Positions 1 to 64,000 of a stretch of 64,000 bases of DNA are shown here, piece after piece (within the stretch, counting starts at the first letter, position 1; each line of letters begins with the position of its first letter). Origin of the DNA: Escherichia phage UGJNEcP3; sequence record OV876907; one strand, given 5' to 3'. The notes below the pieces were generated by a model. It worked only from the letters and a program-made list of their open reading frames with translations. It had not been told where the DNA came from and did not search any database. The position numbers and the translations under genes were made by a program.

Positions 1-102
1 TTTCAATTTCCATTCAGCTTTATCATCGGAAGAGAAAGAAGAACCACCTTTCATTGCAGACAGTTGAGCAGCCAGTTGGGAAGGGTCTTTACGTTTGAAC
101 AT
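1..102 (-). CDS. 32: ssDNA-binding protein gp32, N-terminal 34 codons (gene runs off window start)
   Basis: ATG at 100-102 with AAGGT SD; translation MFKRKDPSQLAAQLSAMKGGSSFSSDDKAEWKLK resembles T4 gp32 N-terminus (memory); synteny with 59/33. Confidence 0.85.
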   Translation of the reverse strand, partial: MFKRKDPSQLAAQLSAMKGGSSFSSDDKAEWKLK

Positions 103-192
103 ATTATTTACCTTAGCAGATTTTAGCAGTTGTATTTTATTAACAGTTTTTAACAGATTGAGTTAGTATATTAACACATTTGATATGAAGCA

Positions 193-846
193 TTAAAACT
201 TACAAGATTTGATAATTTCAATGAACAATTTACGAGCTTCTAAATTATCGATTATAAGAATTTTCTTATAAGCATTTAATTTAGTCGAATACTTAGACCA
301 AACAAGGTCGTTGGTCTGTTCATCATGTTTATTTATTATATCCATAAATGAATCAAGCAAAATAAACGTTTCGAACGAAATAACATTCGATTGAAGGAGC
401 TTAAAAATATAGCTCGAGTTAACTTTTTTATTATAATCAAAAATTTCAGAAAGCGCTTGAACTTCCACTTTCTTACTGAAATAATAGATGTTTTTGATAT
501 CATCCTCAAAAACTTGTTTTATTCTTTTAAGTCTACCAATGTATTCTCGGTAAAAGACTAAGGCGTCAGCATCACTGATGTCGCCAATCCATGCGTCTTG
601 GTTAGCTACCAAGTTACTCATGAAGATAAGAGCAAGCTCTTTCAAAGTGTATTTATCACTCAATTTCTCAAAGAAATATTTGTCGCGACGTTTTTGATAA
701 GCCGTATCAGAGATTCGCATGACCCAGTTATATTTTATAACGTCGTATTTGGCGTTGAAGTGATGCTTTAACATCAAATATAGGGAATATACACTTTTGC
801 CATTCACCATACGGTTATTGTTTGGTGGCATGCGAATCTTAATCAT
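193..846 (-). CDS. 59: gp59 helicase-loading protein
   Basis: 217 aa; near-collinear with T4 gp59 as recalled (MIKxRMP...YDVIKYNW...DAWIGDISDADALVFYREYIGRLK); ATGA overlap with gene 33. Confidence 0.9.
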   Translation of the reverse strand: MIKIRMPPNNNRMVNGKSVYSLYLMLKHHFNAKYDVIKYNWVMRISDTAYQKRRDKYFFEKLSDKYTLKELALIFMSNLVANQDAWIGDISDADALVFYREYIGRLKRIKQVFEDDIKNIYYFSKKVEVQALSEIFDYNKKVNSSYIFKLLQSNVISFETFILLDSFMDIINKHDEQTNDLVWSKYSTKLNAYKKILIIDNLEARKLFIEIIKSCKF

Positions 847-1145
847 AACAAGAAATCCAGAGTATTAGTTTTTTGCGTTCGAGCCATTGAAGGTCGAAGC
901 AAGTTATCATCAATGGCTTCGTTCATAATTTTATCAATAATTCCTGCAGGCAAATAACGAGCAAAGTTACCTTCAGGGATGCTGTTCTCTTCCAACCATG
1001 CTGTAGCCGCTTCGAGGTAACTACAACCTTCAGCTTCAACAAAGGCCTCAATATCAAGGCCATTCTGTTGTTTGTTTACCAATACATGGACAGGTTCAGA
1101 AGCGGTATTAACCGCTCCATCAAAATCATTCAAAGATTGTGTCAT
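843..1145 (-). CDS. 33: gp33 late-transcription co-activator
   Basis: 100 aa acidic protein between 59 and dsbA as in T4; C-terminus ...TNTLDFLL. Confidence 0.75.
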   Translation of the reverse strand: MTQSLNDFDGAVNTASEPVHVLVNKQQNGLDIEAFVEAEGCSYLEAATAWLEENSIPEGNFARYLPAGIIDKIMNEAIDDNLLRPSMARTQKTNTLDFLL

Positions 1146-1389
1146 ACAGTTCTACCACTTCAGTTTTTTCGTCTTCGAAACGTTCACGAGTGCCTTTATG
1201 GTACAGGGAGAACAGCTGGTTAAACATTTTACCGTCTACACCAAGTTCAGTCTTAGCACGGTCTTTGATATCTTTAATTTCGTCACCGTAGGCTTCCATT
1301 TTTAATTTAGTATCAGAAGCAGACTTAATCAACTGAGCAAGGGTATTACCATGTTCTTCTTGATTGAATTCAATTTTCTCTTTAGCCAT
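1126..1389 (-). CDS. dsbA: DsbA dsDNA-binding protein
   Basis: ~87 aa from ATG 1387-1389 (AGGTGA SD; track start 1398 is GTG); position between 33 and rnh. Confidence 0.7.
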   Translation of the reverse strand: MAKEKIEFNQEEHGNTLAQLIKSASDTKLKMEAYGDEIKDIKDRAKTELGVDGKMFNQLFSLYHKGTRERFEDEKTEVVELYDTIFE

Positions 1390-1399
1390 TATATTCACC

Positions 1400-2347
1400 T
1401 TAATAAAAATCAGCTACTGTAGCAGTTAGTTTAGACAAACCAGATTTAACGAAATAAGGATAGACTTTGGATTTCGAAGGTTTGTTATACGTATTATATC
1501 TTTCAGTAATTAAAGCAACAATATCATCTGGAATAAAGTCCATATCAATTAAGATTTGGTTTTCACAGAAACGTTCATATTGTTCTTCAGTAAGAAGTGT
1601 TTTAATTATATCATGGTCGTAATAATTCAGAGCAATCGCTTCAAGTTCCTTGGCACGAGTGCTAGGAGTACGTTCGCCTTCAACCATTGTCAACCAGTAA
1701 TCACCACGAACTTTAATACTCGCAACGTTATCCTTGCGGTCGCCTTTAATAACCTTAGTTACACAATCAAGCAACGCATCACCAGATTTTGTTTTGACGA
1801 ATTTTTTCTGCATTGGAGACCATTGTTTCACCCCAGGGAATTTATGAAGTTGGGTAAAGTCACCATCAGAAGAACCAATCATAACGGGGTGACCTAAAGC
1901 CGTAAGGATACGAGTCAATACAGCAATATGGTCATCGGCCTCGATTGTGTCGATATTCATAACAATATAAGGCATGTTTTGTTCAAGCTCATCCACAATA
2001 ATATGCATTGCAGTGAATAAGCCTTCCCAATCAAATGGTGATTCGTCACGTGCCTTAGCACGGTTTTTCTTATAATAAGAAGAATAACGACGACGCCAAT
2101 AACCTGATTTAGAGTTATCAACACAAATGATTAGTTGGTTGTAACCTTGTTTTTTAAAGTCTTTAATGTTTTTCTTGATTGAATTCAAGACGAGATGTCG
2201 AAGCATTGCTGTTGTTACTTTAGGAAATCCGGCGTTCTCGCCAAACTCTTGGAAAGCCGCAGCCATAATGATTTGGCTGAAATCTAGGAGTAAAAACCCA
2301 TCTTTTTGTTGGTCTTCTTCAGGAAGTAAAAAATCTAAATCGTTCAT
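1400..2347 (-). CDS. rnh: RNase H / FEN-type 5'-3' exonuclease
   Basis: Matches T4 RNase H as recalled (LLDFSQ..., GYWRR, YYKKNR, IEADDHIAV, SSDGDFTQLHK); start moved to ATG 2347 (GAGG SD) because track ATG 2380 lies inside a -10 element. Confidence 0.9.
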   Translation of the reverse strand: MNDLDFLLPEEDQQKDGFLLLDFSQIIMAAAFQEFGENAGFPKVTTAMLRHLVLNSIKKNIKDFKKQGYNQLIICVDNSKSGYWRRRYSSYYKKNRAKARDESPFDWEGLFTAMHIIVDELEQNMPYIVMNIDTIEADDHIAVLTRILTALGHPVMIGSSDGDFTQLHKFPGVKQWSPMQKKFVKTKSGDALLDCVTKVIKGDRKDNVASIKVRGDYWLTMVEGERTPSTRAKELEAIALNYYDHDIIKTLLTEEQYERFCENQILIDMDFIPDDIVALITERYNTYNKPSKSKVYPYFVKSGLSKLTATVADFY

Positions 2348-2375
2348 ATGAACCTCTGTCCAATTAGTGTAGAGG

Positions 2376-2410
2376 TTCATTATATCATGACCCTAGAAGA
2401 AGTAAACACT
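2376..2410 (-). promoter_or_regulatory. early-type promoter for rnh (GTTTAC -35, 17 bp, TGaTATAAT)
   Basis: minus-sense GTTTAC (2403-2408), 17-bp spacer, extended -10 over 2379-2387. Confidence 0.5.
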
Positions 2411-2414
2411 TTGC

Positions 2415-2422
2415 TATAAATA
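2415..2422 (+). promoter_or_regulatory. T4-type late promoter TATAAATA upstream of gene 34
   Basis: exact TATAAATA 33 bp upstream of gene 34 ATG. Confidence 0.7.
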
Positions 2423-2454
2423 GTTCTATACCCTGAAAACGAAAAGGAAATAAA

Positions 2455-5400
2455 ATGGCCGATATTTTAAAACCTGCCTTCCGTGCTACATCCGGACTCG
2501 ATGCTGCAGGCGAGAAAGTTATCAATGTTGCCAAAGCCGATTACAATGTATTAGACGACGGCGTCAACGTTGAATTCTTTATAGATGAGAACACCATCCA
2601 GGCGTACGACAAGACGCGCGGATATAAGAAAGGGTTTGCCGTAATCCATGACCAACGTATCTGGGTTGCTCAACGTGATATCGATGCTCCATCAGGAGCC
2701 TTTGTACCAGGTTATTGGACTGCTACCCGTACTGACCCTAAATGGATTACTGTAGCGTCTCCTACACGCCAACTGGCTTCCGGTGAATATATTGCAGTGG
2801 ATTCTGCTGCTAGCTTTACTACATTTACCCTGCCTCCTAACCCTACAGATGGCGATACCGTTGTAATTAAAGATATCGGTGGTCGTGTTGGTTATAACGA
2901 AATAAAGGTTCAGTCCAGTTCTGCTCCTGGCGGCGGTAACCAGAAAATTGTTCGTTTTGGTAATCAGTTTACTGAGACCTTAATTACGAAGCCTTTTTCT
3001 TATAACATGCTTATCTTTGCTAACCGTCTTTGGCATTTCTGGGAATCAGGTAACGAAGAACGTGGTATCCGTGTAGAACCTAACACCGCTCAGTTCCAAG
3101 CCCAAGCTGGTGATAACATCCTCCGTCGTTATACTTCAGGTGCAGTAATTAAGTTTACTCTTCCTAAGTATGCGAACCAAGGCGATATTATTAAAACCGC
3201 TGATATCGATGGTTTAGGAAGTAAATTCCATTTAATCGTTGAAACGTTTGATGCTTCGTCTGCATTAGGTAAACCCGGACAGCATAGCATGGAATTCCGT
3301 ACCTCCGGTGATGGATTCTTTGTTTATAACTCTACCGAAAAATTATGGTATGTTTGGGACGGTGACCTTAAAACCCGTTTACGTGTAATTCGCGATGATG
3401 TTGAACTCTTGGCTAACGAAAGTGTTATTGTTTTTGGCCCTAATAATACAACACCGCAGACGATTAATATCACATTACCTACAGGCGTAGCCCAGGGTGA
3501 TGTCGTTAAGATTGCTCTGAACTATCTCCGTAAAGCTCAGACGGTAAATATTAAGGCCGCTGTAGGAGATAAAATAGCTTCTTCGGTTCAATTGCTCCAG
3601 TTCCCTAAACGTTCTGAATATCCACCGGAAACCGAATGGGTATTGAATGACGTATTGACCTTTAATGGCAATATAAGTTATACTCCGGTTATTGAACTGA
3701 GTTATATCGAAGACACCACTACAGGTGGTAAATATTGGGTTGTTGCCCAGAACGTTCCTACTATAGAACGTGTAGATTCTAAAGATGATTTAACTCGTGC
3801 TCGTTTAGGTGTTATTGCGTTGGCTACGCAGACCCAAGCAAACGTCGACCATGAAAATAATCCTGAAAAAGAACTTGCAATTACTCCTCAGACTTTAGCT
3901 AATCGTGTAGCGACTGAATCTCGTCGTGGTATTGCTCGTATTGCTACTACTGCTCAGGTGAACCAGGATACAACCTTCGCATTCCAGGACGATTTGATTA
4001 TTTCTCCTAAGAAATTAAACGAACGTACTGCAACCGAAACTCGTCGTGGTGTCGCTGAAATTGCTACGCAAGTTGAAACTGATGCTGGTATAGATGATAC
4101 TACAATCATCACTCCTAAGAAGCTACAAGCGCGGCAGGGTTCGGAAAGTCTTTCAGGTATTGTAACATATACCTCTACCGTAGGAACCACTCCTGCGACT
4201 GCTAGGGACACCGTAGGTACTAACGTTTATAATAAGAACGTAGGCAATTTGGTTATTTCTCCTAAAGCACTTGACCAGTATAAAGCTACTCAAGTTCAAC
4301 AGGGTACAGTATATCTTTCCAACCAGTCTGAAGTTAACGCAGGTCAAACTGCAAGTGGATTCGCCAATAGTGCTGTTTCTCCTGAAACATTACATGCTCG
4401 TGTGGCTCTTGATACTCGTACAGGGTTAATTGAAATTGCTACGCAAACAGAGACTGATACTGGAACAGATTATACTCGTGCGGTAACGCCTAAGACGTTA
4501 AATGATAGGAAAGCTACGGAAGGATTGACTGGTATTGCTAGAATTGCAACACAGGTAGAATTTGATGCAGGTGTATTAGATAATGTTATTTCAACTCCGT
4601 TGAAAATTAAAACAAGATTTAATGATACTGCTAGAACTTCTGTCTCAGCAGCCAGTGGTTTGGTTGAATCAGGAACCTTATGGAACCATTATACACTAGA
4701 TATTAGAGAAGCAAATGAGACACAACGTGGCACTGCTCGCCTGGCAACCCAGACCGAAGTCAACGTTGGTACCGATGATAAAACTATCGTCACTCCTTTG
4801 AAATTGCATTCTAAAAAATCTACTGAAAGTTCTGAAGGTATTATTCGTGTTGCAACCAATACCGAAACAACCGCAGGAACTTCTAAAGTTTTGGCTGTAA
4901 GCCCTTCTGGTTTAAAATATGTAGTACAGACCGAAACTACTTGGGAAGCTACTGCACTTCGTCGTGGATTTGTTAAATTAACCGAAGGTGCTTTAACCTA
5001 TTCAGGAAATAAAGTTACTGGTTCTGGTGTTAAATTCAACTCAGGTACAGGCCTTTATGAGAACGATGATACTGTTCTGAACGCAGCGAACTATCCTAAA
5101 ACGGGTTATGCGGTTTCATCTTACGAGATGAATAAAACTTTACAGAACTTTTTACCCATAAATGCTACGGCTGTGAACTCCGAGAAATTGGATGGCCTGG
5201 ATTCACTTCAGTTCATTCGTAGAGACGTCGACCAAACGGTTAATGGTTCTTTAACCCTGACCAAACAATTGAACCTGGCGGCTCCTCTGGTGTCTTCTAG
5301 TACTGCTAATATTACTGGCAATACTATTTTAGGTTCTCTGGAAGTAACTGGAAATTCTACTTTTAAAAATGATGTATCTGTTAGCTCAGGTAAATCTATT

Positions 5401-6504
5401 AAATTTGTAGGACCGCAGTCAGGTGCCGGTACTTGGAACTCTCAAGGAGATACTTTAGCTCCGATTTTTGCCGAGATAAATTCGACCCCAGATGCCAAGT
5501 TCCATCCTATTGTTAAACAACGTTTAGGGCAAGGTACATTCTCTTTAGGCACTGTAAACGACGGAACTCGTGATTTTAAAATACATTATCTTCCATCGCC
5601 GGGTTCTTTAGAATCTTCCTACTGGACCTTTAATACGACTGGTGACTTTGCTGTTAATAGTGGTTCCATTAGTATTTCTAAGAATGCTAATATCACAGGT
5701 ATAACCACTTCTAACGGTGTTTCTACAACCACACTAAATGCTTCTGCTCTGTCTTCATTGCAAAACGTAACTACTTCAGGTACTATCGTTTCCACCGGAC
5801 AGGTATCGGCAAATAATGGTTTGGTTGCTCAAAAATACGTTCGTTCTGTTGGTGTTAAACCTACATTAGCATCCCAGGCCCCTACTGCAGAAACAGTTGG
5901 CTTCTGGTCTGTTGATATCAATGATTCGGCTACATTTAACCTGTTCCCGGGTTATTGGACGATGAAAACTAAACGTCAGGTTAATATCGATACGGTCCAA
6001 ACTAAACCTGCCGGTGTTTCTGATGAGATATGGAATGCTTCTGGTTGGTTGACAGAAACGGGTGCATTTAGTTCTCCGGCTATTCGTTATCGTAACGAAG
6101 ACGGTAGTTTTGGTGACGAAGTTCTCAGTACGTCAGGTCAGAAATTACGTGGTACTTGGTTTGATTATTCTGTTCGTGATAAGGAAGTTAAATATCCTGG
6201 TACGTTAACCCAGTTTGGTAATACGTTAGATTCATGCTATCAAGATTGGGTGTGTTATCCTACAGGGCTGAATGGCGGTACTATCCGTTATACCCGTACC
6301 TGGCAGAAAAATAAAAACGCATGGACTACATTCTCAATGGTCTATACGGCAGATAACCCTCCTTCTGCAGAAGATGTGGGTGCATTGCCTGCTGATAACG
6401 CTACAATGGGTAACATTACAATCCTCGATTGGTTGCGTATTGGTAACGTTCGCATTATTCCTGACCCAGTCACTAAATCTGTCAAGTTTGAGTGGATTGA
6501 ATAA
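2455..6504 (+). CDS. 34: long tail fibre proximal subunit gp34
   Basis: 1349 aa, first of four co-directional fibre genes after rnh; AAGGAAA SD; size and position as T4 gp34. Confidence 0.88.
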   Translation: MADILKPAFRATSGLDAAGEKVINVAKADYNVLDDGVNVEFFIDENTIQAYDKTRGYKKGFAVIHDQRIWVAQRDIDAPSGAFVPGYWTATRTDPKWITVASPTRQLASGEYIAVDSAASFTTFTLPPNPTDGDTVVIKDIGGRVGYNEIKVQSSSAPGGGNQKIVRFGNQFTETLITKPFSYNMLIFANRLWHFWESGNEERGIRVEPNTAQFQAQAGDNILRRYTSGAVIKFTLPKYANQGDIIKTADIDGLGSKFHLIVETFDASSALGKPGQHSMEFRTSGDGFFVYNSTEKLWYVWDGDLKTRLRVIRDDVELLANESVIVFGPNNTTPQTINITLPTGVAQGDVVKIALNYLRKAQTVNIKAAVGDKIASSVQLLQFPKRSEYPPETEWVLNDVLTFNGNISYTPVIELSYIEDTTTGGKYWVVAQNVPTIERVDSKDDLTRARLGVIALATQTQANVDHENNPEKELAITPQTLANRVATESRRGIARIATTAQVNQDTTFAFQDDLIISPKKLNERTATETRRGVAEIATQVETDAGIDDTTIITPKKLQARQGSESLSGIVTYTSTVGTTPATARDTVGTNVYNKNVGNLVISPKALDQYKATQVQQGTVYLSNQSEVNAGQTASGFANSAVSPETLHARVALDTRTGLIEIATQTETDTGTDYTRAVTPKTLNDRKATEGLTGIARIATQVEFDAGVLDNVISTPLKIKTRFNDTARTSVSAASGLVESGTLWNHYTLDIREANETQRGTARLATQTEVNVGTDDKTIVTPLKLHSKKSTESSEGIIRVATNTETTAGTSKVLAVSPSGLKYVVQTETTWEATALRRGFVKLTEGALTYSGNKVTGSGVKFNSGTGLYENDDTVLNAANYPKTGYAVSSYEMNKTLQNFLPINATAVNSEKLDGLDSLQFIRRDVDQTVNGSLTLTKQLNLAAPLVSSSTANITGNTILGSLEVTGNSTFKNDVSVSSGKSIKFVGPQSGAGTWNSQGDTLAPIFAEINSTPDAKFHPIVKQRLGQGTFSLGTVNDGTRDFKIHYLPSPGSLESSYWTFNTTGDFAVNSGSISISKNANITGITTSNGVSTTTLNASALSSLQNVTTSGTIVSTGQVSANNGLVAQKYVRSVGVKPTLASQAPTAETVGFWSVDINDSATFNLFPGYWTMKTKRQVNIDTVQTKPAGVSDEIWNASGWLTETGAFSSPAIRYRNEDGSFGDEVLSTSGQKLRGTWFDYSVRDKEVKYPGTLTQFGNTLDSCYQDWVCYPTGLNGGTIRYTRTWQKNKNAWTTFSMVYTADNPPSAEDVGALPADNATMGNITILDWLRIGNVRIIPDPVTKSVKFEWIE

Positions 6505-6512
6505 GAGGTATT

Positions 6513-7637
6513 ATGGAAAGATTTATGGCAGAATTTGGACAAGGATATGTCCAGGTTCCTACATTATCTGAAAACAATGCTGTAAGGTACAAACTTAGTA
6601 TAGCTGGTAGTTGTACTAAGTCTACCACAAAAGCATATGTTAAATTTCAAGATGGGGACTTCGGTCCCCAGAATTTTCAAAATGGATTAAATCTTATAGA
6701 AATAGACGTTAGTGCCGAACCTAAAGTGGTGGCTAACAAAACTTATAGTTTTACAAAAGATTTTGATGTTATCTCTGAAGCTTTTATTACTTACATAAAT
6801 TCAATACCTGCAAACAGAATAGTTTGTTTAGTATCTTCTGGTAGATTAAACGCTTCACAGAAACTTATTGATTGGTTCCGTGCAGCAGGAAGTACAGCAT
6901 TCCCGTCTAAATGGATGATAGAGCGATTTGAGCCGTCTTATTCGGCCTTTTACGTTTCTGGTAGAAATACCATAGTGATGGAACACGTCCTTTATAATGA
7001 TGGGGTGTTTGTTGAAGATGTTTCTACACCATTAGAAGTCGTTTTTGACGATATCAGTGATGTCGGCGGTACCGGATATCCTATAAGAATAGTAGAAGAT
7101 GAAAATACTTATCTAAGTAATGGTGGGGAGGAAATAAAACGTTTCCCTACGGATTCTCCTACCACTCCTTGTGCTGATTATAATATGAAGCCTGGGGAGT
7201 TCTTTTATCTTAAATTCCAAATGATGTGCGACCAGGAATTAAAAGATTCAGAAGGGACTTCTCAAATGTCTGTTAGATTTTTTGATTCTAATAGTGCTTT
7301 GACCGGTACTGTAAATATGGAAATCCCGACTAATTTCCCTGCCGGGTCTTGGATGACTTTTGAGCGAGTAATTGAAGTTCCTGCTAATACAGAAACATTT
7401 ACATTGTATGCAAGAAAAACAGTGGCCAGTGGAGGTGGTGGTGTACGCAATGTGATGTTTGGGGAAGTATCAGAGCCGGAATCACAACCTAAATCAGCTG
7501 AATTTGGTGTAAATGGTATTCGTATGAATTTCGGTACCGAAACTAAGAATATGGGTATTACTATAGCCCAGTTATACGATAAAACAGGTACTAAACCGGG
7601 GCAGGTTTGGGTATCTGAATTTAGAGAAAAATATTAA
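6513..7637 (+). CDS. 35: long tail fibre hinge/connector gp35
   Basis: 374 aa immediately after gene 34; size and position as T4 gp35. Confidence 0.8.
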   Translation: MERFMAEFGQGYVQVPTLSENNAVRYKLSIAGSCTKSTTKAYVKFQDGDFGPQNFQNGLNLIEIDVSAEPKVVANKTYSFTKDFDVISEAFITYINSIPANRIVCLVSSGRLNASQKLIDWFRAAGSTAFPSKWMIERFEPSYSAFYVSGRNTIVMEHVLYNDGVFVEDVSTPLEVVFDDISDVGGTGYPIRIVEDENTYLSNGGEEIKRFPTDSPTTPCADYNMKPGEFFYLKFQMMCDQELKDSEGTSQMSVRFFDSNSALTGTVNMEIPTNFPAGSWMTFERVIEVPANTETFTLYARKTVASGGGGVRNVMFGEVSEPESQPKSAEFGVNGIRMNFGTETKNMGITIAQLYDKTGTKPGQVWVSEFREKY

Positions 7638-7638
7638 G

Positions 7639-7660
7639 GAACCTTCGGGTTCCTTTTTCG
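7639..7660 (+). terminator. intrinsic terminator hairpin (GGAACC-UUCG-GGUUCC + T-run) after gene 35
   Basis: perfect 6-bp stem with UUCG loop followed by TTTTT. Confidence 0.65.
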
Positions 7661-7712
7661 TTTTCTACGGCCATAAATATATAAAAGGCTATAACTCCCA
7701 AAGGAAACTCAA

Positions 7713-8360
7713 ATGGCAGATTTAAAATTAGGTTCTACAGCAGGAGGTTCGGTATTATGGCACCAAGGTAATTTCCCCTTAACGCCTGTATCAAATGACC
7801 TTCTTTATAAAACATATAAAGTTTACACCGAGTATAATAAACCACAAGCAGTTGATAATGATTTCGTTTCAAAAGCCAACGGCGGTAATTATAAGAACAA
7901 CGTGTATTTTGAAAAAGGTTTGACCTTTAATGATACTAATGGATATGGTATTAAATTAGGAGCAAGAACAGCCGGAGCCCCGTTTACAGCTTCTTTCCGT
8001 ATTAAAGGTGCTTTTGGATACGAAACGGAAGACGGTACCCCGTTTATGATATTTGACCCAAATACAACAGTTGGTGCTAAACGTCTTACCGTAATGGGTG
8101 ATTCATTATTCCGACAAGTATATGATGAATCAGGTCGTGTATTCAGCCCAGGCAACACCCCTACTAAAGCACAAATTGGATTGCCGTTAGTAGATAACGC
8201 AAAACAGGTCCAAATAAATAATACTAATATGCAAACAATGACTGGAGTACTTGCGGCTCCTAACTTCATTTCATTAAATCCGGCCTCTGACGCAGGACAT
8301 GTTCCCCGTTTCGACCAGATTGTTATTAAAGATTCTATCCAAGATTTTGGTTATTATTAA
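7713..8360 (+). CDS. 36: long tail fibre distal connector gp36
   Basis: 215 aa between 35 and 37; size and position as T4 gp36. Confidence 0.8.
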   Translation: MADLKLGSTAGGSVLWHQGNFPLTPVSNDLLYKTYKVYTEYNKPQAVDNDFVSKANGGNYKNNVYFEKGLTFNDTNGYGIKLGARTAGAPFTASFRIKGAFGYETEDGTPFMIFDPNTTVGAKRLTVMGDSLFRQVYDESGRVFSPGNTPTKAQIGLPLVDNAKQVQINNTNMQTMTGVLAAPNFISLNPASDAGHVPRFDQIVIKDSIQDFGYY

Positions 8361-8368
8361 GAGGCATT

Positions 8369-11300
8369 ATGGCTACTTTAAAACAGATACAATTTAAAAG
8401 AAGTAAAGTAGCTGGTGTACGTCCTACGCCAGCGCAGTTGGCTGAAGGCGAGCTGGCTATTAACTTAAAAGACCGTTTGTTATTTACTAAAGATGATACC
8501 GGCGCCATCATCGACCTTGGCTTTGCTAAAGGCGGTAATATTGACGGTAACGTAGTTCATAAAGGAAATTATAATCAAACCGGTGATTATACCTTGAATG
8601 GTACTTTTACCCAAACAGGTGATTTTAATTTAACTGGTATTGCCAGAGTAACCCGTGACATAATTGCGGCAGGTCAAATTATGTCTGAAGGTGGCGAGCT
8701 TATTTCTAAGAGTTCTTCAACTTCTCATTTGAGATTCTTTGATGGTGCATCACGTGAACGTGGTATTATCTTTTCTCCTAATAATGCAGGTTTGACAACT
8801 CAGGTAGTTAATATCCGCGTTCAAGATTATGCTGCAGGAAGTGAAAGCACTTACGCGTTTTCAGGCAACGGCCTATTTACTTCACCTGAAGTATCAGCAT
8901 GGAAATCTATTTCGTCTCCACAAATTCTGACCGATAAAGTTATTACAAATGGTAAGAAAGAAGGTGATTATGATATCTATTCAATGGCCGATAATACTCC
9001 TTTGGCCGAAAGTGAAACAGCAATTAACCACCTACGTGTTATGCGAAATGCGGTAGGAGCTGGTGTATTCCATGAAGTAAAAGATAATGACGGTATCTCA
9101 TGGTATGCAGGCGATGGACTCGATGCATATCTTTGGTCGTTCACCTGGTCCGGTGGATTGAAAGCGGGTCATTCTATTGCTGTCGGTCTTCCGCACGGTT
9201 CTAAAAATTATTCAGAAATGGGGCCTGGCTCGATAGCTTTAGGTGATAACGACACCGGATTAAAATGGCACCAAGATGGTTATTTCCATACAGTAAACAA
9301 TGGGACAAGAACTTTCATCTACGGACCAGAAGAAACGCAAAGCCTTAGAAAAATGGTTATGGGTTATTCTCCGGATGGGATTAATATGACAGTCCCTCCA
9401 ACAGAAAACTATGCCCTGGCAACTGTAGTTACTTACCATGATAATAACGCCTTTGGTGATGGCCAAACTCTTTTAGGATATTATCAAGGTGGTAAGTACC
9501 ATCACTATTTCCGTGGTAAAGGCGCGACGAACATTAACACCGCTGGCGGTTTGTTAGTTACTCCAGGCAATATCGACGTGATTGGCGGTTTAATTAATAT
9601 CGACGGTCGCAGTAATGCTTCAACCTTACTGTTTAGTAGCTATACGTCTGGACAAAGCTCTGTCGATAATATGAATATACGCGTTTGGGGCGATACTTTT
9701 ACTACTGTAGGTGGTACTCGCAAAAACGTAATGGAAATATCTGATGCCACTAGCTGGATGCAATATATTCAACGAACAACTGCAGGTAAAGTCGAATCGG
9801 TTCTAAACGGCACCCAGATTGTTAATGAAAACTTGACCGTAGTAAAAAATGCTACATTTGATGGTACAATCAGCGCAGCAGGTGAAATCGCAACAAATGC
9901 AGTAAATGGCCTTCGTATTTGGAACGATGATTACGGTGCTATTTTCCGTCGTTCAGAAGGAAGTCTTCACATTATTCCTACTGCTTTTGGTGAAGGTAAA
10001 ACCGGAGATATTGGTCCACTTCGTCCATTTAGTATTGCTTTAGATACCGGTAAAGTTGTTATTCCTGACTTGGATTTATCCCATACCACTTTTGCAGAAA
10101 ACGGTTATATTAAATTTGGCGGACACGGCGCTGGTGCAGGCGGATATGATATTCAATACGTCCAAGCAGCTCCTATTTTCCAGGAAATCGATGATGATGC
10201 CGTAAGTAAATATTACCCAATTGTTAAGCAGAAATTCTTACAAGGAAAGGCTGTTTGGTCTTTAGGTACCGAAATTAATTCAGGGACATTTGTTATCCAT
10301 CATTTAAAAGAAGATGGGACCCAGGGCCATACCTCAAGATTTAATGCCGATGGTACAGTTAATTTCCCTGATAACGTGCAGGTTGGCGCTGGTGAAGCTA
10401 CTATTGCTCGTAATGGTAACATCTTCTCTGATATTTGGAAAGTATTTACCTCTGCCGGTGATATAACTAACATTCACGATGCTATTGCCTCTCGTGTTGC
10501 TAAAGAAGGCGACACGATGACTGGAAAATTGACTATTGCCGCTGCGGATGATGCTTTATTGATTAAAGCCCCAAATGCCAATAATAGTTCTCATATCCGT
10601 TCAGAAGTCGCTGGTGCTAATAGCTGGTTTGTTGGTAAAGGCGGTGAAAGTGATACGGTATCTTTTTATAACTACAAAACATCAACCGGTCTAGATTTGA
10701 GTGATAATGGAGTAATTTCATTTAATCCTAAATCATTTAATTTAGCTCAAATGAGTGAAAACCGTCTGTGGATTAATGGAACAAGATGGGTTGCTACAAA
10801 TCCAGGCGCTATTAGCGGACAATTCGCACTTGAGGCTCCTTTATTTGTAGAACACGGTGACCTGAATGGTAACGTTTATTATCCGATTGTTAAAGGCCGA
10901 AGTTCTTCTGCTGGGTTTGGGTACACGTCCTCCGTAGAGCTAGGTACTTTACGTTCAGGTACCGCAGCCTGGGCCACCGGTTGTATAATTGTTCGTTCAG
11001 CTGAAAATACACCAGAACAAGGACATCCTGCCGCGGTTTATCAATTTTTGTCCAACGGGCAGTTTAGTGCTCCCGGAAGAATTGTTTCTGGTTGGGCTGG
11101 TATTGGTGTTGGTGTTGAACCAGCTTGGACCACGCCATGTATTTCTATTGGTGACGCTGATACTGGTATCGTATGGGAATCCGATGGTATCTACAACCTT
11201 TATGCGAATGGACAAGGTGTATTCAGTATTCGTGCTGGACTTGCTCAAACATTCGGTAACGTAGCATTACACGTTAACGCAGGTATGTATGTTCGTGATA

Positions 11301-11647
11301 ACATTGATGTTAACGATGTTTATATCCGTTCTGATATTCGTTGTAAGTCAGAAATTAAGCTTATTAAGAACGCTCAAGAGAAATCTAAACTCTTAGGCGG
11401 CTATACTTATCTGCTTAAAAACTCTGTTACAGACGAAGTTAAACCATCTGCAGGTTTAATTGCTCAGGAAGTTCAAGAAGTATTACCTGAACTTGTTTCT
11501 GAAGATAAAGAGACCGGACTGCTTCGTTTGAACTATAACGGTATTATTGGTTTAAATACAGCTACTATCAACGAGCATACTGACGAAATCAAGGAATTGA
11601 AATCCGAAATTGCTGAGTTGAAAGCATTAATTAAATCATTATTATAA
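8369..11647 (+). CDS. 37: long tail fibre distal subunit gp37 with C-terminal intramolecular-chaperone-like domain
   Basis: 1092 aa; C-terminal ~120 aa ([10 protein letters not shown]...[15 protein letters not shown]...) resembles S74/endosialidase-type autocleaving chaperone domains (memory). Confidence 0.88.
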
Positions 11648-11651
11648 GAAA

Positions 11652-11665
11652 GGGCCTTCGGGCCC
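11652..11665 (+). promoter_or_regulatory. RNA hairpin GGGCC-UUCG-GGCCC between genes 37 and 38
   Basis: perfect stem with UUCG loop directly before the GGAGG SD of gene 38; no T-run. Confidence 0.4.
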
Positions 11666-11676
11666 TGGAGGTTTTT

Positions 11677-12456
11677 ATGGCAGTAGTAGGAATTCCTGGT
11701 TGGATTGGGACTTCGGCCGTCGCTGAAACCGGGCAAAGATGGATGTCGGCCGCTTCGAGGGAACTTCGTTTAGGAAACCCTTCATGGATGTCCCAATTCG
11801 CCGGCCGCTCAAGAGAAATTATTCACACACTTGGAGCAGACCATAACTTTAACGGTCAATGGTTTCGTGACCGTTGTTTTGAAGCCGGTGGTGCTCCTAT
11901 AGTGTTTAATATCACAGGCAACTTAGTATCATATACTAAAGATGTTCCGTTGTTCTTTATGTACGGTGATACCCCTAACGAATATGTTACTTTGAATATT
12001 CATGGTGGCGTTCATATGTGGGGCCGAGGTGGTAATGGTAGCGTAAATGGAAGCCCAGGCACTAATGGTGGCGACGTAATCCAAAATGATATTGGCGGAA
12101 GACTTCGCATTTGGAATTATGGTGTAATAGCCTCCGGTGGTGGTGGAGGTGGTGCAGTATCATTACAGAATAGTTGGCCTGCAAATTCTACCGCAGGTGG
12201 TGGAGGCGGTCGACCATTTGGTCTCGGCGGTGGTGGCGTTAATTGGCCTGGCGGCAATGCTAGTTATGACGGCCCAGGTGGTGGTGGTAATACAAGTCAA
12301 TTTGGCGGTGGTAATGGAGGTGATGCAGGTGGCGCTGGTGGCGACGGATGGGGCAATCACTTATCTAGATCTGGGGGTGGTGCTCCTGGTAGAGCAGTAT
12401 TCGGTTCCTCCCCATCATGGGGTTCTACAGGCACTATCTACGGCTCTTGGTTATAA
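11677..12456 (+). CDS. 38: T2-type glycine-rich receptor-binding adhesin gp38
   Basis: 259 aa; N-terminus [24 protein letters not shown] and polyglycine blocks as in T2/T6-type gp38 (memory). Confidence 0.85.
12127..12360 (+). repeat. GGT-rich polyglycine-coding low-complexity region inside gene 38
   Basis: runs of GGTGGTGG encoding GGGG(G) blocks separating short variable segments. Confidence 0.8.
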
Positions 12457-12472
12457 TACGAAAGTATTAAAT

Positions 12473-12480
12473 TATAAATA
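12473..12480 (+). promoter_or_regulatory. T4-type late promoter TATAAATA upstream of holin gene t
   Basis: exact TATAAATA ~20 bp upstream of t ATG. Confidence 0.7.
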
Positions 12481-12498
12481 TCTTTAAAGGAGAAAAGT

Positions 12499-13152
12499 AT
12501 GGAACCAAAAGTAGGATTTTCATTATCAGACCTACTTTTTGGACTTCTTGATAGAATTTTTAAAGATACTTCTTCCGGGAAAGTAGTTTTTTCCCGGGTC
12601 CTAGTCGTAATATTATTGTTCTTTATGGCATTAATTTGGTATAAAGGCGAGCATATTCTAAACTTTTACAAAGAGACAACTTATGCCTCTTATACTGAAA
12701 TGATTAGACAAGACCAGGACAATAGATTTAAAATTGCGGCTATCGAGCAGCTCCGAATAGTGCATTCTTCTTCAGGCGCAGACTTCACAGCAATATATTC
12801 TTTTAGACCAACCAACATGAATTATTTTGTGGACATGGTGGCTTATGAGGGTAAATTACCGGAAACGGTAGACGCAAAAAATACGGGAGGATTTCCGATT
12901 GACAAAACGTCAGTAGAGTATATGGCGGGAGTTAACGGGAACTATTTTGAATCAAGTACAGAAACTGTGTTCCTTCCTACAAAGAAGAAAACCCAATTCA
13001 CGTATATGTTCTCATGCCCGTTTTTTAATTTGGATAACATCTATGCCGGCTCGATATCATTATATTGGTATGATATCAAACCGGATTTAGGATTTCCTAG
13101 ACTTTCGTCTATGTGTGGTCAGGCCGGGAGGACATTAGGTCGAACTCGTTAA
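12499..13152 (+). CDS. t: holin T
   Basis: 217 aa; SxSDLLFGLLDRxFKD, one TM segment, C-terminal YAGxIxxYWY as in T4 holin (memory). Confidence 0.9.
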   Translation: MEPKVGFSLSDLLFGLLDRIFKDTSSGKVVFSRVLVVILLFFMALIWYKGEHILNFYKETTYASYTEMIRQDQDNRFKIAAIEQLRIVHSSSGADFTAIYSFRPTNMNYFVDMVAYEGKLPETVDAKNTGGFPIDKTSVEYMAGVNGNYFESSTETVFLPTKKKTQFTYMFSCPFFNLDNIYAGSISLYWYDIKPDLGFPRLSSMCGQAGRTLGRTR

Positions 13153-13424
13153 AAATTGGAGGTATACATCATTAGATAACGGTGTATATCTTCATACCCT
13201 TCATTAAATTGCTCAATAAGAGTATCACGTTCGTCTTCAGTTAAAGACTTAAAGAGTTTATTAAAAGATAAGCCGTTAAGTTCCTTTCCATGTTCATTAC
13301 GAATACCTAACTCATTCAAAAAGGCAATAAACTCATCACGACGTTGCATGATGTCTTCACAATCTGTTTTAATCAAAATAGAAACAATAGTAGCAATTTC
13401 GGAAACGATTTCAATTTTAGTCAT
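13149..13424 (-). CDS. asiA: anti-sigma70 factor AsiA
   Basis: 91 aa; ...IVSILIK...FIAFLNE...DEFNEGxExxxRYLxMYT matches T4 AsiA (memory); convergent with t. Confidence 0.9.
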   Translation of the reverse strand: MTKIEIVSEIATIVSILIKTDCEDIMQRRDEFIAFLNELGIRNEHGKELNGLSFNKLFKSLTEDERDTLIEQFNEGYEDIHRYLMMYTSNF

Positions 13425-13465
13425 AATATTCTCTTCAATTCAGTACGTCATTATCTGATAGGGCT

Positions 13466-13494
13466 ATATTAACATATCCTTAGGGATTGTAAAC
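13466..13494 (-). promoter_or_regulatory. early promoter for asiA
   Basis: GTTTAC(13489-13494), 17 bp, TAATAT, then AGCCCTATCAGA transcribed box. Confidence 0.55.
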
Positions 13495-13638
13495 ATGTTC
13501 TTCATTCATTTTAACATATTCCTGATACATTTCTTCGATAGGTTCCTGGAACTTAAAATCAGCTCCTAGGAATTCCTCAAAGCACTCCTGCTCACGTGTA
13601 CGCATACCTGTTACGGTGTTCTCTAAGTTATGACTCAT
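13480..13638 (-). CDS. hypothetical small protein (52 aa)
   Basis: ATG 13636-13638 with AAGGGA-like SD; not in ORF track (<60 aa); ends in asiA promoter. Confidence 0.3.
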   Translation of the reverse strand: MSHNLENTVTGMRTREQECFEEFLGADFKFQEPIEEMYQEYVKMNEEHVYNP

Positions 13639-13727
13639 AGCCTTTTCCCTTATGTTTCTGCTTACGCTTGGACTCTTTAAAATTTTTCTTCTTGTCCTTA
13701 TGAACAGAAGCCTTATTGAAATCGTGC

Positions 13728-14009
13728 TTAGCTACCAGATTGTTCACGTAATTTCCTTAATTGATATTCAAGAGAGCTTATAATTTCTTTATTAGTCGCA
13801 ATATACATATCACGTAGGAATGGCTTCAACCCTTCCATATTTCCATGGATTGTCTTAGAACTAATATTCTTTATATATTCATGGTCTAATGCATCCCAAG
13901 CCGGCTGGTTGACATATGTTCCCCAGTTATCTTCTACCATAGCATTCAGACGTTTAATATGGTTGATATGGGCTTCGATTGCATCAATCTGGAGTTGTTT
14001 AAGATTCAT
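13728..14009 (-). CDS. hypothetical protein at the arn (anti-restriction) position
   Basis: 93 aa between asiA and motA where T4 has arn; not sequence-verified. Confidence 0.5.
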   Translation of the reverse strand: MNLKQLQIDAIEAHINHIKRLNAMVEDNWGTYVNQPAWDALDHEYIKNISSKTIHGNMEGLKPFLRDMYIATNKEIISSLEYQLRKLREQSGS

Positions 14010-14506
14010 TAGTAAAGGTCCTCAGAGTAAAGTTCTTTTTCACTACCACCGCGTTCAATACGAACTTGATTAGCATACGTTGCAATAATCATTGCTTCTT
14101 CACGAGTCCAATAATTTGAATATTGGTCAATAAAACCTTGGTCGTCACCACAAACATGGTCGGACACAAGTTTATCACTTACTTGGTCAAGCACTTCTGC
14201 CATATCTTTGGAATAATGACGTGCACCCGGAATAATAAGTGTTCCACCGTCTTTTAACTTAAAGCGATTGGCTGCACATACAATTCGACGTTGGTATTTT
14301 TCATTGTTATTCCAATGTGCAATCTGCCAACAGATTTCAGGAACCTCTTCTAAAACATCCTCTTCCGAATATTCAGTGTAATCACCGTAGGCTCGTAATT
14401 TAGCTGCAAGACTTTCAGGTGTCTCACGAGAAAGGGCTTTATCCAACAAGGCCATACGGTCTTTAAAGGATAATTCTTTACCTTTTAATGGATTCATTTG
14501 AACCAT
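14009..14506 (-). CDS. hypothetical protein (165 aa)
   Basis: compact early-strand ORF in arn-motA interval; no motif recognised. Confidence 0.6.
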
Positions 14507-14823
14507 CCTTTAACACGTTGCCATAAAGTTTTCTGTTGGGCTTTGTTAACACCTATTGAACGAATAACTGGTTGTGATTCCTGGTATTCTTTGTAGTCTG
14601 CTTTATAGACTTCATAAGCGGCAGGAACAAAAGTGCTGATTGCGGCCATGAAATTCTTGCGAATTCCCATAGAAGCTTCAGAACCACCACGGATGATTAG
14701 GTATTTACCCGCTTTAATCTTAACAATAGTGCCGAGATAAGCGCCGTGGTACCAAATATCCCAACCTTCTTGAGTAGGTTCTACACAACGACGAAGTTCA
14801 TTAACAATATTCAGCTTGTTCAT
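14494..14823 (-). CDS. hypothetical protein (109 aa)
   Basis: compact early-strand ORF overlapping its neighbour by 13 nt. Confidence 0.6.
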
Positions 14824-14837
14824 AATAATTTCCTCAG

Positions 14838-15473
14838 TCAGATAATTGCGTTGGTTACGGTTTTGATAACTTCAGATGATACGTTTTGGAAGTCGATATA
14901 AGTATTCTTACCACCAGTCTTAATCTTAACATCAAGATTCAAGGAAGTAAACACTTGTTTTTCTTTATCAGTCATATTATAACCGAAAATACGCATCATT
15001 CCATCACGACGGACTTCGATTTGACGAATACCATTGGTACGTTTAGCGAATCGAACTTCAAGGTTGCTACGGTTTTCAGCAATTTCACGAATCTCGATAC
15101 GGTCTTCTAATAAAGCTTTAACTTCATCAGCCAGTGTTACCATTTCAGGAGTAACACCACGTGAACTGCGCGTTTTACGTTTTTCCAACATCTCTGGAGC
15201 ATTTTCAGAAGCGAACAGGTCTGCAGCTTTTTGAACGAGGTCCATTGCTTCACCTGTAGCCACTAAACCATCACCGGATTTTTCGATGAATCCTTTCTTA
15301 ATCAATACACCGATGTTAGAGTTAACTACCGCAGCACTAAATTGCTCATTCAGGGCTTCACGGACTTCGCCTGAAGTGATGAAGTTATGCTTGATGATAT
15401 GTACTAAGATTGAAGCAGTTTTTTCATTCAGGGCGTCTTCAGAAGCTTTGATGATATAAGTAATTTTAGACAT
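14838..15473 (-). CDS. motA: middle-transcription activator MotA
   Basis: 211 aa; MSKxTYIIKAS..LNEKTA...SNIGVLIKKG...KSGDGL matches T4 MotA (memory). Confidence 0.9.
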   Translation of the reverse strand: MSKITYIIKASEDALNEKTASILVHIIKHNFITSGEVREALNEQFSAAVVNSNIGVLIKKGFIEKSGDGLVATGEAMDLVQKAADLFASENAPEMLEKRKTRSSRGVTPEMVTLADEVKALLEDRIEIREIAENRSNLEVRFAKRTNGIRQIEVRRDGMMRIFGYNMTDKEKQVFTSLNLDVKIKTGGKNTYIDFQNVSSEVIKTVTNAII

Positions 15474-15504
15474 TTTGTATCTCCGATAACCATTTATTTG
15501 ATAG

Positions 15505-15540
15505 GTCTATAGTATCATGTTTAAAGCAGATGTAAACACT
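15505..15540 (-). promoter_or_regulatory. early promoter for motA
   Basis: GTTTAC(15532-15537), 17 bp, caTGaTACTAT, then AGACCTATCAA box. Confidence 0.6.
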
Positions 15541-15554
15541 TTTTCACTAAACCC

Positions 15555-15576
15555 AAAAAAGGAACCCGAAGGTTCC
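15555..15576 (-). terminator. intrinsic terminator hairpin (UUCG loop + T-run)
   Basis: GGAACC-UUCG-GGUUCC then TTTTTT on minus strand, right after the micro-ORF stop. Confidence 0.6.
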
Positions 15577-15681
15577 TTACTTTTTAAAGTGAGCTGCTAT
15601 TAAACCTATAGCTAGGCCTGTGGCCAGGCCTAGGATAATAGCAAAGATACAGAGTAACAAGAACTCGACTCCAAGGCTCAT
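15577..15681 (-). CDS. 34-aa hydrophobic micro-protein coupled to gene 52
   Basis: ATG overlaps gene 52 stop (ATGA); MSLGVEFLLLCIFAIILGLATGLAIGLIAAHFKK is one TM helix. Confidence 0.45.
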   Translation of the reverse strand: MSLGVEFLLLCIFAIILGLATGLAIGLIAAHFKK

Positions 15682-17057
15682 AGAGACTCCAAATCTTTAA
15701 CATACTCAGTTACAACATCAGTGGTTTTCCAATATTGATGCTCTTCTTTCTTAGCCTTGGCTTCGAGGGCCAGTTTCTTGGCTTCGTCAGAAGTGATATG
15801 GAAAATGTTCATGGCCACTAGTTTATCGGCATATTCGCCATAGACTTTATTACCGGTCAATTCTTCGGTTAAAACCTTACGGGTCTTACCTTGGATAACC
15901 ACTACACCATCAATAACATCTTTGATAAATGTGGCTTTAGCCAATGCTAGTTTGAAAGCTTCTTCGGTTTCGATGATTTTACCATCAATACGTTTTTGTA
16001 CAAAGGTCTTACGGACCTCAACGAAATCACGAATCAGTTCAACTACATCTTCGTAAACCTTAAGTTTACCTTTTTCATTAATGACGGTCAGGTTTTGTGA
16101 ACGACGTTCGATTAACCCGAAGTCCTTCATGAGTTTTTCGTGTTTCTTATCTTCATCGGTAGGCAATTCATATTCTTTACGAATCTTAACCTTGAAGCCA
16201 AAACCGTTCTCGTCACAGTCATCATCATATGTGATGTACCCTTTGTCTTCCAGAGGGTCTAATACCTTAGCCACATATGTTTCACGGTCATATTTGTATG
16301 GGATTTCCGTGATATGCATTTGGGTTCGAGATGTGAACTTATACGTTCCACGAATCTCATAACTACCTGGTTCAATTTCAACAACTTCACCTCGGAATTC
16401 AGGATAAGCCACTTTAGGCTTGGTTACTCGTTTTTCCTGAAGAACTTGCAATACAGCTTTCTTAACAGAATCAAAACTATGAGGAAGAATATTAGTTGCA
16501 TAACCAGTTGCAATACCGGAAATACCATTAAGAAGAACAGTAGGAATAATAGGCAGATAAAAAGCCGGTGGCTTATGTTCGACATCCGCATGAACCGGAG
16601 CATATTCTGTGTCCTTATAAACTTTTGCAAAGTTACTTCCGATACGAGCAAAAATATAACGAGAGGCTGCAGCCTTTTGAACCAATCGAGAACCGAAGTT
16701 ACCTTGACCGTCTAACAATGGATAGTTGTTGTTCCATGTGTTAGCCATCAAAGCCCCTGCTTCCTGAGCAGAACCTTCACCATGGTGATATCCAAGGTCG
16801 GCTACGCCACCAGCAATAGAAGCTAGTTTGTGGAATTTTTCTTTATTACCACGAGCCATATCAAGACAACGAGCAACTACAAAACGTTGTACAGGTTTAA
16901 AGCCGTCAATCATATTTGGAATGGCTCGGTTTTCGACAGTATACATTGCATAAGCCAATGCTTCGTTGTCGATAATACTTTTTAAGTCACGACGAGTGAA
17001 AGAATCATCGTAAACATCTAAAGCCTGTTTAAAAAGGGTATCAATTACATCAGCCAT
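15678..17057 (-). CDS. 52: DNA topoisomerase II medium subunit gp52
   Basis: 459 aa; GyrA-type N-terminus (AMYTVENRAIPNMIDGFKPVQR), T4 gp52 size and position. Confidence 0.9.
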   Translation of the reverse strand: MADVIDTLFKQALDVYDDSFTRRDLKSIIDNEALAYAMYTVENRAIPNMIDGFKPVQRFVVARCLDMARGNKEKFHKLASIAGGVADLGYHHGEGSAQEAGALMANTWNNNYPLLDGQGNFGSRLVQKAAASRYIFARIGSNFAKVYKDTEYAPVHADVEHKPPAFYLPIIPTVLLNGISGIATGYATNILPHSFDSVKKAVLQVLQEKRVTKPKVAYPEFRGEVVEIEPGSYEIRGTYKFTSRTQMHITEIPYKYDRETYVAKVLDPLEDKGYITYDDDCDENGFGFKVKIRKEYELPTDEDKKHEKLMKDFGLIERRSQNLTVINEKGKLKVYEDVVELIRDFVEVRKTFVQKRIDGKIIETEEAFKLALAKATFIKDVIDGVVVIQGKTRKVLTEELTGNKVYGEYADKLVAMNIFHITSDEAKKLALEAKAKKEEHQYWKTTDVVTEYVKDLESL

Positions 17058-17061
17058 AATT

Positions 17062-17202
17062 TTACCATACTAGTGAATGAATAGCCATAATAACATCGGA
17101 AATAAAAAGCACAACTTGGATAAGTCCGAACATTACTCCATAATACAGTGCTACTAATAAAGCAGCAAGGGCTACTGAGTAGCCCAAGATTTTCTTAATC
17201 AT
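17062..17202 (-). CDS. 46-aa membrane micro-protein (52.1 position)
   Basis: ATG 17200-17202 overlapping ac-like stop; hydrophobic. Confidence 0.45.
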   Translation of the reverse strand: MIKKILGYSVALAALLVALYYGVMFGLIQVVLFISDVIMAIHSLVW

Positions 17203-17356
17203 TTTTAATCATCTTAAGTAAACCGACAGAAGTAGAAAGAACCCAGCCAATAAACAGAAAACTTAAGAATACCGGACCAGGGGCCCACACACCTAAAAAG
17301 AAGCAAACTGAACAGACTATAGCCATAATAAGTTCAATAAAAACTAGGATAACCAT
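17195..17356 (-). CDS. ac: Ac-like 53-aa membrane protein
   Basis: ATG 17354-17356 with GAGGA SD; two hydrophobic segments; position between stp and 52 as T4 ac. Confidence 0.5.
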   Translation of the reverse strand: MVILVFIELIMAIVCSVCFFLGVWAPGPVFLSFLFIGWVLSTSVGLLKMIKND

Positions 17357-17366
17357 ATTTTCCTCA

Positions 17367-17444
17367 TTAGCGTCCGAAGACGCCTTTAGTTTTAAGATTG
17401 TTACGATAGAACTGCATCACATGCTCGTTATGGAAATTACTCAT
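17367..17444 (-). CDS. stp: Stp peptide (25 aa)
   Basis: ATG overlaps ndd stop (TAATG); [25 protein letters not shown] matches T4 Stp as recalled. Confidence 0.75.
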
Positions 17445-17893
17445 TAGTATGCCTGCAGAATGAATTTAAAGTTATCAGCCAACATGCGGTTCATTTCTTC
17501 CAGTGTCTGGAGGTCGGAACTATGATTGCGGGTGAAAGCCATTGCAATTTGACCCTTACCAAAACCGGTGGTCAGAGGTTTCATCTTAGAAGCTGGTACA
17601 TAAAGAACTTCATACACAACACCGTTCACTGCCATGGTGCGAGCTGATTGAGAACGTTTCTTACGAATGTTAGCCACGATGCCATCAAGACCTTGGGCCG
17701 AACGTTGATTACCGACATAAAAACGAGCAGCTACGACACGAGAATCAGCTCCACCTTTAACAAAGAAGTAGAAGCCTGGCTGAGCAGAGATTTCTTTAGA
17801 AGGTTTACCATTTTGGTATTCACCGTTCTTAACATAAGCAACAGTAGTAGCACCAGCAGACAGAACGTTACGGCGAGTCATATAAGTATTCAT
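17444..17893 (-). CDS. ndd: nucleoid disruption protein Ndd
   Basis: 149 aa; ...[10 protein letters not shown]...[25 protein letters not shown]...[20 protein letters not shown] matches T4 Ndd (memory). Confidence 0.9.
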
Positions 17894-17942
17894 ATCAATT
17901 TCCTCAGTAGATTAATGTTTTGTTATCCGGTCAACGAGAACC

Positions 17943-17971
17943 ATTATAACATGATTCTCGAGGTTGTAAAC
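17943..17971 (-). promoter_or_regulatory. early promoter for ndd
   Basis: GTTTAC(17966-17971), 17 bp, caTGtTATAAT; inverted repeat CGAGAA/TTCTCG flanks -10. Confidence 0.55.
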
Positions 17972-18315
17972 TATTTTTGTAGCTGTTCTAAAATAAATCC
18001 GCTCGTATAAAAAGAAGCATTATAAACCTTGTTCAGCGGGTTCAAAGCCTGTCCGTAAGTATCACGTAGTTCTTTGATAACATTTTCATAGCTTACATAA
18101 TAACCACTATGATAATACGGGTCCATACTCATACGAAATTTAATAAACCGATAAAATCCTGTTTCTGGGTCTTGAACGAAAACGAAATCGGCACCCATCA
18201 TAATTTTTGAATCTACGCCAGGAATCATACTTTGATTGAATGCCACCGATGCATCCTGAAGGCTGAGTTGTTTAAAGAACATTACCTTAGCATTACCAAA
18301 AAAGATTTTAGACAT
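17971..18315 (-). CDS. hypothetical protein (114 aa from internal ATG)
   Basis: ATG 18313-18315 with AAGGAAA SD after upstream stop; track ORF extends to 18339. Confidence 0.6.
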   Translation of the reverse strand: MSKIFFGNAKVMFFKQLSLQDASVAFNQSMIPGVDSKIMMGADFVFVQDPETGFYRFIKFRMSMDPYYHSGYYVSYENVIKELRDTYGQALNPLNKVYNASFYTSGFILEQLQK

Positions 18316-18325
18316 GATAATTTCC

Positions 18326-18538
18326 TTATTCAGCGTCAACAGAAATAGCCATCAGTTCATCAACAGTAAGACACTGTACACTAGGTCCTACACAAAAGCG
18401 CTTAGTTGAATCATAAAGGTCCGTGGCATTAACAGGTTGTAATTCGGTCCCAACTTGCAAAGGAGAAATGCGAATCAGTTGTTGACCGTTATGTAATACA
18501 AAGCTCTCGCCGACTACCACATCTTTAAAAAGTTTCAT
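18326..18538 (-). CDS. hypothetical protein (70 aa)
   Basis: start moved to MKLFKD ATG with GAGG SD overlapping the micro-ORF stop. Confidence 0.55.
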   Translation of the reverse strand: MKLFKDVVVGESFVLHNGQQLIRISPLQVGTELQPVNATDLYDSTKRFCVGPSVQCLTVDELMAISVDAE

Positions 18539-18548
18539 AATATTTTCC

Positions 18549-18659
18549 TCAGAAGTTAAAGAATACACGTACATGGTCAATCATAAAAACGATTGGGAAA
18601 ATGCTCAATACCATTAACAACACAAACATGTTCCAAATTGCTTTAAGTAAGTTTTTCAT
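18549..18659 (-). CDS. 36-aa hydrophobic micro-protein
   Basis: ATG 18657-18659 with GGAG SD just after an early promoter; MKNLLKAIWNMFVLLMVLSIFPIVFMIDHVRVFFNF. Confidence 0.45.
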   Translation of the reverse strand: MKNLLKAIWNMFVLLMVLSIFPIVFMIDHVRVFFNF

Positions 18660-18679
18660 AATCATCTCCATTAGTTGAT

Positions 18680-18716
18680 AGGTCTATAGTATCATGATTA
18701 ATGGAGATGTATACCG
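18680..18716 (-). promoter_or_regulatory. early promoter (GTATAC -35 variant)
   Basis: GTATAC, 17 bp, caTGaTACTAT, AGACCTATCAACTAA box. Confidence 0.55.
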
Positions 18717-18804
18717 ATTTATGCCAATTTCCACAACAATAAACTAAAACATACGCAAATCACTGGGATACAGGCCATCCAAATAAGGCACCACGTTTTG
18801 CTAC

Positions 18805-19071
18805 TCAAAACACCACCTCTTTTATCTCAATCAATCCCCTGTACAATGCAGTGCGGAGGTCATAAAGAATATCTATGCCGTCAACATTATCCAGTTTTCC
18901 ATCAATAAGCTTTTCTAAATCTTCCTTTGATGCGATTAAAGGACGGAGAAATTTACATTCAGAAAGAGATAACTCTGTAGTAACATCATCACCTTCACCT
19001 GACGCGTCATACATAGCGGCAACAACCATGCCTGTAACTTTGTGTTTAGCGTAATATAATTTGATATCCAT
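18805..19071 (-). CDS. hypothetical protein (88 aa)
   Basis: start at MDIKLYY ATG with GAGGAG SD; track N-extension is translated promoter. Confidence 0.6.
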   Translation of the reverse strand: MDIKLYYAKHKVTGMVVAAMYDASGEGDDVTTELSLSECKFLRPLIASKEDLEKLIDGKLDNVDGIDILYDLRTALYRGLIEIKEVVF

Positions 19072-19127
19072 TTTGTTCTCCTCATTAGTTGATAGGAAGA
19101 TAGTAACACCATCCATGGCATTATAAC

Positions 19128-19355
19128 TTAAGCAATGGAATGTTTTGGATGCTGTTTAGCCCAACCTACTAAAAATTCCCAATACTTTTCGATAGAACCG
19201 TAAAGATTAATTACCGTAGGAGTGGTAACTTCAGTCCAATCTTTTTGAACATTACCTGTTTTAATATTGGTAAGCTTGTGAAACACTTTACCGTTCTCAA
19301 ATTTATATTCTTCGATTTTACGATTGATTGCTTTAACAGAAGTAATAGAAGTCAT
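19128..19355 (-). CDS. hypothetical protein (75 aa)
   Basis: start at MTSITSV ATG with GAGAGGAAA SD; track N-extension is translated promoter. Confidence 0.6.
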   Translation of the reverse strand: MTSITSVKAINRKIEEYKFENGKVFHKLTNIKTGNVQKDWTEVTTPTVINLYGSIEKYWEFLVGWAKQHPKHSIA

Positions 19356-19369
19356 AATATTTTCCTCTC

Positions 19370-19408
19370 GTGTAGTTGATAGGAAGATAGTAACACCATC
19401 CATGGCGT
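19370..19408 (-). promoter_or_regulatory. early promoter
   Basis: GTTTAC(19400-19405), 18 bp, gTGtTACTAT, CTTCCTATCAACTAC box. Confidence 0.55.
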
Positions 19409-19431
19409 ATGTAAACACTTATTTTAAAAAA

Positions 19432-20013
19432 TTATAAGGCGAGATACCAGCCGTTGTAATTGCTCTTACGGACTAGCTTTGTGATGGCTTCTCTGTCGCC
19501 AGAGAACTTAGGAGTGAACAGGACGTCGCCTGCCTCATTTACTGAAGTGTCGAATATAATTATACAGTCTGCAACTTTATGATTCAAGAGCGGTCCCAGG
19601 TTAATCCCTGTTCCATAAGGGAAGTCACCGGAGTATCCTGTAGTACAGGAAATCCACTTAGAATCTGATTGATGGGTCTTGACCTCTACACGTAGTCCAC
19701 AATACATAGGATGAGCTAAAACATCCCATGCATAGGTATAAGGGTCGTCATGGTCTTCCAGACCACTGTTAACATATCCTTTCAACCAATCAGCCACCAT
19801 ATACTCGGCATACGTTGCAATGACACACCGAGTCAATACTTCTTTCTTATCTTGGGACGGGTCTTGGCTTAAGGAATACAGTACGGTATCCTTAATCTTA
19901 ACCTTCATTTCGCCTGTTAAATCAGATGTCTTCAGGGTAAATGTCGGCATCGCTGCCAATCGGAGTAGTCCCGGGTTCGTCTTCACCATAAATGCCTCGA
20001 ATATGAAGTTCAC
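19432..20013 (-). CDS. hypothetical protein at the denB position (start uncertain)
   Basis: 193-aa ORF; upstream part overlaps next ORF so true start is probably an internal ATG (19950 or 19908); DenB identity unverified. Confidence 0.45.
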   Translation of the reverse strand: MNFIFEAFMVKTNPGLLRLAAMPTFTLKTSDLTGEMKVKIKDTVLYSLSQDPSQDKKEVLTRCVIATYAEYMVADWLKGYVNSGLEDHDDPYTYAWDVLAHPMYCGLRVEVKTHQSDSKWISCTTGYSGDFPYGTGINLGPLLNHKVADCIIIFDTSVNEAGDVLFTPKFSGDREAITKLVRKSNYNGWYLAL

Positions 20014-20230
20014 CGTAATAAATTCGGTCGTCGGGTTCTAAAGTATCAGAATCCGCTAAAGGAAACTCGCCTTCGACCACCTCATCGCATTCTAAAAAAG
20101 CGTAATGAACATCGCCAGGGTGTTTAACGAGCTTAGCACAATAAACAGTACCTGCTTTATGGAACCCGCGCAAATTAGAAATCTTGATATCACGTTCACC
20201 GACATTCAGGTAATTAATCATTTTACTCAC
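19922..20230 (-). CDS. hypothetical protein (102 aa)
   Basis: early-strand ORF, acidic C-terminus. Confidence 0.5.
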   Translation of the reverse strand: MSKMINYLNVGERDIKISNLRGFHKAGTVYCAKLVKHPGDVHYAFLECDEVVEGEFPLADSDTLEPDDRIYYGELHIRGIYGEDEPGTTPIGSDADIYPEDI

Positions 20231-20420
20231 CGAAATAAGAAATACGAACCTCTAAACAATGAGCATAAGCACCCATCGCGTCCAGTTGTGCAATCAGTAA
20301 CCCTTGTTGACGGATATCAAGAGTTTCAAAAACACTACCTTCAATAAAGGTTTCTAGTGCATTAATTTTAAGAACTAACTGGTCGTATTCTTCAACTACA
20401 CGCGCTTGAAAACCTAACAT
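20223..20420 (-). CDS. hypothetical protein (65 aa)
   Basis: GAGGAAA SD before ATG 20418-20420; UUCG hairpin at 20437-20452 upstream. Confidence 0.55.
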   Translation of the reverse strand: MLGFQARVVEEYDQLVLKINALETFIEGSVFETLDIRQQGLLIAQLDAMGAYAHCLEVRISYFGE

Positions 20421-20458
20421 AATTTCCTCTTAGGAGGCCGAAGCCTCCGTTTATTGAT

Positions 20459-21490
20459 TTAGTATTTGTATTCGTTTGCGAACTGTTCAGTGACGTCTTC
20501 CAGAACTTCATAATAACATACACGCATTTTAGCATCACCGTAATCGACCGGGATACTAACAACATCACGTGGGTTAACTTTACATGAAACTACTTTACAG
20601 CTTGAGTTACCAAAATGACCGATATAGCTACGAGAGCAAACGTGCAGACCACTTGAACAAGTTACTTCATCATCGTCATTTACACGAGAACGTGGCATTT
20701 TAACCGGTTTGCCTGGTGAGTTATCAAACGTACCGGTACGACAGTCGGTGTAATCAGAGTTAACTACCTTCCACGTAATAAAGTGGCCATCTTCAGTAAT
20801 TTTGATGTCGTTTGCCACCAGGAAGTCGAACAGACGCTGTACAGCTTTTTCGCTTGGGTTTTCTAACAGGTTTTCAAGGAACGGCAGGTAGAATTCGAAG
20901 TCTTCACCATTTTCCATTGAAGTGATAATACGGTCAATCAGCCCTGAACGCAATTCAATGCCTTGGTAAACCAGCCGTCCACCTTCAATACGAACGTTAC
21001 CTTTAACAAATGCTTTAACAGCTTCTTTAATAGAAATCAGTTTAATTGCATCATCGAAACGGGATTCTTTAAGAGCCTGTACGATGGCATCGAAATGTTT
21101 ATTCTTATTAGTAGTGTTCCATACTGTACGACCTTCAGTGATGGATACGAATTTAGAACTGGCATTCCAAATAATTTCAGGACGAGAACCACCAATAGTG
21201 GCTTCAACAGGAACAACCAGCAGGTTAGGAACTGTTACCGTAACATTTCCGGTAATAACCACTTCTGTTGGGGCGTTAAGAGGTACAGTAGGTGCTTTTT
21301 TAAGAGATTCGGCCATAGAATTAGCCACTTGAGAACGTTTAGCTTCTTCAGCATTTTTCAGGACTTTACGAATGGTATCAACCGAAACACTGTACCAATC
21401 GGCTAGTTCTTGCTGGGTATAATTACCAGATTTATAGAGGGAAACTACTTGCTCTTGTTCAGATTTAGCCAGACACTTAATATTGTACAT
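20459..21490 (-). CDS. rIIB: rIIB protein
   Basis: 343 aa; MYNIKCL..SGNYTQQELADW..VSVDTIR.VLKNAEEAKR and C-terminal CYYEVLEDVTEQF match T4 rIIB (memory). Confidence 0.9.
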   Translation of the reverse strand: MYNIKCLAKSEQEQVVSLYKSGNYTQQELADWYSVSVDTIRKVLKNAEEAKRSQVANSMAESLKKAPTVPLNAPTEVVITGNVTVTVPNLLVVPVEATIGGSRPEIIWNASSKFVSITEGRTVWNTTNKNKHFDAIVQALKESRFDDAIKLISIKEAVKAFVKGNVRIEGGRLVYQGIELRSGLIDRIITSMENGEDFEFYLPFLENLLENPSEKAVQRLFDFLVANDIKITEDGHFITWKVVNSDYTDCRTGTFDNSPGKPVKMPRSRVNDDDEVTCSSGLHVCSRSYIGHFGNSSCKVVSCKVNPRDVVSIPVDYGDAKMRVCYYEVLEDVTEQFANEYKY

Positions 21491-21504
21491 AATATTTCCT
21501 TAGA

Positions 21505-23715
21505 TTAAGCCGCTTCCACGGCTTTCATGAATTTAACGATTTGAGCTACAGAAGCCTCGGTAATGGATGTTCCACGACGATACATGTAGTCCGAAACTAA
21601 ATGGTAATCAGATTCAAACTGTACAGTCATTTTATCATTGTTGCTTGAAGCATTATTGGTTAACGTATTAAACGTATTGTTACAAATTCTCTTGGTGATA
21701 TTCAATTTATCATCAGTGATATAACCATGGAAATTCGTATAACGGAATATATCATAGAAATTACTCAGACGAGTATATGCTTCAGACACAGGCTTATCAC
21801 TGAAATACTTGGTCATGAAACCGAGCTCAGGGAACTTAGCAATGATTTCAAGATAATACCTTGCACGGGTATTACTGCCAATATAATCATCAATATCTAC
21901 AGCATCTAATGCTTCAGCATAAGCTTCTAACGTGGTTTCCATCAAGCATTCGCACTGGCCTAACTTTTTAATCTTTTTAGCAATCTGAGGGCGAATGATA
22001 TGGAATTCGGTAACACCAATCAAATTAGCCATACGACACATGGTAGTGGTATTGATGTCAAAGATACCATAAGCTTCGTCCATTCCCATAATATCAGAAC
22101 GACTGCCAAACAGGACATAACCGGTAATTTCTTCTGCTTCAGCGGTGGTCAAATACATGGTCTCTGTTTGCCAGCGCCCGTCTTTAATGAACCAACGATA
22201 AGCACTTGGTGTTTTAGGACGAGGTTCTGATGAACGAACAGTAACCGGAATCCATGGCTTAACAATTTTATTCAGTTCAGAGACTTTATAAAAATGAATT
22301 GTGTCACCTTTAAAAAGTTCTTTAACCTTTTCAAGTTGTTGCATTTGCAACATTGAATTCGGGTCGACAAAAATAAGGTCAGTTCCGTATTTAGGAATAT
22401 TATGCTCTTTAACAACTTTCTTGGCTGAAGCACTGTTGTCCATTGCCAGAGCCCAAAGTCCTCGAACTAATGGCACACGACCCTTTTCGTCGTCATAAAC
22501 AACATGGATTTCTTTCTTATTAATGCCTAATAAACTACTAAGTCCTGCTACCGAAGAAGTATTACCACTTGACTTAATTCGTTTCAAACGTGGGTCTGAA
22601 ACGACTTCGTAAACAACGCCTAAATTAAGAAGGTCGTTTTGAAGTGTATATTTTTGATACAGTTTTTCAAAGGTCAATTTTTCTGTAGTAAACAGGCTAG
22701 TTCCACCTTTTTTGGTAAGATAGTCACGAGCACTGTAACCAAGGTTAGAAAGGTCACGATAAACATGACGTGGGTTATCAGATTCAACCCATTCACGGGT
22801 ATCATTTTTAAAGACTACCGCATCCAGTGCTTCGATACGAGTTGCAATATTTTCCATCGTACGTTTATCAAGAGACAACACTTCACGAGACGGAGCAATA
22901 TCCAGTGAACCCATAGGGAACTTAATATAAACTACATCATGGCGAGTACGCATCCATGTGCCTTTAATATAAGCTGAATCCAATGGATAAACAATACCAC
23001 CATAAACGGCATAAAGTCCTGAACGTTCGAAATCTCTGTAACCGCTATCTGTTACAGCATAGTAGTCATCAAACTCAGGGAAATAATCAATTTCAGCCCC
23101 ATCGACATCACCAAGACCAATGAATGGACGCATGATATAACGAACTTCAGTTTCAAACTTACGGAAATCTTCTTCATCCACAGGAACTGTGATTTCGATA
23201 CCTGTTTTATCACCTGGCTGCATAGGTTCTACGAAAGTAGGTTTAATCTGTGGTCCGTCACCATCCATATAAGCTACATAACCACGAACTTCGCCATTAT
23301 GCCATGAGGTAATATTAAACGTTTCGGTATAACTGAACGGAGATTTTGAACCAAGGCCAAAGCCGCCGATGAAATCATTAGAAGCCGTTTTGGACGACGC
23401 GAAATAAGAGTTATACAAACCTGTTTCGTTTTCATCACCACGAATTTGGAAATCGCTCATACCCGGCCCGAAGTCACGGCATACGAAACGAGGGTCCAGT
23501 TTACCAGGGACCTGTACTTTCCAACGTTCTTTATTACCATTCAGAATATGGGCGTCAATCATGTTGGTAATTAGTTCACGGACTACAGCGCGCACCTTAT
23601 TACTATAAAGGTCTGATGACAGAATTTTAAAGACCTTAGGCGATGCCTGGATAGTAAAGCCTGTGGACTTAGCACCATTACCAATGATTTGTTCTTTTTC
23701 GGTTTCGATAATCAT
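21505..23715 (-). CDS. rIIA: rIIA protein
   Basis: 736 aa; N-terminus ...FKILSSDLYSNKVRAVVRELITNMIDAH... matches T4 rIIA (memory). Confidence 0.9.
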   Translation of the reverse strand: MIIETEKEQIIGNGAKSTGFTIQASPKVFKILSSDLYSNKVRAVVRELITNMIDAHILNGNKERWKVQVPGKLDPRFVCRDFGPGMSDFQIRGDENETGLYNSYFASSKTASNDFIGGFGLGSKSPFSYTETFNITSWHNGEVRGYVAYMDGDGPQIKPTFVEPMQPGDKTGIEITVPVDEEDFRKFETEVRYIMRPFIGLGDVDGAEIDYFPEFDDYYAVTDSGYRDFERSGLYAVYGGIVYPLDSAYIKGTWMRTRHDVVYIKFPMGSLDIAPSREVLSLDKRTMENIATRIEALDAVVFKNDTREWVESDNPRHVYRDLSNLGYSARDYLTKKGGTSLFTTEKLTFEKLYQKYTLQNDLLNLGVVYEVVSDPRLKRIKSSGNTSSVAGLSSLLGINKKEIHVVYDDEKGRVPLVRGLWALAMDNSASAKKVVKEHNIPKYGTDLIFVDPNSMLQMQQLEKVKELFKGDTIHFYKVSELNKIVKPWIPVTVRSSEPRPKTPSAYRWFIKDGRWQTETMYLTTAEAEEITGYVLFGSRSDIMGMDEAYGIFDINTTTMCRMANLIGVTEFHIIRPQIAKKIKKLGQCECLMETTLEAYAEALDAVDIDDYIGSNTRARYYLEIIAKFPELGFMTKYFSDKPVSEAYTRLSNFYDIFRYTNFHGYITDDKLNITKRICNNTFNTLTNNASSNNDKMTVQFESDYHLVSDYMYRRGTSITEASVAQIVKFMKAVEAA

Positions 23716-23722
23716 ATTTTTC

Positions 23723-23926
23723 TCAATTCAGGTTACGTTTAAAAAGATCTGCCACTTCAAGGAGCTCGTCCTTAGTAGCGATGTCGTTGAGTATTTTATA
23801 TCTGATTTCTTTAAAGCGTTCTTTAAAATCCTCAGCCGCATTGATATCAAAAAATCTCTGGATTAACCTGAATTCTTTATGGACGGCTTTATCAAACAAA
23901 TCAATATTCACTTTAAAGTTTGTCAT
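23723..23926 (-). CDS. hypothetical protein (rIIA.1 position)
   Basis: 67 aa directly upstream of rIIA. Confidence 0.55.
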   Translation of the reverse strand: MTNFKVNIDLFDKAVHKEFRLIQRFFDINAAEDFKERFKEIRYKILNDIATKDELLEVADLFKRNLN

Positions 23927-24236
23927 TTTTAACTACCTCATGTTGAACATATTCTCTGGTAGAACCTAGTTCAGCCAGAATTCTTCTCATAGAACCCATT
24001 GTACTTTTGTGCTCTCTGTGGCGATACATTATCTCTAAAACCTTTTCCTGGACAACAGGAGAGAGCGCCTGGTTATCTTTAATCTTTAAGGCAATAGATT
24101 TTACAGCCTTAAGGTATTCAAGTCCCTTACCGCTTGTAGTCACTATTCCTTCATCTTTACAGTTACGAATAGCCGTTTCCATAAAGGATAAAGCCAGGTT
24201 GCCCGTATTCACTATACTGTTATCTTGCATAATCAT
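23913..24236 (-). CDS. hypothetical protein (107 aa)
   Basis: early-strand ORF in the interval that holds gene 60 in T4; unrelated to gene 60. Confidence 0.55.
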   Translation of the reverse strand: MIMQDNSIVNTGNLALSFMETAIRNCKDEGIVTTSGKGLEYLKAVKSIALKIKDNQALSPVVQEKVLEIMYRHREHKSTMGSMRRILAELGSTREYVQHEVVKNDKL

Positions 24237-24309
24237 ATTCTCACCTCTTAGAGAATCGTATCATACTTTTAATCAGTTGTAAACCCCGAAAAGGGCCTTG
24301 CGGCCCTTA

Positions 24310-24510
24310 TTAGTTACTTGAATCGACCTTATAGACTTGCCCGCGGGTTTGGTAAACTTCGCCGTCCCATGTTTCAACTGTGATAGTAACGTACTCTGCA
24401 AAAAGAGGACGTGTATCTGTCCAGAGATAACCATATTCACCTGTGACGAGCGTAACCCAGTACTTTCTCATAAAGTCTCCTTTTGTATGGCACCAATTAG
24501 TACCATACAT
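24310..24510 (-). CDS. hypothetical protein (66 aa)
   Basis: ORF between gene 39 stop and a GNRA hairpin (24295-24308). Confidence 0.5.
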   Translation of the reverse strand: MYGTNWCHTKGDFMRKYWVTLVTGEYGYLWTDTRPLFAEYVTITVETWDGEVYQTRGQVYKVDSSN

Positions 24511-24515
24511 ATTTA

Positions 24516-26333
24516 TTACGACATCCAGGCCTTACGGAGTTGGGGGTCATTACCAAGGAGCATTTCGAACTGTTCTTTCCAATCTTCAGGTAATTGAACA
24601 ACATCAAATTTAGGGTCTTGAATCATTCGGCGGTATTCAGCTTTCTCAAGAGAACCTAGTCCTTTGATATACCGAATAGAATGTTTTGGTAGAGAGTCCT
24701 TAGCTTTGGTATAACTAGGAACATCATAGAACCATTCCTGTTCTTTACCGACCTGGGCAATAATTACCGGAGTTTTACAGAAACGTACTCGGCCTTGTTC
24801 GAACAATTCAGGCCATTGGCTAAAGAAGGCTAGCAATGATGGATAAATCGAACCAGTACCATCCACATCGGCATCAGTCATAATAGCAATATTACGATAG
24901 TTAGTTTTCTCTGCAGGTTCACCAATAATCAATCCAGTGATTGCACAGATATCAAATAGTTCCTTGTTCTTCATGATATCTGTTGCTGTCATTCCCCAGG
25001 TATTCATAACCTTACCACGTAATGGATAGCCACCTTGAAGGTCTTTATTACGGACTTCAATGAAAGGACCCATAGCGGAATCACCTTCGGTTAGGAACAG
25101 GGTTGTATCAGCATCTTTGCCGTATAGGTTAGCTTTAATATGCTTATGGACCTTGGCTTTAGAAGCTTTCTTAGCGGCTTTAGTTTCGGCAGCCTTTTCG
25201 GCTGCTAATTTACGTGCTAAAGCAGCTTCAACGATAGGCATAATCAACCCATCAACTTTAAGAATGGCTTGGGCAATTTTCTTGGCATCAATTTGGATAT
25301 GATTACGAATCTCACCAAACGGAGATGTTAAGCGCTCTTTAGTCTGGGAATCAAAACGCATGTTGCTCATATCACGAATGAACATCACCATCGTAAGGCA
25401 TTCTTTAACACGAGCTTTAGTTACTTCAATTCCACGGTATTTCTTTTTAATACCAGGCAGAAGATGTTCACAGATATCATCGAACACACATTCAACGTGG
25501 TGACCACCATTCTTGGTATGGATATTGTTTACATACGTCAGTTGACGGAACCCGTCCGGAGAAGGAGTAAATGCCATCGAAACATTATCAGTTTCCTGGA
25601 TTACAAAGTCTTCACCAAATTGCTTAGCATACTTTTTAAAGTTGCCATCTACTTTTTTACCATTAAAAGTAAATTGGATATCTGGATAAATTACAGCTAG
25701 TGTTTGAAGTCGGTCTAATGTAATATCCAGATAAATTTGGGACAGGCTATTTTCTTCGAAATGGTTAAAGTCCGGAGTGAATATAACCGAAGTACCCTTA
25801 CCTTTAGATTTCTTAGTAGACCAACCTTTGTTTTCCATTCCGTTTGAACAGTTAACAGTAATCTCATTCTCACCATCAGAGGTGATGCCTGTGAACAAAA
25901 CAGAGAAGATATTAGTTAAACTACTACCGACACCATTCATGCCGCCTGTCTTACGCTCAGCGTCATCTCCAAAGTTACCACCTGCCTTTGGAATAGTCCA
26001 TGCAGCTACAGGACCTGGAATTTGTTCACCATTTTGGTCGGTGACCATTGCTTGTGGAATACCACGACCATTATCAGAAACTGAAACCTGGTTATTCTTA
26101 ATTTGAACATCAATTTTATTTGCGAATTTAAAATTGGTACGAATAGCTTCATCGACAGAGTTATCAATGATTTCGTCAATTAATTTAACCAGTCCAGGAA
26201 CATAGTTTACCTGTGTAAAATTACCAAACAGGAATCGACCGTGAGCTTCATTAGCACTGGAGCCAATATACATCCCACTACGTTTTTTGATATGTTCAAT
26301 GTCGGACAGTACTTTAATTTCATTCTTAATCAT
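24516..26333 (-). CDS. 39: DNA topoisomerase II large subunit gp39, uninterrupted GyrB-like form
   Basis: 605 aa single ORF; GyrB-type ATPase motifs (IDNSVDE, DNGRGIP, GGxNGxGSS) and TOPRIM region; not split into 39+60. Confidence 0.9.
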   Translation of the reverse strand: MIKNEIKVLSDIEHIKKRSGMYIGSSANEAHGRFLFGNFTQVNYVPGLVKLIDEIIDNSVDEAIRTNFKFANKIDVQIKNNQVSVSDNGRGIPQAMVTDQNGEQIPGPVAAWTIPKAGGNFGDDAERKTGGMNGVGSSLTNIFSVLFTGITSDGENEITVNCSNGMENKGWSTKKSKGKGTSVIFTPDFNHFEENSLSQIYLDITLDRLQTLAVIYPDIQFTFNGKKVDGNFKKYAKQFGEDFVIQETDNVSMAFTPSPDGFRQLTYVNNIHTKNGGHHVECVFDDICEHLLPGIKKKYRGIEVTKARVKECLTMVMFIRDMSNMRFDSQTKERLTSPFGEIRNHIQIDAKKIAQAILKVDGLIMPIVEAALARKLAAEKAAETKAAKKASKAKVHKHIKANLYGKDADTTLFLTEGDSAMGPFIEVRNKDLQGGYPLRGKVMNTWGMTATDIMKNKELFDICAITGLIIGEPAEKTNYRNIAIMTDADVDGTGSIYPSLLAFFSQWPELFEQGRVRFCKTPVIIAQVGKEQEWFYDVPSYTKAKDSLPKHSIRYIKGLGSLEKAEYRRMIQDPKFDVVQLPEDWKEQFEMLLGNDPQLRKAWMS

Positions 26334-26354
26334 GTTATTTCCTCATGTAGTAGG

Positions 26355-26385
26355 AGAATATTATCCCATTTCACTTAAAGCATAA
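26355..26385 (-). promoter_or_regulatory. possible MotA-dependent middle promoter for gene 39
   Basis: minus-sense TGCTTTA MotA-box-like motif ~12 bp upstream of TAATAT. Confidence 0.35.
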
Positions 26386-26399
26386 AAGGGCCGAAGCCC

Positions 26400-26660
26400 T
26401 TAATCAAATCGAATGGTCGACTTTTTAAAGAATAGCCCAGAACAAACTGTTCCTTCAACCCTTTTACCTGTCGGACCTACAGCAATAAAGCCTGTACGTT
26501 GGAAATCATCTTCAGAGCAGCCAAATAGGTTGTATCCCGTGATTTGGATTTGTTCATAGCCATTTGCATCCAATACACGGGTAGCATTATCAGCATCAGT
26601 ACATCCAACCAGTGAAACTGCTAATACGAGAGCTGCAATAGAACGATTAATATATTTCAT
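26400..26660 (-). CDS. small lipoprotein (86 aa)
   Basis: signal peptide with lipobox LVGC (MKYINRSIAALVLAVSLVGC). Confidence 0.6.
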   Translation of the reverse strand: MKYINRSIAALVLAVSLVGCTDADNATRVLDANGYEQIQITGYNLFGCSEDDFQRTGFIAVGPTGKRVEGTVCSGLFFKKSTIRFD

Positions 26661-26850
26661 AATTTCTCACTTAGTCAGTAGGTCGTAAAACCCGCCATTA
26701 ACATGTTTAGGAGCCGAGACTAACCGAACAGCCAGCCGTTGGCAATCAGGACAAACATCATTATCTCTTTCAGATATTTTCTTGATTTTTTTCGTATTCT
26801 TTTGCACAGTCTTCTGATTGGCATTTATAATCATAAAGTGGCATCTTCTA

Positions 26851-27222
26851 TTATTCCTTAAAGTGGGCTTTCAACATCTGGTAAACTGTCCAGGCTTCAG
26901 AATTATTAGAGATAGTGATTTTAGTCAAAGGGAATTCGCTTGGCTCAGATGGAGCCGCGTCTTCGCATTCATCTTCGGTATCGTCATCTTTTTCTTCTTC
27001 AAAGAAACGACGCTCATCTTTCTTTATGAATAGGCTCGTAAATTCACCAGTTGATAATTCCATTTTATACACATCACCATCTTCAATTCTGACTGGTCTA
27101 AATCCCTCGCCATTGATTATAGTATCGGCTATATTATCATTATCTGTACATAACAAACGGAATTTGCTTTCGGCATCATTATCTTTAAAATAATACCACT
27201 TATCGGTTTCAAATTTGGTCAT
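26851..27222 (-). CDS. hypothetical acidic protein (123 aa)
   Basis: start at MTKFETD ATG with AGGAG SD inside the upstream ORF end; acidic D/E-rich C-terminal half. Confidence 0.6.
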   Translation of the reverse strand: MTKFETDKWYYFKDNDAESKFRLLCTDNDNIADTIINGEGFRPVRIEDGDVYKMELSTGEFTSLFIKKDERRFFEEEKDDDTEDECEDAAPSEPSEFPLTKITISNNSEAWTVYQMLKAHFKE

Positions 27223-27433
27223 TATAATTCTCCTTCCAGAATTCAGTGCCTTCAGCAGTGATTTCACGGAACACTGCATAGATAGGGGTTTTATCACCCT
27301 GATTTTCGTATACATAAACCGACGATAAATGAGAAAACGTATCAGAATATTCCTTTTGAACCACGATTAAATCAGGGTTGAACAGAACATCTTCAAATTC
27401 TTCACGAGTCGAGTTCACAGTAACTTTAGCCAT
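27209..27433 (-). CDS. hypothetical protein (74 aa)
   Basis: early promoter at 27458-27496 then GAGAGGAAA SD. Confidence 0.55.
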   Translation of the reverse strand: MAKVTVNSTREEFEDVLFNPDLIVVQKEYSDTFSHLSSVYVYENQGDKTPIYAVFREITAEGTEFWKENYNDQI

Positions 27434-27457
27434 TTTATTTTCCTCTCATTTGTTGAT

Positions 27458-27496
27458 AGGGTAATAGTATCACACTACTACCCTGTTGTATACCAC
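27458..27496 (-). promoter_or_regulatory. early promoter (GGTATAC -35 variant)
   Basis: GTATAC, 18 bp, gTGaTACTAT, TACCCTATCAACAAA box. Confidence 0.5.
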
Positions 27497-27506
27497 TTTT
27501 TAAACT

Positions 27507-28058
27507 TTATGCAAAATGAATATCAGCATACTCAACAATAAAACTTTCAGGAACTACTTTAAAGGTGCCAAGGAACACGATGTTATACAGCTTAACACCT
27601 TCTTCAACCCATTGGTCTGTGATATAACCGGACATGCTGGTAGTTTCGTAAGTGGGGCCATACTTGCAATTGTATTCAAACGGTTTAGGTGAAACGAAAA
27701 AGACACCTTTACCTAATTTCCATTTAAAATCAACACCAACATGAGATCGGTCAATAGTTTCAACGTCTTGAGCTACTACGCCACGGATATCATTGCTTTC
27801 ACATACATACCCATCATGGGATTCAACTTCTTCAACTACAGGAGCGATGTATCCGGTAAATTCAGTAGATTCCAAGAATTTAGCACGCACATATCCGAAT
27901 TGAGTTTCGGTCTGGCCATTTTTAGGAATAATACGCACTTTAACTTCTTTAATTCCACCTACTAAATTGGTACGAATACCTGCAACTTCAACTAAACTGC
28001 CCGCAGCTTTTGAACGAGACTTTTTGGATACACGAACAATTTCACCGATAGTAATCAT
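27507..28058 (-). CDS. hypothetical protein, paralog A of a tandem pair
   Basis: 183 aa; C-terminal block ITDQWVEEGVKLYNIVFLGTFKVVPESF shared with next ORF. Confidence 0.65.
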   Translation of the reverse strand: MITIGEIVRVSKKSRSKAAGSLVEVAGIRTNLVGGIKEVKVRIIPKNGQTETQFGYVRAKFLESTEFTGYIAPVVEEVESHDGYVCESNDIRGVVAQDVETIDRSHVGVDFKWKLGKGVFFVSPKPFEYNCKYGPTYETTSMSGYITDQWVEEGVKLYNIVFLGTFKVVPESFIVEYADIHFA

Positions 28059-28100
28059 AATTTTTCTCTCTTGGTTAAAGGATTATAATCCATAAGAGCC

Positions 28101-28129
28101 ATTATAACATGGCTCTCGATAAAGTAAAC
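28101..28129 (-). promoter_or_regulatory. early promoter
   Basis: GTTTAC(28124-28129), 17 bp, caTGtTATAAT. Confidence 0.5.
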
Positions 28130-28131
28130 TA

Positions 28132-28680
28132 TTAATTCAATACATTAACCACTGCACTACGAGGTACTACGCTAAAATCACCAGCATGTACAACGTTCAG
28201 GAGTTCAACACCATCTTCAATCCACTGGTCTGTTACCCAACCACAGATAGGATTATCAAAAGGACGACGGATAGCCACAGCAGCACACAACAGGTCGGTA
28301 GGGCCTTGTTCTTCAACTTCTTGGAACAGGATGAACTCATCTTCATAAACCAGGTTTTTCTCTATTTTGTTATTATCTAACCGGCGGCCGTGGATGACGT
28401 AAGATTTGTCAAACCACTCACTTTTGGCGAATTCTTCAACAATAAATTCGCCTTCGCCAAAAACATCAGTCAGAGTTTTATAACCAGAAATCAAGGCCTT
28501 AATTTTAATTTCAGGTTCAACCAGTTTGTAGGTTTTGCCGATTTCGATAGTCTGAGTAGTCATAGTGGTTTCCTTAATTTCCAGTGGTTTAACAGGGCAT
28601 ACATAAGTGCTTAAAACATCAAAATCAATCAGTTTAGCTGCCGGATTCGGGGTGTATTTAGGGTTGTAATTAAATTTCAT
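28132..28680 (-). CDS. hypothetical protein, paralog B of a tandem pair
   Basis: 182 aa; C-terminal block VTDQWIEDGVELLNVVHAGDFSVVPRSAV. Confidence 0.65.
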   Translation of the reverse strand: MKFNYNPKYTPNPAAKLIDFDVLSTYVCPVKPLEIKETTMTTQTIEIGKTYKLVEPEIKIKALISGYKTLTDVFGEGEFIVEEFAKSEWFDKSYVIHGRRLDNNKIEKNLVYEDEFILFQEVEEQGPTDLLCAAVAIRRPFDNPICGWVTDQWIEDGVELLNVVHAGDFSVVPRSAVVNVLN

Positions 28681-29186
28681 ATTGTTCTCAATTCAATAAA
28701 ATCTACGAGTTCGGCATAAGATTTGCGGAACATTACTTGGCGGCCACCGATGACAACCTCATCTTCTGGTATTTCGTAAACAGCAAGATAGAATCCTTTA
28801 GAAGATAATTCTTTACGCTCTTCACGAGTGAACCAGCGCATCATATCATACTCACTGGCAAAAGCAAAATGGTAGAGGTTAACAAACCAGCCTGGAATAT
28901 AATCGTCGCAGCCTTCATAATCAGGTCGTTTCCACTTAGTTCTAATGGTTTTATTAGAATTTTCTACCAGCAACTTATCTTGACTTGGTAGTGGGATATT
29001 TTTATTAATGCTATGATGATGTCTAAAAATAGGTCTGTCTAAACCTACTTCTAATAACCAGCCTTCACTCCATGAGTCTGTTGTACTTCTATACGGGGTC
29101 ATTTGAGTACAGAGGTCTCGTCGTATTGTGATAGTGTTTCCATCATCTAAGATACTGAACGATGACTCAACTCGATAAATTTTCAT
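28677..29186 (-). CDS. hypothetical protein (169 aa)
   Basis: early promoter at 29208-29245 then GAGGAGAA SD. Confidence 0.6.
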   Translation of the reverse strand: MKIYRVESSFSILDDGNTITIRRDLCTQMTPYRSTTDSWSEGWLLEVGLDRPIFRHHHSINKNIPLPSQDKLLVENSNKTIRTKWKRPDYEGCDDYIPGWFVNLYHFAFASEYDMMRWFTREERKELSSKGFYLAVYEIPEDEVVIGGRQVMFRKSYAELVDFIELRTI

Positions 29187-29207
29187 TTTGTTCTCCTCAT
29201 GTTGATA

Positions 29208-29245
29208 GGGTAGATAATATCATGTCATGAGGAGAAGTAAACACT
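29208..29245 (-). promoter_or_regulatory. early promoter
   Basis: GTTTAC(29237-29242), 17 bp, caTGaTATTAT, CTACCCTATCAAC box. Confidence 0.55.
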
Positions 29246-29246
29246 T

Positions 29247-29921
29247 TTATCGATTTTTTACACTTAATGGGTCTGGATTCTCAGGAACATCTTCTAGGCT
29301 CAAGGCATACCGTTGAGCGTATTTCAGCATCAAGATATCCTTGGCGCAGTCATGGATGGAGTCATGGGCTACAAAGCCATTCAATGTTCCGTTAGGCAGA
29401 GGGCACATGCTTAATCCACGCGTCAGTGAATAGGCTTCAATGGCCGTACGGATATCGCGTTGGTTCCAGAATTTAACCGGTTCCAACTTAGTGGTATCGA
29501 CTTCGTTCTCAGGAACACCTTCAGAACGATAAGCATCACGAATAAGGTCCACTAAGATCGGAAAGTCAAAGGACATTCCGCGGCACCACATCTGGGATTT
29601 CCATTGGTCCACTTCGTTTTTACGACAGTATTCCAGGAAATTACCAATGCCGATAGAAGTACTCACATCAATTTCGGACGGAGCCAGGTTTTTACGTGCT
29701 TCAGGTCCTTGTTCTTTCCACCACTGCAATGTGCTTTTAGAGAACAGACGTTTATCGCGTTGAGAAGCCAAATCGAATTTAATACGAAGGCCGCGTTGAG
29801 TAAGCTCTTCAAACGATTCTACTACCTCTGGATTGGGGTCATAAGCAATTACGGCGAGGTCTATAACTGCTGCATTTTGGGTAGTGGCAAAGGTTTCGAA
29901 GTCAATAATTATATCTTTCAT
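29247..29921 (-). CDS. dexA: exonuclease A (DnaQ/DEDDh-like 3'-5' exonuclease)
   Basis: 224 aa; N-terminal IIDFETFA (Exo I motif) and C-terminal HDSIHDCAKD; position before dda as T4 dexA. Confidence 0.8.
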   Translation of the reverse strand: MKDIIIDFETFATTQNAAVIDLAVIAYDPNPEVVESFEELTQRGLRIKFDLASQRDKRLFSKSTLQWWKEQGPEARKNLAPSEIDVSTSIGIGNFLEYCRKNEVDQWKSQMWCRGMSFDFPILVDLIRDAYRSEGVPENEVDTTKLEPVKFWNQRDIRTAIEAYSLTRGLSMCPLPNGTLNGFVAHDSIHDCAKDILMLKYAQRYALSLEDVPENPDPLSVKNR

Positions 29922-30157
29922 TTAACGTACCTCATAAGGTCTCGGATTTGGCCAACGGTATAGTCTTCAATATAAACCGAAGAGATATTGTCGTCCATCA
30001 GTTTTTGCACTGCAATAAAATCACTTTCAATCTCTTTAAGTGAATGCAAGACCTTATGAGCCTTGCCACGGATATTTGTATCGTCTGGGTTGACCTTAAT
30101 AATATATTCCGTCTCGAATTTCAACTTATAAAATTGGTCTTTAGTTACTTTAATCAT
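29918..30157 (-). CDS. hypothetical protein (79 aa)
   Basis: start at MIKVTKD ATG just after dda stop. Confidence 0.5.
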   Translation of the reverse strand: MIKVTKDQFYKLKFETEYIIKVNPDDTNIRGKAHKVLHSLKEIESDFIAVQKLMDDNISSVYIEDYTVGQIRDLMRYVK

Positions 30158-30164
30158 ATTTTCC

Positions 30165-31496
30165 TCAAACATAATAGGCATCAGTACGAGCACGGGTAAT
30201 ACTAACATAAGCCAGCTGTGAAGCTAAATTGGCATCTGCCATGTGCATGCACGGAGTATAGATGAAACTGTTTTGGACAGTAAGACCCTGTGATTTATGA
30301 ACAGTGCTCACCGGAAGAGCTCGAACCTTAGTGAACATTCGCTTAGCTTTCCAGAAATCAGCCCACTTAGGTTTCTTACCAGTTCCACGCATAGCCTTGT
30401 ACTCAGTAGCCACCTTAGCCAAGAAATAATGGAACTTCTCAACTGAAGCCTCATCAATAACTTTCAAGTGTTCTACATAGTACTCGTCATCCTCATCAAC
30501 AGATTCAACCTGGAGGTCCCAGTAATTAATCATCTGGCGAGTGCCTACATCCTTGGCAGACAAAAACAATGAGGTGTGGTTCACATCTAAAATACGAACC
30601 ATCTGGCCGTTATTAAAAATGGTTTCAGAGAATTTCTTACCGTCGTATTCAAGTTCCTTAATAAAAGGCTCTTGCATCACGAGGATTTCACCCTTAATAT
30701 AAGGCGCATCGGTTTCATAAAGCTTTTTACGAATAATACTATTCAGCTTTTCAACTGATTTATTTGTATAAGCAAACATCCTATTCTCAAACAAGGCATC
30801 TGCGTCTTTTACGATGGAAAAATAATTCATCATAAAATCTTTTAAAGCAGTCTGAGATTTAAAACCATGGACACCGTGTCCTTCGAATACACAATCTCTA
30901 AACCATCCACCATTACGGATTTCAGTAGCCACCTCAATGATAGGAGCATTACTACGCATCACTTCAGTCAAATGCAATTGCTTTATTTTTGGATGCGTAA
31001 AGAATGGAGACAACTGAGGACTACCATCACTTCCAGGTTCCACAGGCTGTAGCTGAGCTCGGTCACCAATCCCTAATACAGTACACCATGGTGGCACGGA
31101 AGACTCAATAATCTTAAACAACTTACCGTCAATCATTGAGCCTTCATCAACAACTAACACATTACACTTGCTCAAGTCAGGAGCTTCTCGTTGTTCAAAG
31201 ATATCCTGGTCTTCGTATGTAGTAGGGTTAATCTTTAAGATTCGATGAATTGTCGATGCTTCTTGGCCTGCGAGTTTAGACAATACCTTTTTGGCTGCAT
31301 GTGTAGGTGCAGTCAAAATAACTCCGAGTTCACCATTCTTGACCAAGTGGTCAAGGATAAATTTAGTAAGGGTTGTTTTACCTGTACCGGCAGGACCGTT
31401 CAATGTAATCCATTCGCCCTTACGTCGTTTAATAGCTTCAATGATTTCTTTAAAGGCCGTCCTCTGGCCGATGTTCAAGTCTTCAAATGTAATCAT
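30165..31496 (-). CDS. dda: Dda SF1 DNA helicase
   Basis: 443 aa; Walker A GPAGTGKTTL, ILTAPTHAAKK, ASTIHRILKINP match T4 Dda (memory). Confidence 0.9.
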   Translation of the reverse strand: MITFEDLNIGQRTAFKEIIEAIKRRKGEWITLNGPAGTGKTTLTKFILDHLVKNGELGVILTAPTHAAKKVLSKLAGQEASTIHRILKINPTTYEDQDIFEQREAPDLSKCNVLVVDEGSMIDGKLFKIIESSVPPWCTVLGIGDRAQLQPVEPGSDGSPQLSPFFTHPKIKQLHLTEVMRSNAPIIEVATEIRNGGWFRDCVFEGHGVHGFKSQTALKDFMMNYFSIVKDADALFENRMFAYTNKSVEKLNSIIRKKLYETDAPYIKGEILVMQEPFIKELEYDGKKFSETIFNNGQMVRILDVNHTSLFLSAKDVGTRQMINYWDLQVESVDEDDEYYVEHLKVIDEASVEKFHYFLAKVATEYKAMRGTGKKPKWADFWKAKRMFTKVRALPVSTVHKSQGLTVQNSFIYTPCMHMADANLASQLAYVSITRARTDAYYV

Positions 31497-31792
31497 GCCA
31501 ATTTTACTCGCTTAACATATAAAGTGTCTAAAACTAATTTAAGTTCTCGGGCTCGTTCTTCGGTAGGATATACTGTTTTAGTTTCCCACTTATCAAACCA
31601 CCATTTTCTTGGCGTGCACACTGTTTCAAGGCGTCCAAGCTGAAGATATCTTTTTGTTGAGATTTCATAAGCCTCTAAAGCAGTGTCGGCTCCAATCTTT
31701 GTCGAATACAAAGTCACTTCACCGGCATCTTCTAATGGAATTTCGTACCCGTCTTTGTCCTTGTGAACTAATACGTATGCATAGTACATCAC
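31493..31792 (-). CDS. hypothetical protein (dda.1 position)
   Basis: 99 aa overlapping dda start. Confidence 0.6.
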   Translation of the reverse strand: MMYYAYVLVHKDKDGYEIPLEDAGEVTLYSTKIGADTALEAYEISTKRYLQLGRLETVCTPRKWWFDKWETKTVYPTEERARELKLVLDTLYVKRVKLA

Positions 31793-31793
31793 G

Positions 31794-32528
31794 TTAACCT
31801 CTAATCAGTGAAAAAATTGAAGCATTCAGCGGAAGACCTTTTTTCAACTTCAATTTGTCAATAAAAGAAAGGTGTTCTAAACGCTCCAGACCTTGAATAA
31901 TTTTATCATACATATCGTAACGCGTTTCTGCTTCAGACAATTTAAACTTGACACGCCAGTCAGGTCCACCAATTAAAGATTTAAGACCTTTTTCCATAGT
32001 ACCAATTGAAGCATTAGAACCATGAATACGAGCCTTAACCGCGATGACAGAAGGGGTCTTATCAGTAGCTCCTGATTTAATAAGGTCCTTAAGTCGTTTT
32101 TCACGCTTTTTAAGGCCTCTTTGGGTGTCTTTAATATTTTTAACGATTTTACGAATTTTATAATAGTTATCGGGGGTGACTTTAAAACTATTAGGCATTT
32201 TAGAACTACCTGAAATACGGACCGCTAAACGGGTTTGTGCACGTTTCAATTCGTCTAGAGACAAATCGGCCCGTAAGCTGTTATACTTGATTTTAACTGG
32301 GATTACATTACCCTCAATATAGCCGATATCATTATTAAAACGTTCAAATGAAATCTTATCACTAACTGAATTCTCATCAAAGCTCTCGCCTGAATAAGCA
32401 CACACTTTTTGTTCGAGAAGTCTACGAACATACTTACTAGACAGATTGAAGTCCTTACCACGTTTATAAGCAGAAGCTTTGGTGTGTTTGCGGCGGTTGT
32501 AAACCTTTAACTCAAATTCAGGGGTCAT
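31794..32528 (-). CDS. hypothetical basic protein at the srd position
   Basis: 244 aa K/R-rich; syntenic with T4 srd; not sequence-verified. Confidence 0.5.
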   Translation of the reverse strand: MTPEFELKVYNRRKHTKASAYKRGKDFNLSSKYVRRLLEQKVCAYSGESFDENSVSDKISFERFNNDIGYIEGNVIPVKIKYNSLRADLSLDELKRAQTRLAVRISGSSKMPNSFKVTPDNYYKIRKIVKNIKDTQRGLKKREKRLKDLIKSGATDKTPSVIAVKARIHGSNASIGTMEKGLKSLIGGPDWRVKFKLSEAETRYDMYDKIIQGLERLEHLSFIDKLKLKKGLPLNASIFSLIRG

Positions 32529-32563
32529 GGTATTTTTCTCATCTTACGGACGATTAGTTGATA

Positions 32564-32601
32564 GGTTCTATAGTATCATGTTGCTTGGTAAAGTAAACAC
32601 T
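32564..32601 (-). promoter_or_regulatory. early promoter
   Basis: GTTTAC(32593-32598), 17 bp, caTGaTACTAT, AGAACCTATCAACTAA box. Confidence 0.55.
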
Positions 32602-32667
32602 TTTTTGCTTTAAATTTTCGACGGTATAATGAATCAAGGACTTTGCCTTTCAATTAAACCGGGTGGT

Positions 32668-33282
32668 TCAGTAAGAAAGAACGGAAAGATTCCAAATGGT
32701 GTAATTATTCCATTTAGGATTTCTCTCAATAGAGTCTACGCGCAGCGTAGTTCCCGCAGGGAACATCATCTCATCTTCATCATTAATTAATTGTAAGTTT
32801 GCTACACGTGTAGATTCAGGAAATGCGCCTGGGAACTCTTCAGGGGGCGCAGCACATAACATTTTAAAGATTTCTTCCTGATAATTGTACACAAATGGTG
32901 CATCATTAATACAAAAGATATTAAATGTGCCGTAGAAGTTATAAGATGCGAAATTCCTTGCCACGTTGAAGTCTTTAGAGAAGCTCATCACGCGGTCGAA
33001 TTCAATTACCGCACCTACACACATTGTGGACTCTAGATACCTCATAGTCTTTTTAGATATGCCGCGATAGAGCTTATCAGGCACTACAGAAGTCAGGTTC
33101 TTACGAATAATTTTGTTCAGAGTTTCCTGGATAGAATCAGGTTTATTTTCCATACACTGCCAGAGCGTGCTCTGTTCTAAATCAGAATACACCTCATCAA
33201 TTTCTATCTGAGTATTCTCACGGAAATCATCGCATTTGACATTGTTGATAAATTCTGCTAATTTATAGCTTGGATATAACAT
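32668..33282 (-). CDS. Mod-type mono-ADP-ribosyltransferase (ModA/ModB family)
   Basis: 204 aa; R-S-E-type motifs: YRG, SFS, E-x-E-like EDEMMFPAG; tandem with a paralog. Confidence 0.75.
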   Translation of the reverse strand: MLYPSYKLAEFINNVKCDDFRENTQIEIDEVYSDLEQSTLWQCMENKPDSIQETLNKIIRKNLTSVVPDKLYRGISKKTMRYLESTMCVGAVIEFDRVMSFSKDFNVARNFASYNFYGTFNIFCINDAPFVYNYQEEIFKMLCAAPPEEFPGAFPESTRVANLQLINDEDEMMFPAGTTLRVDSIERNPKWNNYTIWNLSVLSY

Positions 33283-33299
33283 ATTATTCTCCTCAGTTG

Positions 33300-33340
33300 A
33301 TAGAAAGATAGTACCACAAGCCTCCTTGCCTGTAAACTAA
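33300..33340 (-). promoter_or_regulatory. early promoter
   Basis: GTTTAC(33332-33337), 18 bp, gTGgTACTAT, CTTTCTATCAACTGAGGAG. Confidence 0.5.
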
Positions 33341-33906
33341 AAATCCAACATTTTTAAATGAATTATTTTGTACTCGATTTCGTATGGATCCCTTTTGACG
33401 GTTTCGATTGCAACAATCTCAAATCGCGATAGACTAGAGACCATGAACTCGCATTCAGTTTCAACCATATCATAGAGGTCGATACGAGATTCATCTATTT
33501 CAAGCTCATCCACATTCCCTGCAAGAACAAGGTCGATAGCATGATTGTAGTAGTCGAAAATGAACGGTGCATTCCTGAGACTTAAAATGGTTTTGGTTCC
33601 ATACTCCCATGCCCCTGCGAACTGACGAGCCTGAGAGTATTGTGTACTAAAAGAAGTAACTCGACCAGGAGACCATTGACACCCTACTGAAAGGAGCTCT
33701 AATTGCTCAAGTTCTCTGGGGGTAATCCCGCGATACAACTCTACTGGAACCGCTGAAGTAACATGCTTGCGAACCAGTTTGTCGAGGTCGTAATGGAAGT
33801 TAGGGTCCTTTTTAGCGTCCAGACATTTTTCTAAAAGATTCTGTTCGTGTTTTGAGAATTTGGAATTGATTCGGTCTTGATAAAGACATTTTTGTTCGAT
33901 GTTCAT
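33337..33906 (-). CDS. Mod-type mono-ADP-ribosyltransferase (ModA/ModB family), paralog
   Basis: 189 aa; YRG, TSFS, ECEFMV motifs. Confidence 0.75.
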   Translation of the reverse strand: MNIEQKCLYQDRINSKFSKHEQNLLEKCLDAKKDPNFHYDLDKLVRKHVTSAVPVELYRGITPRELEQLELLSVGCQWSPGRVTSFSTQYSQARQFAGAWEYGTKTILSLRNAPFIFDYYNHAIDLVLAGNVDELEIDESRIDLYDMVETECEFMVSSLSRFEIVAIETVKRDPYEIEYKIIHLKMLDF

Positions 33907-33930
33907 ATGACCTCCAGTGATTTAGAGGTC

Positions 33931-33959
33931 ATTATAACATGAAGGGAGGAGGTGTAAAC
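33931..33959 (-). promoter_or_regulatory. early promoter
   Basis: GTTTAC(33954-33959), 17 bp, caTGtTATAAT, GACCTCTAAATCA. Confidence 0.55.
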
Positions 33960-34213
33960 TACTTAAACACACCAAGTGGGGCGCCAAACACTGCAATGTC
34001 AGCAGCCATGCCTAATGAGGATTGGGTATATGAAGTATAGGAGCTTTTTGATTCATAAGAGCTTTTTGTTTCTGGCTTCTCGGCTTCAATCTTAGGAGCT
34101 TTCGCCTGAATATTTTTTTGCTCGATTTCCTTACGAGCCTGTTTACGGTCGATATCCAACGCCGATGTAGGTATATTAGTCAGCCAATTCATTATTTTAC
34201 CCAAGGAGCCCAA
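33959..34213 (-). CDS. hypothetical protein (84 aa)
   Basis: early-strand ORF; hydrophobic C-terminus. Confidence 0.5.
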   Translation of the reverse strand: MGSLGKIMNWLTNIPTSALDIDRKQARKEIEQKNIQAKAPKIEAEKPETKSSYESKSSYTSYTQSSLGMAADIAVFGAPLGVFK

Positions 34214-34380
34214 GGTGGAGGGTCTAAGTAATAAGAAGCAAGGTCACTAAGGACCTCTTTAGGCAACTTAAAACCGTGCTTCTGTATAATCATATCAAGT
34301 TCGTTGACAAGGTCAACAGGCGGCTCCTGAGTTGTTTCAGGCTCAGGGTCTGGGATGACAAACATATCAAATAAGTCCAT
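34192..34380 (-). CDS. hypothetical protein (62 aa)
   Basis: early-strand ORF overlapping neighbours. Confidence 0.5.
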   Translation of the reverse strand: MDLFDMFVIPDPEPETTQEPPVDLVNELDMIIQKHGFKLPKEVLSDLASYYLDPPPWAPWVK

Positions 34381-34871
34381 TAGTAACCACCGATAGGGCC
34401 GTAACCGTACATACGAGCTCGTAGCTTAGCATCATGAATAGCTTCTTCGGTCGGGGTAAAGCGCAAACCTATATCAAAGTGTTTCCAAATCTGACATTCT
34501 ACTTCCGCCAGGTCTTCGACGGTAGAAATCAGATAAGTACGACCTTTAAGACGTTCGCCTGTCATTGTATCATGACCTTTATAGAAAATATCCGTTGTTC
34601 CTTCGGCATACGGGTCCGCCGGATAACGATAGCCTTTGATATGCAAGGCTTGAGCCACACTAAAAGGGCATCCCTCAGCAACATCAACGTTTTGATTATG
34701 GCGTACTTTCATCATAACATTTTCAGGAAGATTGATATCTTTTAAGCGCGATTCTAACTGGGTGATAGAATTCATACCGTTGTCAACAAGGATAAGACTT
34801 GCTGTAGCATCATAAGGACGCGTTTGGCCGGCAGAATCACGTACATGGAATTCGAGTTCATAGACTTTCAT
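34380..34871 (-). CDS. hypothetical protein (163 aa; mrh position)
   Basis: size and position resemble T4 mrh; unverified. Confidence 0.55.
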
Positions 34872-35025
34872 TATGTTTTCCTCTTCTTAGTTTACCTACT
34901 AAAGGACCATCCGGAATTTTATTTTCTTGGATGTATTTCTCGTTTTCTTCCATCATTTTACTACCAATTTTAAGAAGCAAATCCAGTGCCTCTTTAGCAT
35001 GTTTTTCAGCCTCTTCAGTAGTCAT
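34858..35025 (-). CDS. hypothetical small protein (55 aa)
   Basis: ATG overlaps upstream stop (ATGA); its stop overlaps next ATG; not in ORF track. Confidence 0.4.
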
Positions 35026-35222
35026 GATTTATCCCCATAGATGTCACGCATAATTCTAAGAGCTTCACGTTCTAATTTCTTTTCGCGTTCGTCACGGATG
35101 CCTTTAAGAATCCATTCCTCGGATTCACGTTTCATTTCTGCATTAGCTTGGTCTAACCAACCGTCATCAAGATAATCACCGGGACGGTCTAGCCAATCTT
35201 TAAGCCATGATAAAGGTTTCAT
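35022..35222 (-). CDS. hypothetical protein (66 aa)
   Basis: early-strand ORF, charged. Confidence 0.5.
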
Positions 35223-35557
35223 TAATCACACGAGCTAGACGACGAGTCACAGCTTCCTGAGTCATAAGACGAATAAGAAGAATCACCAGTCCAAGAACTA
35301 ACAGCCGCCGCAACCATAATAGGAGTACTATCAATATGGCTTGTGCGACGAGCTTCTAAATGTTCTTTTAACTTTTCAGAATTCAAAGGAAGGGCACCTG
35401 GGCCTACATTACCTGCTTTTTCAGGTTGCCGGATAACTTCTTCCATCATACCATCGCCCACATAAACATATTCCCTTAACTTAACGTCTGATGGACTAAT
35501 AGGAACCGGACCTTCGCCTGGGGTAATTTTGAATAAATTCTTAAGCCACTGAATCAT
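35222..35557 (-). CDS. hypothetical protein with Ser/Cys-rich C-terminal tail
   Basis: 111 aa ending ...DSSYSSYDSGSCDSSSSSCD. Confidence 0.55.
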   Translation of the reverse strand: MIQWLKNLFKITPGEGPVPISPSDVKLREYVYVGDGMMEEVIRQPEKAGNVGPGALPLNSEKLKEHLEARRTSHIDSTPIMVAAAVSSWTGDSSYSSYDSGSCDSSSSSCD

Positions 35558-35799
35558 AGGAAACCTCGTTTAAATTCAACTTTATCGATATCATCAGTCT
35601 CGTGACGGATTTCAGCATTAAATTCGATAGAACCGTCTTCATGCATCATAAATGAATGGACAATAACTTCGGTATACCAAGGAGTATAAAAGTACTTTTT
35701 CAATACGTGGTTAGCGATAATTTCATCCAAAGTTTTATTAGGTTTAATCCAACGATTTAACATAGTGTTCTCCTCTATAAGGTAAGACCATCTTAACAC
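35554..35799 (-). CDS. hypothetical protein (81 aa)
   Basis: early-strand ORF. Confidence 0.5.
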   Translation of the reverse strand: MLRWSYLIEENTMLNRWIKPNKTLDEIIANHVLKKYFYTPWYTEVIVHSFMMHEDGSIEFNAEIRHETDDIDKVEFKRGFL

Positions 35800-35829
35800 A
35801 ACCTTTCTAGAAAGTAAACCCTTAAAACG

Positions 35830-35854
35830 AAAAAAGGAATCCCGAAGGATTCCT
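35830..35854 (-). terminator. intrinsic terminator hairpin after soc
   Basis: minus-sense AGGAAUCC-UUCG-GGAUUCCU stem-loop followed by T-run. Confidence 0.6.
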
Positions 35855-35859
35855 CATAA

Positions 35860-36102
35860 TTAAACTCCAGGTGATACAGGAGTCGGCGTGAACATTGCTG
35901 CGTTCTTGGTCTTCCAGTCAGCAGCATCAGTCACTACGGTTGAGTAGGCTGCAACGGCCGAAGGAAAAGTCTGATAATGAGCATTGGCAATACGGTGCTC
36001 GTTCGAATAGATTTCAAACGGAACTGATACTTCAACACCTTTAACTTCTTTACCTTCACCAGCTGGATGCGTAAAGGTTTTTATATTAACGAAACCACCC
36101 AT
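35860..36102 (-). CDS. soc: small outer capsid protein Soc
   Basis: 80 aa; ...VNIKTF......HYQTFPS..AAYSTV... matches T4 Soc (memory). Confidence 0.85.
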   Translation of the reverse strand: MGGFVNIKTFTHPAGEGKEVKGVEVSVPFEIYSNEHRIANAHYQTFPSAVAAYSTVVTDAADWKTKNAAMFTPTPVSPGV

Positions 36103-36133
36103 AATTAACTCCTTTGTTGTTTAATTACAGGTG

Positions 36134-36141
36134 TATTTATA
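36134..36141 (-). promoter_or_regulatory. T4-type late promoter TATAAATA for soc
   Basis: minus-sense TATAAATA ~30 bp upstream of soc ATG. Confidence 0.65.
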
Positions 36142-36144
36142 TCA

Positions 36145-36666
36145 TTAATAACCACGGTCCTGACGAGCAAAGTTCTCGGCATTTTTCAGATAATACAGTT
36201 TAAAGATTTCTTCTGCAGTAAGTCCAAGACCCTGGAACATATTCAGAACAAAGTGCAGAATATCAATCATTTCGAATTTAATTTCGAGTTGGTCTTCAGG
36301 AGACAACTCGTCGATACGACGATTACGGAATTCAGCATGCTGAGCTTTCCAAGGCTTCCACACACTAGAGGCTGCTTTTTCACCGTTGGACATACCGCCA
36401 AGAGAAGTCAGCAGTTCACGGAATTCATCGTCAATATAATCTTTCTGGTTGCGAAGCCAATCGACGACTTGACCTGCGGTAGCCAGTTCATCAGGATTAG
36501 AGTTGAATTCTGATTTTTCGGTAGCCAGGCGAACCTGTAAAGATTTCTGCATATCAAGCATAACTTGCAGAGGGTCTTTATCTTCATGAATCAGAGCATT
36601 AAAATAAGCTTCCTCAGCTTTATCAACACCAGAAATCAAACCACTACATTCGTTAAAAAATGCCAT
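36145..36666 (-). CDS. 56: dCTPase/dUTPase (MazG-like) gp56
   Basis: 173 aa; size, position (between soc and 61) and helical NTP-pyrophosphatase character. Confidence 0.8.
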   Translation of the reverse strand: MAFFNECSGLISGVDKAEEAYFNALIHEDKDPLQVMLDMQKSLQVRLATEKSEFNSNPDELATAGQVVDWLRNQKDYIDDEFRELLTSLGGMSNGEKAASSVWKPWKAQHAEFRNRRIDELSPEDQLEIKFEMIDILHFVLNMFQGLGLTAEEIFKLYYLKNAENFARQDRGY

Positions 36667-36670
36667 TATA

Positions 36671-37327
36671 TTATTTCCTATTAAAGTTTTCTATCATTCG
36701 TCGATAACAAATATCAGGATATCCATTATCAACAGCTATTTTATTAAATTTGGTGCGTTTAGGTTTATTATTGTAAACCCATAATTCATAAAGCATATCG
36801 TAACTATTCCATATTTCTCCACGCCTAGGATTTGGCAAACCATATCGAGGGGAATCTTTACCACTAAATCTTCCTTTTCTAGCTTTACTCATATTGGCCT
36901 TGGCTTCATCAGATATAATTTTATCTTTATGAGCCAGGCGCATTTTGGCTTTAGTTTCTTCAGGAGTTTTCATCCCTCTAATCCAGGAAGGTTTACCAAA
37001 CATCGGGTTATTTTTTCCCGAAAATGCTTTAGCGTTATTTTCTCTTAACGTGGCTATAGTTCTACTAGTTAATTTAACTCCTTTATTATATCTCATTAAA
37101 TTAACAGCATAATGTAGACCTTTTACTTCGGGATATATTTTTGTTAAAAGCCTATGAGCTACAAAGTGTTCTCTTGGCAATAAAGCAACTAAATTGTTTT
37201 TATCATCAGAACCATTCATACATCTAGGTATAACATGGTGTTCTTCCGTATAATACGATAAAGACCGCTTAGAACCTCTTAATTTTCCTTTAGATATTAA
37301 TTCCTGGTATATTTTTTCGTAATTCAT
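36671..37327 (-). CDS. HNH homing endonuclease with NUMOD3-like repeats
   Basis: 218 aa; HNH core EEHHVIPRCMNGSDDKNNLVALLPREHFVAH; repeated GKNNPMFGK / GKDSPRYG modules; between 56 and 61. Confidence 0.8.
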   Translation of the reverse strand: MNYEKIYQELISKGKLRGSKRSLSYYTEEHHVIPRCMNGSDDKNNLVALLPREHFVAHRLLTKIYPEVKGLHYAVNLMRYNKGVKLTSRTIATLRENNAKAFSGKNNPMFGKPSWIRGMKTPEETKAKMRLAHKDKIISDEAKANMSKARKGRFSGKDSPRYGLPNPRRGEIWNSYDMLYELWVYNNKPKRTKFNKIAVDNGYPDICYRRMIENFNRK

Positions 37328-37329
37328 GG

Positions 37330-37360
37330 GATAATTGTATCATTAATTTGTAAAGCAAGT
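37330..37360 (-). promoter_or_regulatory. possible MotA-dependent middle promoter for the HNH gene
   Basis: minus-sense TTGCTTTA MotA-box-like motif ~12 bp upstream of TACAAT. Confidence 0.4.
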
Positions 37361-37368
37361 TATAAATA
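37361..37368 (+). promoter_or_regulatory. late promoter TATAAATA for plus-strand small ORF
   Basis: exact TATAAATA 22 bp upstream of ATG 37390. Confidence 0.5.
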
Positions 37369-37389
37369 TTAATTTAACAGGAGGATAAC

Positions 37390-37590
37390 ATGGGCAGTAT
37401 TTTTTACCAAATCTGGAAATTGGCCGAAAAGAAAGACAAGAAAATGATGTTAGGTTTTCTTGCGCTAGACGTATTCCTTTGGAATCTTTTAGTAGTTCCT
37501 GTAGCCGCTAGCCAAGGGGTAATTTTACCAGCGGTTACAATGGAACACGTATTAAGCATAATTGGATTCTTTAGCGGAGTTCCTGTCTAA
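37390..37590 (+). CDS. small membrane protein (66 aa), opposite strand to neighbours
   Basis: AGGAGG SD 6 nt before ATG; hydrophobic segments; own late-promoter motif. Confidence 0.5.
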   Translation: MGSIFYQIWKLAEKKDKKMMLGFLALDVFLWNLLVVPVAASQGVILPAVTMEHVLSIIGFFSGVPV

Positions 37591-38615
37591 ATTTTAGAAT
37601 ATTTTGAAAGCCTCATTTTTGCCATTAACCCTTGGGCTATATTAGCTTTCATATACGCCAATATATCATTTATATCAGCTTTATCTTTCATAACCATATC
37701 ATTTATATCTTTAGAAGGCCATGGAGCCTTGTCCCAGAATAGGACCCTTTCGCCGGCATCAACTAATCGTTGCATACGCTTAATTGTGTCAGGATGACGG
37801 GGTTCATTGTCCATTACCCAAGCACGAGTTTCTTTACATGGAACCATAGCCAAGTCCAACGACCCACCAGTAATTGCTATTGCATTAGGTACGAATAATG
37901 AATCAATAGGACCTTCCATTACCCACACCAATTGACGTTCGTCAACTGTATCCATTCCATATATTTTTGTAGCTTGGTCATGAGCTTTTATTGTAATATA
38001 TTTTTGTGGAGCATCTTTACGCAAGGCTCGGCCCTGAAAACTTTCAATTTGTTTATTCTTATTGAAAATTGGAATAACCAAACGTGGTTCAGGCATTTCT
38101 TTGGAATAGGTCCCTGGATTCACAGAGTTAACTAATGCTGGCCATTCTTTAGTAAACCATAACCGATTCCATTTATTTTCAGGAATGCACCGCAGAGTTA
38201 CATACTTAATAATAGGATGGTCTTTCGGCATTCTATCTAATCGTTCACAGAAATTAAGCTTTTCAATGACAGGCATCTTAGCTTTAATTTTTTCAGATAT
38301 CTCCACCTTAGGTGCAGCTTGTCTCCCAAACGATTGCTCTTTATGTTTCTCAAGAATATATTCGCGATATAAATCAGGCTCATATTCGTATAGGTACTTC
38401 TTAATTCCTGCCGAATAATCACAGTTAAAACAGTGCAGCATTACGGAGCCATCATTAGCTGGATAGGCCCAAAAACGAGCTTTGTTCTCATCTTTTAGGG
38501 AGTCGCCACATACACGACAACGACAGTTTAATTTAAAATCACTACCGGTTACTTGTCTGAATTTAGGTTGGTAATTCAAGGCACGTACAGCAAATTCTCT
38601 ATCGACATATGACAT
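37587..38615 (-). CDS. 61: DNA primase gp61
   Basis: 342 aa; N-terminal zinc ribbon CRCRVCGDS...HCFNC; size identical to T4 gp61. Confidence 0.9.
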   Translation of the reverse strand: MSYVDREFAVRALNYQPKFRQVTGSDFKLNCRCRVCGDSLKDENKARFWAYPANDGSVMLHCFNCDYSAGIKKYLYEYEPDLYREYILEKHKEQSFGRQAAPKVEISEKIKAKMPVIEKLNFCERLDRMPKDHPIIKYVTLRCIPENKWNRLWFTKEWPALVNSVNPGTYSKEMPEPRLVIPIFNKNKQIESFQGRALRKDAPQKYITIKAHDQATKIYGMDTVDERQLVWVMEGPIDSLFVPNAIAITGGSLDLAMVPCKETRAWVMDNEPRHPDTIKRMQRLVDAGERVLFWDKAPWPSKDINDMVMKDKADINDILAYMKANIAQGLMAKMRLSKYSKI

Positions 38616-38831
38616 TGTTTTTCCTTGGGCTCTAAATTAATAGAGCCATTATATCATTCGTTTTCGGATTTTTCTTTACGCTTTTTGGATGGGATTTGTT
38701 CAGGCCCTTTGTTGACGACTGCACCTGAGGTAGTTCCGGAGGCAATATTAGATGGGTTTCCACCTGCATCACCTGCGACCATATCTTCGTTCATAACTTC
38801 TTTAAAAGATTTCATAGGCTCCTGGCCTTAT

Positions 38832-39023
38832 TTATATTACGAAAATAGCTTTATCGCCATTTGCATCAGTGACTTCGTACGTATCTTCGTGGTAAAGTGG
38901 GATAATCCAGGTCACACCATCATCAGCAATAACATGGATAGCTTCTTGGTCTTTTGATACGATTTCATATTCTTCGAACAACTCGAATACAGAAATCTTA
39001 GAGCCCGTACACATTGCACTCAT
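38832..39023 (-). CDS. hypothetical protein (63 aa)
   Basis: early-strand ORF, acidic. Confidence 0.5.
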   Translation of the reverse strand: MSAMCTGSKISVFELFEEYEIVSKDQEAIHVIADDGVTWIIPLYHEDTYEVTDANGDKAIFVI

Positions 39024-39219
39024 ATTGTTCCCTTCTTTTAATCAGGTGGCGATGAGCCTTTTTAAGTTTACGAAGCTGGCGTTTAGTTGGCCGTGCAACA
39101 TAAGCTTGAGTAGTTACTCGTCCAAAAACACCATACTTAGGTGAAGGAGAATCAATAAAGACTTCCCACTGGCAGGAGTAACCATATACCGCTTTAGAGA
39201 ATTGAGTTAAAACAAACAT
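38998..39219 (-). CDS. hypothetical basic protein with RPTKRQ motif
   Basis: 73 aa; VARPTKRQLRKLKKAHR shared with ORF 40363-40659. Confidence 0.55.
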   Translation of the reverse strand: MFVLTQFSKAVYGYSCQWEVFIDSPSPKYGVFGRVTTQAYVARPTKRQLRKLKKAHRHLIKRREQYECNVYGL

Positions 39220-39220
39220 A

Positions 39221-39571
39221 TCAACCTCGATTCATAAAGGCATTAAAAATCTGGTCGTCGACAGACTGTTCTTGAGCTTTGTCTACCCCGTTCAAAATGT
39301 CGTTCGCTTCATCAGATAGCATGACTCCAATTTTGGGATTTCCTGTTATCCAGGCGGCGCAATCACGTACATTCTTTTTATCAAATGGATAGCCACGAGT
39401 ATCTTCATAAGGTCCATTCATTACCAGGAATGAGCGAGCCTTTATGATAATATCATCTTTAACGATAATATAACCAATCGCTTGATTAAACCGAGGGTCG
39501 CGGAATTCATAATGAGCATTACCATCATTATTGCTCGCCAGTTCAAAATTCAGAAAATTGTAATCATTCAT
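39221..39571 (-). CDS. hypothetical protein, member of paralog pair
   Basis: 116 aa; C-terminus SVDDQIFNAFMNRG shared with next ORF. Confidence 0.6.
   Translation of the reverse strand: MNDYNFLNFELASNNDGNAHYEFRDPRFNQAIGYIIVKDDIIIKARSFLVMNGPYEDTRGYPFDKKNVRDCAAWITGNPKIGVMLSDEANDILNGVDKAQEQSVDDQIFNAFMNRG
39223..39252. repeat. ~30-bp direct repeat, copy 1 (copy 2 at 39585-39614)
   Basis: near-identical ...AAGGCATTAAAAATCTGGTCGTC... at both sites, encoding the shared C-termini. Confidence 0.8.
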
Positions 39572-39572
39572 A

Positions 39573-40007
39573 TCAATCTCGCTTCATGAAGGCATTAAAA
39601 ATCTGGTCGTCAACTGAATATACAGGGGTTTCCAGAATTTTCAACAGGCTGTTTTTGATGTACTTGCTAGGGATATCCATATTAACGCAGTCGTTCAATT
39701 CGTTGTTAGGGATGATGTCTTTAAATTCAAACCCTTCAAACTCAACCTTGTCAGGAATACCATCAGCGAAAAAATAAACCAATTGGTGCATTGTATTGCA
39801 TGAAAATAATTTAGACTTCACTGCAATAAGTTCTTGCCAATGGTTTAATTCTCTATTAAGAAGTTTATGGGCAAATACAATCCTATCATCACTATCAACA
39901 ATAAAATAGCCCAGGTATTGATGGTCATCGTTCCAATACATCCTGTATGCCTGGGCATTTGGATTTTTACAACGAAGTTTTTTGATAACCAAATTTCTGT
40001 TAATCAT
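39573..40007 (-). CDS. hypothetical protein, member of paralog pair
   Basis: 144 aa from ATG 40005-40007 (AGGTGA SD, right after sp stop); C-terminus YSVDDQIFNAFMKRD. Confidence 0.6.
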   Translation of the reverse strand: MINRNLVIKKLRCKNPNAQAYRMYWNDDHQYLGYFIVDSDDRIVFAHKLLNRELNHWQELIAVKSKLFSCNTMHQLVYFFADGIPDKVEFEGFEFKDIIPNNELNDCVNMDIPSKYIKNSLLKILETPVYSVDDQIFNAFMKRD

Positions 40008-40008
40008 T

Positions 40009-40302
40009 TTATTCACCTGTAACTTCTTTAACGATATTTTTGTTATCGAAATTAGCATCGCAGTACAGAACATAGTTATACTGCATAACACCACCTGAAG
40101 CTAATTGGTCTGACACTTCTTTAGCCATATCAGGGCGGTCACGTTTAGTGATGTTCATGATATCAGCATAAATCTGATGTTCGACTGATTCTTGGTCTGC
40201 AGTCATAGACCATTCACAAAGGTCTTTATCCAATCCGGCTGTAACTGGAGCTGTACCACATGATGCTACTGTAAGGATTGCTGCGATTAATAACTTTTTC
40301 AT
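40009..40302 (-). CDS. sp: Spackle-like secreted protein with lipobox-like signal peptide
   Basis: 97 aa from ATG 40300-40302 (GAGGAG SD); MKKLLIAAILTVASCG signal; size and position as T4 sp. Confidence 0.65.
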   Translation of the reverse strand: MKKLLIAAILTVASCGTAPVTAGLDKDLCEWSMTADQESVEHQIYADIMNITKRDRPDMAKEVSDQLASGGVMQYNYVLYCDANFDNKNIVKEVTGE

Positions 40303-40323
40303 TTGAATCTCCTCGTTAGTTGA

Positions 40324-40363
40324 TAGGTCTATAGTATCACTACCATAGACCGTTGTAAACACT
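40324..40363 (-). promoter_or_regulatory. early promoter for sp
   Basis: GTTTAC(40355-40360), 18 bp, gTGaTACTAT, AGACCTATCAACTAACGAGGAG. Confidence 0.55.
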
Positions 40364-40659
40364 TATTTTACTTTAGAGTAATCCAAAGTTACTAACTGTG
40401 GTTCCATTGCCAGCCGACGCTGACGACGGAGAACCTCACCACCAACATAAGCTCGAAAAGCTTTTTTGCACTGGCGAATCTGACGCTTAGTAGGGCGAAC
40501 AGTAAATTCGTAGAACTCTACAAAATCCATTTCGCCTTTAGTTTCCTGAGAAAGGACAAGTTCCCAACGACTATTAATACGGTCTACATAAAACTTGTGC
40601 TTACCAAAAGACCGGTCCCAAAAGCCACTTTTAACAGGTTTCATAATTTGAATATTCAT
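40363..40659 (-). CDS. hypothetical basic protein with RPTKRQ motif
   Basis: 98 aa; VRPTKRQIRQCKKAFR. Confidence 0.6.
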   Translation of the reverse strand: MNIQIMKPVKSGFWDRSFGKHKFYVDRINSRWELVLSQETKGEMDFVEFYEFTVRPTKRQIRQCKKAFRAYVGGEVLRRQRRLAMEPQLVTLDYSKVK

Positions 40660-40800
40660 TTATTCCTCACCTTCATGTTTGTGAGCAAATTCTTCGTATT
40701 CGCTGTCGCAGTCTAAACAGGTAGCGTTGTCCCAAGCATCAAATACTGCCTGGTCTTCACATACTGAACAACCACATACTACACATTCAACTTCTTCCAT
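40660..40800 (-). CDS. Cys-rich 46-aa micro-protein (zinc-ribbon-like)
   Basis: MEEVECVVCGCSVCEDQ...CLDCDSEYEE; stop adjacent to next ATG (TAAATG); not in ORF track. Confidence 0.45.
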   Translation of the reverse strand: MEEVECVVCGCSVCEDQAVFDAWDNATCLDCDSEYEEFAHKHEGEE

Positions 40801-41007
40801 TTAGATTTCCTCAATGCGGGCATCATATTCAAAAACTTTATTGTCATTAACAAAGGCTTTCACCAGTGCATTATTCACTTCTGCATACTGCACTGTAACC
40901 CATTCAATCATTTTTTGGTCACTAACATCCAGCGCAGTTTCTTTGGTAAACATATTACCATTTTCAAACCAACCAATAAACACTACGATCTCTTTTAATT
41001 TCCACAT
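40801..41007 (-). CDS. dmd: Dmd-like antitoxin
   Basis: 68 aa; GWFENGNMFTKE...VQYAEVNNALVKAF resembles T4 Dmd (memory); position near gene 41. Confidence 0.65.
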   Translation of the reverse strand: MWKLKEIVVFIGWFENGNMFTKETALDVSDQKMIEWVTVQYAEVNNALVKAFVNDNKVFEYDARIEEI

Positions 41008-41337
41008 TTAGATTTCCTCACAGAAGGCCCATTCAGCATGATAAACCGTAGCGCCTTTAGTATCATTTAAACAAACCACATCTACCGGAGCAATTACACG
41101 ATAAAGACGGGGTTCTCCTCCCACTGAACGAGCTGCTCGTCCAGCATAAATCTTAGCCAAACCGATATCTTCAGTAAAGAACACACGATTTAGGTTTTTC
41201 TTACGACCGGTTTCAGACAGAACTCCTGTTTCCTCGGGAGGACAAAGCATATTACCGATATTAGCAACACTGCAACTTCCGTGATAATACACTTTATATT
41301 CTGTTTTACAGTCGATGGTTTTCATTTTGTTCTCCAA
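41008..41337 (-). CDS. hypothetical protein (109 aa), extra relative to T4 order
   Basis: lies between dmd and 41; motifs YYHGS, NRVFFTED, VYHAEW. Confidence 0.6.
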   Translation of the reverse strand: MENKMKTIDCKTEYKVYYHGSCSVANIGNMLCPPEETGVLSETGRKKNLNRVFFTEDIGLAKIYAGRAARSVGGEPRLYRVIAPVDVVCLNDTKGATVYHAEWAFCEEI

Positions 41338-41342
41338 GTTGA

Positions 41343-41381
41343 TAGGTCTATAGTATCATGCCTATAGGAGATGTAAACCCT
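41343..41381 (-). promoter_or_regulatory. early promoter
   Basis: GTTTAC(41373-41378), 17 bp, caTGaTACTAT, AGACCTATCAACTTGGAG. Confidence 0.55.
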
Positions 41382-41387
41382 TAAAAC

Positions 41388-41408
41388 AAAAAAAGGAGCC
41401 GAAGCTCC
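41388..41408 (-). terminator. intrinsic terminator after gene 41
   Basis: minus-sense GGAGC-UUCG-GCUCC hairpin followed by TTTTTTT. Confidence 0.65.
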
Positions 41409-42848
41409 TTAAAATTTGATAGATGCTGCTAAATCGTCCAAATCACTTCTATTAACACGCGTCTGTCGATTGACCTCGGCTTGTCGATTCATCTCACCTG
41501 TAGCCTCACGAACGGTGTTCACTGGACCCGGGTTGGAATCGTCTTCAACTTCATACCAACGTTGATTTCCTTTCTTAACACCAATCTTAAATTTGTTGTA
41601 GTAGCTCTTATCGCCATAACGAGATTTAAGCTGCTTAACCATCTGCATACCCATCTGGGCAAACTCTTCTGTCTCGACCACACCTAACATGAAGTCTGCA
41701 GTATGTGCAATACCAAAGGATTCAGCAATATCGGCCATATCGATTTCGGCTGCAACGTTCGCACCACGAGTAGTCTGGGCTGCAGTCCACAACAATAATT
41801 TCTTCTCTACTGCAAGTCCACGTAGTTCTTCGGCAACCATCTTAATCAATCCGTAACTGTTTTCAGAGAAAACTTTCGTACGAGACGATGCACAGATGGC
41901 CAAGTAGTCGACGATAACGACCTGTGGGACAAAGTTTTGTTTGAGCTTATATTCGTTTAATAATGCACGGAATGTATCGGCATTCGCACCACCAGTAGGA
42001 TACTGTTTAATCTTTAAACGACCTAAGGTAGCAGTTGAACGCCATTTATCCATCTTAGCTTTATATTCAGGCCATGAGACGTGACCATCATCGATATCGT
42101 CCAGTGACACGTCCAGAAGGTTGGCATCGATACGCTTAGCACATACTTCCTCTGCCATCTCCATGGAGATATAAAGAACATCGTATCCGGATTGAAGGTA
42201 ATCAGCAGCCAATGAACAAAGACCAAGAGACTTACCTACGTTTGTTCCTGCCAACAATACGTTTTCAGTACCAAACTCGGCACCACCCTTGGTAATCTTA
42301 TTCAGAATATTAAGACGGAATGGAACCTTACGTGCTTTATCGGAATAACTTTTGAATCGTTCTTCATAGTCATCCATCCAGTCATGACCTAATTCAGAAT
42401 CGAAACAAATCGATAATGCATCACGCATGATATCCGGAATAGCACCAATACCTGGAAGTTTTCTATTTTGTTGCTCAACCGGAAGGTCGGCATTAGTTTG
42501 GATTTCAATGATTTTTGAAGTTGCATTATACATCGCTGCTTTCTGAACGTATTTCTCCGTCTCTTTAACCAACCATTCTTGGTCTTCAGGTCCGGCATTC
42601 AGCGAACTTAAAAGCTCTTTAGCGCCTTGGTGTTCAACTTCTGAAAGCGTACTGTTATCTAACGCAATACTCAATGCATTCTTAGAAGGCACTGCATTAT
42701 ATTCATTGACATGTTTTTTAATTTCTTTGAAAAGGGTCTTTGCAGGACCCTGGTCAAAATATGAATCATTCATATAAGGCCAAACCTTAGTGAAATAATC
42801 ACTATTGCCTAGCAGTTGAGCCAAAATAGTTTCTACCACTTCCACCAC
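41409..42848 (-). CDS. 41: replicative DnaB-like helicase gp41
   Basis: 479 aa; Walker A GTNVGKS, RecA-like core; T4 gp41 size and position. Confidence 0.9.
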   Translation of the reverse strand: MVEVVETILAQLLGNSDYFTKVWPYMNDSYFDQGPAKTLFKEIKKHVNEYNAVPSKNALSIALDNSTLSEVEHQGAKELLSSLNAGPEDQEWLVKETEKYVQKAAMYNATSKIIEIQTNADLPVEQQNRKLPGIGAIPDIMRDALSICFDSELGHDWMDDYEERFKSYSDKARKVPFRLNILNKITKGGAEFGTENVLLAGTNVGKSLGLCSLAADYLQSGYDVLYISMEMAEEVCAKRIDANLLDVSLDDIDDGHVSWPEYKAKMDKWRSTATLGRLKIKQYPTGGANADTFRALLNEYKLKQNFVPQVVIVDYLAICASSRTKVFSENSYGLIKMVAEELRGLAVEKKLLLWTAAQTTRGANVAAEIDMADIAESFGIAHTADFMLGVVETEEFAQMGMQMVKQLKSRYGDKSYYNKFKIGVKKGNQRWYEVEDDSNPGPVNTVREATGEMNRQAEVNRQTRVNRSDLDDLAASIKF

Positions 42849-43162
42849 CTCTTAGATTTAATTTTATCCAGTTCTTCTTGTATTTGCATTGTAACACATT
42901 TTTCTACATGAAGCGCTAGCTCTTCTTTTCGGTCTTCGGAAGGTGTTCCGAAATCAACCGACACTTTTCCATCTTTCTCAATAACAATATTCATCACATA
43001 AACGATGTGAGCAGTGCCATCGGGTAAAGTAAGCATAATTTCCTGCTTAACAGAACCCATTGACTTACGGATTATATCTAATGATTTCTCATAATAACGA
43101 GGGTCACTAGGACCCTCTTCGGTATCTTTAACAAAATTATCTAAATCAGATAAATCAGTCAT
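42833..43162 (-). CDS. 40: gp40-position protein (head vertex assembly chaperone in T4)
   Basis: 109 aa between 41 and uvsX as T4 gene 40; not sequence-verified. Confidence 0.55.
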   Translation of the reverse strand: MTDLSDLDNFVKDTEEGPSDPRYYEKSLDIIRKSMGSVKQEIMLTLPDGTAHIVYVMNIVIEKDGKVSVDFGTPSEDRKEELALHVEKCVTMQIQEELDKIKSKRWWKW

Positions 43163-44327
43163 CTAAATCCATCTCTTCTAAATCGTTTTCGATATCAGCA
43201 GCGCTTTGGGTATTTCCACCTAATTTAACAGCAACGTTCTTAGAGACGCGAGAGTTAATAAGGTCGTTAACCGCATCGTCAACTTCTTTAATAGAATTAA
43301 TTGCACCGAGCTTATACTTATTCTCGATTGCTTCACGGAACGGAGCATGTTTAAACAGCGGTCCCCAGAACTCAACGCAATCGGTAGCTTTAGCACGCCA
43401 TGCTTTTTCTTCTTGAACCATTTCACCTGTGGTTTCGTCAAGGAATGCACGATTATACCAGCCAGCTTTAGGTTTCACGACAAAGCCGATATCAGTAGCC
43501 ATTTCAAGCAATCCACTGAATGGGTCGATACCACCTTCGAAGTTAACGGTGATAGGGAACGTTGATTTCTCTTTAACCGTACGAGATTTCTCGGCCTTCA
43601 GTGTGAAGTCATAACCTGTGAGCTCGGTACCATCTTTAACCTGACGTTTAGAGATAAAGAATACGGTAGAAGCAGAGTACAGAATACCAGTACCACCACC
43701 CATAATCTCTTTAGGATACATTCCACCAATTTCCATAGCCGTGTGGTTAATTGCTACACAAGGAATATCCTTGATGGTCAGATAAGGCGTTACGATACGG
43801 AACAGAGATTTCAGTGACTTAGCACGAGTCATATCACCTACAACTTTCTCGTTCAAAGCATCTTCGGTTTCTTTCTTAGAAGCAGTGTTACCAATAGAGT
43901 CGATAAAGATAATAACCTTTTCGCCACGAGTAATTTCTTCTAACTGGTTGGTCATATCAACTTTAAGCTGTTCGACTGACTGGATTGGGGTATGAACCAC
44001 ACGTTCCAAATCAACACCCATCGAACGGAAATAAGATTCTGAAGCACCAAACTCAGAGTCATAGAACAAACAAATTGCGTCTGGATATTTCTTCATATAT
44101 GCCGCAACCATGGTAAGTCCAAACAACGTTTTAAAGTGCTTAGATGGAGCAGCAAAGATTGTCAAACCTGATTGTAAGCCTGCATTCAACGCACCACCCA
44201 ATGCAATATTCAGCATAGGGATACGAGTAGGAACTTCGTCACGACCATTAAACAATTTAGATTTGGTCAGGTCGGCAGTCATTTTAGAAGTAGAAGCTTT
44301 AATCAAACGGGATTTTAAATCAGACAT
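43155..44327 (-). CDS. uvsX: UvsX recombinase (RecA/Rad51 family)
   Basis: 390 aa; near-collinear with T4 UvsX as recalled (MSDLKSRLIKASTSK..., YDSEFG, EKSRTVKEKS, WGPLFKH). Confidence 0.92.
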   Translation of the reverse strand: MSDLKSRLIKASTSKMTADLTKSKLFNGRDEVPTRIPMLNIALGGALNAGLQSGLTIFAAPSKHFKTLFGLTMVAAYMKKYPDAICLFYDSEFGASESYFRSMGVDLERVVHTPIQSVEQLKVDMTNQLEEITRGEKVIIFIDSIGNTASKKETEDALNEKVVGDMTRAKSLKSLFRIVTPYLTIKDIPCVAINHTAMEIGGMYPKEIMGGGTGILYSASTVFFISKRQVKDGTELTGYDFTLKAEKSRTVKEKSTFPITVNFEGGIDPFSGLLEMATDIGFVVKPKAGWYNRAFLDETTGEMVQEEKAWRAKATDCVEFWGPLFKHAPFREAIENKYKLGAINSIKEVDDAVNDLINSRVSKNVAVKLGGNTQSAADIENDLEEMDLDD

Positions 44328-44365
44328 TATATTTTTCCATAGGCATCATTATATTTTACTCACGT

Positions 44366-44400
44366 TTTAAGATAGGGTAATTATATCACTTCACATTTAC
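44366..44400 (-). promoter_or_regulatory. promoter-like element upstream of uvsX
   Basis: minus-sense gTGaTATAAT then TACCCTATCTTAAAAC box; no canonical GTTTAC -35. Confidence 0.4.
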
Positions 44401-44404
44401 AGCG

Positions 44405-45298
44405 TTAAAGGACCACGTCCTCATAACTTGGCATTTCGTGCTCAGAATGGATATGGGCACCGAAATAAATGAATTCAGCTAGACCAGGATGGAATACTAA
44501 ACCAGGATTCTCGTGATAAATGATATGAGGTCTTGATTTCAGAATCTGATAATATTCAACCTTACTAGGTTTGAATTTAATAATCTCTACATCAGGACGA
44601 TAGTCTTCACGTTTAAATGAATCATTCGGGTCGGTGATATAAAGGCGAGAACCTTCAGCTGCAGCTTGGTCTACAACTCTTTCGAATTGATAACATTTAT
44701 CAGAGATACGGAATGGATGGAAAATACCATCAATTTTAATAGGCGCTAGACCTTCAGAGTAACGCTCAATTACTGCGGGATTAATTACCTTTTGGTCTAC
44801 AAAAATCTTATCAGAGGACGCACCTCGTGACACCAGGACGTCTTTCTGGCATTGATTCAGGACTGTAGTATAAATCGAACGTTCAACTGAGGACACGTCG
44901 GTATCAATAAACTCGTCGATATAATAACGAGGAACTTCAGGGTCCATTGTAATGTTAAAGTTGAATTGTACAGTCTGAGTGCCATCATAACCTGTGATAT
45001 CGGTTACTAATCCTGAGCAGTCATAGTATTCGATTAACGAATCAACAACGAACTCGTTTTCAGACCAAAAATGTTTACGAGTTTCATAAGCATTTTCTTT
45101 ATACCAAAGCGGTACAAAATTCAGTTCAGGAAATAATTCAATGCATTCTTTGATATCGCTCGAATTTCTAGGATAAGCCAGATAATCACCTGGGCAAGCA
45201 CGGTTTAAATGGAGTTGAAAATTACCGTCCTTAAGGACGGCATATTCACCTGTTTCGTAACTACGCATACTGAAAATAGGAACGATAAACAGACTCAT
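44405..45298 (-). CDS. hypothetical 297-aa protein in the beta-glucosyltransferase locus (candidate DNA sugar transferase)
   Basis: occupies T4 beta-gt position between uvsX and 42-like gene; sequence does not resemble T4 beta-gt; no motif recognised. Confidence 0.6.
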   Translation of the reverse strand: MSLFIVPIFSMRSYETGEYAVLKDGNFQLHLNRACPGDYLAYPRNSSDIKECIELFPELNFVPLWYKENAYETRKHFWSENEFVVDSLIEYYDCSGLVTDITGYDGTQTVQFNFNITMDPEVPRYYIDEFIDTDVSSVERSIYTTVLNQCQKDVLVSRGASSDKIFVDQKVINPAVIERYSEGLAPIKIDGIFHPFRISDKCYQFERVVDQAAAEGSRLYITDPNDSFKREDYRPDVEIIKFKPSKVEYYQILKSRPHIIYHENPGLVFHPGLAEFIYFGAHIHSEHEMPSYEDVVL

Positions 45299-45993
45299 TT
45301 CAGGAATCCTCGAACATAGTCAAAATCACGTTCAAATACATGTGCACTAACCATAGTATGGGAATACGTACCCAGACCAACACCACACTGTTCAGCAATA
45401 AAGGCCATCAGTTTACCCTGCAGATAGAAATCCAGCTGCATAACGATAGCACAGTTCTGTGAACGCATATGAGTGTGTGCATACAGACGTCCATCACGAA
45501 TATAATATGTCACCGAATCGGTACAAGGATATTCTAAGGATTCGTCAGAATCAAGGAGGGCTTGGTCTTGTTCTTGGAGAATCTGGAACACAACTCTTCT
45601 TGAGTTAGGCTTCTCTTTAAGCTCTTTAAGTAAGGCTGGGAGTTGGGCCACAATTCGAGGTCCATAGAAAGTGTTGAAGTTTGCAGGCAATACGTCACTT
45701 TTCGGCTTATCAATGAACTTAGCAACATTAGGGTATTCCTTAAATGCTTCGGCGGCGTCAGTACCACCGGAAATCATAAACTTCCAGAAAGATTCGGCAT
45801 AATCATAGTTGATACGATTAATACGAGGGTCGGTGAATTTATAGGTGCTTGCATCCAGAACTTCAACTGAAGCCGAACCAATTTCATAACAACGACCGAT
45901 ACGAGAATCAACTGCAAACTGTGGAGCTTCCAGGATTTCTTCGTTCATTTGTTTAAATGCATTTTCAAAACTAACAGCGGTAATGTGTTTCAT
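45295..45993 (-). CDS. 42: thymidylate-synthase-family pyrimidine hydroxymethylase (gene 42-like)
   Basis: 232 aa; SRR arginine motif, catalytic-Cys block YPCTDSVTYYIRD, MRSQN...LD with Asp at the gp42 cytosine-specificity position, C-terminal SAHVF. Confidence 0.65.
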   Translation of the reverse strand: MKHITAVSFENAFKQMNEEILEAPQFAVDSRIGRCYEIGSASVEVLDASTYKFTDPRINRINYDYAESFWKFMISGGTDAAEAFKEYPNVAKFIDKPKSDVLPANFNTFYGPRIVAQLPALLKELKEKPNSRRVVFQILQEQDQALLDSDESLEYPCTDSVTYYIRDGRLYAHTHMRSQNCAIVMQLDFYLQGKLMAFIAEQCGVGLGTYSHTMVSAHVFERDFDYVRGFLK

Positions 45994-46526
45994 TTATTCA
46001 CCTCATAATTAATGTATTCATTAAGACGTTTTAATTCTACCATATCGACGTTAAGCAAGTTATTATGGCCGTCGTGATTTAAGATTTTAAACACGTTTTC
46101 AAAACATGTTTCATATTGGCGGATAGTTAGGTTGAACTCATCTTTAGTCAGTTTAATGAGGTCATCTTCAAAGTCTTTATCCAACGGATTACGGGTTAAA
46201 ATAACCTCAATGATATTGAATTCTTTTTTGAAATCAATCCAATCTGCTAGTTCTACATAAGGGTCCATTTCACCACGAAGGAATCCCGAGTAAACAATAT
46301 TACTAGGATAACCACGGTCTAGGATGTAAACGAAATTAGGGTCTAAAAACTTATACAACGTCTCGACTAAAGCCTTGTCATTATCAGTTCCTAACGAAAT
46401 ACATTTACCATTAATCTTTTTAGGAAAATCAATAAGACGATATTTCTTATCAGATAAAAGGGTTTCGATTAAAGTAGACTTCCCGGAATTATCCGGGCCG
46501 TCTATAACAATGATTTTTGGATTCAT
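45990..46526 (-). CDS. P-loop nucleotide/nucleoside kinase
   Basis: 178 aa; Walker A IVIDGPDNSGKSTL at N-terminus (dNK/TMK-like); unlike T4 gp1. Confidence 0.65.
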   Translation of the reverse strand: MNPKIIVIDGPDNSGKSTLIETLLSDKKYRLIDFPKKINGKCISLGTDNDKALVETLYKFLDPNFVYILDRGYPSNIVYSGFLRGEMDPYVELADWIDFKKEFNIIEVILTRNPLDKDFEDDLIKLTKDEFNLTIRQYETCFENVFKILNHDGHNNLLNVDMVELKRLNEYINYEVNK

Positions 46527-46897
46527 GGATGATAGGCCTTATAACTATCAAGAGTTCCTTCGCGAACCATTTCTTTAAAGTGGTCAGGACGAATTGCTCG
46601 GTCATCGATGATAAAAGTATAACTCGGCTTGTGTGTAAGCAAATTGTGATATTTCAATCCAATTTTTTCAAGGTTCTTAACCAATGCAGGAACTACTTCA
46701 ACCAAGATTCGGCCTGGGCCGCATGAAGTCATACCACGGGCAGTGAACAATGTAATCTCATGACCTTCATCGTACAGCTTATTAATCATGGACACCATTT
46801 CGGTGTCCGGTTTAAAGTTTTCATAATCACGGTCATCTTGCCAGTGAGTAATGGTATTATCGATGTCAAAGCACAAATGCATTAAATTTTCTTCCAT
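46523..46897 (-). CDS. HAD-superfamily phosphatase
   Basis: 124 aa; motif I FDIDNTIT (DxDxT), motif II TARG. Confidence 0.65.
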   Translation of the reverse strand: MEENLMHLCFDIDNTITHWQDDRDYENFKPDTEMVSMINKLYDEGHEITLFTARGMTSCGPGRILVEVVPALVKNLEKIGLKYHNLLTHKPSYTFIIDDRAIRPDHFKEMVREGTLDSYKAYHP

Positions 46898-48555
46898 TGT
46901 TTGTGGAGTTCAGTAGAACCTGTAGGTTTATATTTTACACCAGTTTCCTGGTCAAGCAAAACCCACTTATCAGGGCATCGAGTGATAATTTGGGCCGTAA
47001 TAGGGTCACGAACTTCATCGACAAATTCACCTGTAATAAGCTTACGCTTACGAGGATGCCGCTTCAGCAGCACACTCAGTTGATATAGACCGTTGTAATA
47101 AGCGCCCAGAGCTTTCAGAGGGTTATTTTTAAAGTAACCTGCCAACGCCATCCAGATAACAGCAATCCAGAGCTTGTGCTTAAATGTACACATTGGAATA
47201 TCATCTAAAGGCATAACCTTTTCAATATCAACGAATACTCGAGTTCCATTACGAGTTAAGCCACCCCATAGAGGGTCAGAGTTAAATTTGTCATAACCAT
47301 CGATAGAATAAAGCACCTTAGCTTCATCATAAATCGCAGGGCCTTTAGAACTATTACCAAAATAACCGCGTGGGTCGATGATTTTAATATCACCTTCGTC
47401 CGACAGCATAATATTACTGTAGTGCGGGTCGCCGTGAATAAGTTGGTACGGTTCTTTATGTTCAGACAGAATTTCTAGTGCATGACGAAGAAGTTTTTCT
47501 GGGTCGCCTACCTTAAAGTCATTGACATGGGTAATGCCCTGTGGAGCAAAGCCTTCAATCAATCCAGCAATAGAAGCATTACGAATAAGGACCTTGTCCA
47601 ATACTTCTTTCTTAACATCGGAATACCATTGCTCATCGGATGGATTATCGATAGTTCCACCAAATGAACGTAATGCACTAATGACCTTATAAACCATGAG
47701 GACTTTAGTTTCTTTAGACATAAACCGATAGGCATCTGCCATGGTGCGACCAAAGATACGTTCCATTTTAATGAATTCACCTGGAGCAAAGTCTACAATG
47801 CTCGGAACAAATTCAGAATCAATAGAATTATACCAATTGATTTCTTTAGATTGGATTTCTTTACCTAATTCGTTGGTAGGTACTTTAATAGCCAGATTCT
47901 CAGTGAACTCTAATTTATTAAATTCACGGTTAATTTCAGAATCTTCATGGGCCTTAGCCAGTTTCAATTTGTCACCGACATCAACTACAAAGTCCAGCTT
48001 ACGTTCGGTCAAATGGACCATCGAATCTAGGTTATCAGCAAGGTCTTCGCCATAATTAGAACGGTTGAAGCCTGTCCAATTAGCCACCTGATACAAACCA
48101 ACCACACCACCGCCAGTACCAATTTCACGCAAGTACGGTTCTTCAAATGTAAAACGACAGTCAGTCCCGTAGGTATAGCAATAGTCGTTATCCCACTCAA
48201 CTTTATGACCCTCAGGAATGATGTCACACCAGTTAAACAAGACGTTATGGCCAATGATATCTTCAGCAATGCAATCGATAGCATGAGCTGAACCATTAGC
48301 CACATCTACGTTACGAATAGTGAATTTAGGCTTATCACTATTAATCATGTTAATGGATTTAATATAGCCTTTAACGAGGTCGTTAAATTTGCTGTGAATA
48401 ACCAGAATAATTTCATCTGATTGGTTACTATACAAATCATACAAATGTTTTAATACAGTATGTTGTTTGTAGTTAACCAATACCTTCGGGATTTCGTTAG
48501 TAATTGGATACAACCGTGAGCCAAGACCCGCGCCTAAAATAACAACCTTTTTCAT
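46882..48555 (-). CDS. bifunctional sugar-1-phosphate nucleotidyltransferase / APH-fold kinase
   Basis: 557 aa from ATG 48553-48555 (GAGGAA SD); N-terminal ILGAGLGSRLYPIT..PKVLV (RmlA/GlmU-type); C-terminal LIHGDPHYSNIML + IIDPRGYFG (APH/ChoK-type). Confidence 0.75.
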   Translation of the reverse strand: MKKVVILGAGLGSRLYPITNEIPKVLVNYKQHTVLKHLYDLYSNQSDEIILVIHSKFNDLVKGYIKSINMINSDKPKFTIRNVDVANGSAHAIDCIAEDIIGHNVLFNWCDIIPEGHKVEWDNDYCYTYGTDCRFTFEEPYLREIGTGGGVVGLYQVANWTGFNRSNYGEDLADNLDSMVHLTERKLDFVVDVGDKLKLAKAHEDSEINREFNKLEFTENLAIKVPTNELGKEIQSKEINWYNSIDSEFVPSIVDFAPGEFIKMERIFGRTMADAYRFMSKETKVLMVYKVISALRSFGGTIDNPSDEQWYSDVKKEVLDKVLIRNASIAGLIEGFAPQGITHVNDFKVGDPEKLLRHALEILSEHKEPYQLIHGDPHYSNIMLSDEGDIKIIDPRGYFGNSSKGPAIYDEAKVLYSIDGYDKFNSDPLWGGLTRNGTRVFVDIEKVMPLDDIPMCTFKHKLWIAVIWMALAGYFKNNPLKALGAYYNGLYQLSVLLKRHPRKRKLITGEFVDEVRDPITAQIITRCPDKWVLLDQETGVKYKPTGSTELHKQWKKI

Positions 48556-48615
48556 TATCTGTTCCTCAAGTGAATGTAGGTACATTATACACTATTTTTA
48601 ATAAATTGGTATTGC

Positions 48616-49116
48616 TTAAATCTTATCTTTACCGATTTCAATACACTGTTCTATTGCCGCCGGTACTTTGGTCTTGAGCTTATCGATTTGTTTCTTATAA
48701 TCACGAGCTTTACCGAAGCTCTCGGTTTCGAGCATTTCGTAATAACGAGCCTCGTGGATGGAAATCTGTAGATTGATATGGTTTACGCACATCGCATACA
48801 GTTTCTGCTTTTTGTACAAATCATCTTGGCGCTTCATTTCTGCCTGGTGTTTGGCTAGTACCGCTTCACGCTTAGACTCTTGTTCACGTTGGAATTCGAT
48901 TTCCCTTTGAGCATATTTTGCACAGTTATTACCACATTGATTATTAGCTCGGGTATACACAAGTCCAGAACCGGCACGGAATTTCATTTCGCCATCGAAT
49001 TGTTTCTGTTCAGCTGCGATACGAGCTTTACCAACTTCATCGGCTGAAACTGCATCACCATATTGGACCGCACAACCTGATAGGAGCATACTCATTGCGA
49101 TAATTAACTTTTTCAT
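48616..49116 (-). CDS. lipoprotein with coiled-coil-like body (166 aa)
   Basis: MKKLIIAMSMLLSGCAV signal + lipobox; charged helical remainder; GAGGA SD. Confidence 0.6.
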   Translation of the reverse strand: MKKLIIAMSMLLSGCAVQYGDAVSADEVGKARIAAEQKQFDGEMKFRAGSGLVYTRANNQCGNNCAKYAQREIEFQREQESKREAVLAKHQAEMKRQDDLYKKQKLYAMCVNHINLQISIHEARYYEMLETESFGKARDYKKQIDKLKTKVPAAIEQCIEIGKDKI

Positions 49117-49123
49117 AATATCC

Positions 49124-49261
49124 TCAATTAAAACAGTTATACTTAATTTGTGCTATAAGAATAATCCATCCTATGATTAATGTCGGAATCATTGGCGGAA
49201 TTGCCACTGCCCAATAAACGGTAAAGGCAGCCATTATAAGAAATAAAATAATTATCTTCAT
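49124..49261 (-). CDS. 45-aa membrane micro-protein (imm.1-like)
   Basis: ATG overlaps imm-like stop (ATGA); hydrophobic MKIIILFLIMAAFTVYWAVAIPPMIPTLIIGWIILIAQ. Confidence 0.4.
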   Translation of the reverse strand: MKIIILFLIMAAFTVYWAVAIPPMIPTLIIGWIILIAQIKYNCFN

Positions 49262-49494
49262 TGTTTAACGATAATGATTTGTGCGGTTGATTTACGTTCA
49301 GCGACGATAGCCCAGATTAAAGCCACTACCCAACCAATCATCGTCCATCCTAACAGGAGATTAAGGAAGAAGATTCCGACATTGTTACGAGTGCCTCGCA
49401 GAAGAGCTAGAATCCATGGTAAGAAGTAAGCGATGAACATCATAACCAGAGAACCGAATCCTAAAACACCAGCACTAACGATTAAAGCTTCCAT
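49258..49494 (-). CDS. imm: Imm-like superinfection-immunity membrane protein
   Basis: 78 aa with two TM helices; directly downstream of gene 43 as T4 imm; early promoter upstream. Confidence 0.6.
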   Translation of the reverse strand: MEALIVSAGVLGFGSLVMMFIAYFLPWILALLRGTRNNVGIFFLNLLLGWTMIGWVVALIWAIVAERKSTAQIIIVKQ

Positions 49495-49519
49495 TGTAAT
49501 TTCCTCTTAAGTAGTTGTT

Positions 49520-49559
49520 AGGAAGGATAATACCACGTTCCATGTGGTATGTAAACACT
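49520..49559 (-). promoter_or_regulatory. early promoter for imm-like gene
   Basis: GTTTAC(49551-49556), 18 bp, gTGgTATTAT, CCTTCCTAACAACTAC box. Confidence 0.5.
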
Positions 49560-52270
49560 TAAAAGTCAAACATGTCAAATAATGTTGCTTTTTTCTCGTA
49601 GTCGATTTTAGCAGACTCGGTGAAACCGGTAAGAGGTTTGATAAAGGTCTTTTGGAACAATACGTTGTAGTCCATCCAACGGAGGACTTGGTCACGAATC
49701 TGAACTGGAAGTTCAATACCTGATGGCCATGCCATACAAGCTTCACCGAACGGGTTGCCTTCTTTAAGTGGAAGTACATATACCTTTTCACCGTCGACGA
49801 TACGTGGCATAGTCAAATCACCAGCAGAAGCACGCATGTAAGCTAAGCAACCTTTGATGTGATACGGGCATTTAGAACCAGGGAATCCACCTTCATTATA
49901 TTTCTCGATGTTGTTAGCACTGGATACTGCTGCAATGCTTACATAGTTTAGTTCGTTAAATTCCTTATTAAACTGTTTGAAATATTCTTGCAAAGAGGCC
50001 TCGCCTTCCTGAAGCATACGACGGATACATTCTTTCAGAGCTTTCTGAACTGCTTTAGGTGTACTTGATTTCTGAGTTTCGAGACCCATGATTTTCAAGT
50101 GTGGTTCAGCATAACGAGTACCTTCCATGTCCCAAACGTTCAGTGCATAACGTTTCTTGCCTGTCCAGAATCCACCAAGACCTTTAGAACCAAGTGGAGG
50201 TCCTGCGATAGCTTCTCGGTCCATGAACATCAAGTGCTGTTTGTTGTTCATGTATTCACACATCTCACGGAAGCCTGCATCAATAGCAGGTTCCATACGT
50301 TCACGTGCAAATTTATCTAAGAAGTCGACCCAGTGGTTAGTATCACGGAATTTTTCTTCGCCAACTTTATTGATGATGGCATCTGCCTTAACATAAATGG
50401 AGTCAGTATCACCATAGAGCACGAACTTCTGGTTTTCAGTCTTGCACACTCTATTCAGATATTCGTTAACCTTACGTTCAATCCATTGGAGGGCCATTTG
50501 ACCAAACAGTGTGATTGCAGTTGCGTTCCTGAGGTCATAATAACGGAACCATACGTTACCAAGTGCACCATAAAGGGAGTTGATAAGCAACTTACGGTTA
50601 ATCTGAGCAGTGTTACCTGCAACTTCAGTGAGCTCGGCTTTCTTCAACATTTCTCTTAAAGAAGGCCCTGACAGTGCTTTAATCTGGGCTTTGATTTCGT
50701 CAGAGAAGTCAAAACGATAATCGATATCTAGTGGACTATCAACTGAGAGATTAGGATTTTCCAATGCTTCTTTAATTAACTCACCATTACGTTGAGCTGC
50801 AAGCATGTAACCTTTATGTTCTTTACGCTGCAAGAATACCTTGGTGATTTCTGTCGGAATCACACCTTCACGGTCTTTATAATACATCATGCCGTTAGGA
50901 GAGCAACTGTAGGTGTCGCTAGGACGCTGAGCAGTTCCGGCAATATATTCATGTATCGGTGCGTTGGCGAATGTCCCTGCGATGGTCTCTGGGCTTATAT
51001 TCACTTGCCGAATGATACTCGGGTACAGAGATGTAAGGTCAAAACTCATTACATATTTGTAAGCGTTAGGAATAGGTTCCTTAACGAAAGCACCAGGATA
51101 AGGTTGGACCACGTGTGAACGACCCTGTGGAATTACCTTGCCTTGTTCTTTAAGACTATTAAAGATAATAGCGTCCCAAGTCTTAATTGGACTGAACACC
51201 GACTGAATCTGCATCTTGGCATAATAACCCATGTCCAAACTCAGAAGAATGAACTGACGTTTCATATCAATCTGCACTACACGATATACGTCGATAATGT
51301 TATAGGAAATATATCGTTGGTGGTTCGTCTCACGTAACTTAGAGATTGGACCATCATATTTCAACTTACCTACTTTCAATTCATATTCAGAAACATAATC
51401 CAGAGAATAAGAAGGCTGGTTGGTAAAGCTGAATTTTTTATACAGGTCGATATAATCCAGAACAGAGATACCGAACAGTGTAATAATTTCACGAGCACCG
51501 TACATGTTCTCAATAACTTTAACACGAGTTTTACGATGCGGGCTTAATCGCTTAGCAGTGTTCTCACCGAACAGATTTTTCAGACGGTTATAAACGTACG
51601 GCACGTCAAATGACTCAACGTTCCACCCAGTCAAAATCACAGGAGTTTTCTGTTGCCAGAAATTCAGGTACTCAAGCATCATTTCTTCTTCAGAATTAAA
51701 CGAAAGATAAACGATTTTGTCAATGATTTCCTGTGGAACTTCGTCACCACCTTCGTCTTGGAGTTTCTCAGCGATTTTAATCGACCACTCTTCAACAGTA
51801 CCATAAGGCGAAACTAAAAGGTCGAATACATAGAATTTATCGTCAATCGAGTCGTAGTGGGTAATGGCATCGATAGGATGTTTAGCCTGAGCTGGTTCAG
51901 GGAATCCATCAGGAGATGTTACCTCGATGTCGAAGTTAGCAATACGAATCTTAGAAGAATCATATTTGATTTCTTTACGATAGGTATCAGACAAATAGGC
52001 TAATTTATAGTCGTCCATACCCAGGGCTTCGAGACCCATATCGTCCATACGTTTCATCCATTGGGATGCATCACGCATAGAGTCGAATTCTTTCTTAACA
52101 CAACCCTTACCATAGATATCAATGTATTTTACGGCTTGCTCTGGATTGGCATGCATAAACATTGTAGGCTTGTATGGAACTTCACGACTACGTTCGTTAC
52201 CATTTTTATCGATGTAACGTTCGAGAATATTATCACCGATTTGTTCGACTGTCAAATAGAATTCTTGCAT
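49559..52270 (-). CDS. 43: DNA polymerase gp43 (family B, with 3'-5' exonuclease)
   Basis: 903 aa from ATG 52268-52270 (AAGGAAA SD; track start 52330 is TTG); Exo I FDIEV, motif A DLTSLYPSI, motif C YGDTDS; N-terminus closely resembles RB69 gp43 (memory). Confidence 0.93.
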   Translation of the reverse strand: MQEFYLTVEQIGDNILERYIDKNGNERSREVPYKPTMFMHANPEQAVKYIDIYGKGCVKKEFDSMRDASQWMKRMDDMGLEALGMDDYKLAYLSDTYRKEIKYDSSKIRIANFDIEVTSPDGFPEPAQAKHPIDAITHYDSIDDKFYVFDLLVSPYGTVEEWSIKIAEKLQDEGGDEVPQEIIDKIVYLSFNSEEEMMLEYLNFWQQKTPVILTGWNVESFDVPYVYNRLKNLFGENTAKRLSPHRKTRVKVIENMYGAREIITLFGISVLDYIDLYKKFSFTNQPSYSLDYVSEYELKVGKLKYDGPISKLRETNHQRYISYNIIDVYRVVQIDMKRQFILLSLDMGYYAKMQIQSVFSPIKTWDAIIFNSLKEQGKVIPQGRSHVVQPYPGAFVKEPIPNAYKYVMSFDLTSLYPSIIRQVNISPETIAGTFANAPIHEYIAGTAQRPSDTYSCSPNGMMYYKDREGVIPTEITKVFLQRKEHKGYMLAAQRNGELIKEALENPNLSVDSPLDIDYRFDFSDEIKAQIKALSGPSLREMLKKAELTEVAGNTAQINRKLLINSLYGALGNVWFRYYDLRNATAITLFGQMALQWIERKVNEYLNRVCKTENQKFVLYGDTDSIYVKADAIINKVGEEKFRDTNHWVDFLDKFARERMEPAIDAGFREMCEYMNNKQHLMFMDREAIAGPPLGSKGLGGFWTGKKRYALNVWDMEGTRYAEPHLKIMGLETQKSSTPKAVQKALKECIRRMLQEGEASLQEYFKQFNKEFNELNYVSIAAVSSANNIEKYNEGGFPGSKCPYHIKGCLAYMRASAGDLTMPRIVDGEKVYVLPLKEGNPFGEACMAWPSGIELPVQIRDQVLRWMDYNVLFQKTFIKPLTGFTESAKIDYEKKATLFDMFDF

Positions 52271-52330
52271 TTCATTTCCTTTATAGACGAGTGATTGTCT
52301 TTTGTTTGTTGATGAATCATTATACTCCAA

Positions 52331-52349
52331 AAGGGACCGAAGTCCCTTT
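52331..52349 (-). promoter_or_regulatory. RNA hairpin upstream of gene 43 (possible translational operator)
   Basis: minus-sense AAGGGAC-UUCG-GUCCCUU ~60 nt upstream of gene 43 ATG. Confidence 0.4.
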
Positions 52350-52351
52350 GC

Positions 52352-52567
52352 TTAAATTTCTATTGTTTGACGTTTAATGGTTGAATTACCATCTTCGTCT
52401 TTAGTTTTAATCATAGCCTGGAAGACTTGCTGACCGGGGTGTAGTAACTTTTGGAGGTCCTTTTGAAATTCTATTTGGAGCTCTTCGGAAAGGTCAAAAA
52501 TCGTTTGAGTTGGAGAAAGTCCGTATACCTCTTTAAGACGTTCACACGTTTCAATTTCAAGAATCAT
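52352..52567 (-). CDS. hypothetical protein (71 aa)
   Basis: ATG 52565-52567 right after regA stop; track ORF extends into regA. Confidence 0.5.
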   Translation of the reverse strand: MILEIETCERLKEVYGLSPTQTIFDLSEELQIEFQKDLQKLLHPGQQVFQAMIKTKDEDGNSTIKRQTIEI

Positions 52568-52568
52568 A

Positions 52569-52931
52569 TTAATTACCAATGGTATACTTAGACAGTAGTT
52601 CCCAGTCATTTTTCTGCTTAAAGGAAATGACACGGAAGTTATTGGTGATTTCGAACAGCTCAGAGTCGTCTACGATATCAATCAGTCCCCACTCCTTAAG
52701 AAGCTGAGCAATTGAATCTCGACGTTGATAGTCTTCACCATCGATATCAACCTGGCGGCCATCCATACGTAACATCTCTTTAAAGTGGACGATATAATAT
52801 AGCCCTTGCTTTTGCAAAATGTGACAAGATTGATATAGTTTCTTTTCTTTATTATTAGCGATACCCATACGAGTTAGGGTCTCTTTCACTTTCAAGAAGT
52901 CTTCAGGTTGTTTCAGAGTAATTTCAATCAT
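52569..52931 (-). CDS. regA: translational repressor RegA
   Basis: 120 aa; near-collinear with T4 RegA as recalled (MIEITLK.PEDFLKVKETLTRMGIANNK...NNFRVISFKQK). Confidence 0.9.
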   Translation of the reverse strand: MIEITLKQPEDFLKVKETLTRMGIANNKEKKLYQSCHILQKQGLYYIVHFKEMLRMDGRQVDIDGEDYQRRDSIAQLLKEWGLIDIVDDSELFEITNNFRVISFKQKNDWELLSKYTIGN

Positions 52932-52937
52932 TTTAAT

Positions 52938-53510
52938 TTACCATTCCAATGCTTTCTTTTTCAAGTCTTTTTGTTCTTTAACATTTTTAGTTACGGATTT
53001 CAGGAATTCGTCCGTAACCAACCCTTTCATCTTCTTAAGCACCGCCGGAAGATGGCCTTTAATTTTATAAGTCTCGAGATAACGATAAGCGTCATCATTA
53101 TTAATTGAATGGTATTTCATCAATAAACGAGTAATAAAAACTACACTAACTTCATCATCATGGGCCTTAGCCCATTTACCAAATCTCTTACCCTTAGGAA
53201 CCGCGTGTAAAAGATAGTTAAAATGACTTTGGTCATCAAGTTTCAAACAGTTAACCATTGCAGCTTGCATAATGCAATCCACATGTTGGCTCAAACTATT
53301 ATCGAGCCAAAATTGATTGTAGTTTTCCGACTGAGCCAAGTTACGTTGGTTCTTACCATATGTGATATCGTTCATAATGGCGAACAATTCGTTTTCAGCC
53401 TTTTCTTTAAATGAATCGGCCAAGGCTTGAATAGCCGCATCGTTACGTTGTTTCCAAGCAACTTCATGTTCGTTCAGTTCAACGTCATCATCAAAAAGAC
53501 TTATAGCCAT
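52938..53510 (-). CDS. 62: clamp loader small subunit gp62
   Basis: 190 aa between regA and 44; T4 gp62 size and position. Confidence 0.8.
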   Translation of the reverse strand: MAISLFDDDVELNEHEVAWKQRNDAAIQALADSFKEKAENELFAIMNDITYGKNQRNLAQSENYNQFWLDNSLSQHVDCIMQAAMVNCLKLDDQSHFNYLLHAVPKGKRFGKWAKAHDDEVSVVFITRLLMKYHSINNDDAYRYLETYKIKGHLPAVLKKMKGLVTDEFLKSVTKNVKEQKDLKKKALEW

Positions 53511-54460
53511 TGGAGCTCCAGAGCAAGTTGGATGAACAGATAAGTCATGTGAATTTCTGGGTTAGCAGCAATACCATGGTATTGGTTATTTTCACCGACA
53601 ATTTCATACATTCTAACAATGCTTGGCCCAGGCAATTTACCATAGAGTTCGTTAGCCAATGTCATAATAAAGTTGGCATAATCATTGACATGGCGTGGGG
53701 CTAATGCACGGAGTTCTTTAAAGTTTTTATCTTTAAGTGCAGCCACTACTTCATCGATAGGCGAATTGGTATTCATTACAATACTCAAAATGCCTGAATC
53801 GATTTTACCACCGGACGAGTAACGGTCTAGTTGGTTAACTGTTTTACGGAAGTCAGGAAAGTTTTGTTTAACTAAAGCAGCAATAACTTTAAGGTCTTCG
53901 ACTTCGATATTTTCGTTTTTACAGATTGCTACAGCACGATGAATCATTTCTTTCATCATGTTTGTTTGGTCGGCCGGAGTGGCTTCACCAAATTTAATAA
54001 CACGACAACGGGACTGAAGTGGACCGATAATACCATCAATATTGTTCGCTGTAATAATTACAGAACAGTTTGAGGAATAGGCTTCTAAGAACGAACGAAG
54101 GTGACGTTGAGCTTCAGCAACACCGGCCCGGTCGAATTCGTCGATAACAATTACCTTACGCTTACCTTCGATAGATTTAGAAGATGCAAAACGAGTAAGT
54201 TCATTACGAACGAAATCAATACGGCAGTCAGAACCGTTAACAAAAAGCATATCTGAATTTGTATCAGCACACAATGCTTTAGCTACGGTAGTTTTGCCAG
54301 TGCCTGGTGAAGCAGAGACTAGGATAATGTTAGGGATTAGGCCCTTATTAACAATGGCTTGGAGAGTTTCTTTATCATGAGCAGGCAGAATACATTCAGA
54401 TAAAGTACCCGGACGATATTTCTGCTCGAACATGAATTCATTATTATTTACTGTAAGCAT
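53501..54460 (-). CDS. 44: clamp loader large subunit gp44 (AAA+)
   Basis: 319 aa; Walker A SPGTGKTT, Walker B VIVIDEFD; T4 gp44 size. Confidence 0.9.
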   Translation of the reverse strand: MLTVNNNEFMFEQKYRPGTLSECILPAHDKETLQAIVNKGLIPNIILVSASPGTGKTTVAKALCADTNSDMLFVNGSDCRIDFVRNELTRFASSKSIEGKRKVIVIDEFDRAGVAEAQRHLRSFLEAYSSNCSVIITANNIDGIIGPLQSRCRVIKFGEATPADQTNMMKEMIHRAVAICKNENIEVEDLKVIAALVKQNFPDFRKTVNQLDRYSSGGKIDSGILSIVMNTNSPIDEVVAALKDKNFKELRALAPRHVNDYANFIMTLANELYGKLPGPSIVRMYEIVGENNQYHGIAANPEIHMTYLFIQLALELQWL

Positions 54461-54521
54461 ATTAATTTCCTCAGGTTTGTTTTTACATTATACTCCAAGG
54501 GAGGATATTCCTCCCTATGCT

Positions 54522-55220
54522 TTAGAACGAGTGGCTTGAGCCTGCTTCCATAGCCAATACATAAGAAGCTTGTGAACCTTCAAACTTGGCTGCGAAACGA
54601 GCATCCTGACCTTCACCACGAGCCCATAGCAATACATGGTAATCAGCCGGCATCATTTTCATATTGGTTTTGTTAATGATGAACTTAAAGTCAGGGCCAT
54701 CATGGTCTGCAACCACTAAGGAATACAATGGACGTGCCAGGTCCTTATCATCAACTTGTTTGTAGCCATTGATTACAATTTTACCATTGTCTACAGTAAT
54801 AGCAAATGTATCAATACCCAGACCGGAGGACACACGCATCAACTGTTGGTAATCTTCGGCTTTAAGGTCAAAAATAACTTCAGCCACTGGGAACGGAATA
54901 GCTTTGCTTGGGAATGCTATTGTGCTTGGGTCGGCAATAGGCCACTTAATAGTTGAACGTTGGTCTTTAATAATTAAGGTGGTTTGGTCTTCACTTACCG
55001 AAACTTCAGCACTTTCAGATACTAAAGACAGAATACTTAAGAAGCCGTTCAAATCATAAATTGCAGCTTCGATATCAAAGGTATCACTTACAGTAGCTTC
55101 ACCATAACTTGCACCTGTTACTGAACGGGTTAGAATAGTGTTACCAGGTTTAAGCATGATACCTGGGTTAATACCGGAGAAGTTTTTCAGAATGTTCAGA
55201 GTTTCTTTAGAGAATTTCAT
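54522..55220 (-). CDS. 45: sliding clamp gp45
   Basis: 232 aa; ...NFSGINPGIMLK...FINKTNMKM.PADY.LLLWA.G...AKFEG matches T4 gp45 (memory). Confidence 0.9.
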   Translation of the reverse strand: MKFSKETLNILKNFSGINPGIMLKPGNTILTRSVTGASYGEATVSDTFDIEAAIYDLNGFLSILSLVSESAEVSVSEDQTTLIIKDQRSTIKWPIADPSTIAFPSKAIPFPVAEVIFDLKAEDYQQLMRVSSGLGIDTFAITVDNGKIVINGYKQVDDKDLARPLYSLVVADHDGPDFKFIINKTNMKMMPADYHVLLWARGEGQDARFAAKFEGSQASYVLAMEAGSSHSF

Positions 55221-55244
55221 AATGTTTCCTTATCAAGACAAAAA

Positions 55245-55658
55245 TTAAGCAATAACGATCATTTGTTTACGAATGGATTCAGGCAGAGATTCAATATACT
55301 CTGGAATCTGGGAAGCAACAATAGCACCGGCTTCAAGCAGTTGTTCGTCAAAATCTACGCAATAATCATCTTCGAGACGTTCAGAACCATCACGGTCGAT
55401 AACCAGTTTAGCACCTGCGGCCAGCGAATCGTTATAATGACGACGCATGATTTCTACCCACTTATCGGATACGTCGTTATCAATGATACCGTAGAGCATG
55501 AACTTGGTTTCTTGTGGAAGAGACTGCAGACGACGTGCAGAGTCGGTATCAATATTCAGTACCCATGATTTACGAATACGGTTTTGATTGTGTGGGTTGG
55601 AATCGGTACGAATGGTTTTAACTTGGATATCTTTAACAGTAATAGCGTTAGCAAACAT
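55245..55658 (-). CDS. rpbA: RpbA-position protein (RNA polymerase-binding protein in T4)
   Basis: 137 aa from ATG 55656-55658; directly downstream of 45 as T4 rpbA. Confidence 0.55.
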   Translation of the reverse strand: MFANAITVKDIQVKTIRTDSNPHNQNRIRKSWVLNIDTDSARRLQSLPQETKFMLYGIIDNDVSDKWVEIMRRHYNDSLAAGAKLVIDRDGSERLEDDYCVDFDEQLLEAGAIVASQIPEYIESLPESIRKQMIVIA

Positions 55659-55714
55659 AATATTTTCTCTCATTTGGTTGGTAAATGTATTATAAATCTA
55701 TATTTTAAAGCAAT

Positions 55715-55906
55715 TTAATCAAAGTACTCGTAGACAAACCATGCCGGATTTCTATTTGACATGATTTTATCATATTCTGACTTAAAAGCATTTCGGAGAT
55801 ATTCTTCAGTAACAAGATGCTCATCTCCAGAGAAGTTGTTAACTAAAACGTATCTCTTTATTTCTGGAAAGGCCAACAAATGCTGGCCTGTTATAAAATC
55901 ACTCAT
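55715..55906 (-). CDS. hypothetical protein (63 aa)
   Basis: early-strand ORF abutting the GIY-YIG gene. Confidence 0.5.
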   Translation of the reverse strand: MSDFITGQHLLAFPEIKRYVLVNNFSGDEHLVTEEYLRNAFKSEYDKIMSNRNPAWFVYEYFD

Positions 55907-56589
55907 TATGAAGCATCCTTTAATTTACAATTATCAAAGTGCCATCGTTTCATAATGTTGTTAGAGCCAATTTTATCACAATATGGGCACTTTACAGTTG
56001 GTCTGCTTTTAGCTTTTGCAGATTGTTTGCTTTTCATAGCCTGTTTTGCTTCGTCAGACCTAGAATTAAGGGCTATAGAAATTTTATCCCTTGTTTCTTG
56101 GCTATGAGTTTTTCCGAACATAGGGTTGTTCTCAGGCAAATATGTACCATTTCTTATATTACTCTGACGAATTTTTTCTATATGTTCTTTAGATTTATTT
56201 CTTAGCTCTAGGCATTTAGATTTCTTTCTAGTTTTAAAAAGGTTTTCATAAAATGAATACGGTCTATTTTTAGCAGCTATACTCTGTTTAAGTCTGGTTT
56301 CCTCTTTTATAAAAGGTGCGGCATTACCTCCTAAAGAAATATTATATGTAAGAGGGTTCTTTATAAATTCCTCATTGACTATAATTCTTTCCATTTGGAT
56401 AGCCTCTTCTCTGGTATCAAAATTATAAAGTATTTCCTTTCTATGATTTTCCAAACCATATTTTTTAATAGAAGCTTTAATATATAAACCAGAGCCCATA
56501 TACGAATCTTTAATATTTTCAGTACTATGTATCCCTACATAGTACTTATTATTAACTAAATTTATTATTTTGTAAACAAGATGTCTCAT
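55906..56589 (-). CDS. GIY-YIG homing endonuclease (Seg-like) with NUMOD3-like module
   Basis: 227 aa; VYKIINLVNNKYYVGIHS...YMGSG (GIY...YIG core); ENNPMFGKTHSQETRDKIS; C-terminal CPYC; between 45/rpbA and 46. Confidence 0.8.
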   Translation of the reverse strand: MRHLVYKIINLVNNKYYVGIHSTENIKDSYMGSGLYIKASIKKYGLENHRKEILYNFDTREEAIQMERIIVNEEFIKNPLTYNISLGGNAAPFIKEETRLKQSIAAKNRPYSFYENLFKTRKKSKCLELRNKSKEHIEKIRQSNIRNGTYLPENNPMFGKTHSQETRDKISIALNSRSDEAKQAMKSKQSAKAKSRPTVKCPYCDKIGSNNIMKRWHFDNCKLKDAS

Positions 56590-58271
56590 TATTCTAATAC
56601 TGTAAAGCGGCCAACCTTCTTCATTTGTAAATGTTGTCCATACGATTGTGGGTCATGGTCTTTGTGTGAAATTATAAAGACATTAGAATCTTCCAAAGAA
56701 TTTATAATATTTGATACACCTTTAATACCTTCTGCATCAAAACTTCCATCAAAGACCTCATCAAGAATAAGAGTAGATATATTAATGCCTGAAACCTTTG
56801 AAGCAATATCTCGCCAGGTAAATAACAGAGCCACATCTATTCTAGACTTTTCACCTTCACTAAATGAAGCATAACTAAAGTCTTCGCGTCCACGCGACTT
56901 AATCGTCTCATTGAACTCTTCGTCAAGAGAAAAACTATAATCCGCCTCTAACATCTTCAAATAAGAATTTATTTGCTTATTAAAGATAGGAATGTATTTC
57001 TTAATAATGGAACCTTTAATACCAGTGTCCTTCAACATTTCTGTCAGAATTCCACGGTGATATTTTTCCATTACCAATGACGATTTGGTAGAGACGATTT
57101 TATCAAGCTCTGCTTGAAGCGTGGCAATCTCTTCGGCATTACTTACGAACTCTGCAGCCGCTTGGTCAATTAATACTTTAACCTTTTTAGCTTTCTCGAC
57201 AGCAGTAATGGCTTGCTGCTTATGAGTAGCTATCTGAGATTTAATAGCCAGCGCTTTATTACGTTGCTCGGTTACTTGGTCTTTAATAAGTTTGAGCTCT
57301 TGGTACTGCTCATTAATCTTATCCAAAGATTTTTGAAGCTCAAAGTTCTTATCCTTAATTTTAGTAAGGATGTTCCCATGTTCTTCCAATCCTTGCATAC
57401 ATGTAGGGCAGTGACCACCTGTTTCGTATAACTTAACCACCTTTGTAAAGGTTGCCATATCATTTTTGATTGCAAACCCTTTATTACTCAGGTCACTCAT
57501 GGAGTCGCTAGGGTCATCATCTACGATAACATTGAGTAATTCATCAGTCAGGAATTCTATGCTCGCTTTCGCAGTCCTGGCTTCTTTAACGAGCTCATCA
57601 TACATTAATTGTAGTCGTGCCGCATTCTCGCCGGATAATTTACGCTGACGCTCTTCGTTGTCATTATAAATTTTAATTTGCTGGGTAATAGAATCCTGTT
57701 TAACGTCTATCACCTGGATTTGGCTATTAGTCTCACGAATCAAAGATTTGTTCAACTTATCCATATCCGCTAATACAGAAACCTCTAAAAGGTCTTCCAC
57801 CAGCTTTCGACGCGCTGGGGTTGACAAACCCATGAAGGGGGTATACCCTGCCGTGCCAAGAACGACAATCTGTTTGAAGCTTGCATAGGACATTCCGATA
57901 AGCTGTTCAAATTCTGCTTGGAAGTCTTTACTGCTGGCAGATTCATCAAGACGTTCACCGCCACAAGAGATTTCAAAAACGTTCGGTTTTTGTCCGCGTT
58001 TGATATAGTATTCTTTGCCATCGTATTCCATCCACAGTTCGACCAAAAGGTCTTTCTTGTTACTTGAGTTAATCAACTGCCCTTTCTTAACATCACGAAA
58101 AGGCTTACCGAACAGAGCAAATGTTACAGCTTCAAGGAATGTTGATTTCCCTGCACCATTTTTACCAGTGACTAAGGTCTTTTGGACCTTATCAAGTTGG
58201 ATTGTAATGGGCTGCTGCCCGACCGACATAATATTTTTATACGTTACTTTCTTTAACTTAAAAGTCTTCAT
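56589..58271 (-). CDS. 46: recombination endonuclease subunit gp46 (Rad50/SbcC-like ATPase)
   Basis: 560 aa from MKTFKL ATG; Walker A GKNGAGKST, central coiled coil with CPTC hook, C-terminal LILDEVFDG. Confidence 0.9.
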   Translation of the reverse strand: MKTFKLKKVTYKNIMSVGQQPITIQLDKVQKTLVTGKNGAGKSTFLEAVTFALFGKPFRDVKKGQLINSSNKKDLLVELWMEYDGKEYYIKRGQKPNVFEISCGGERLDESASSKDFQAEFEQLIGMSYASFKQIVVLGTAGYTPFMGLSTPARRKLVEDLLEVSVLADMDKLNKSLIRETNSQIQVIDVKQDSITQQIKIYNDNEERQRKLSGENAARLQLMYDELVKEARTAKASIEFLTDELLNVIVDDDPSDSMSDLSNKGFAIKNDMATFTKVVKLYETGGHCPTCMQGLEEHGNILTKIKDKNFELQKSLDKINEQYQELKLIKDQVTEQRNKALAIKSQIATHKQQAITAVEKAKKVKVLIDQAAAEFVSNAEEIATLQAELDKIVSTKSSLVMEKYHRGILTEMLKDTGIKGSIIKKYIPIFNKQINSYLKMLEADYSFSLDEEFNETIKSRGREDFSYASFSEGEKSRIDVALLFTWRDIASKVSGINISTLILDEVFDGSFDAEGIKGVSNIINSLEDSNVFIISHKDHDPQSYGQHLQMKKVGRFTVLE

Positions 58272-58521
58272 CGTTATAAGCATCCTTGATGCATGATTCA
58301 GCCATATGAATTAATGTTTCTGGAGTATCATCTACCATTACATTAAAGCTAAATTCTACAGCCCAATCGGTAGCAACATAAACTTTAATAAGCTCGCCGG
58401 TATCACGAGTGCTCACGGCTTCAAACCAGAACTTAATTGTACTAGGTTGACCATCATCATCAATAACTATACAGTCGTGTTCCAGTTCAAGTCCCGATTT
58501 TTTGAATTCATCTAAAGTCAT
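58258..58521 (-). CDS. hypothetical protein (46.1 position)
   Basis: 87 aa between 47 and 46. Confidence 0.55.
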   Translation of the reverse strand: MTLDEFKKSGLELEHDCIVIDDDGQPSTIKFWFEAVSTRDTGELIKVYVATDWAVEFSFNVMVDDTPETLIHMAESCIKDAYNDEDF

Positions 58522-59540
58522 CGTGTAACCTCATTATAAAGTTGTGCAGCCATAGTCTTAAGGGCTTTAACATCGGCTTCAGTGTGGCCATCAGGAAGGG
58601 CATCGATATAATCATACATCATATCCAAGAGGGATTTAACTTCGTCTTCCTCTTCAGAATCATCAATATCAACACTATTATCTACCTTAGACACAATACG
58701 TAAAGAGTGAACAACCTTTTCAAGCTCTGATTCGAACTTAGTAAGACCGTCATCGATTTTATCGACTATAACACGAACTGCGATATTTGTAAAATCTTTG
58801 TAATCGATAGTCTCGTTAGGATAATGAATCTTACGATGCCAACAGGTTTCATTAATGATGAAATCCATTTTATGAGTTTCGGTATCGAAAATCCAGAAAC
58901 CACGAGGGTCGTTCTCATCGCCTGCAGTAAGGGTCCATGGCGTACCAATGTACTTGACGTTTGCTGCATCAGAAATGGTGTGGAAGTGGCCAGACCATAC
59001 TTGCTTATACTTCTTAAGGAAATCAGGTTCTAAACCATGTGATTTCATTCCTTTATAGAAATAGAAACCATTTAATTCCCAGTGGCCAATACAGAAATCT
59101 GCCGTGGTATTTTTGATATGGTCCATGATATCAGTGGTGTTTTCTTCACACATCCATGGAATCAAATCAATTTCGGTGCCATCAAAGTTAACCGTAGTAG
59201 GTTTCTCAATAACCTTGATATGGTCATATTTACCCAGAACTTCAGAAGCTGCGTTCGGCGTCAGGGTATTTTTGTAGTGGGCATCATGGTTACCAACGAC
59301 CGTATACATGGTAATGCCACTTTCTTTAAGCAAATCAGAGATTTCGCGAGCGAATTCCATACACTTATGGGTAATTGCTTTACGAACGTCAAAGATATCA
59401 CCGTATTGAATCCACACGGTAATACCATTTGCTTTAGAATAATTGATAGCGTCTTGGATACCTTGACGTTGGATATTTTGTACCCACACATCATCGGCCT
59501 TCACTCCAAGGTGCCAGTCACCTGTGTTTAATATTTTCAT
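58518..59540 (-). CDS. 47: recombination nuclease subunit gp47 (Mre11/SbcD-like)
   Basis: 340 aa from MKILNTGDWH ATG; phosphoesterase motifs GDWHLG, GDIFD, GNHD, GHWE, GHFH. Confidence 0.9.
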   Translation of the reverse strand: MKILNTGDWHLGVKADDVWVQNIQRQGIQDAINYSKANGITVWIQYGDIFDVRKAITHKCMEFAREISDLLKESGITMYTVVGNHDAHYKNTLTPNAASEVLGKYDHIKVIEKPTTVNFDGTEIDLIPWMCEENTTDIMDHIKNTTADFCIGHWELNGFYFYKGMKSHGLEPDFLKKYKQVWSGHFHTISDAANVKYIGTPWTLTAGDENDPRGFWIFDTETHKMDFIINETCWHRKIHYPNETIDYKDFTNIAVRVIVDKIDDGLTKFESELEKVVHSLRIVSKVDNSVDIDDSEEEDEVKSLLDMMYDYIDALPDGHTEADVKALKTMAAQLYNEVTR

Positions 59541-59680
59541 AAGCCGAGCACCGTTATCGCAATGCAAAATAAAATTATTGAGATGAACCCATCAGGAGTA
59601 GAAAAGAATCCTATCCAACAGGCTCGTGTGAATGTGTAGAATGCCATGAATAACACGACATATCCTAAAAGTAATTCCAT
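59537..59680 (-). CDS. 47-aa membrane micro-protein coupled to gene 47
   Basis: GAGGAG SD; MELLLGYVVLFMAFYTFTRACWIGFFSTPDGFISIILFCIAITVLGL; stop overlaps gene 47 ATG (ATGA). Confidence 0.45.
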   Translation of the reverse strand: MELLLGYVVLFMAFYTFTRACWIGFFSTPDGFISIILFCIAITVLGL

Positions 59681-59722
59681 ATGTTCTCCTCAGTTGGTTC
59701 ATTTTATCATCCGAATATAAAG

Positions 59723-59745
59723 CAAAAAAGGAGCCTAAGCTCCTT
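59723..59745 (-). terminator. hairpin + T-run terminator
   Basis: minus-sense AGGAGC-UUAG-GCUCCU followed by TTTTTT. Confidence 0.5.
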
Positions 59746-59996
59746 TACCAATTAATACGCCATACAGAGGTTCATGAGAAGACCTGAACTTGATAGGCTT
59801 ATAGGTAATAGTACCTTCATTTTCCGCTTTAATACGAGCAGCTTCAAATTTAAGTATCATCTCATTTTTGTCAGATTTAATCTTATCAAAATCCATCGAA
59901 TTCGTCATTCATAAAACCTCTTAAACTTTTTCGTATTCGTCATTCATAGCTTAAAAATCTGGATGTTCGTCTTTCATTAGCCACCTGTCCATGTTA

Positions 59997-60197
59997 TCAT
60001 CGTTGCCACCACTTCTTAAGTTGATGTGAATCCACCCAAACCTTGGCTACAGGCTCAATCCGAAAAATTTCATCGGAATACTGCCCAACCATTTTATATT
60101 CGGTTTCAGTCTGCTTAATACAAATATTACCGTATGAGCGAAGTCTGAAGGCGGCTCCAATAAGAAGCCGTTTAAAGGGTTTATTTACTAGCGCCAT
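59997..60197 (-). CDS. hypothetical protein (66 aa from internal ATG)
   Basis: start placed after upstream ORF stop; basic. Confidence 0.45.
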   Translation of the reverse strand: MALVNKPFKRLLIGAAFRLRSYGNICIKQTETEYKMVGQYSDEIFRIEPVAKVWVDSHQLKKWWQR

Positions 60198-60492
60198 TGA
60201 TAATTTCCCAAATCTGTTTACGCGTAGTTTCCCACATAACTCTAACGATTTCGTCAGTAGTTGGTTGACGGTAAATACCACGTAATTTAATTATAGCATA
60301 TTTGTAAGCTTCGAAATTGTTTTCGAGAACAGCGCCCTGAGCATGTGTATTAAGACGCTTAATTTCACGGGCATTCTTTTTAAGAATTTTGGCAGCTTGG
60401 GAAGCGGCTTCTTTAGCATTATTCTCTTCTAAACGCTTCTGGGCTTCTTCAATTTGCTCTTCGGTCAATTGAGAAATGTCGGTGCTTTGCAT
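60181..60492 (-). CDS. hypothetical protein (103 aa)
   Basis: early-strand ORF in the 47-55 interval where T4 carries alpha-gt. Confidence 0.55.
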   Translation of the reverse strand: MQSTDISQLTEEQIEEAQKRLEENNAKEAASQAAKILKKNAREIKRLNTHAQGAVLENNFEAYKYAIIKLRGIYRQPTTDEIVRVMWETTRKQIWEIINGASK

Positions 60493-60493
60493 A

Positions 60494-60742
60494 TTAATCC
60501 TTGTAATTCAGTTTTATATAAAAATCTTCGTCGGTAACGTGATAGTTATAAGTTAATGTTCCTTTTTCAGCTTTAATTTCTACCGAATCAGGGTGTTTTG
60601 GGTCTATTACAATAGGAAGCTTGGCAATATCCTTAAGATACATTTTAAGAACATAAGGAATTGCCGAATACTCTCCATCTACTTCTTCTAAAAGGCCTAC
60701 CAGGTTAATCTTGAGTTCCATATAAAAAATCCAGCTCACCAA
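60494..60742 (-). CDS. hypothetical protein (82 aa)
   Basis: ORF directly downstream of gene 55. Confidence 0.55.
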
Positions 60743-61262
60743 CTTTAGATTCGGCGCTCTTATCAGACCCTGGCGCTTTAACTAAAGAGGTTTCATACTG
60801 AGTCATTTTGTCGTAAATATCCTGGATAAAAGTTTCATCTGCGATACCTACCATGTCGTCGTCATTGGCGTCATAAACGTTATGGACGAAGTAGCTGTAT
60901 TTCTTTGCCATTTCTTTACGTTCTTTCTTGATACGCTGAACAAAGGCATTAAAACAAGCCATAGTGATATATGCATGTGGGTTGTCGTATTTTGTTTCGT
61001 CGAAGTTATGAAGACCTTTAATAGAGGCTTCGATTCCATCAGCAATCATTTCTTGCTTCCAAGATTGGGTATATCCGGAGAAGTTGAAACGCTTAGAAAG
61101 GCCTTCAGCAATGAGCATAATAGCCAAGCCGATAACGTCGTTCTGACGAACTATTTTATTAGGGTCGGTATTTTCTCGGAGTTCTGTTTTCCACTGGGTA
61201 ATGGCTTTCAGAAGCTCCTTATTATTTACATAGTTATTTTTAGTCAGTTTAATTTCGGTCAT
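60705..61262 (-). CDS. 55: late-promoter sigma factor gp55
   Basis: 185 aa; [15 protein letters not shown]....[65 protein letters not shown] matches T4 gp55 (memory). Confidence 0.92.
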
Positions 61263-61328
61263 TGTTACCTCAGATAACTCAAATCATAGGTCTATTATAT
61301 CATAGTATTTGGAGACCCGTTTAAAGCA

Positions 61329-61592
61329 TCAACGGAGTAAGCAATAAGCCTGAAATACTGTTTCAAGGATTTGTATGAACTCGGGATAAGAAATTGTATC
61401 AGTACATCCATGTTCGGACATATATCCGCAAAATTCTTTAAAAAGTTCCGGATAATCCCGATGGTTGTATTTGGAAATACGAGACTTCCATACTAAAGAA
61501 GTCTCACCACAAACAAACTCAACATCCATACAGTTATCTATTAAGAAAAATCCGAGACCTTCATAAGCGAGGGTGGTGGATATGGGTTTCAT
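61329..61592 (-). CDS. hypothetical protein (87 aa)
   Basis: 55.x-type early ORF. Confidence 0.5.
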   Translation of the reverse strand: MKPISTTLAYEGLGFFLIDNCMDVEFVCGETSLVWKSRISKYNHRDYPELFKEFCGYMSEHGCTDTISYPEFIQILETVFQAYCLLR

Positions 61593-61855
61593 TGTAGGAA
61601 TCGAGCTCCTTCTAATGCATCATCAAGATTATCAAACTCATCGACGTAATCAATACCGCCAACTTCATCTTTAGCGTATAGCCAGTACCGTTTAAATTCA
61701 TATTCGATAATAAAGTGGTCACCTTCAATCTGGAGAGCCCCATCACCATTAAATTGGACTGCATAACCTGTAAAGCGGACATCATTCAGGAGTTCTTCTT
61801 TCATAGCAATCATTTCCAAGTTTTTATCGTAATTAGAGAGTTTTATTTTAATCAT
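61589..61855 (-). CDS. hypothetical protein (88 aa)
   Basis: 55.x-type early ORF, start/stop overlap with neighbours. Confidence 0.5.
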   Translation of the reverse strand: MIKIKLSNYDKNLEMIAMKEELLNDVRFTGYAVQFNGDGALQIEGDHFIIEYEFKRYWLYAKDEVGGIDYVDEFDNLDDALEGARFLQ

Positions 61856-62096
61856 TTAAATAATCCTCAAATTCATTTAATGTCATGCCTTCATCCCAAG
61901 CTATTTTAGGATCCGGCATTTTCATATAAGTGGTCTTAGAGCTTATAGGAAATATCCTAAAATCGCGATGACTTCCACTTAGCATATTAGCCGCTTTTAT
62001 AATGGTTTCACTATTATTCATCATAGGGGTACGTTGGAAACCGGCTAAAGCTTTAAGGACTATTATAACCGATACATCTTCAGGCAAATTACTCAT
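61848..62096 (-). CDS. hypothetical protein (82 aa)
   Basis: 55.x-type early ORF. Confidence 0.5.
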   Translation of the reverse strand: MSNLPEDVSVIIVLKALAGFQRTPMMNNSETIIKAANMLSGSHRDFRIFPISSKTTYMKMPDPKIAWDEGMTLNEFEDYLND

Positions 62097-62422
62097 TTAG
62101 CTGCCTTAACAATTTTCAGGTCAACGAATTTTTTCTTACGTTGATTCTTCATACGACGGATGGTTTTGTCTGTGATTTCACCTGGCTGCCAAGCTTTAGA
62201 TTCGACACCAAAGGCGGCCACATCAAACTCGTCGAGAATATATTGAACCAGGATTTCACGAATACCGTTCTTACCAATTTTTTGGTCTTTAGAGTGCATG
62301 ATTGGTAACAGTTCAGCAACCCATTGGTCAAGAACCTGAGGAGTTACAAAGCCAGTTTTCATCAGTTCATTAACTTTATCGAAAGCGAAAGAGTTCAGTA
62401 CGTTTTTAATAGCTTGTGACAT
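62093..62422 (-). CDS. hypothetical protein (109 aa)
   Basis: 55.x-type early ORF; basic C-terminus. Confidence 0.55.
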   Translation of the reverse strand: MSQAIKNVLNSFAFDKVNELMKTGFVTPQVLDQWVAELLPIMHSKDQKIGKNGIREILVQYILDEFDVAAFGVESKAWQPGEITDKTIRRMKNQRKKKFVDLKIVKAAK

Positions 62423-62491
62423 AATAATTTCCTCAGTTTAAAAATTTATAATCCGTAGGACCATTATACTCTGGTCCCAAGAGTTTGTAAA

Positions 62492-62692
62492 CTATTTTTG
62501 TGCTAATGCACCTTTCCAACCTTCATACATCATTGCGGCTGATATTAATATTGCTCCTGCGCATTTTGAATATTTGTTATTCCAAAACCAGTTTAGAAAA
62601 ACTTCGTCATCAATACCTTGAGCTATCATATTTTCAAAGAACTGACGACGGGCTTCAGCAATTCGTTGTGATAATTTAGATTCAGGATTCAT
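62492..62692 (-). CDS. hypothetical protein (66 aa)
   Basis: early ORF; hydrophobic C-terminal segment. Confidence 0.5.
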   Translation of the reverse strand: MNPESKLSQRIAEARRQFFENMIAQGIDDEVFLNWFWNNKYSKCAGAILISAAMMYEGWKGALAQK

Positions 62693-62824
62693 TTAAATTT
62701 TCCAGTTGCCGTTTTCATCAATAAATTTAATCCAGTCATTTACTGACCACTTAGTCGTATCGCCTTTTGGAGTAACATTTAAAGTGTATAATCCTTGTTT
62801 AAAAAGCATACGTTTGATATTCAT
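62693..62824 (-). CDS. hypothetical small protein (43 aa from internal ATG)
   Basis: GAGGAAAAT SD before MNIKRM ATG; track ORF to 62917 overlaps upstream gene. Confidence 0.4.
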   Translation of the reverse strand: MNIKRMLFKQGLYTLNVTPKGDTTKWSVNDWIKFIDENGNWKI

Positions 62825-62831
62825 ATTTTCC

Positions 62832-63125
62832 TCAGCTGTAACGATAGCATTCGTTTGATTTACGTTTTGCAACTCGATGAGAAGTATTGTAATCGGGTTC
62901 ATCGTCGCTGTAAACATCTTTTTTCAGTTTTCTCACTTCTTTACGAAGTTGGCGGTTCATTTCATTCTTAACTTCAGAATCAACGCCGCTAAAGCGTTTC
63001 CATTTATCTGACCGGAAGATATTTTCATTCAAAGTTTCTTCCGATACGCCATCAGGTGCTTTACGTCTAGCAATGCAATTAAAATCTCTAGATGGCAATT
63101 CTTTACGACGGATAGTTTTACCCAT
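62832..63125 (-). CDS. hypothetical basic protein (97 aa)
   Basis: K/R-rich early ORF. Confidence 0.5.
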   Translation of the reverse strand: MGKTIRRKELPSRDFNCIARRKAPDGVSEETLNENIFRSDKWKRFSGVDSEVKNEMNRQLRKEVRKLKKDVYSDDEPDYNTSHRVAKRKSNECYRYS

Positions 63126-63127
63126 AG

Positions 63128-63382
63128 TTACCTCAACAGTTTGTATCCAATAAGGTTTTTAATGTACTGGATGTCTTTGATATCCAAATCCAACTTAAGG
63201 TCTTTCAGACGGTCGGCCAGGGTCAAAAAGGTTACATGCTTCCAATTCTTAACAGGACAGCAATAAGTCTTAGGACCATTTGCAATTTCAATATTCTTAT
63301 CAGTGACGGTGAGAAAAATTAGGCGCTCATCATCCAGATTAAGGGTGATGACATTTTTCATTGAATGCAATTTCAGGCTCAT
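63128..63382 (-). CDS. hypothetical protein (84 aa)
   Basis: early ORF coupled to upstream micro-ORF. Confidence 0.5.
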   Translation of the reverse strand: MSLKLHSMKNVITLNLDDERLIFLTVTDKNIEIANGPKTYCCPVKNWKHVTFLTLADRLKDLKLDLDIKDIQYIKNLIGYKLLR

Positions 63383-63557
63383 AATTTAATTTCCTTAGCT
63401 ATCGAACAAAATACACCACGGTCACAAATCATTTTAATATTAAGGTCAATTATGGTATACCACACGTCTAGGCTAGATATTTCAGTTACTAGAACAGCTT
63501 TGCCGTTGATTGAATAATACTGGTTGACTTTAATTTCTTTATCTTGGATAGTCATAA
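63381..63557 (-). CDS. hypothetical small protein (58 aa)
   Basis: GAGGAGAA SD after early promoter at 63578-63616; not in ORF track. Confidence 0.4.
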
Positions 63558-63577
63558 TGTTCTCCTCATGTGTTGAT

Positions 63578-63616
63578 AGGATAGACTATAACACGTGAGG
63601 AGAGGAAGTAAACACT
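63578..63616 (-). promoter_or_regulatory. early promoter
   Basis: GTTTAC(63608-63613), 17 bp, gTGtTATAGT, CTATCCTATCAACAC box. Confidence 0.5.
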
Positions 63617-63980
63617 AATCTTCAATTAAATCTCGGTCATAGCCAAGCTCAATCAAAAGGGATTTGAAGGCAGGAATATTTTCTATTTTCTTATTATCAA
63701 CAAAGATTACAGGATAGCGTATAGCTAAGCTCTTGAAGCCGGCACGTTTGGCCAATGATACTATAAGAGGCTTGTCATATACTGCGCCTGACGGCGTCTG
63801 GTTAATCACAGGATAGAAAGTATGTGGGATAGAAAGGGAATTTAGGAGCGATAGAACTGCAATGCACCCTGGACAGCGCATGACTGCCTCAGGGATACCG
63901 TAAATCTCAATTTTAGTTAACTTTTGGTCCACAGGAAATAACTCCTTGGTAGTCCCAAGTTTTGATAACTTCGTCTTCAT
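63615..63980 (-). CDS. thioredoxin-fold CxxC protein (NrdH/NrdC-like redoxin)
   Basis: 121 aa; beta-strand KIEIYGIP followed by CPGC; region matches T4 nrd accessory genes downstream of 55. Confidence 0.55.
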   Translation of the reverse strand: MKTKLSKLGTTKELFPVDQKLTKIEIYGIPEAVMRCPGCIAVLSLLNSLSIPHTFYPVINQTPSGAVYDKPLIVSLAKRAGFKSLAIRYPVIFVDNKKIENIPAFKSLLIELGYDRDLIED

Positions 63981-64000
63981 TAGTTCCGTATGGGACGTAA

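Follow-up and report, generated by a model that had tools for sequence, protein, structure and literature searches.

The interval between gene 56 and primase gene 61 in the window, the 64,000-nt stretch of Escherichia phage UGJNEcP3 (OV876907) analysed here, most probably holds two independent neighbours: a recently mobile HNH homing endonuclease gene and an ancestral late gene for a membrane micro-protein. The window is JS98-like and 100% identical to OV877765 (Dhakavirus UGJNEcP4). Gene 56 (36145–36666, minus strand), which encodes a dCTPase/NTP pyrophosphohydrolase, was assigned from its ORF, the Pfam dUTPase_2 domain and the annotation in OV877765 and relatives, and gene 61 (37587–38615, minus strand) from its ORF, Pfam match and annotation. 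Between them lie a gene for a free-standing HNH endonuclease of 218 residues (36671–37327, minus strand), supported by its ORF and by domain and PHROG matches, and a gene for a putative small membrane protein of 66 residues (37390–37590, plus strand), supported by PHROG 2024, conservation and hydropathy. The sequence features listed in an earlier note on this DNA were all found in their places, but the arrangement that it called convergent is in fact divergent: the endonuclease gene and the small ORF stand head to head, 62 nt apart, and convergence is limited to the small ORF and primase 61, whose stop codons overlap by 4 nt. The description of the small ORF as a lone plus-strand gene within a long minus-strand block is upheld by the deposited annotation, which shows no other CDS on the plus strand from the holin gene on (about 100 CDS; record positions 164250–170590 plus 1–45000, roughly 13.2–64 kb of the window).

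The endonuclease gene shows a clear presence/absence polymorphism. The insertion is carried by nine records, and dozens of Dhakavirus relatives with 92–95% identity lack exactly that segment. The earlier note had taken the gene for a mobile insertion, and the comparison with relatives agrees; the opposite situation, in which relatives would hold no endonuclease-free allele, was looked for, and dozens of such alleles were found, including those of JS98, dhabil, AnYang and many others. Outside Dhakavirus, copies with 73–78% protein identity occupy the same site directly upstream of gene 56 in Tequatrovirus Killian, Jiaodavirus 15882-5 and Kanagawavirus Kosakonia 305, which brings the distribution to four genera. 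Judged by these positions, the endonuclease lineage has a fixed home immediately upstream of gene 56. A chimeric query of the endonuclease and gp56 detected both in adjacency in 79 records, and the endonuclease at ≥60% identity was found in 69 records; about 79 of approximately 1600 gp56-containing records carry the endonuclease gene. A scan of IMG/VR with the endonuclease returned 2 close copies only, and a scan with gp56 returned 79 loci, which were used for censuses of codon 8 and of the small ORF. In Shigella phage SF2-1, what looked like an endonuclease remnant joined to gene 56 was discarded as a spurious tblastn extension.

By sequence comparison, the 218-aa ORF is a free-standing HNH homing endonuclease gene under purifying selection, with dN/dS values of 0.06–0.19 among six copies. 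The product matches PHROG 655, "homing endonuclease", with an E-value of 2e-54, and contains an HNH motif (H30, H31, N45, H54, H58) that is invariant in five lineage members and aligns to the HNH domain of McrA, in agreement with the family assignment of the earlier note. The Pfam HNH model (PF01844) scores 18.4 bits, below its cutoff of 21.4, with E = 0.0025 in 5/5 lineage members. Two NUMOD3-like modules had also been claimed, and were located here at residues ~100–134 and ~137–170; the first exceeds the Pfam NUMOD3 cutoff (28.6 bits vs 20.4, residues 100–112), whereas the second is recognized by pattern only, through a GKDSPRYG core (residues 156–163) that is accompanied by a duplicated S/T-x-E-x-K-x-x-M helix. 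Searches of the PDB with the single sequence and with a profile gave weak HNH-motif matches only, the best being McrA (E~0.07–0.09), together with a group II intron maturase. The single-sequence AlphaFold model has a pLDDT of 35 and is unusable, and NCBIfam gave no matches for either the endonuclease or the 66-aa protein.

The promoter region in front of the endonuclease gene consists of the MotA box TTGCTTTA (37351–37358, minus strand), located 11 nt upstream of the −10 hexamer TACAAT (37334–37339, minus strand). The T4 middle-promoter consensus is (a/t)(a/t)(a/t)TGCTT(t/c)A, positioned about 11–13 bp upstream of a TAnnnT −10 hexamer, and the sequence found here (aacTTGCTTTA, an 11-nt spacer and TACAAT) confirms the MotA-box-like middle promoter reported previously. 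A MotA-like activator and an AsiA-like anti-sigma factor are annotated in the phage. The MotA box and −10 hexamer are likewise found upstream of gene 56 in the endonuclease-free phages JS98, dhabil, AnYang, SP18, CGG4-1 and WFL6982, and in the dam-56 spacer of T4 and MX01; the hexamer homologous to that of the window reads TATAAT in JS98, dhabil, AnYang, MX01, T4, SP18 and CGG4-1. Its occurrence in these endonuclease-free genomes and in T4 identifies the middle promoter as that of gene 56, resident before the insertion and not part of it.

We propose that an endonuclease gene devoid of its own promoter was inserted between the middle promoter and the ribosome-binding site of gene 56, an event that would have replaced about 25–35 nt of the gene-56 5′ leader with a net gain of 626 nt. 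Such a placement would result in co-transcription of the endonuclease with gene 56 at middle times, supplemented by read-through from primase 61. The Shine–Dalgarno sequence of gene 56, AGGAAA (36674–36679, minus strand), is contained within the last endonuclease codons (…AAT AGG AAA TAA TATA ATG), and its native counterpart in endonuclease-free phages is AAGGAAAAATATAATG. A sigma-70-like promoter internal to the 3′ end of the endonuclease gene (36693–36665), with a −10 element overlapping the gene-56 ATG, was rejected, as such matches occur at chance level.

Counted from the −10 hexamer, the A of the endonuclease ATG (37327) is the seventh nucleotide downstream. The start codon thus coincides with the predicted transcription start, and a leaderless middle mRNA is predicted. 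The Dhakavirus copy has no Shine–Dalgarno sequence, and the leaderless transcript is predicted to be poorly translated, which fits the tight down-regulation usual for such genes; the missing Shine–Dalgarno sequence could instead mean weak or zero endonuclease expression. Neither a terminator or hairpin after the stop codon of the small ORF nor a hairpin sequestering the ribosome-binding site upstream of the endonuclease ATG stood out from shuffled sequences (z = 0.47 and 1.24 in the two tests). The copies of Tequatrovirus and Jiaodavirus borrow the leader and Shine–Dalgarno sequence of gene 56, and that of Kanagawavirus directly adjoins the stop codon of the ORF that precedes it, which suggests translational coupling. 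The endonuclease is hence seen in three expression contexts, those of Dhakavirus, of Tequatrovirus together with Jiaodavirus, and of Kanagawavirus.

Comparison with the phage IME08 reveals a mosaic tract. The block at 36542–37388 has 5 mismatches in 847 nt with respect to IME08, and includes the endonuclease gene, the first ~105–125 nt of gene 56 and ~35–60 nt of the promoter region. The divergence of the window from IME08 is 0.6–0.9% inside the block vs 10.6% in the rest of gene 56 and 4.5% in the primase gene, while its divergence from JS98 is 0.9% in the small ORF and 2.3% in the primase gene, although JS98 has no endonuclease gene. The presence of an endonuclease block 0.6% from IME08 amid diverged flanks points to recent lateral movement, and we infer that homing or recombination recently left the block behind as a co-conversion tract; of the events considered, this IME08/JS98-type one alone is clearly recent. 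The tract stops between 37361 and 37389, where the promoter and 5′ leader of the small ORF lie, so that the cassette boundary that the earlier note had suspected at the small ORF holds only in this trivial sense.

The 5′ region of gene 56 appears to be the target of the endonuclease. A candidate target-immunity polymorphism emerged from the comparison of alleles at codon 8 of gene 56 (Ser AGT; 36643–36645, minus strand), which is AGT or AGC in alleles that accompany the endonuclease and TCT or TCA in most endonuclease-free alleles. The AGY codons are found in 5/5 of the former and 16/48 of the latter (Fisher p = 0.007, kinship ignored), and because a third of the endonuclease-free genomes have AGY, the codon does not define the target alone. 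During mixed infection, by analogy with T4 MobE and SegF, the endonuclease would nick or cut alleles that lack its gene, within or close to the 5′ end of gene 56, and repair would then copy the endonuclease gene together with flanking markers. In this genome, the IME08-like tract (36542–37388), set beside an otherwise JS98-like flank of primase and small ORF, would be the visible trace of such repair.

The 66-aa ORF, on comparative evidence, is an ancestral T-even backbone gene that lies outside the insertion. Its product matches PHROG 2024 with an E-value of 6.5e-28 (4.6e-31 for the T4 ORF), a family whose gene is named "dam.1" in phage T4T and is unannotated in the RefSeq record of T4, where the copy occupies 17738–17938. 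Searches with tblastn retrieved 139 records with the window-type query and 698 with the T4-type query, always beside the primase gene, and the tail-to-tail synteny with primase 61 was observed in all loci examined. The earlier note had tied the small ORF to the endonuclease cassette; that link is lost, given that the ORF keeps its geometry in phages from at least nine genera, T4 among them, that have no endonuclease gene. Its proposal that the ORF is a gene with a late-promoter-like element is, by contrast, sustained by purifying selection and by conservation across genera: dN/dS values are 0.06–0.17 in close pairs, pS and pN are 0.80 and 0.13 with respect to Marfa, and the proteins of relatives, with lengths of 61–74 aa, display invariant W-N...P...G...P residues.

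The structural model of the small protein, considered together with hydropathy, is helical and membrane-like (pLDDT 75). The model suggests an inner-membrane protein in which a basic, amphipathic N-terminus precedes one long transmembrane helix, followed by a short helix at the C-terminus. When the small-ORF family was used as a profile against 1.84 billion representative proteins, only 7 clusters were recovered, linked to no larger family. Function is recorded for none of the members of PHROG 2024/Dam.1, and the literature search found zero papers mentioning T4 dam.1 and zero ribosome-profiling or small-protein papers covering T4. The protein of the window has the same length and orientation as Dam.1 of T4T and the same tail-to-tail position with primase 61, but the window-type and T4-type proteins are strongly diverged, to the extent that tblastn with the window protein misses the Tequatrovirus copies at E<0.01.

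The late-promoter-like octamer TATAAATA (37361–37368, plus strand) is located 21 nt ahead of the small-ORF start codon, and the AGGAGG Shine–Dalgarno sequence (37379–37384, plus strand) 5 nt ahead of it; both elements had been reported and were verified. The octamer is placed back to back with the MotA box, with a 2-nt gap. In relatives, the (A)GGAGG sequence is conserved, and a TAAATA core is found 18–28 nt upstream of the start codon in 14/14 diverse loci vs a background of 0.00045 per nt. The complete octamer is AATAAATA in JS98 and VR5 and GATAAATA in T4, with the exact TATAAATA in a subset of phages; it is non-canonical at the first base in most relatives, including T4. The window shows no enrichment in TATAAATA (5 found vs 6.9 expected), so that position and conservation, rather than mere presence, carry weight. 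A gp55-like late sigma factor is annotated in the phage. A gp55-type late promoter, adjoining the MotA box of gene 56 in back-to-back orientation, would drive the small gene, and these motifs indicate that it is probably expressed late.

Two alternative views of the locus concern the relation of its parts and the state of the endonuclease. The small ORF and its late promoter could belong to, or be paired with, the endonuclease cassette, either for antisense control or as the element boundary. The physical adjacency of both genes, 62 nt apart, and the location of the exact TATAAATA and a perfect MotA box within the IME08-like tract that moved along with the endonuclease gene are compatible with this pairing, but it is very improbable: the genes diverge and their transcripts do not overlap, the ORF, its Shine–Dalgarno sequence and the TAAATA core are found in endonuclease-free phages of many genera including T4, and VR5 has the endonuclease with the JS98-type AATAAATA. 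The endonuclease could, on the other hand, be an inactive or domesticated relic, with a distribution that reflects ancestral presence and repeated deletion instead of ongoing homing. Its divergence between genera, about 22–27% at the amino acid level, is similar to that of gp56, and for this reason the deep history may comprise old vertical inheritance with repeated loss. The lack of a Shine–Dalgarno sequence or leader in the Dhakavirus copy points in the same direction, as does the HEG-associated gene-56 5′ allele (HEG, homing endonuclease gene) carried by some endonuclease-free genomes (L043, L056 and L057), which is expected after precise loss. A relic is nevertheless unlikely in view of the strong purifying selection, the invariance of the catalytic motif and DNA-binding modules, and the contrast between the endonuclease block, 0.6% from IME08, and its flanks, which are 4.5–10.6% from IME08 and, on the side of the primase and small ORF, 0.9–2.3% from the endonuclease-free JS98. 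With ~79 of ~1600 gp56 records carrying the gene, very many independent precise deletions would also be needed. The reading of a recently mobile endonuclease next to an unrelated ancestral gene is therefore preferred.

The remaining question is whether the plus-strand late promoter serves mainly a regulatory role. Antisense control of the endonuclease, put forward in the earlier note, finds no support: because the genes diverge, the small-ORF transcript cannot be antisense to the endonuclease, and the transcripts do not overlap. Given the absence of a terminator, the late transcript of the small ORF probably runs antisense, as a by-product, into the 3′ end of the gene-61 mRNA. A T4 dRNA-seq preprint reports 150 transcription starts, 22 of them antisense (bioRxiv 10.1101/2024.04.04.588121). 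In a stronger version, the promoter would serve chiefly to make a transcript antisense to early/middle read-through RNA and to the 3′ end of the primase 61 mRNA, with the late shutdown of 61-HEG-56 expression as its outcome and the ORF as a secondary element. Consistent with this version are the conserved convergent overlap with gene 61 (4 nt at the stop codons in most genera), the failure to find a terminator-like structure after the ORF, and the depositor annotation of phage Moon, in which a plus-strand terminator appears only beyond the primase start. The version is improbable all the same, since the ORF is constrained as a protein (the pN and pS values with respect to Marfa, the conserved length, the invariant residues and the strong Shine–Dalgarno sequence), overlap of the stop codons is absent from Kp 15882-5 and CGG4-1, and an effect on gene 61 is unsupported by the present data; antisense and coding roles are, moreover, mutually compatible. 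A composite scheme is doubtful as a whole, namely that an overlooked T-even late inner-membrane micro-protein is encoded by the 66-aa gene, that antisense RNA shuts off gene 61 and the 61-to-56 read-through late, and that the Dhakavirus endonuclease mRNA is leaderless and starts exactly at the AUG.

Under the preferred reading of two independent neighbours, the endonuclease resembles known T4 systems. T4 mobE lacks a promoter of its own, and its product targets the 5′ region of the gene that follows (Wilson & Edgell 2009, PMC2790892), and other free-standing T4 endonucleases are promoterless cassettes that depend on resident promoters (Edgell, Gibb & Belfort 2010, PMC2988022). As with MobE, which is located between nrdA and nrdB, the window endonuclease is a free-standing HNH protein encoded by a promoterless gene that would use an upstream resident promoter; it lies immediately upstream of the gene whose 5′ region is the presumed target, shows apparent co-conversion of flanking markers, and shares ~40% amino acid identity with MobE over the N-terminal ~169 residues. 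It differs from MobE in its location upstream of gene 56 rather than at nrdA/nrdB, and hence in its target, in its greater length (218 aa) with two NUMOD3-like modules and a conserved C-terminal domain, and in that an internal terminator or ribosome-binding-site hairpin was not found here and the Dhakavirus start codon abuts the promoter. The depositors of IME08 and VR5 labelled the window-type gene "mobE". Orthology with MobE was ruled out from the site beside gene 56 and from the true nrdA/nrdB mobE homologues, which are ~40% identical over residues 1–169; the window endonuclease is a lineage paralogous to MobE. T4 SegF, encoded between soc and 56, targets gene 56 (PMC2988022, Table 1) and is equally a free-standing, promoterless cassette with gene 56 as its homing neighbourhood, but it belongs to the unrelated GIY-YIG catalytic family and resides on the 3′ side of gene 56. 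A SegF homologue is found at the 56/soc junction in Dhakavirus AnYang.

The locus is ordinary overall. The endonuclease represents a routine but clean case of intronless homing (one HNH lineage, one site, four genera), and its sharply bounded tract would make the UGJNEcP4/JS98 pair convenient for measuring HNH-driven homing beside a replication-origin-type promoter. The small ORF, an uncharacterised T-even micro-gene of modest interest, offers more as a side result: hundreds of T-even genomes carry this conserved gene, which encodes a putative membrane micro-protein and is apparently expressed late. In T4, unlike in the window, the slot held here by the endonuclease is occupied by the dam gene. 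The small gene is comparable to T4 soc, which is also a small gene driven by TATAAATA inside an early/middle block (at 36134–36141, minus strand, for soc in the window), but soc is co-oriented with its early neighbours, whereas the small ORF stands alone on the other strand, convergent with the primase gene.

In the database nucleotide comparison, the 2.7 kb around the locus is 100% identical to UGJNEcP4 (OV877765.1), a JS98-like Dhakavirus (Straboviridae, Tevenvirinae). IME08 matches this region with 95–96% identity, and JS98, EcWhh-1, WG01 and many others with 92–95% identity over only ~75% of the query, because one segment is missing there. The 218-aa ORF described in the earlier note is present between gene 56 (36145–36666) and primase gene 61 (37587–38615), at 36671–37327 on the minus strand. 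It is preceded by the predicted MotA-type middle promoter, with the MotA box TTGCTTTA (37351–37358, minus strand) separated by an 11-nt gap from the −10 hexamer TACAAT (37334–37339, minus strand). The plus strand carries every element claimed for the 66-aa ORF (37390–37590), including the AGGAGG Shine-Dalgarno sequence (37379–37384) and an exact late-promoter octamer TATAAATA (37361–37368). The small ORF converges on primase gene 61, with a 4-nt overlap at the stop codons. In the deposited annotation it is the sole plus-strand CDS from the holin gene to record position 45000 (roughly window 13.2–64 kb), in agreement with its description as the lone plus-strand gene of a ~50-kb block. The phage genome codes for MotA-, AsiA- and gp55-like proteins. 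Judged by coordinate offsets, the linear record OV877765 exceeds the circular unit of the window by 127 nt (record ends versus window 19363–19489), probably through an assembly overlap of that length at the record ends.

The HNH assignment holds: the 218-aa protein matches PHROG 655 'homing endonuclease' (E = 2e-54), and its H30-H31...N45...H54/H58 motif, invariant in five lineage members, aligns with the HNH motif of McrA, the Pfam HNH match lying just below threshold. Of its two proposed NUMOD3-like modules, one exceeds the Pfam threshold and the second is seen by pattern only. Its sequence identifies the protein as a Mob-type HNH homing endonuclease, a well-known kind; orthology with MobE was rejected, although the IME08 and VR5 records label the gene thus. 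The deposited UGJNEcP4 annotation gives only a 303-nt 'hypothetical protein' here (36671–36973; OV877765 17309–17611); the ORF is in fact intact over all 657 nt, and its product is 99–100% identical to IME08 'MobE'. The annotation has another homing endonuclease gene in the window at ~55906–56589 (OV877765 36544–37227), immediately preceding the SbcC-like gene 46.

The comparison with insertion-free relatives proposed in the earlier note could be made with JS98, dhabil and AnYang, which have no endonuclease gene at the 56–61 junction. The alignment gives a net difference of 626 nt and places the insertion between the middle-promoter −10 hexamer and the gene-56 Shine-Dalgarno sequence. The native short leader (TAACTTACTAAC...GAATTGAT) is lost, and the gene-56 ribosome-binding site AGGAAA is supplied by the last endonuclease codons (AAT AGG AAA TAA). 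The MotA box and −10 hexamer also precede gene 56 in endonuclease-free Dhaka-, Gapriver-, Gelderland- and Mosigviruses, and in T4 and MX01 they lie in the spacer between dam and gene 56. Because endonuclease-free genomes have it, the promoter is resident and the endonuclease gene a promoterless cassette that borrows it, like T4 MobE and several other T4 endonucleases (PMC2790892; PMC2988022).

Proteins with 73–78% identity are encoded at the same site, just before gene 56, in Tequatrovirus Killian, Jiaodavirus 15882-5 and Kanagawavirus Kosakonia 305. A concatenated query found the endonuclease adjacent to gp56 in 79 phage records, and the endonuclease at ≥60% identity occurs in 69; essentially all its close relatives are therefore at the gene-56 site. 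This distribution marks the endonuclease gene as a mobile, site-specific element, and pairwise dN/dS values of 0.06–0.19 among six copies indicate a protein under selection, not decaying.

Recent movement is indicated by a tract at 36542–37388, in which the window and IME08 differ at 5 of 847 nt. Besides the endonuclease gene, it takes in the first ~105–125 nt of gene 56 and ~35–60 nt of promoter; the perfect MotA box and the exact TATAAATA both fall within the tract. Outside it, the two phages differ by 10.6% in the remaining gene 56 and 4.5% in the primase. Compared with endonuclease-free JS98, the window differs at 2 of 225 positions in the small ORF and by 2.3% in the primase. A JS98-close primase and small-ORF side joined to an IME08-type endonuclease block bears the signature of homing with co-conversion. 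VR5 has the endonuclease, yet retains the JS98-type AATAAATA and TCGCTTTA.

T4 MobE nicks nt 122–126 of its downstream gene (PMC2790892), and the gene-56 5′ end is the candidate counterpart for the window endonuclease. In endonuclease-free phages this end is conserved even at silent sites (ATGGCNCAYTTTAAYGAATGTTCTCAACT). Ser codon 8 is AGT/AGC, instead of TCT/TCA, in all endonuclease-carrying alleles (5/5 unique sequences versus 16/48 endonuclease-free; Fisher p = 0.007, uncorrected for phylogeny). The pattern is suggestive of a homing target here, with immunising silent changes, although a third of the endonuclease-free genomes also have AGY. The oriA point of the T4 record (T4 16763; position 2264 of the T4 locus, L008) lies 22 nt into gene 56, at codon 8, the same codon that distinguishes carrying from most endonuclease-free alleles. 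The coincidence may be chance, or may be the cause of the strong silent-site conservation that makes a good homing target.

In Dhakaviruses, the endonuclease ATG is the seventh nt after TACAAT and lacks a Shine-Dalgarno sequence, so a leaderless mRNA is predicted from a canonical transcription start. No ribosome-binding-site-sequestering hairpin was predicted at the endonuclease start. From their sequences, we infer other expression contexts elsewhere: Killian and 15882-5 have kept a copy of the native leader and Shine-Dalgarno sequence of gene 56 ahead of a GTG start, and the Kosakonia 305 gene abuts the stop of an upstream ORF.

The small ORF had been considered a possible boundary mark of the mobile cassette. 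With the window protein as query, tblastn finds it in 139 records, and with the T4-type protein in 698; in the matched loci examined it invariably lies tail to tail with primase 61, whether the endonuclease is present or absent. This arrangement identifies it as a backbone gene outside the mobile element. T4 NC_000866.4 has no CDS for the Dam.1 homologue in its 309-bp dam-61 gap; the gap does contain the ORF (66 codons, 17738–17938, plus strand; L008 3239–3439; upstream sequence GATAAATATTAATTTAAAGGAGG), an AGGAGG Shine-Dalgarno sequence and GATAAATA, and the ORF is annotated as dam.1 in T4T (HM137666). Window and T4 proteins both match PHROG 2024, an already-catalogued hypothetical family. 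In Gapriverviruses, a full-length T4-type copy precedes a Dhaka-type copy cut down to its C-terminal 31 aa, which still adjoins the primase stop codon (Shigella phage SP18, 2311–2508 and 2525–2620 of L010; likewise L040, L042 and L054), a pattern that suggests allele replacement or tandem duplication.

Close pairs of the small ORF give dN/dS of 0.06–0.17; the comparison with Marfa shows saturation at synonymous sites (pS 0.80) with a pN of 0.13, and 19 sequences share invariant W-N, P, G and P residues. The constraint is its own, because opposite-strand overlap is limited to 4 nt. The small-ORF product has an N-terminus that is basic and amphipathic, then a long hydrophobic helix (residues 14–41) and a short helix at the C-terminus (AlphaFold pLDDT 75), and is most likely a late inner-membrane micro-protein. 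Searched as a profile against 1.84 billion representative proteins, the family gave only 7 clusters, and a census of 79 gp56 loci confined it to enterobacterial T-even genera.

A TAAATA core (background frequency 0.00045 per nt) lies 18–28 nt upstream of the small-ORF start in 14/14 diverse loci with otherwise unalignable surroundings. Together with the conserved (A)GGAGG, it supports a late promoter of the gp55 type. Relatives differ in the first octamer base (T, A, G or C), maybe because the MotA box adjoins or overlaps it. In the window, the leftward box and rightward octamer stand back to back, 2 nt apart (37351–37368); in SP18 they overlap (TATTTATGCTTTA). The arrangement of small ORF and endonuclease gene, previously called convergent, is divergent, so the small-ORF transcript cannot be antisense to the endonuclease gene, contrary to the proposed antisense control; the convergent partner is primase 61. 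No terminator-like structure was found 3′ of the small ORF, so late transcription of it probably runs on into the 3′ end of gene 61. Early/middle read-through RNA from 61 to 56 would carry the antisense of the small ORF.

A second exact TATAAATA (38829–38836, minus strand) lies 13 nt upstream of a 61.1-like ORF (38654–38815), whose Shine-Dalgarno sequence is covered by a small hairpin, AGGCTCCTGGCCT (38816–38828). The pair could form a late-promoter/hairpin translational switch, as known for several T4 genes. Another exact TATAAATA (36134–36141, minus strand) upstream of soc (35860–36102) fits soc as a late gene inside the early region, as in T4.

The findings at this locus are largely ordinary; what stays of interest is the uncharacterised late micro-gene, conserved in T4, and the predicted leaderless endonuclease. 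Across the relatives' loci L003, L005, L008, L011, L012, L015, L016 and L018, the interval separating the small ORF from the gene-56 promoter is a variable-cargo site. It is empty in JS98 and holds the HNH endonuclease in the window phage, dam in T4, and dam and a 186-aa ORF in MX01. A ~94-aa ORF is found there in ZX14, PEi26, Moon, Marfa and Kosakonia 305; Moon adds two more small ORFs, Marfa one of 252 aa and Kosakonia 305 the endonuclease. On the other side of gene 56, T4 and AnYang carry a SegF-type GIY-YIG endonuclease.

Follow-up and report, generated by a model that had tools for sequence, protein, structure and literature searches.

A predicted Arr-like mini ADP-ribosyltransferase encoded between gene 41 and dmd in T4-like phages

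Between the replicative helicase gene, 41, and the antitoxin gene, dmd, a JS98-like Dhakavirus carries a small early gene whose 105-aa product is predicted to have the fold of an ADP-ribosyltransferase (ART), and to belong to a phage-specific branch adjoining the rifampin-modifying enzyme, Arr. Taken as a whole, the reading we prefer, and which we regard as an even call, is that this protein is an active, stand-alone, NAD+-dependent transferase that serves host take-over, or counter-defence, early in infection.

T4-like phages are the best-studied of all lytic phages. Here is a gene that is carried by about 600 genomes, that heads an early operon, and that is conserved above the replicative helicase, yet it has no assigned function. 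Phages have also, on repeated occasions, built the same domain into proteins that enter the host along with their DNA. For the present the gene product belongs, uncharacterised, to a familiar enzyme superfamily; sequence analysis had already flagged it, and it will come as no surprise to the specialist. The identity of its acceptor, however, would add a fourth, mechanistically distinct ART to the T4-group set, beside Alt, ModA and ModB, and could reveal a new NAD+-dependent reaction of take-over or anti-defence.

The gene and its setting

Positions given here are those of the window, the stretch of 64,000 nucleotides from Escherichia phage UGJNEcP3 (OV876907) that was analysed. Its 40000–42000 region is 100% identical to that of Escherichia phage UGJNEcP4 (OV877765), and 92–95% identical to JS98, JS10, IME08 and their relatives. 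Read along the minus strand, the genes are uvsX, 40, 41 (41409..42848), the ART ORF (41008..41337) and dmd (40801..41007), and then, 3′ of dmd, an ORF for a Cys-rich protein of 46 aa, one for a DUF7279 protein of 98 aa, and spackle, on to the primase gene, 61. The dmd product, 68 aa, is matched by the Dmd families of both Pfam (E=9e-20) and PHROG (E=3e-31). The original prediction, that an extra ORF is interposed here, and that dmd sits near gene 41 in T4, was thus sound on both counts: in T4 (NC_000866) the two genes are separated by a 58-bp gap that is free of ORFs. Equivalents of the ART gene are orf34 in JS98 and ORF040c in RB69 (RB69ORF040c).

The predicted length, 109 aa, needs correction. 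It stems from the ORF list, in which the reading frame begins with TTG at 41337, on the minus strand. This TTG overlaps the Shine–Dalgarno sequence, GGAG (41335..41332), and we discard it; an ATG (41325..41323) comes 6 nt after GGAG, and it is the start in the GenBank record, in the PHROG 2110 profile and in most homologues, which begin MKTI as the annotation does. Because the annotation and PHROG 2110 both begin at this ATG, translation most likely does so too, and the coding sequence then occupies 41008..41325 (minus strand; TAA at 41010..41008), preceded by a leader at 41326..41337. Its 105-aa product begins MKTIDC and ends FCEEI, and the match to PHROG 2110 is full-length (1–105 of 105, E=1.6e-60).

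Two signals precede the gene. Directly 3′ of gene 41 is an intrinsic-terminator-like hairpin, AAGGAGCTTCGGCTCCTT, followed by a run of Ts (41393..41410, minus strand), and after it comes a promoter of the T4 early type, (G)TTTACA-16-TACTAT, extended by TG ahead of the –10 hexamer (41350..41377, minus strand). Since a terminator for gene 41 and an early-type promoter lie directly upstream, the ART gene would appear to be the first in an early transcription unit that runs into dmd and the genes downstream.

The ORF is a genuine gene, under strong purifying selection. Tblastn finds it in 609 phage records, 600 of which cover at least 80% of its length, and in pairwise comparisons with relatives dN/dS is 0.03–0.16. 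The records come from phages of Escherichia (215), Klebsiella (116), Acinetobacter (68), Aeromonas (62), Enterobacter (29) and others, and identity is 63–100%, save for 10 distant ones that fall below 60%. Across genera the ART protein is better conserved than the essential gp41 helicase. Compared with the window phage, Cronobacter phage leE is 68.6% identical in the ART protein and 54.9% in gp41, and Acinetobacter phages are around 73% and 58.6% identical, respectively. Relatives of gp41 occur in some 2,450 records, cyanophages included. The ART gene is widespread, yet patchy, and T4 itself lacks it. In the RB43 record the reading frame shifts by +1 once about 26 codons have been read; close relatives, RB16 and Lw1 among them, have the gene intact.

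Fold, family and active site

On its own the 105-aa protein is matched only feebly by known families. Pfam gives Arr-ms at E=0.026 (15.1 bits, versus a cut-off of 25), and NCBIfam gives rifampin_ARR (NF033144) at E=0.07 (12.9, versus an equivalog cut-off of 130); in both cases only the first 60 or so positions of the model are matched, 1–59 of 99 in Pfam and 3–61 of 131 in NCBIfam. Among PDB sequences neither the single sequence nor a profile of close homologues (A1) finds a match. The picture sharpens when the family is widened. When 1.84 billion representative proteins are searched exhaustively by profile, 246 relatives emerge (147 with E<=1e-10), and the profile to which these were added (A2) matches the Arr structures 2HW2 and 9IAF in the PDB at E=6e-4, over residues 13–82 of the 143 in the Arr chain. 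Pfam Arr-ms is matched by 33 of 62 family members at E<=0.01 (the best at 1.2e-10), and several longer relatives exceed its threshold, with 27–31 bits. Since its own scores fall below the Arr cut-offs while those of its relatives and of A2 reach Arr, the protein seems best placed in a phage-specific sister branch adjoining Arr, rather than among the Arr orthologues. Some GenBank records name its homologues 'putative ADP-ribosyl transferase'.

Structure prediction leads to the same superfamily. The AlphaFold2 model, built with 56 homologues, has a pLDDT of 86 and a pTM of 0.78; its elements run beta-alpha-beta-alpha-beta-beta-beta-beta, and it displays the split beta-sheet that characterises ARTs. 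In Foldseek the top match is Arr (TM 0.64 over 104 columns, probability 1.0), with Tpt1 next, and AcrF11 and diphtheria toxin join Arr and Tpt1/KptA as the best structural matches overall. In BFVD the nearest protein that is not an orthologue is a 94-aa siphovirus protein called 'Ms Rifampin ADP-ribosyl transferase' (TM 0.72). The model thus predicts an ART fold, and together with the profile match to Arr it bears out the original suggestion of an unusually small protein of this NAD-utilising class.

Could the protein simply be Arr, inactivating rifamycins, or Tpt1, removing 2′-phosphates from RNA in the course of RNA repair? Arr-ms and rifampin_ARR are, after all, its best matches in Pfam and NCBIfam, some GenBank records carry such a name, and an RNA ligase 2 gene is close by in Slopekvirus-type loci. 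We consider true orthology to either one very improbable. The equivalog score is a tenth of what NCBIfam requires, only the first part of the Arr models is matched, and with 105 aa versus 143 most of the C-terminal part of Arr is missing. As for Tpt1, its N-terminal RNA-binding lobe is absent, Pfam Tpt1 gives no match at E<=1, and T4-type RNA repair leaves no 2′-phosphate to be removed.

The original prediction singled out three motifs, YYHGS (residues 13–17), NRVFFTED (46–53) and VYHAEW (94–99), as loosely resembling the His, aromatic and Glu elements of H-Y-E transferases. All three are present, and the first two lie where an NAD+ site would have them. We examined them by profile alignment and by a residue census of 269 family sequences. 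The first motif, Y13-Y-H15-G16-S17 (41275..41289, minus strand), forms the predicted NAD-binding strand 1, and supplies the His followed by Gly-[Ser/Thr] that is typical of ARTs. His15 aligns to His19 of Arr-ms and is His in 254 of 255 aligned members; Gly16 is present in all. The second, N46-R-V-F49-F-T51-E-D53 (41167..41190, minus strand), forms strand 2. Here Phe49 aligns to Tyr49 of Arr-ms, so that the aromatic ring of the H-Y-[EDQ] signature is kept and its hydroxyl is lost (Phe in 259 members, Tyr in 9), and Thr51, which is invariant, aligns to Thr51.

Between these strands is an invariant acidic/basic loop, S37-E38-T-G40-R41-K-K43-N44-L45 (41191..41217, minus strand), modelled with low confidence (pLDDT below 50 at residues 39–41). 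In the A2 alignment Glu38 falls opposite Glu40 of Arr-ms and Arg41 opposite Arg43, and the loop shares the pattern E-x-G-R (E38, R41) with Arr-ms (E40-A-G-R43) and Arr-2 (EDGR). In the helix that follows strand 2, Tyr60 (codon 41146..41148, minus strand; Tyr in 263 members, Phe in 4) aligns to a glycine, Gly60, in Arr-ms. The resulting spacing, F49-x10-Y60, presumably echoes the Y-x10-Y of ARTs of the diphtheria-toxin type. Invariant, or nearly so, in the 269 sequences are His15, Gly16, Glu38, Arg41, Thr51, Ala57, Tyr60, Gly69-Gly70 and Gly91. The residues of the Arr NAD+ pocket thus appear to be retained, as His15-Gly16-Ser17, Phe49, Thr51 and the E38-x-G-R41 loop; that they would cluster in a pocket is predicted by homology to Arr. 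The invariant basic residues on or near the flexible loop, Arg41, Lys43 and Arg63, suggest that the substrate is anionic.

The third motif fares less well. V94-Y-H96-A-E98-W99 (41029..41046, minus strand) does form strand 5 of the model, but it is conserved in the T4-like clade only, and Glu98 varies even there, so we reject it as the site of a catalytic Glu. His96, Trp99, Phe101 and Glu103 are likewise confined to the T4-like clade, their places being taken by Met or hydrophobic residues in the wider set. Among the 269 sequences there is no family-wide acidic residue in the C-terminal half of the protein, residues 82–105 included. Candidates for a third catalytic residue are position 87 (Asn, Ser, Asp or Gln), Asp88, and position 93 (Thr, Ser or Glu). 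The H-Y-E reading, then, holds for the His and for the aromatic site, but with Phe in place of Tyr, and fails for the Glu of VYHAEW.

With Phe at the position of Tyr, the protein could conceivably be inactive, binding NAD+ or an ADP-ribose derivative and acting as a sponge or decoy, against NAD-derived immune signals, for example. The exchange of the triad Tyr for Phe in 259 of 268 members, and the want of a conserved acid in strand 5, fit this idea, and the very small size and early expression would suit it also, being reminiscent of sponge proteins. We nonetheless find it doubtful. Members of the Arr family are active without the classical catalytic Glu; the invariant E38, R41, K43, N44 and T51 look more catalytic, or substrate-binding, than structural; and the occurrence of single copies of the domain in injected polyvalent proteins, beside enzymes, is better suited to a catalyst than to a stoichiometric sponge.

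Dmd and the wider family

Proteins of this description have been noticed before. Iyer, Burroughs, Anantharaman and Aravind (2022, Viruses 14:1977; PMC9503650) reported an ART of the H-Y-[EDQ] class, the 'p0068-family', beside Dmd in phages of Escherichia, Shigella and Salmonella, and proposed that the two form a type II toxin–antitoxin system, possibly acting on RNA. Theirs is almost certainly the family of this ORF, although the two are equated by matching description alone, and it had, therefore, been predicted from sequence before the present analysis. A full-text search of the literature for 'p0068' brought up unrelated papers alone, and we found no experimental study of the protein.

If the ART were a toxin and Dmd its cognate antitoxin, one might point to the genes themselves: the stop codon of one abuts the start of the other (TAAATG), a single early promoter lies ahead of both, and relatives in Dhakavirus and Mosigvirus have the genes arranged likewise. 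Further, the paper reports that in some Klebsiella phages the position upstream of Dmd is held by a Mod-like ART (PMC9503650). The abutment, however, is uninformative, because nearly all of the small early genes of the region are packed end to end, abutting or overlapping. More telling is how the two genes are distributed. Dmd occurs within 3 kb at only 10 of 68 ART loci in IMG/VR, and is absent from that range at the other 58; depending on lineage, the gene immediately 3′ of the ART encodes Dmd, a Cys-rich protein of 46 aa, a lipoprotein, a small membrane protein, gp30.6 or another product. The conserved co-occurrence and adjacency of a toxin–antitoxin pair are not what we find.

Seen from the side of Dmd, the outcome is the same. 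Dmd matches 797 records, almost all from phages of Escherichia, Shigella, Yersinia and Salmonella, and the Klebsiella (116), Acinetobacter (68) and Aeromonas (62) groups that carry the ART are not among the Dmd organism groups listed. Fully 532 of the 797 are below 60% identity, and these we infer to be T4-type Tequatrovirus without the ART, T4 itself being the one that was checked directly. We considered whether phages of Klebsiella, Acinetobacter and Aeromonas might have a Dmd homologue hidden 3′ of the ART, but the ORFs at that place, which code for a small membrane protein, a peptide of 30 aa and gp30.6, give no Pfam Dmd match. And IME08, whose ART protein is 99% identical to that of the window, has beside it a Dmd of just 52.6% identity; the two genes, then, do not vary together, but recombine independently. 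Dmd, moreover, has a known target of its own, RnlA/LsoA (from literature cited by PMC9503650 and PMC11825919). This distribution argues against dependence of the ART on Dmd, or obligate pairing of the two. Dmd is a neighbour, with no demonstrated role as partner, and that they form a toxin–antitoxin module strikes us as quite improbable.

The wider relatives are found in very different company. Many are single domains, C-terminal or internal, in proteins of 250–3900 aa, whose other domains (Pfam) include DUF7178; a lambda-type portal together with a 2H/Acb1-like phosphoesterase; GNAT and Toprim; CHAP; and LPD23. In one of them, P0150, an ART-PolyVal domain immediately precedes the Arr-like domain and a NUDIX domain immediately follows it, and in P0138 and P0229, too, Arr-like and ART-PolyVal domains stand side by side. 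The proteins that harbor these relatives are injected, or virion-associated, polyvalent effectors of the kind described by Iyer et al. 2017 (PMC5512222) as delivered by the virion. Because a second and different ART domain is present alongside, the Arr-like domain likely has a distinct activity.

In cells the family is very nearly absent. A search of 185,579 prokaryotic species, one genome each, with profile A3 found three loci only: two in metagenome-assembled genomes of candidate phyla, and one on a 178-kb T4-like phage contig within a Flagellimonas assembly. With so few, and one of them a phage contig, the family is essentially phage-borne, and it offers, therefore, no bacterial toxin–immunity context upon which to draw. 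The PADLOC defence models give no match at E<=0.1 for the ART protein or for three longer relatives.

What the enzyme might do

What might such an enzyme modify? One answer is a protein: a host protein, in the way that T4 Alt, ModA and ModB act upon RNA polymerase and translation factors, or a defence protein, as is the case for AcrF11. Iyer et al. 2017 (PMC5512222) predicted host proteins as the targets of the ARTs in polyvalent proteins, which lends this some weight. Even so we judge it rather unlikely. The two closest relatives, Tpt1 and Arr, use acceptors that are not proteins, and a conserved catalytic Glu is missing. The phage, besides, already has two Mod-like ARTs of the R-S-E class elsewhere in the window (around 32677–33228 and 33406–33873, minus strand), to which the Arr-like gene is an addition of a different class; and in polyvalent proteins a separate ART-PolyVal domain co-exists with the Arr-like domain, suggesting that the latter has a different job.

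We weakly favor, instead, an acceptor that is not a protein: a hydroxyl or phosphate, perhaps, on a small molecule or at the end of a nucleic acid, rather than a protein side chain. The affinity to Arr and Tpt1 leans in this direction, as do the lack of a catalytic Glu, the basic loop, and the occurrence of the domain in fusion with NUDIX and 2H; AcrF11, the third-best structural match, modifies protein and leans in the other. Carried further, the protein could be a minimal transferase of a sort new for phage ARTs, one whose acceptor is, for example, a phosphorylated end of RNA or DNA, or else a nucleotide second messenger or alarmone of host immunity. Within minutes of infection, ADP-ribosylation would cap that acceptor or render it inactive. 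This more specific proposal is speculative and, we think, probably wrong in its particulars. If true, it would mean a new chemistry of counter-defence or take-over common to some 600 T4-like phages and to many injected polyvalent proteins.

Our preferred reading of the whole, the active, stand-alone, early transferase, would proceed as follows. Soon after infection the protein would bind host NAD+, and would transfer the ADP-ribose to an acceptor whose conservation extends across gammaproteobacterial hosts. That conservation would explain why the ART protein is conserved above the helicase. The enzyme would act alone, with no dedicated antitoxin, and the outcome would be take-over of the host, or neutralisation of one of its defences, counter-defence being suggested purely by context.

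Comparison with known systems

Several known ARTs invite comparison. The 'p0068-like' ART of PMC9503650 matches this one in description, being likewise a predicted ART encoded directly 5′ of Dmd in T4-like phages, but the wider distribution does not support the toxin–antitoxin reading given in that paper. ART-PolyVal (PF18760; PMC5512222) is a different ART family which, like the wider relatives, occurs in giant proteins of the injected type. Alt, ModA and ModB of T4 are likewise ARTs of T4-group phages that act at the onset of infection; they belong to the R-S-E class, however, are of some 200–680 aa, and are unrelated to the Arr-like gene. The anti-CRISPR AcrF11 (PDB 6KYF), whose substrate is a protein side chain, has no detectable relationship to the phage protein in sequence. 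Tpt1/KptA has two lobes, the N-terminal one of which carries the catalytic Arg-His-Arg-Arg, and this lobe is the one that is missing from the phage protein.

The closest comparison is with Arr (PF12120; PDB 2HW2, 9IAF and 9IBA). The two have in common Y-H-G-[ST] in strand 1, the E-x-G-R loop, an aromatic-x-T in strand 2, and G-G before strand 3. They differ in size, the first 60% or so of the Arr profile being all that is matched, and the C-terminal part of Arr that forms the rifampin site is absent from the phage protein. Tyr49 of Arr has become Phe, and an equivalent of Asp84 is not identifiable. And they differ in their circumstances: Arr is a resistance gene of bacteria and integrons, whereas the phage ART is an early gene of lytic phages.

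The ART gene and its 3' neighbors

When the window phage (40801..41325) is aligned with IME08 (HM071924 18964..19461), the gene for the mini ADP-ribosyltransferase-fold protein, ART, is 99% identical, whereas dmd is only 52.6% identical. A recombination boundary thus coincides exactly with the junction of the two genes, and Dhakaviruses that are otherwise near-identical carry one or the other of two very different Dmd alleles. Directly 3' of dmd lies a 46-aa Cys-rich ORF (40660..40800, minus strand; PHROG 13952) with a CxxC…CxxC arrangement, probably a zinc ribbon. At four other loci that carry the ART gene (L016, L021, L023 and L025), this Cys-rich 46-aa ORF follows ART directly, with no Dmd intervening.

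Likely paralogues in the 41-61 early region

Two further ORFs of the 41-61 early region, one of 98 aa (40363..40659, minus strand; Pfam DUF7279, 61.4-like) and one of 73 aa (38998..39219, minus strand), have the motif RPTKRQ[IL]R..KKA.R in common and appear to be paralogues. Neighboring ORFs at 39221..39571 and 39573..40094, both on the minus strand, end alike, in …SVDDQIFNAFM[NK]R[GD], and this common C-terminus suggests that they are tandem paralogues. JS98 has a single gene, orf30, at the same place, and so the window phage has an extra copy.

ART loci in other genomes

In RB69, an additional 124-aa ORF, RB69ORF041c (L003 2072..2446), separates gene 41 from the ART gene; neither the window phage nor JS98 has a counterpart. 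The ART gene of RB43 (L059 3001..3316, in the IMG/VR copy of NC_007023) has a +1 frameshift after approximately codon 26, where RB43 reads GAAAGGCATG and RB16 reads GAAAGCATG; it is either a pseudogene or a sequencing error in an early genome sequence. A Slopekvirus-type ART of 105 aa is found in an assembly of 'Flagellimonas marina' (L078, NZ_JBHSCL010000010.1), on a 178-kb contig as large as a T4-like genome, together with an RNA ligase 2-like gene. This contig is probably an enterobacterial phage genome contaminating the flavobacterial assembly.

Arr-like fusions and Mod-like ARTs

Among longer, metagenomic relatives, P0186 (954 aa) fuses a lambda-type portal and a 2H/Acb1-like phosphoesterase to the Arr-like domain, and in P0150 (1955 aa) an ART-PolyVal domain precedes the Arr-like domain and a NUDIX domain follows it. 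These architectures suggest further processing of an ADP-ribose-derived product.

The window phage also encodes two ModA/ModB-like ARTs of the R-S-E class (approximately 32677..33228 and 33406..33873, both minus strand), upstream of srd (31797..32507). Both are 33–38% identical to ModA/ModB of T4.

Follow-up and report, generated by a model that had tools for sequence, protein, structure and literature searches.

Organization of the uvsX-imm interval

The window analysed here, a stretch of 64,000 nucleotides from Escherichia phage UGJNEcP3 (OV876907), a Dhakavirus (T4-like coliphage), carries on its minus strand, between uvsX and imm, five co-directional and overlapping open reading frames (ORFs). 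These encode a 557-amino-acid (aa) AfhE-like nucleotidyltransferase (NTase)-kinase fusion (46882..48555), a 119-aa AfhF-like HAD phosphatase (46523..46882), a 178-aa thymidylate-kinase (TMK)-like P-loop nucleotide kinase (45990..46526), a 232-aa thymidylate synthase (TS)-superfamily protein predicted from its homology to PDB 9iqu to be a 5-hydroxy-dCMP synthase (45295..45993), and a 297-aa GT-B glycosyltransferase (44405..45298) orthologous to RB69 gp46:47 and DLP3 gp79. All four gene junctions overlap, the first through TAATG and the following three through ATGA. An initial annotation of this DNA had placed the five genes between uvsX and imm, in the position of T4 beta-gt and gene 42. All five genes and the T4 order uvsX-segA-beta-gt-42-imm are confirmed, but two further ORFs, one for a 166-aa lipoprotein (48616-49116) and one for a 36-aa hydrophobic protein (49127-49234), separate the cassette from imm. 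The motifs quoted in that annotation (GLGSR/PKVLV, HGDPHYSN, IDPRG, DIDNT and GPDNSGKS) are all genuine.

The Pfam and PHROG matches of the cassette ORFs reach E-values as low as 1e-269, and 51 phage records retain the five-gene block, with nucleotide identities of 93-100%; on both counts the cassette lies far beyond chance expectation. Across approximately 50 Dhakavirus genomes the cassette proteins are 96-100% identical whereas the DNA is 93-96% identical, indicating purifying selection. Candidate expression signals (48563..48589, minus strand), read from the sequence only, comprise an extended -10 element upstream of the fusion gene (TGTATAAT, 48584-48591) and a GAGGA Shine-Dalgarno sequence (48563-48567). 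These assignments are tentative, since a generic sigma-70 scan of the region found 17 sites where shuffled sequences gave an expectation of 18.2, and thus no enrichment.

The location of the cassette, from pol to uvsX, and its gene set match those of phages RB69, LC53, DLP2 and Thanatos. The arabinosyl-5-hydroxycytosine (ara-5hoC) pathway of RB69 and HY126 was reportedly the subject of work by He et al. and by Mahler et al. (2025). It has been published for RB69, HY126 and DLP3, and Lee et al. (NAR 2026, PMC13326640) include Dhakaviruses among the genera with a syntenic cluster. The five genes described here very probably constitute a minimal ara-5hoC DNA hypermodification cassette. The system is therefore one already known from related phages (2025-2026), and what is particular to this locus is its reduced, minimal form and an unusually diverged fusion protein (42% identity).

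Genes predicted to supply the sugar donor

The fusion joins an N-terminal sugar-1-phosphate NTase (residues 1-~215) to a C-terminal APH/choline-kinase-fold kinase (residues ~216-557), the bifunctional arrangement of AfhE. Both domains and the length of 557 aa had been recognised initially, but the gene starts at 48555 rather than 48585: the upstream ATG (48585) falls within a -10 box (TGnTATAAT), MKKVV is the N-terminus of homologs, and the GAGGA sequence precedes 48555. Both catalytic motif sets are invariant, and the structural neighbours (LicC, MurU and glucosamine kinase) are those of RB69 gp52:53. We predict that the protein acts as an arabinose-5-phosphate (A5P) 1-kinase and UDP-arabinose pyrophosphorylase; natural four-domain HAD-SIS-NTase-kinase proteins tie the fusion family to A5P chemistry.

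Adjoining the fusion is the small HAD phosphatase, whose start at 46882 matches that of its homologs (46897 is the alternative). It is approximately 62% identical to PDB 9iqw (E 2e-51), an entry deposited in one series with the HY126 structures, and 61% identical to RB69 gp51; it also matches 1xpj and the capsule-biosynthesis phosphatase family TIGR01689 (E 5e-14). All four HAD motifs are present (D6xD8xT10, T47, K85 and D93D94). Homologs and motifs alike identify a HAD phosphatase, and the public annotation 'phosphoheptose isomerase' is wrong. By its likeness to AfhF it is predicted to be an arabinose-1,5-bisphosphate 5-phosphatase. The order of steps adopted here rests on the summary of Afh biochemistry (He et al.) in PMC13326640, according to which the AfhE kinase phosphorylates A5P at C1 and the AfhF enzyme then removes the 5-phosphate; Table 1 of the same paper gives the alternative order, 5-phosphatase first and then a free-arabinose kinase. 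As summarised there, the published AfhE/AfhF order involves no free sugar, contrary to the earlier proposal of a free-sugar anomeric kinase fed by the phosphatase.

When the A5P isomerase of RB69 (p055) was compared by tblastn with the complete 170,590-bp genome, no match was obtained at E<=0.1. Nor do the Klebsiella, Proteus and Thanatos loci (17 kb in Thanatos) encode this SIS-domain protein, which is thus accessory to the clusters and not a universal component. The fusion family falls into two clades. Clade B, found in about 80 phage records (Dhakavirus, Klebsiella, Proteus), sits on a long branch, is fast-evolving, and is 70-80% identical internally and 42-45% identical to clade A; the UGJNEcP3 fusion is 42-45% identical to the fusions of phages with proven arabinose, which are 52-71% identical to one another. 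TS, GT1 and HAD are not split in this way. Clade-B fusions occur only in phages without an A5P isomerase (Dhakavirus, Klebsiella Marfavirus-like and Proteus Bragavirus phages): the isomerase matches include no Klebsiella or Proteus phage, and the Dhakavirus genome yields no isomerase. Given this divergence and the missing isomerase, the sugar could differ. The clade-B fusion would then activate another host sugar phosphate, for example ribose-5-phosphate via ribose-1,5-bisphosphate, and the DNA of all three phage groups may carry a sugar other than D-arabinofuranose. We consider this unlikely. GT1 and HAD must also recognise the sugar, yet they share 61-68% identity with the RB69 proteins and show no clade split; the divergence of the fusion is spread evenly over both domains; and Thanatos, with no isomerase in its locus and a clade-A fusion, is nevertheless reported to be arabinosylated. 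Enterobacterial hosts, moreover, make A5P for Kdo synthesis (KdsD/GutQ), which renders a phage isomerase unnecessary.

Gene content of the genome

Neither the U32/chorismate-mutase pair nor a second glycosyltransferase is found in the whole genome, and RB69 p050 (U32), p049 and p003 (second glycosyltransferase) have no counterpart anywhere in it. The gene set is the smallest of all clusters compared. Nucleotide-pool genes for full replacement of dC are present, namely a dCTPase and a DenB-like gene (by PHROG) and a gp1-type dNMP kinase and an Alc-like gene (by record annotation). The dCTPase, encoded outside the cassette (36145..36666, minus strand), matches phrog_173 nucleoside triphosphate pyrophosphohydrolase (E 9e-44) and is annotated likewise in OV877765.1. 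By analogy with T4 gp56 and RB69 gp28 (PMC13326640, Table 1), it would supply dCMP and remove dCTP, as full cytosine replacement requires.

So small a gene set, with its fast-evolving fusion, might also be read as a partly decayed cassette, leaving 5-hydroxycytosine DNA whose glycosylation was lost together with the isomerase, the U32/chorismate-mutase pair and the second glycosyltransferase. This is distinctly improbable: the catalytic motifs of fusion, HAD protein and kinase are intact, the predicted models of the cassette proteins are confident and well folded, the ORFs are full-length and overlapping, and across the Dhakavirus genomes protein identity exceeds nucleotide identity.

Proposed base modification and glycosyl transfer

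The 232-aa TS homolog shares 79% identity with the enzyme of PDB 9iqu/9iqc/9ir2 (E 1.5e-125), itself 98.7% identical to RB69 gp48; for the RB69/HY126-type enzyme, synthesis of 5-hydroxy-dCMP is supported by 18O2 labelling, a bound flavin and a crystal structure. In a MAFFT alignment with E. coli ThyA that included T4 gp42 and RB69 gp48, the catalytic Cys146 is kept and the substitutions L143E, N177D, D169N and W80A are present. N177D denotes dCMP specificity and D169N is diagnostic of the hydroxylase, whereas T4 gp42 keeps D169 and W80. The protein is 25% identical to T4 gp42 and is the sole match to it in the genome; no gp42-type folate-dependent dCMP hydroxymethylase retaining D169 and W80 was found in the genome searched with T4 gp42. 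We infer that it is a 5-hydroxy-dCMP synthase, a cytosine C5 hydroxylase.

The initial annotation had instead called this protein a hydroxymethylase and cited RB69-like phages as carrying arabinosyl-hmC, so that the pentose would be attached to a hydroxymethyl group made by a gp42-like enzyme. That product was reported for RB69 by Thomas et al. 2018 (PMC6024577), the TS-superfamily enzyme shares N177D and L143E with gp42, and it carries the name dCMP hydroxymethylase in public records. The assignment for RB69 has been called erroneous in two later papers (PMC13326640; PMC13390438), however, and D169N and W80A, together with the far closer relationship to the validated flavin/O2-dependent 5-hydroxy-dCMP maker, render a hydroxymethyl linkage highly improbable. 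The outline of the earlier proposal, an NDP-pentose and DNA hypermodification module, was right; its hydroxymethylase was very probably wrong, and its free-sugar route is at odds with the Afh work as summarised in PMC13326640.

Directly downstream of the TS homolog lies the gene for the 297-aa protein, already proposed to be a transferase. This GT-B glycosyltransferase shares 66% identity with arabinosyltransferase 1 of RB69, and its predicted role is to add to 5-hydroxycytosine in DNA the arabinose nearest the base. Its lack of likeness to beta-gt also holds: T4 alpha-gt and beta-gt gave no significant tblastn match in the whole genome, and between gp47 and gp55, where alpha-gt would lie, there are small ORFs only. 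The 178-aa kinase (phrog_761, E 1e-38), with P-loop GPDNSGKS and a DRG motif, is 37% identical to RB69 gp45, 76% identical to the Klebsiella phage version and weakly similar to YorR (2axp); a TMK-like kinase is kept in every cluster examined.

A proposed pathway

The pathway proposed below draws on homology, folds, conserved gene order, active-site signatures and the genes present; what each enzyme does, which sugar is used, that A5P comes from the host and that glycosylation stops at one sugar are predictions. The phage dCTPase would yield dCMP, which the TS homolog would hydroxylate at C5 with flavin and O2. The resulting 5-hydroxy-dCMP would be raised to the triphosphate by the gp1-type dNMP kinase encoded elsewhere in the genome, possibly the TMK-like kinase, and host NDP kinase, and the phage polymerase would insert it instead of dC. 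Host KdsD/GutQ would provide D-arabinose-5-phosphate, which must be host-made because the phage lacks the isomerase. The kinase domain of the fusion would phosphorylate this sugar at C1, the HAD enzyme would take off the 5-phosphate to give arabinose-1-phosphate, and the NTase domain would combine the latter with UTP to form UDP-arabinofuranose. Finally, the GT-B enzyme would place arabinose on the cytosine 5-hydroxyl in replicated DNA. Since the genome has one glycosyltransferase only, a mono-arabinosyl product is expected, and virion DNA is predicted to contain mono-arabinosyl-5-hydroxycytosine built on host A5P. In the literature searched we found no chemical data on any Dhakavirus DNA; the reference mass of 5-O-arabinosyl-5-hydroxy-dC is m/z 376 (PMC13326640). 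That the sugar genes instead serve capsule, LPS or virion protein glycosylation, as the annotations 'capsule biosynthesis protein' and 'phosphoheptose isomerase', the TIGR01689 match and the LicC/MurU-like NTase might suggest, is scarcely credible, because their translation is coupled to that of the predicted 5hodCMP synthase, they occupy the position of the T4 DNA-modification genes, their family is confined to phages also carrying the TS homolog, and UDP-Araf-dependent DNA arabinosylation by orthologous clusters has been reconstituted in vitro.

Comparison with known systems

The cluster of the Mosigviruses RB69/HY126 occupies the same pol-to-uvsX slot and carries orthologs of TS (79%, same D169N), GT1 (66%), HAD (61-62%), fusion (42%) and TMK-like kinase (37%). 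RB69 differs in having p055, p050, p049 and p003, all four absent here, in the position of its TMK-like gene (next to uvsX, rather than between HAD and TS), in its fusion, from which that of UGJNEcP3 forms a separate fast-evolving clade, and in its mono- and di-arabinosylated DNA, where mono-arabinosylation alone is expected here. Acinetobacter phages DLP3/DLP2 (Lazarusvirus; TS 71%, GT1 50%, HAD 60%, fusion 44%) likewise lack U32, but possess their own A5P isomerase, as do RB69 and LC53, and two further glycosyltransferases, which lengthen the chain to three arabinose residues (PMC13326640). Shewanella phage Thanatos resembles UGJNEcP3 in its single GT-B syntenic with the TS homolog (51%), 561-aa fusion, HAD domain, TMK-like kinase and locus without isomerase, and differs in keeping U32 and chorismate-mutase genes, in its clade-A fusion and in a C-terminal extension of the HAD protein (196 aa). 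With its single glycosyltransferase, its cytosine is mono-pentosylated (PMC12838424) and is described as mono-arabinosylated.

In the glucosyl-hmC system of T4 (gp42, alpha-gt, beta-gt), the handle is a hydroxymethyl group made by folate chemistry and UDP-glucose is taken from the host, whereas here the handle would be a hydroxyl made with flavin and O2, the donor sugar must be phage-made, and sequence homologs of alpha- and beta-gt are absent. The cassette is not a member of the ADP-heptose (GmhA/HldE/GmhB) family and probably not of the AmgK/MurU type. HldE has a ribokinase fold, unlike the APH/choline-kinase fold found here, and the isomerase step would be outsourced to the host; AmgK uses a free sugar, whereas the Afh substrate, as summarised in print, is a sugar 5-phosphate.

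Implications for Dhakaviruses

These predictions offer an inferred answer to a question raised in 2010, when JS98-type phages were seen to have a gene-42-like enzyme without a glucosyltransferase (PMC2993671), and they correct the public annotations 'thymidylate synthase', 'dCMP hydroxymethylase', 'phosphoheptose isomerase', 'RNA polymerase binding protein' and 'hypothetical'. As coliphages, Dhakaviruses are employed in therapy and biocontrol, and their DNA probably contains arabinosyl-5-hydroxycytosine, a modification that bears on sequencing and cloning artefacts, on phage engineering, and on sensitivity to type IV restriction enzymes (BrxU/GmrSD) and CRISPR. Should the sugar differ from arabinose, the glycosyl-5-hydroxycytosine would add a previously undescribed base to those known in DNA. 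The five-gene cassette may represent the smallest natural gene set for ara-5hoC and, if the predictions hold, the phage would depend both on host KdsD/GutQ and on oxygen.

Results

The interval between uvsX (43155-44327, the flank opposite imm) and imm holds five minus-strand open reading frames (44405-48555): a fusion protein, a HAD phosphatase, a P-loop kinase related to thymidylate kinase (TMK), a thymidylate synthase (TS) homolog and a 297-aa protein, in that order. The initial annotation had placed such a block where T4, with the order uvsX-segA-beta-gt-42-imm, carries beta-gt and gene 42. This placement was confirmed, and every motif quoted for the encoded proteins was found. The gene coordinates needed small corrections; the fusion (46882-48555, 557 aa), for example, starts at 48555 rather than 48585, because a TGnTATAAT box and a GAGGA Shine-Dalgarno sequence, read from the sequence, precede this start. 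All four cassette junctions overlap, one as TAATG and three as ATGA. A generic scan for sigma-70 promoters and terminators yielded no enrichment over shuffled sequences and is thus uninformative on T4-type promoters.

The block does lie in the uvsX-to-imm region, but two small minus-strand ORFs intervene before imm. The first (48616-49116) encodes a 166-aa lipoprotein with the signal MKKLIIAMSMLLSGC and lipobox LSGC, belonging to phrog_1754. In Proteus phage SJ_PmiM (29% identity, E 8e-4), Serratia phage LC53 and Thanatos-2, a lipoprotein or signal-peptide gene likewise separates pol/imm from the fusion. The 166-aa protein is probably outside the modification pathway and may have a superinfection-exclusion type of function. 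The second ORF (49127-49234), in the gap between the lipoprotein gene and imm, encodes the 36-aa hydrophobic peptide MAAFTVYWAVAIPPMIPTLIIGWIILIAQIKYNCFN; it is conserved (56% identity to RB69 ORF054c; phrog_3610, E 6e-20), yet uncalled in the public record.

Escherichia phage UGJNEcP4 (OV877765.1; a Dhakavirus of the Straboviridae, Tevenvirinae) matches the 4.2-kb region at 100% identity; about 50 further Dhakaviruses, QL01, Bp7, WG01, IME08 and JS98 among them, match it at 93-96%. Relative to OV877765.1 the window is circularly permuted: 19363-64000 corresponds to record positions 1-44638 and 1-19489 to 151102-170590. The 127 bp at window positions 19363-19489 occur in the record as its first 127 bases and again as its last 127; the deposited linear sequence therefore has a short duplication at its termini, and the window crosses the record's ends. 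This duplication fits a circularly permuted genome assembly.

The TS homolog (232 aa) matches Pfam Thymidylat_synt, and its closest solved structures are PDB 9iqu, 9iqc and 9ir2 (E 1.5e-125, 79% identity), whose sequence is 98.7% identical to RB69 gp48. RB69 gp48 and DLP3 gp80 convert dCMP to 5-hydroxy-dCMP, with O2 as the oxygen source and a bound flavin (Lee et al. NAR 2026, PMC13326640); the same paper cites a crystal structure for the homolog from phage HY126 and proposes D169N (E. coli ThyA numbering) as a diagnostic residue. The 232-aa protein was compared in one alignment with E. coli ThyA, the canonical td that this phage also encodes, T4 gp42 and RB69 gp48; the ThyA reference matched 12 of the 12 residue/position pairs of PMC13326640. 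In this alignment, the window protein has C146, L143E, N177D and D169N, with W80 lost, the same set as RB69 gp48, whereas T4 gp42 retains D169 and W80. A search of the whole genome with T4 gp42 found no match besides the 232-aa protein. Since its residues resemble those of gp48 (D169N, W80 lost), unlike those of gp42, the enzyme is, as judged from sequence, of the hydroxylase rather than the hydroxymethylase class, and its initial designation as a hydroxymethylase does not stand. Nor does the premise that RB69-type phages carry arabinosyl-hmC: two later papers call that original assignment for RB69 erroneous and have the sugar ether-linked to C5 (PMC13326640; PMC13390438).

The fusion contains NTP_transferase and APH domains. 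In a structure model (pLDDT 91.9) the neighbors of its N-terminal domain are RmlA, LicC and MurU, and those of its C-terminal domain are choline/ethanolamine kinases, glucosamine kinase and APH enzymes; identical structural neighbors are reported for RB69 gp52:53 and DLP3 gp82 (PMC13326640). Pfam domains and model neighbors thus agree with its description as a sugar-1-phosphate nucleotidyltransferase joined to an APH/ChoK-fold kinase, and across 45 homologs neither domain varies at its catalytic residues. The HAD protein (119 aa) has four of four HAD motifs and is ~62% identical to PDB 9iqw (E 2e-51), which is presumably AfhF because it was deposited in one series with the HY126 TS homolog and glycosyltransferase entries. 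The PHROG/RefSeq label "phosphoheptose isomerase" for this gene is ruled out by the motifs, TIGR01689, 1xpj and 9iqw.

As He et al. are recounted by Lee et al. (PMC13326640), AfhE converts D-arabinose-5-phosphate (A5P) to the 1,5-bisphosphate, AfhF removes the 5-phosphate, and the N-terminal domain of AfhE performs the final step, yielding UDP-arabinofuranose. This order, in that account, starts from A5P in place of the free sugar that had initially been proposed as the kinase substrate. The GmhA/HldE/GmhB route to ADP-heptose is a mechanistic parallel of the AfhE/AfhF order. The protein database contains 920-946-aa proteins joining HAD, SIS (sugar isomerase), nucleotidyltransferase and kinase domains, an architecture that lends independent support to A5P chemistry. 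Similar Butyrivibrio proteins, together with IME08 gp43 as a full-length homolog, were described by Thomas et al. 2018 (PMC6024577).

The 297-aa protein had no sequence match in Pfam, NCBIfam or PDB (phmmer) and was identified through orthology and a structure model only. It shares 64-69% identity with RB69 ORFs 047 and 046, a single gene broken by a sequencing error and named arabinosyltransferase 1 (GT1) by Lee et al. (PMC13326640); this orthology and the model bear out its earlier nomination as a candidate transferase. It is also 51% identical to the sole glycosyltransferase of Shewanella phage Thanatos, which is described as mono-arabinosylated, mono-arabinosyl-5-hydroxycytosine (5hoC) having m/z 376 (PMC13326640). 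The Thanatos paper (PMC12838424) gives m/z 360.10 for the modified nucleoside and names it a deoxypentose on cytosine, a discrepancy of 16 Da from the m/z 376 that Lee et al. give for mono-arabinosyl-5-hydroxy-dC.

Every RB69 cluster protein was searched by tblastn against the complete 170,590-bp UGJNEcP4 genome. Matches were found for the TS homolog p048 (79% identity), GT1 p046:47 (64-69%), the HAD protein p051 (61%), the fusion p052:53 (41-44%) and the TMK-like kinase p045 (37%); the A5P isomerase p055, the U32 protein p050, p049 and the second glycosyltransferase (GT2) p003 had no match anywhere in the genome. In the phage database this pattern extends across the lineage: the fusion and GT1 occur in ~360 records, the isomerase in 276 (none of them Klebsiella or Proteus phages, with Escherichia phages down by 39) and GT2 in 212, confined to Mosigvirus and Acinetobacter phages. 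Klebsiella phage kv_tblp8 and Proteus phage SJ_PmiM share the Dhakavirus order (fusion, HAD, TMK) and likewise lack the isomerase but, unlike Dhakavirus, keep two genes between TMK and TS, one for a U32 protein and one for a chorismate mutase.

The U32-family (Peptidase_U32) protein is the most conserved of the cluster proteins (79-89% identity across genera) and adjoins a small type II chorismate mutase in the loci of RB69 (L002, 4993-6162, p050), Klebsiella (L010, 9675-11077), Proteus (L011, 3485-5278), Serratia LC53 (L012, 9681-11191) and Thanatos-2 (L014, 9462-10852) phages. The pair is missing from the window, the whole UGJNEcP4 genome and the locus of Acinetobacter phage DLP2.

Identity matrices over seven phages gave smooth gradients for TS, GT1 and HAD, but two clades for the fusion. 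Clade A (RB69, LC53, DLP2, Thanatos) shows 52-71% mutual identity, clade B (Dhakavirus, Klebsiella and Proteus phages) 70-80%, and the two are 42-45% identical to each other, diverging evenly across both domains. Among 5.8 billion proteins, clade B amounts to only three clusters at 90% identity. It forms a long branch inside the Straboviridae set in a simple neighbor-joining distance tree, which carries no support values. Its membership coincides with the absence of a phage A5P isomerase.

Discussion

The simplest reading of the fusion split is faster evolution of this protein following loss of the phage isomerase. Conceivable causes are relaxed or shifted selection, or a changed substrate. 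That the clade B fusion switched its sugar substrate is improbable, as GT1 and HAD, unsplit by clade, argue against it, and replacement by a foreign fusion is rejected on the nesting of clade B within the Straboviridae set in the simple distance tree.

Prephenate is the product of chorismate mutase. The bacterial U32 proteins RlhA, TrhP and UbiU/V are hydroxylases that depend on prephenate but not on O2; RlhA produces 5-hydroxycytidine in 23S rRNA (PMC5727448, PMC6599085, PMC10990095). Given these properties, the U32 protein and chorismate mutase may constitute an anaerobic route to 5hoC in the phages that carry them. Lee et al. label the U32 protein merely a "sugar or heterocycle reductase" (PMC13326640), and a literature search whose coverage stopped short of He et al. 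and Mahler et al. 2025 found no paper linking the pair to phage 5hoC. Within the same coverage, the missing isomerase, host A5P supply and the fusion split are nowhere discussed.

Arabinose in RB69 DNA was reported in 2018 together with candidate genes for UDP-arabinose (PMC6024577). Work on arabinosyl-5hoC, its chemistry and its enzymes followed in 2025-2026 (PMC13326640; reportedly also He et al., on HY126, and Mahler et al. 2025), and Lee et al. explicitly list Dhakaviruses among the genera with a syntenic cluster (PMC13326640). The JS98-type modification was left open by Petrov et al. 2010 (PMC2993671), and our literature search found no chemical analysis of the DNA of any Dhakavirus, including IME08, JS98 and Bp7. 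Public names for the genes at 44405-46897 are inconsistent and mostly wrong: the hydroxylase is labeled "thymidylate synthase" or "dCMP hydroxymethylase", the glycosyltransferase "RNA polymerase binding protein" or "hypothetical protein", and the HAD phosphatase "phosphoheptose isomerase".

The UGJNEcP4 cassette is a reduced version of an already published system. Because the Klebsiella and Proteus loci, also isomerase-less, keep the U32 protein and chorismate mutase, the Dhakavirus cassette is the most reduced version among the clusters compared. Host KdsD and GutQ supply A5P in Kdo biosynthesis and, by extension from that established pathway, would supply it to the phage. With one glycosyltransferase only, and since single-GT Thanatos is described as mono-arabinosylated, the predicted product of the cassette would be mono-arabinosyl-5hoC, m/z 376.
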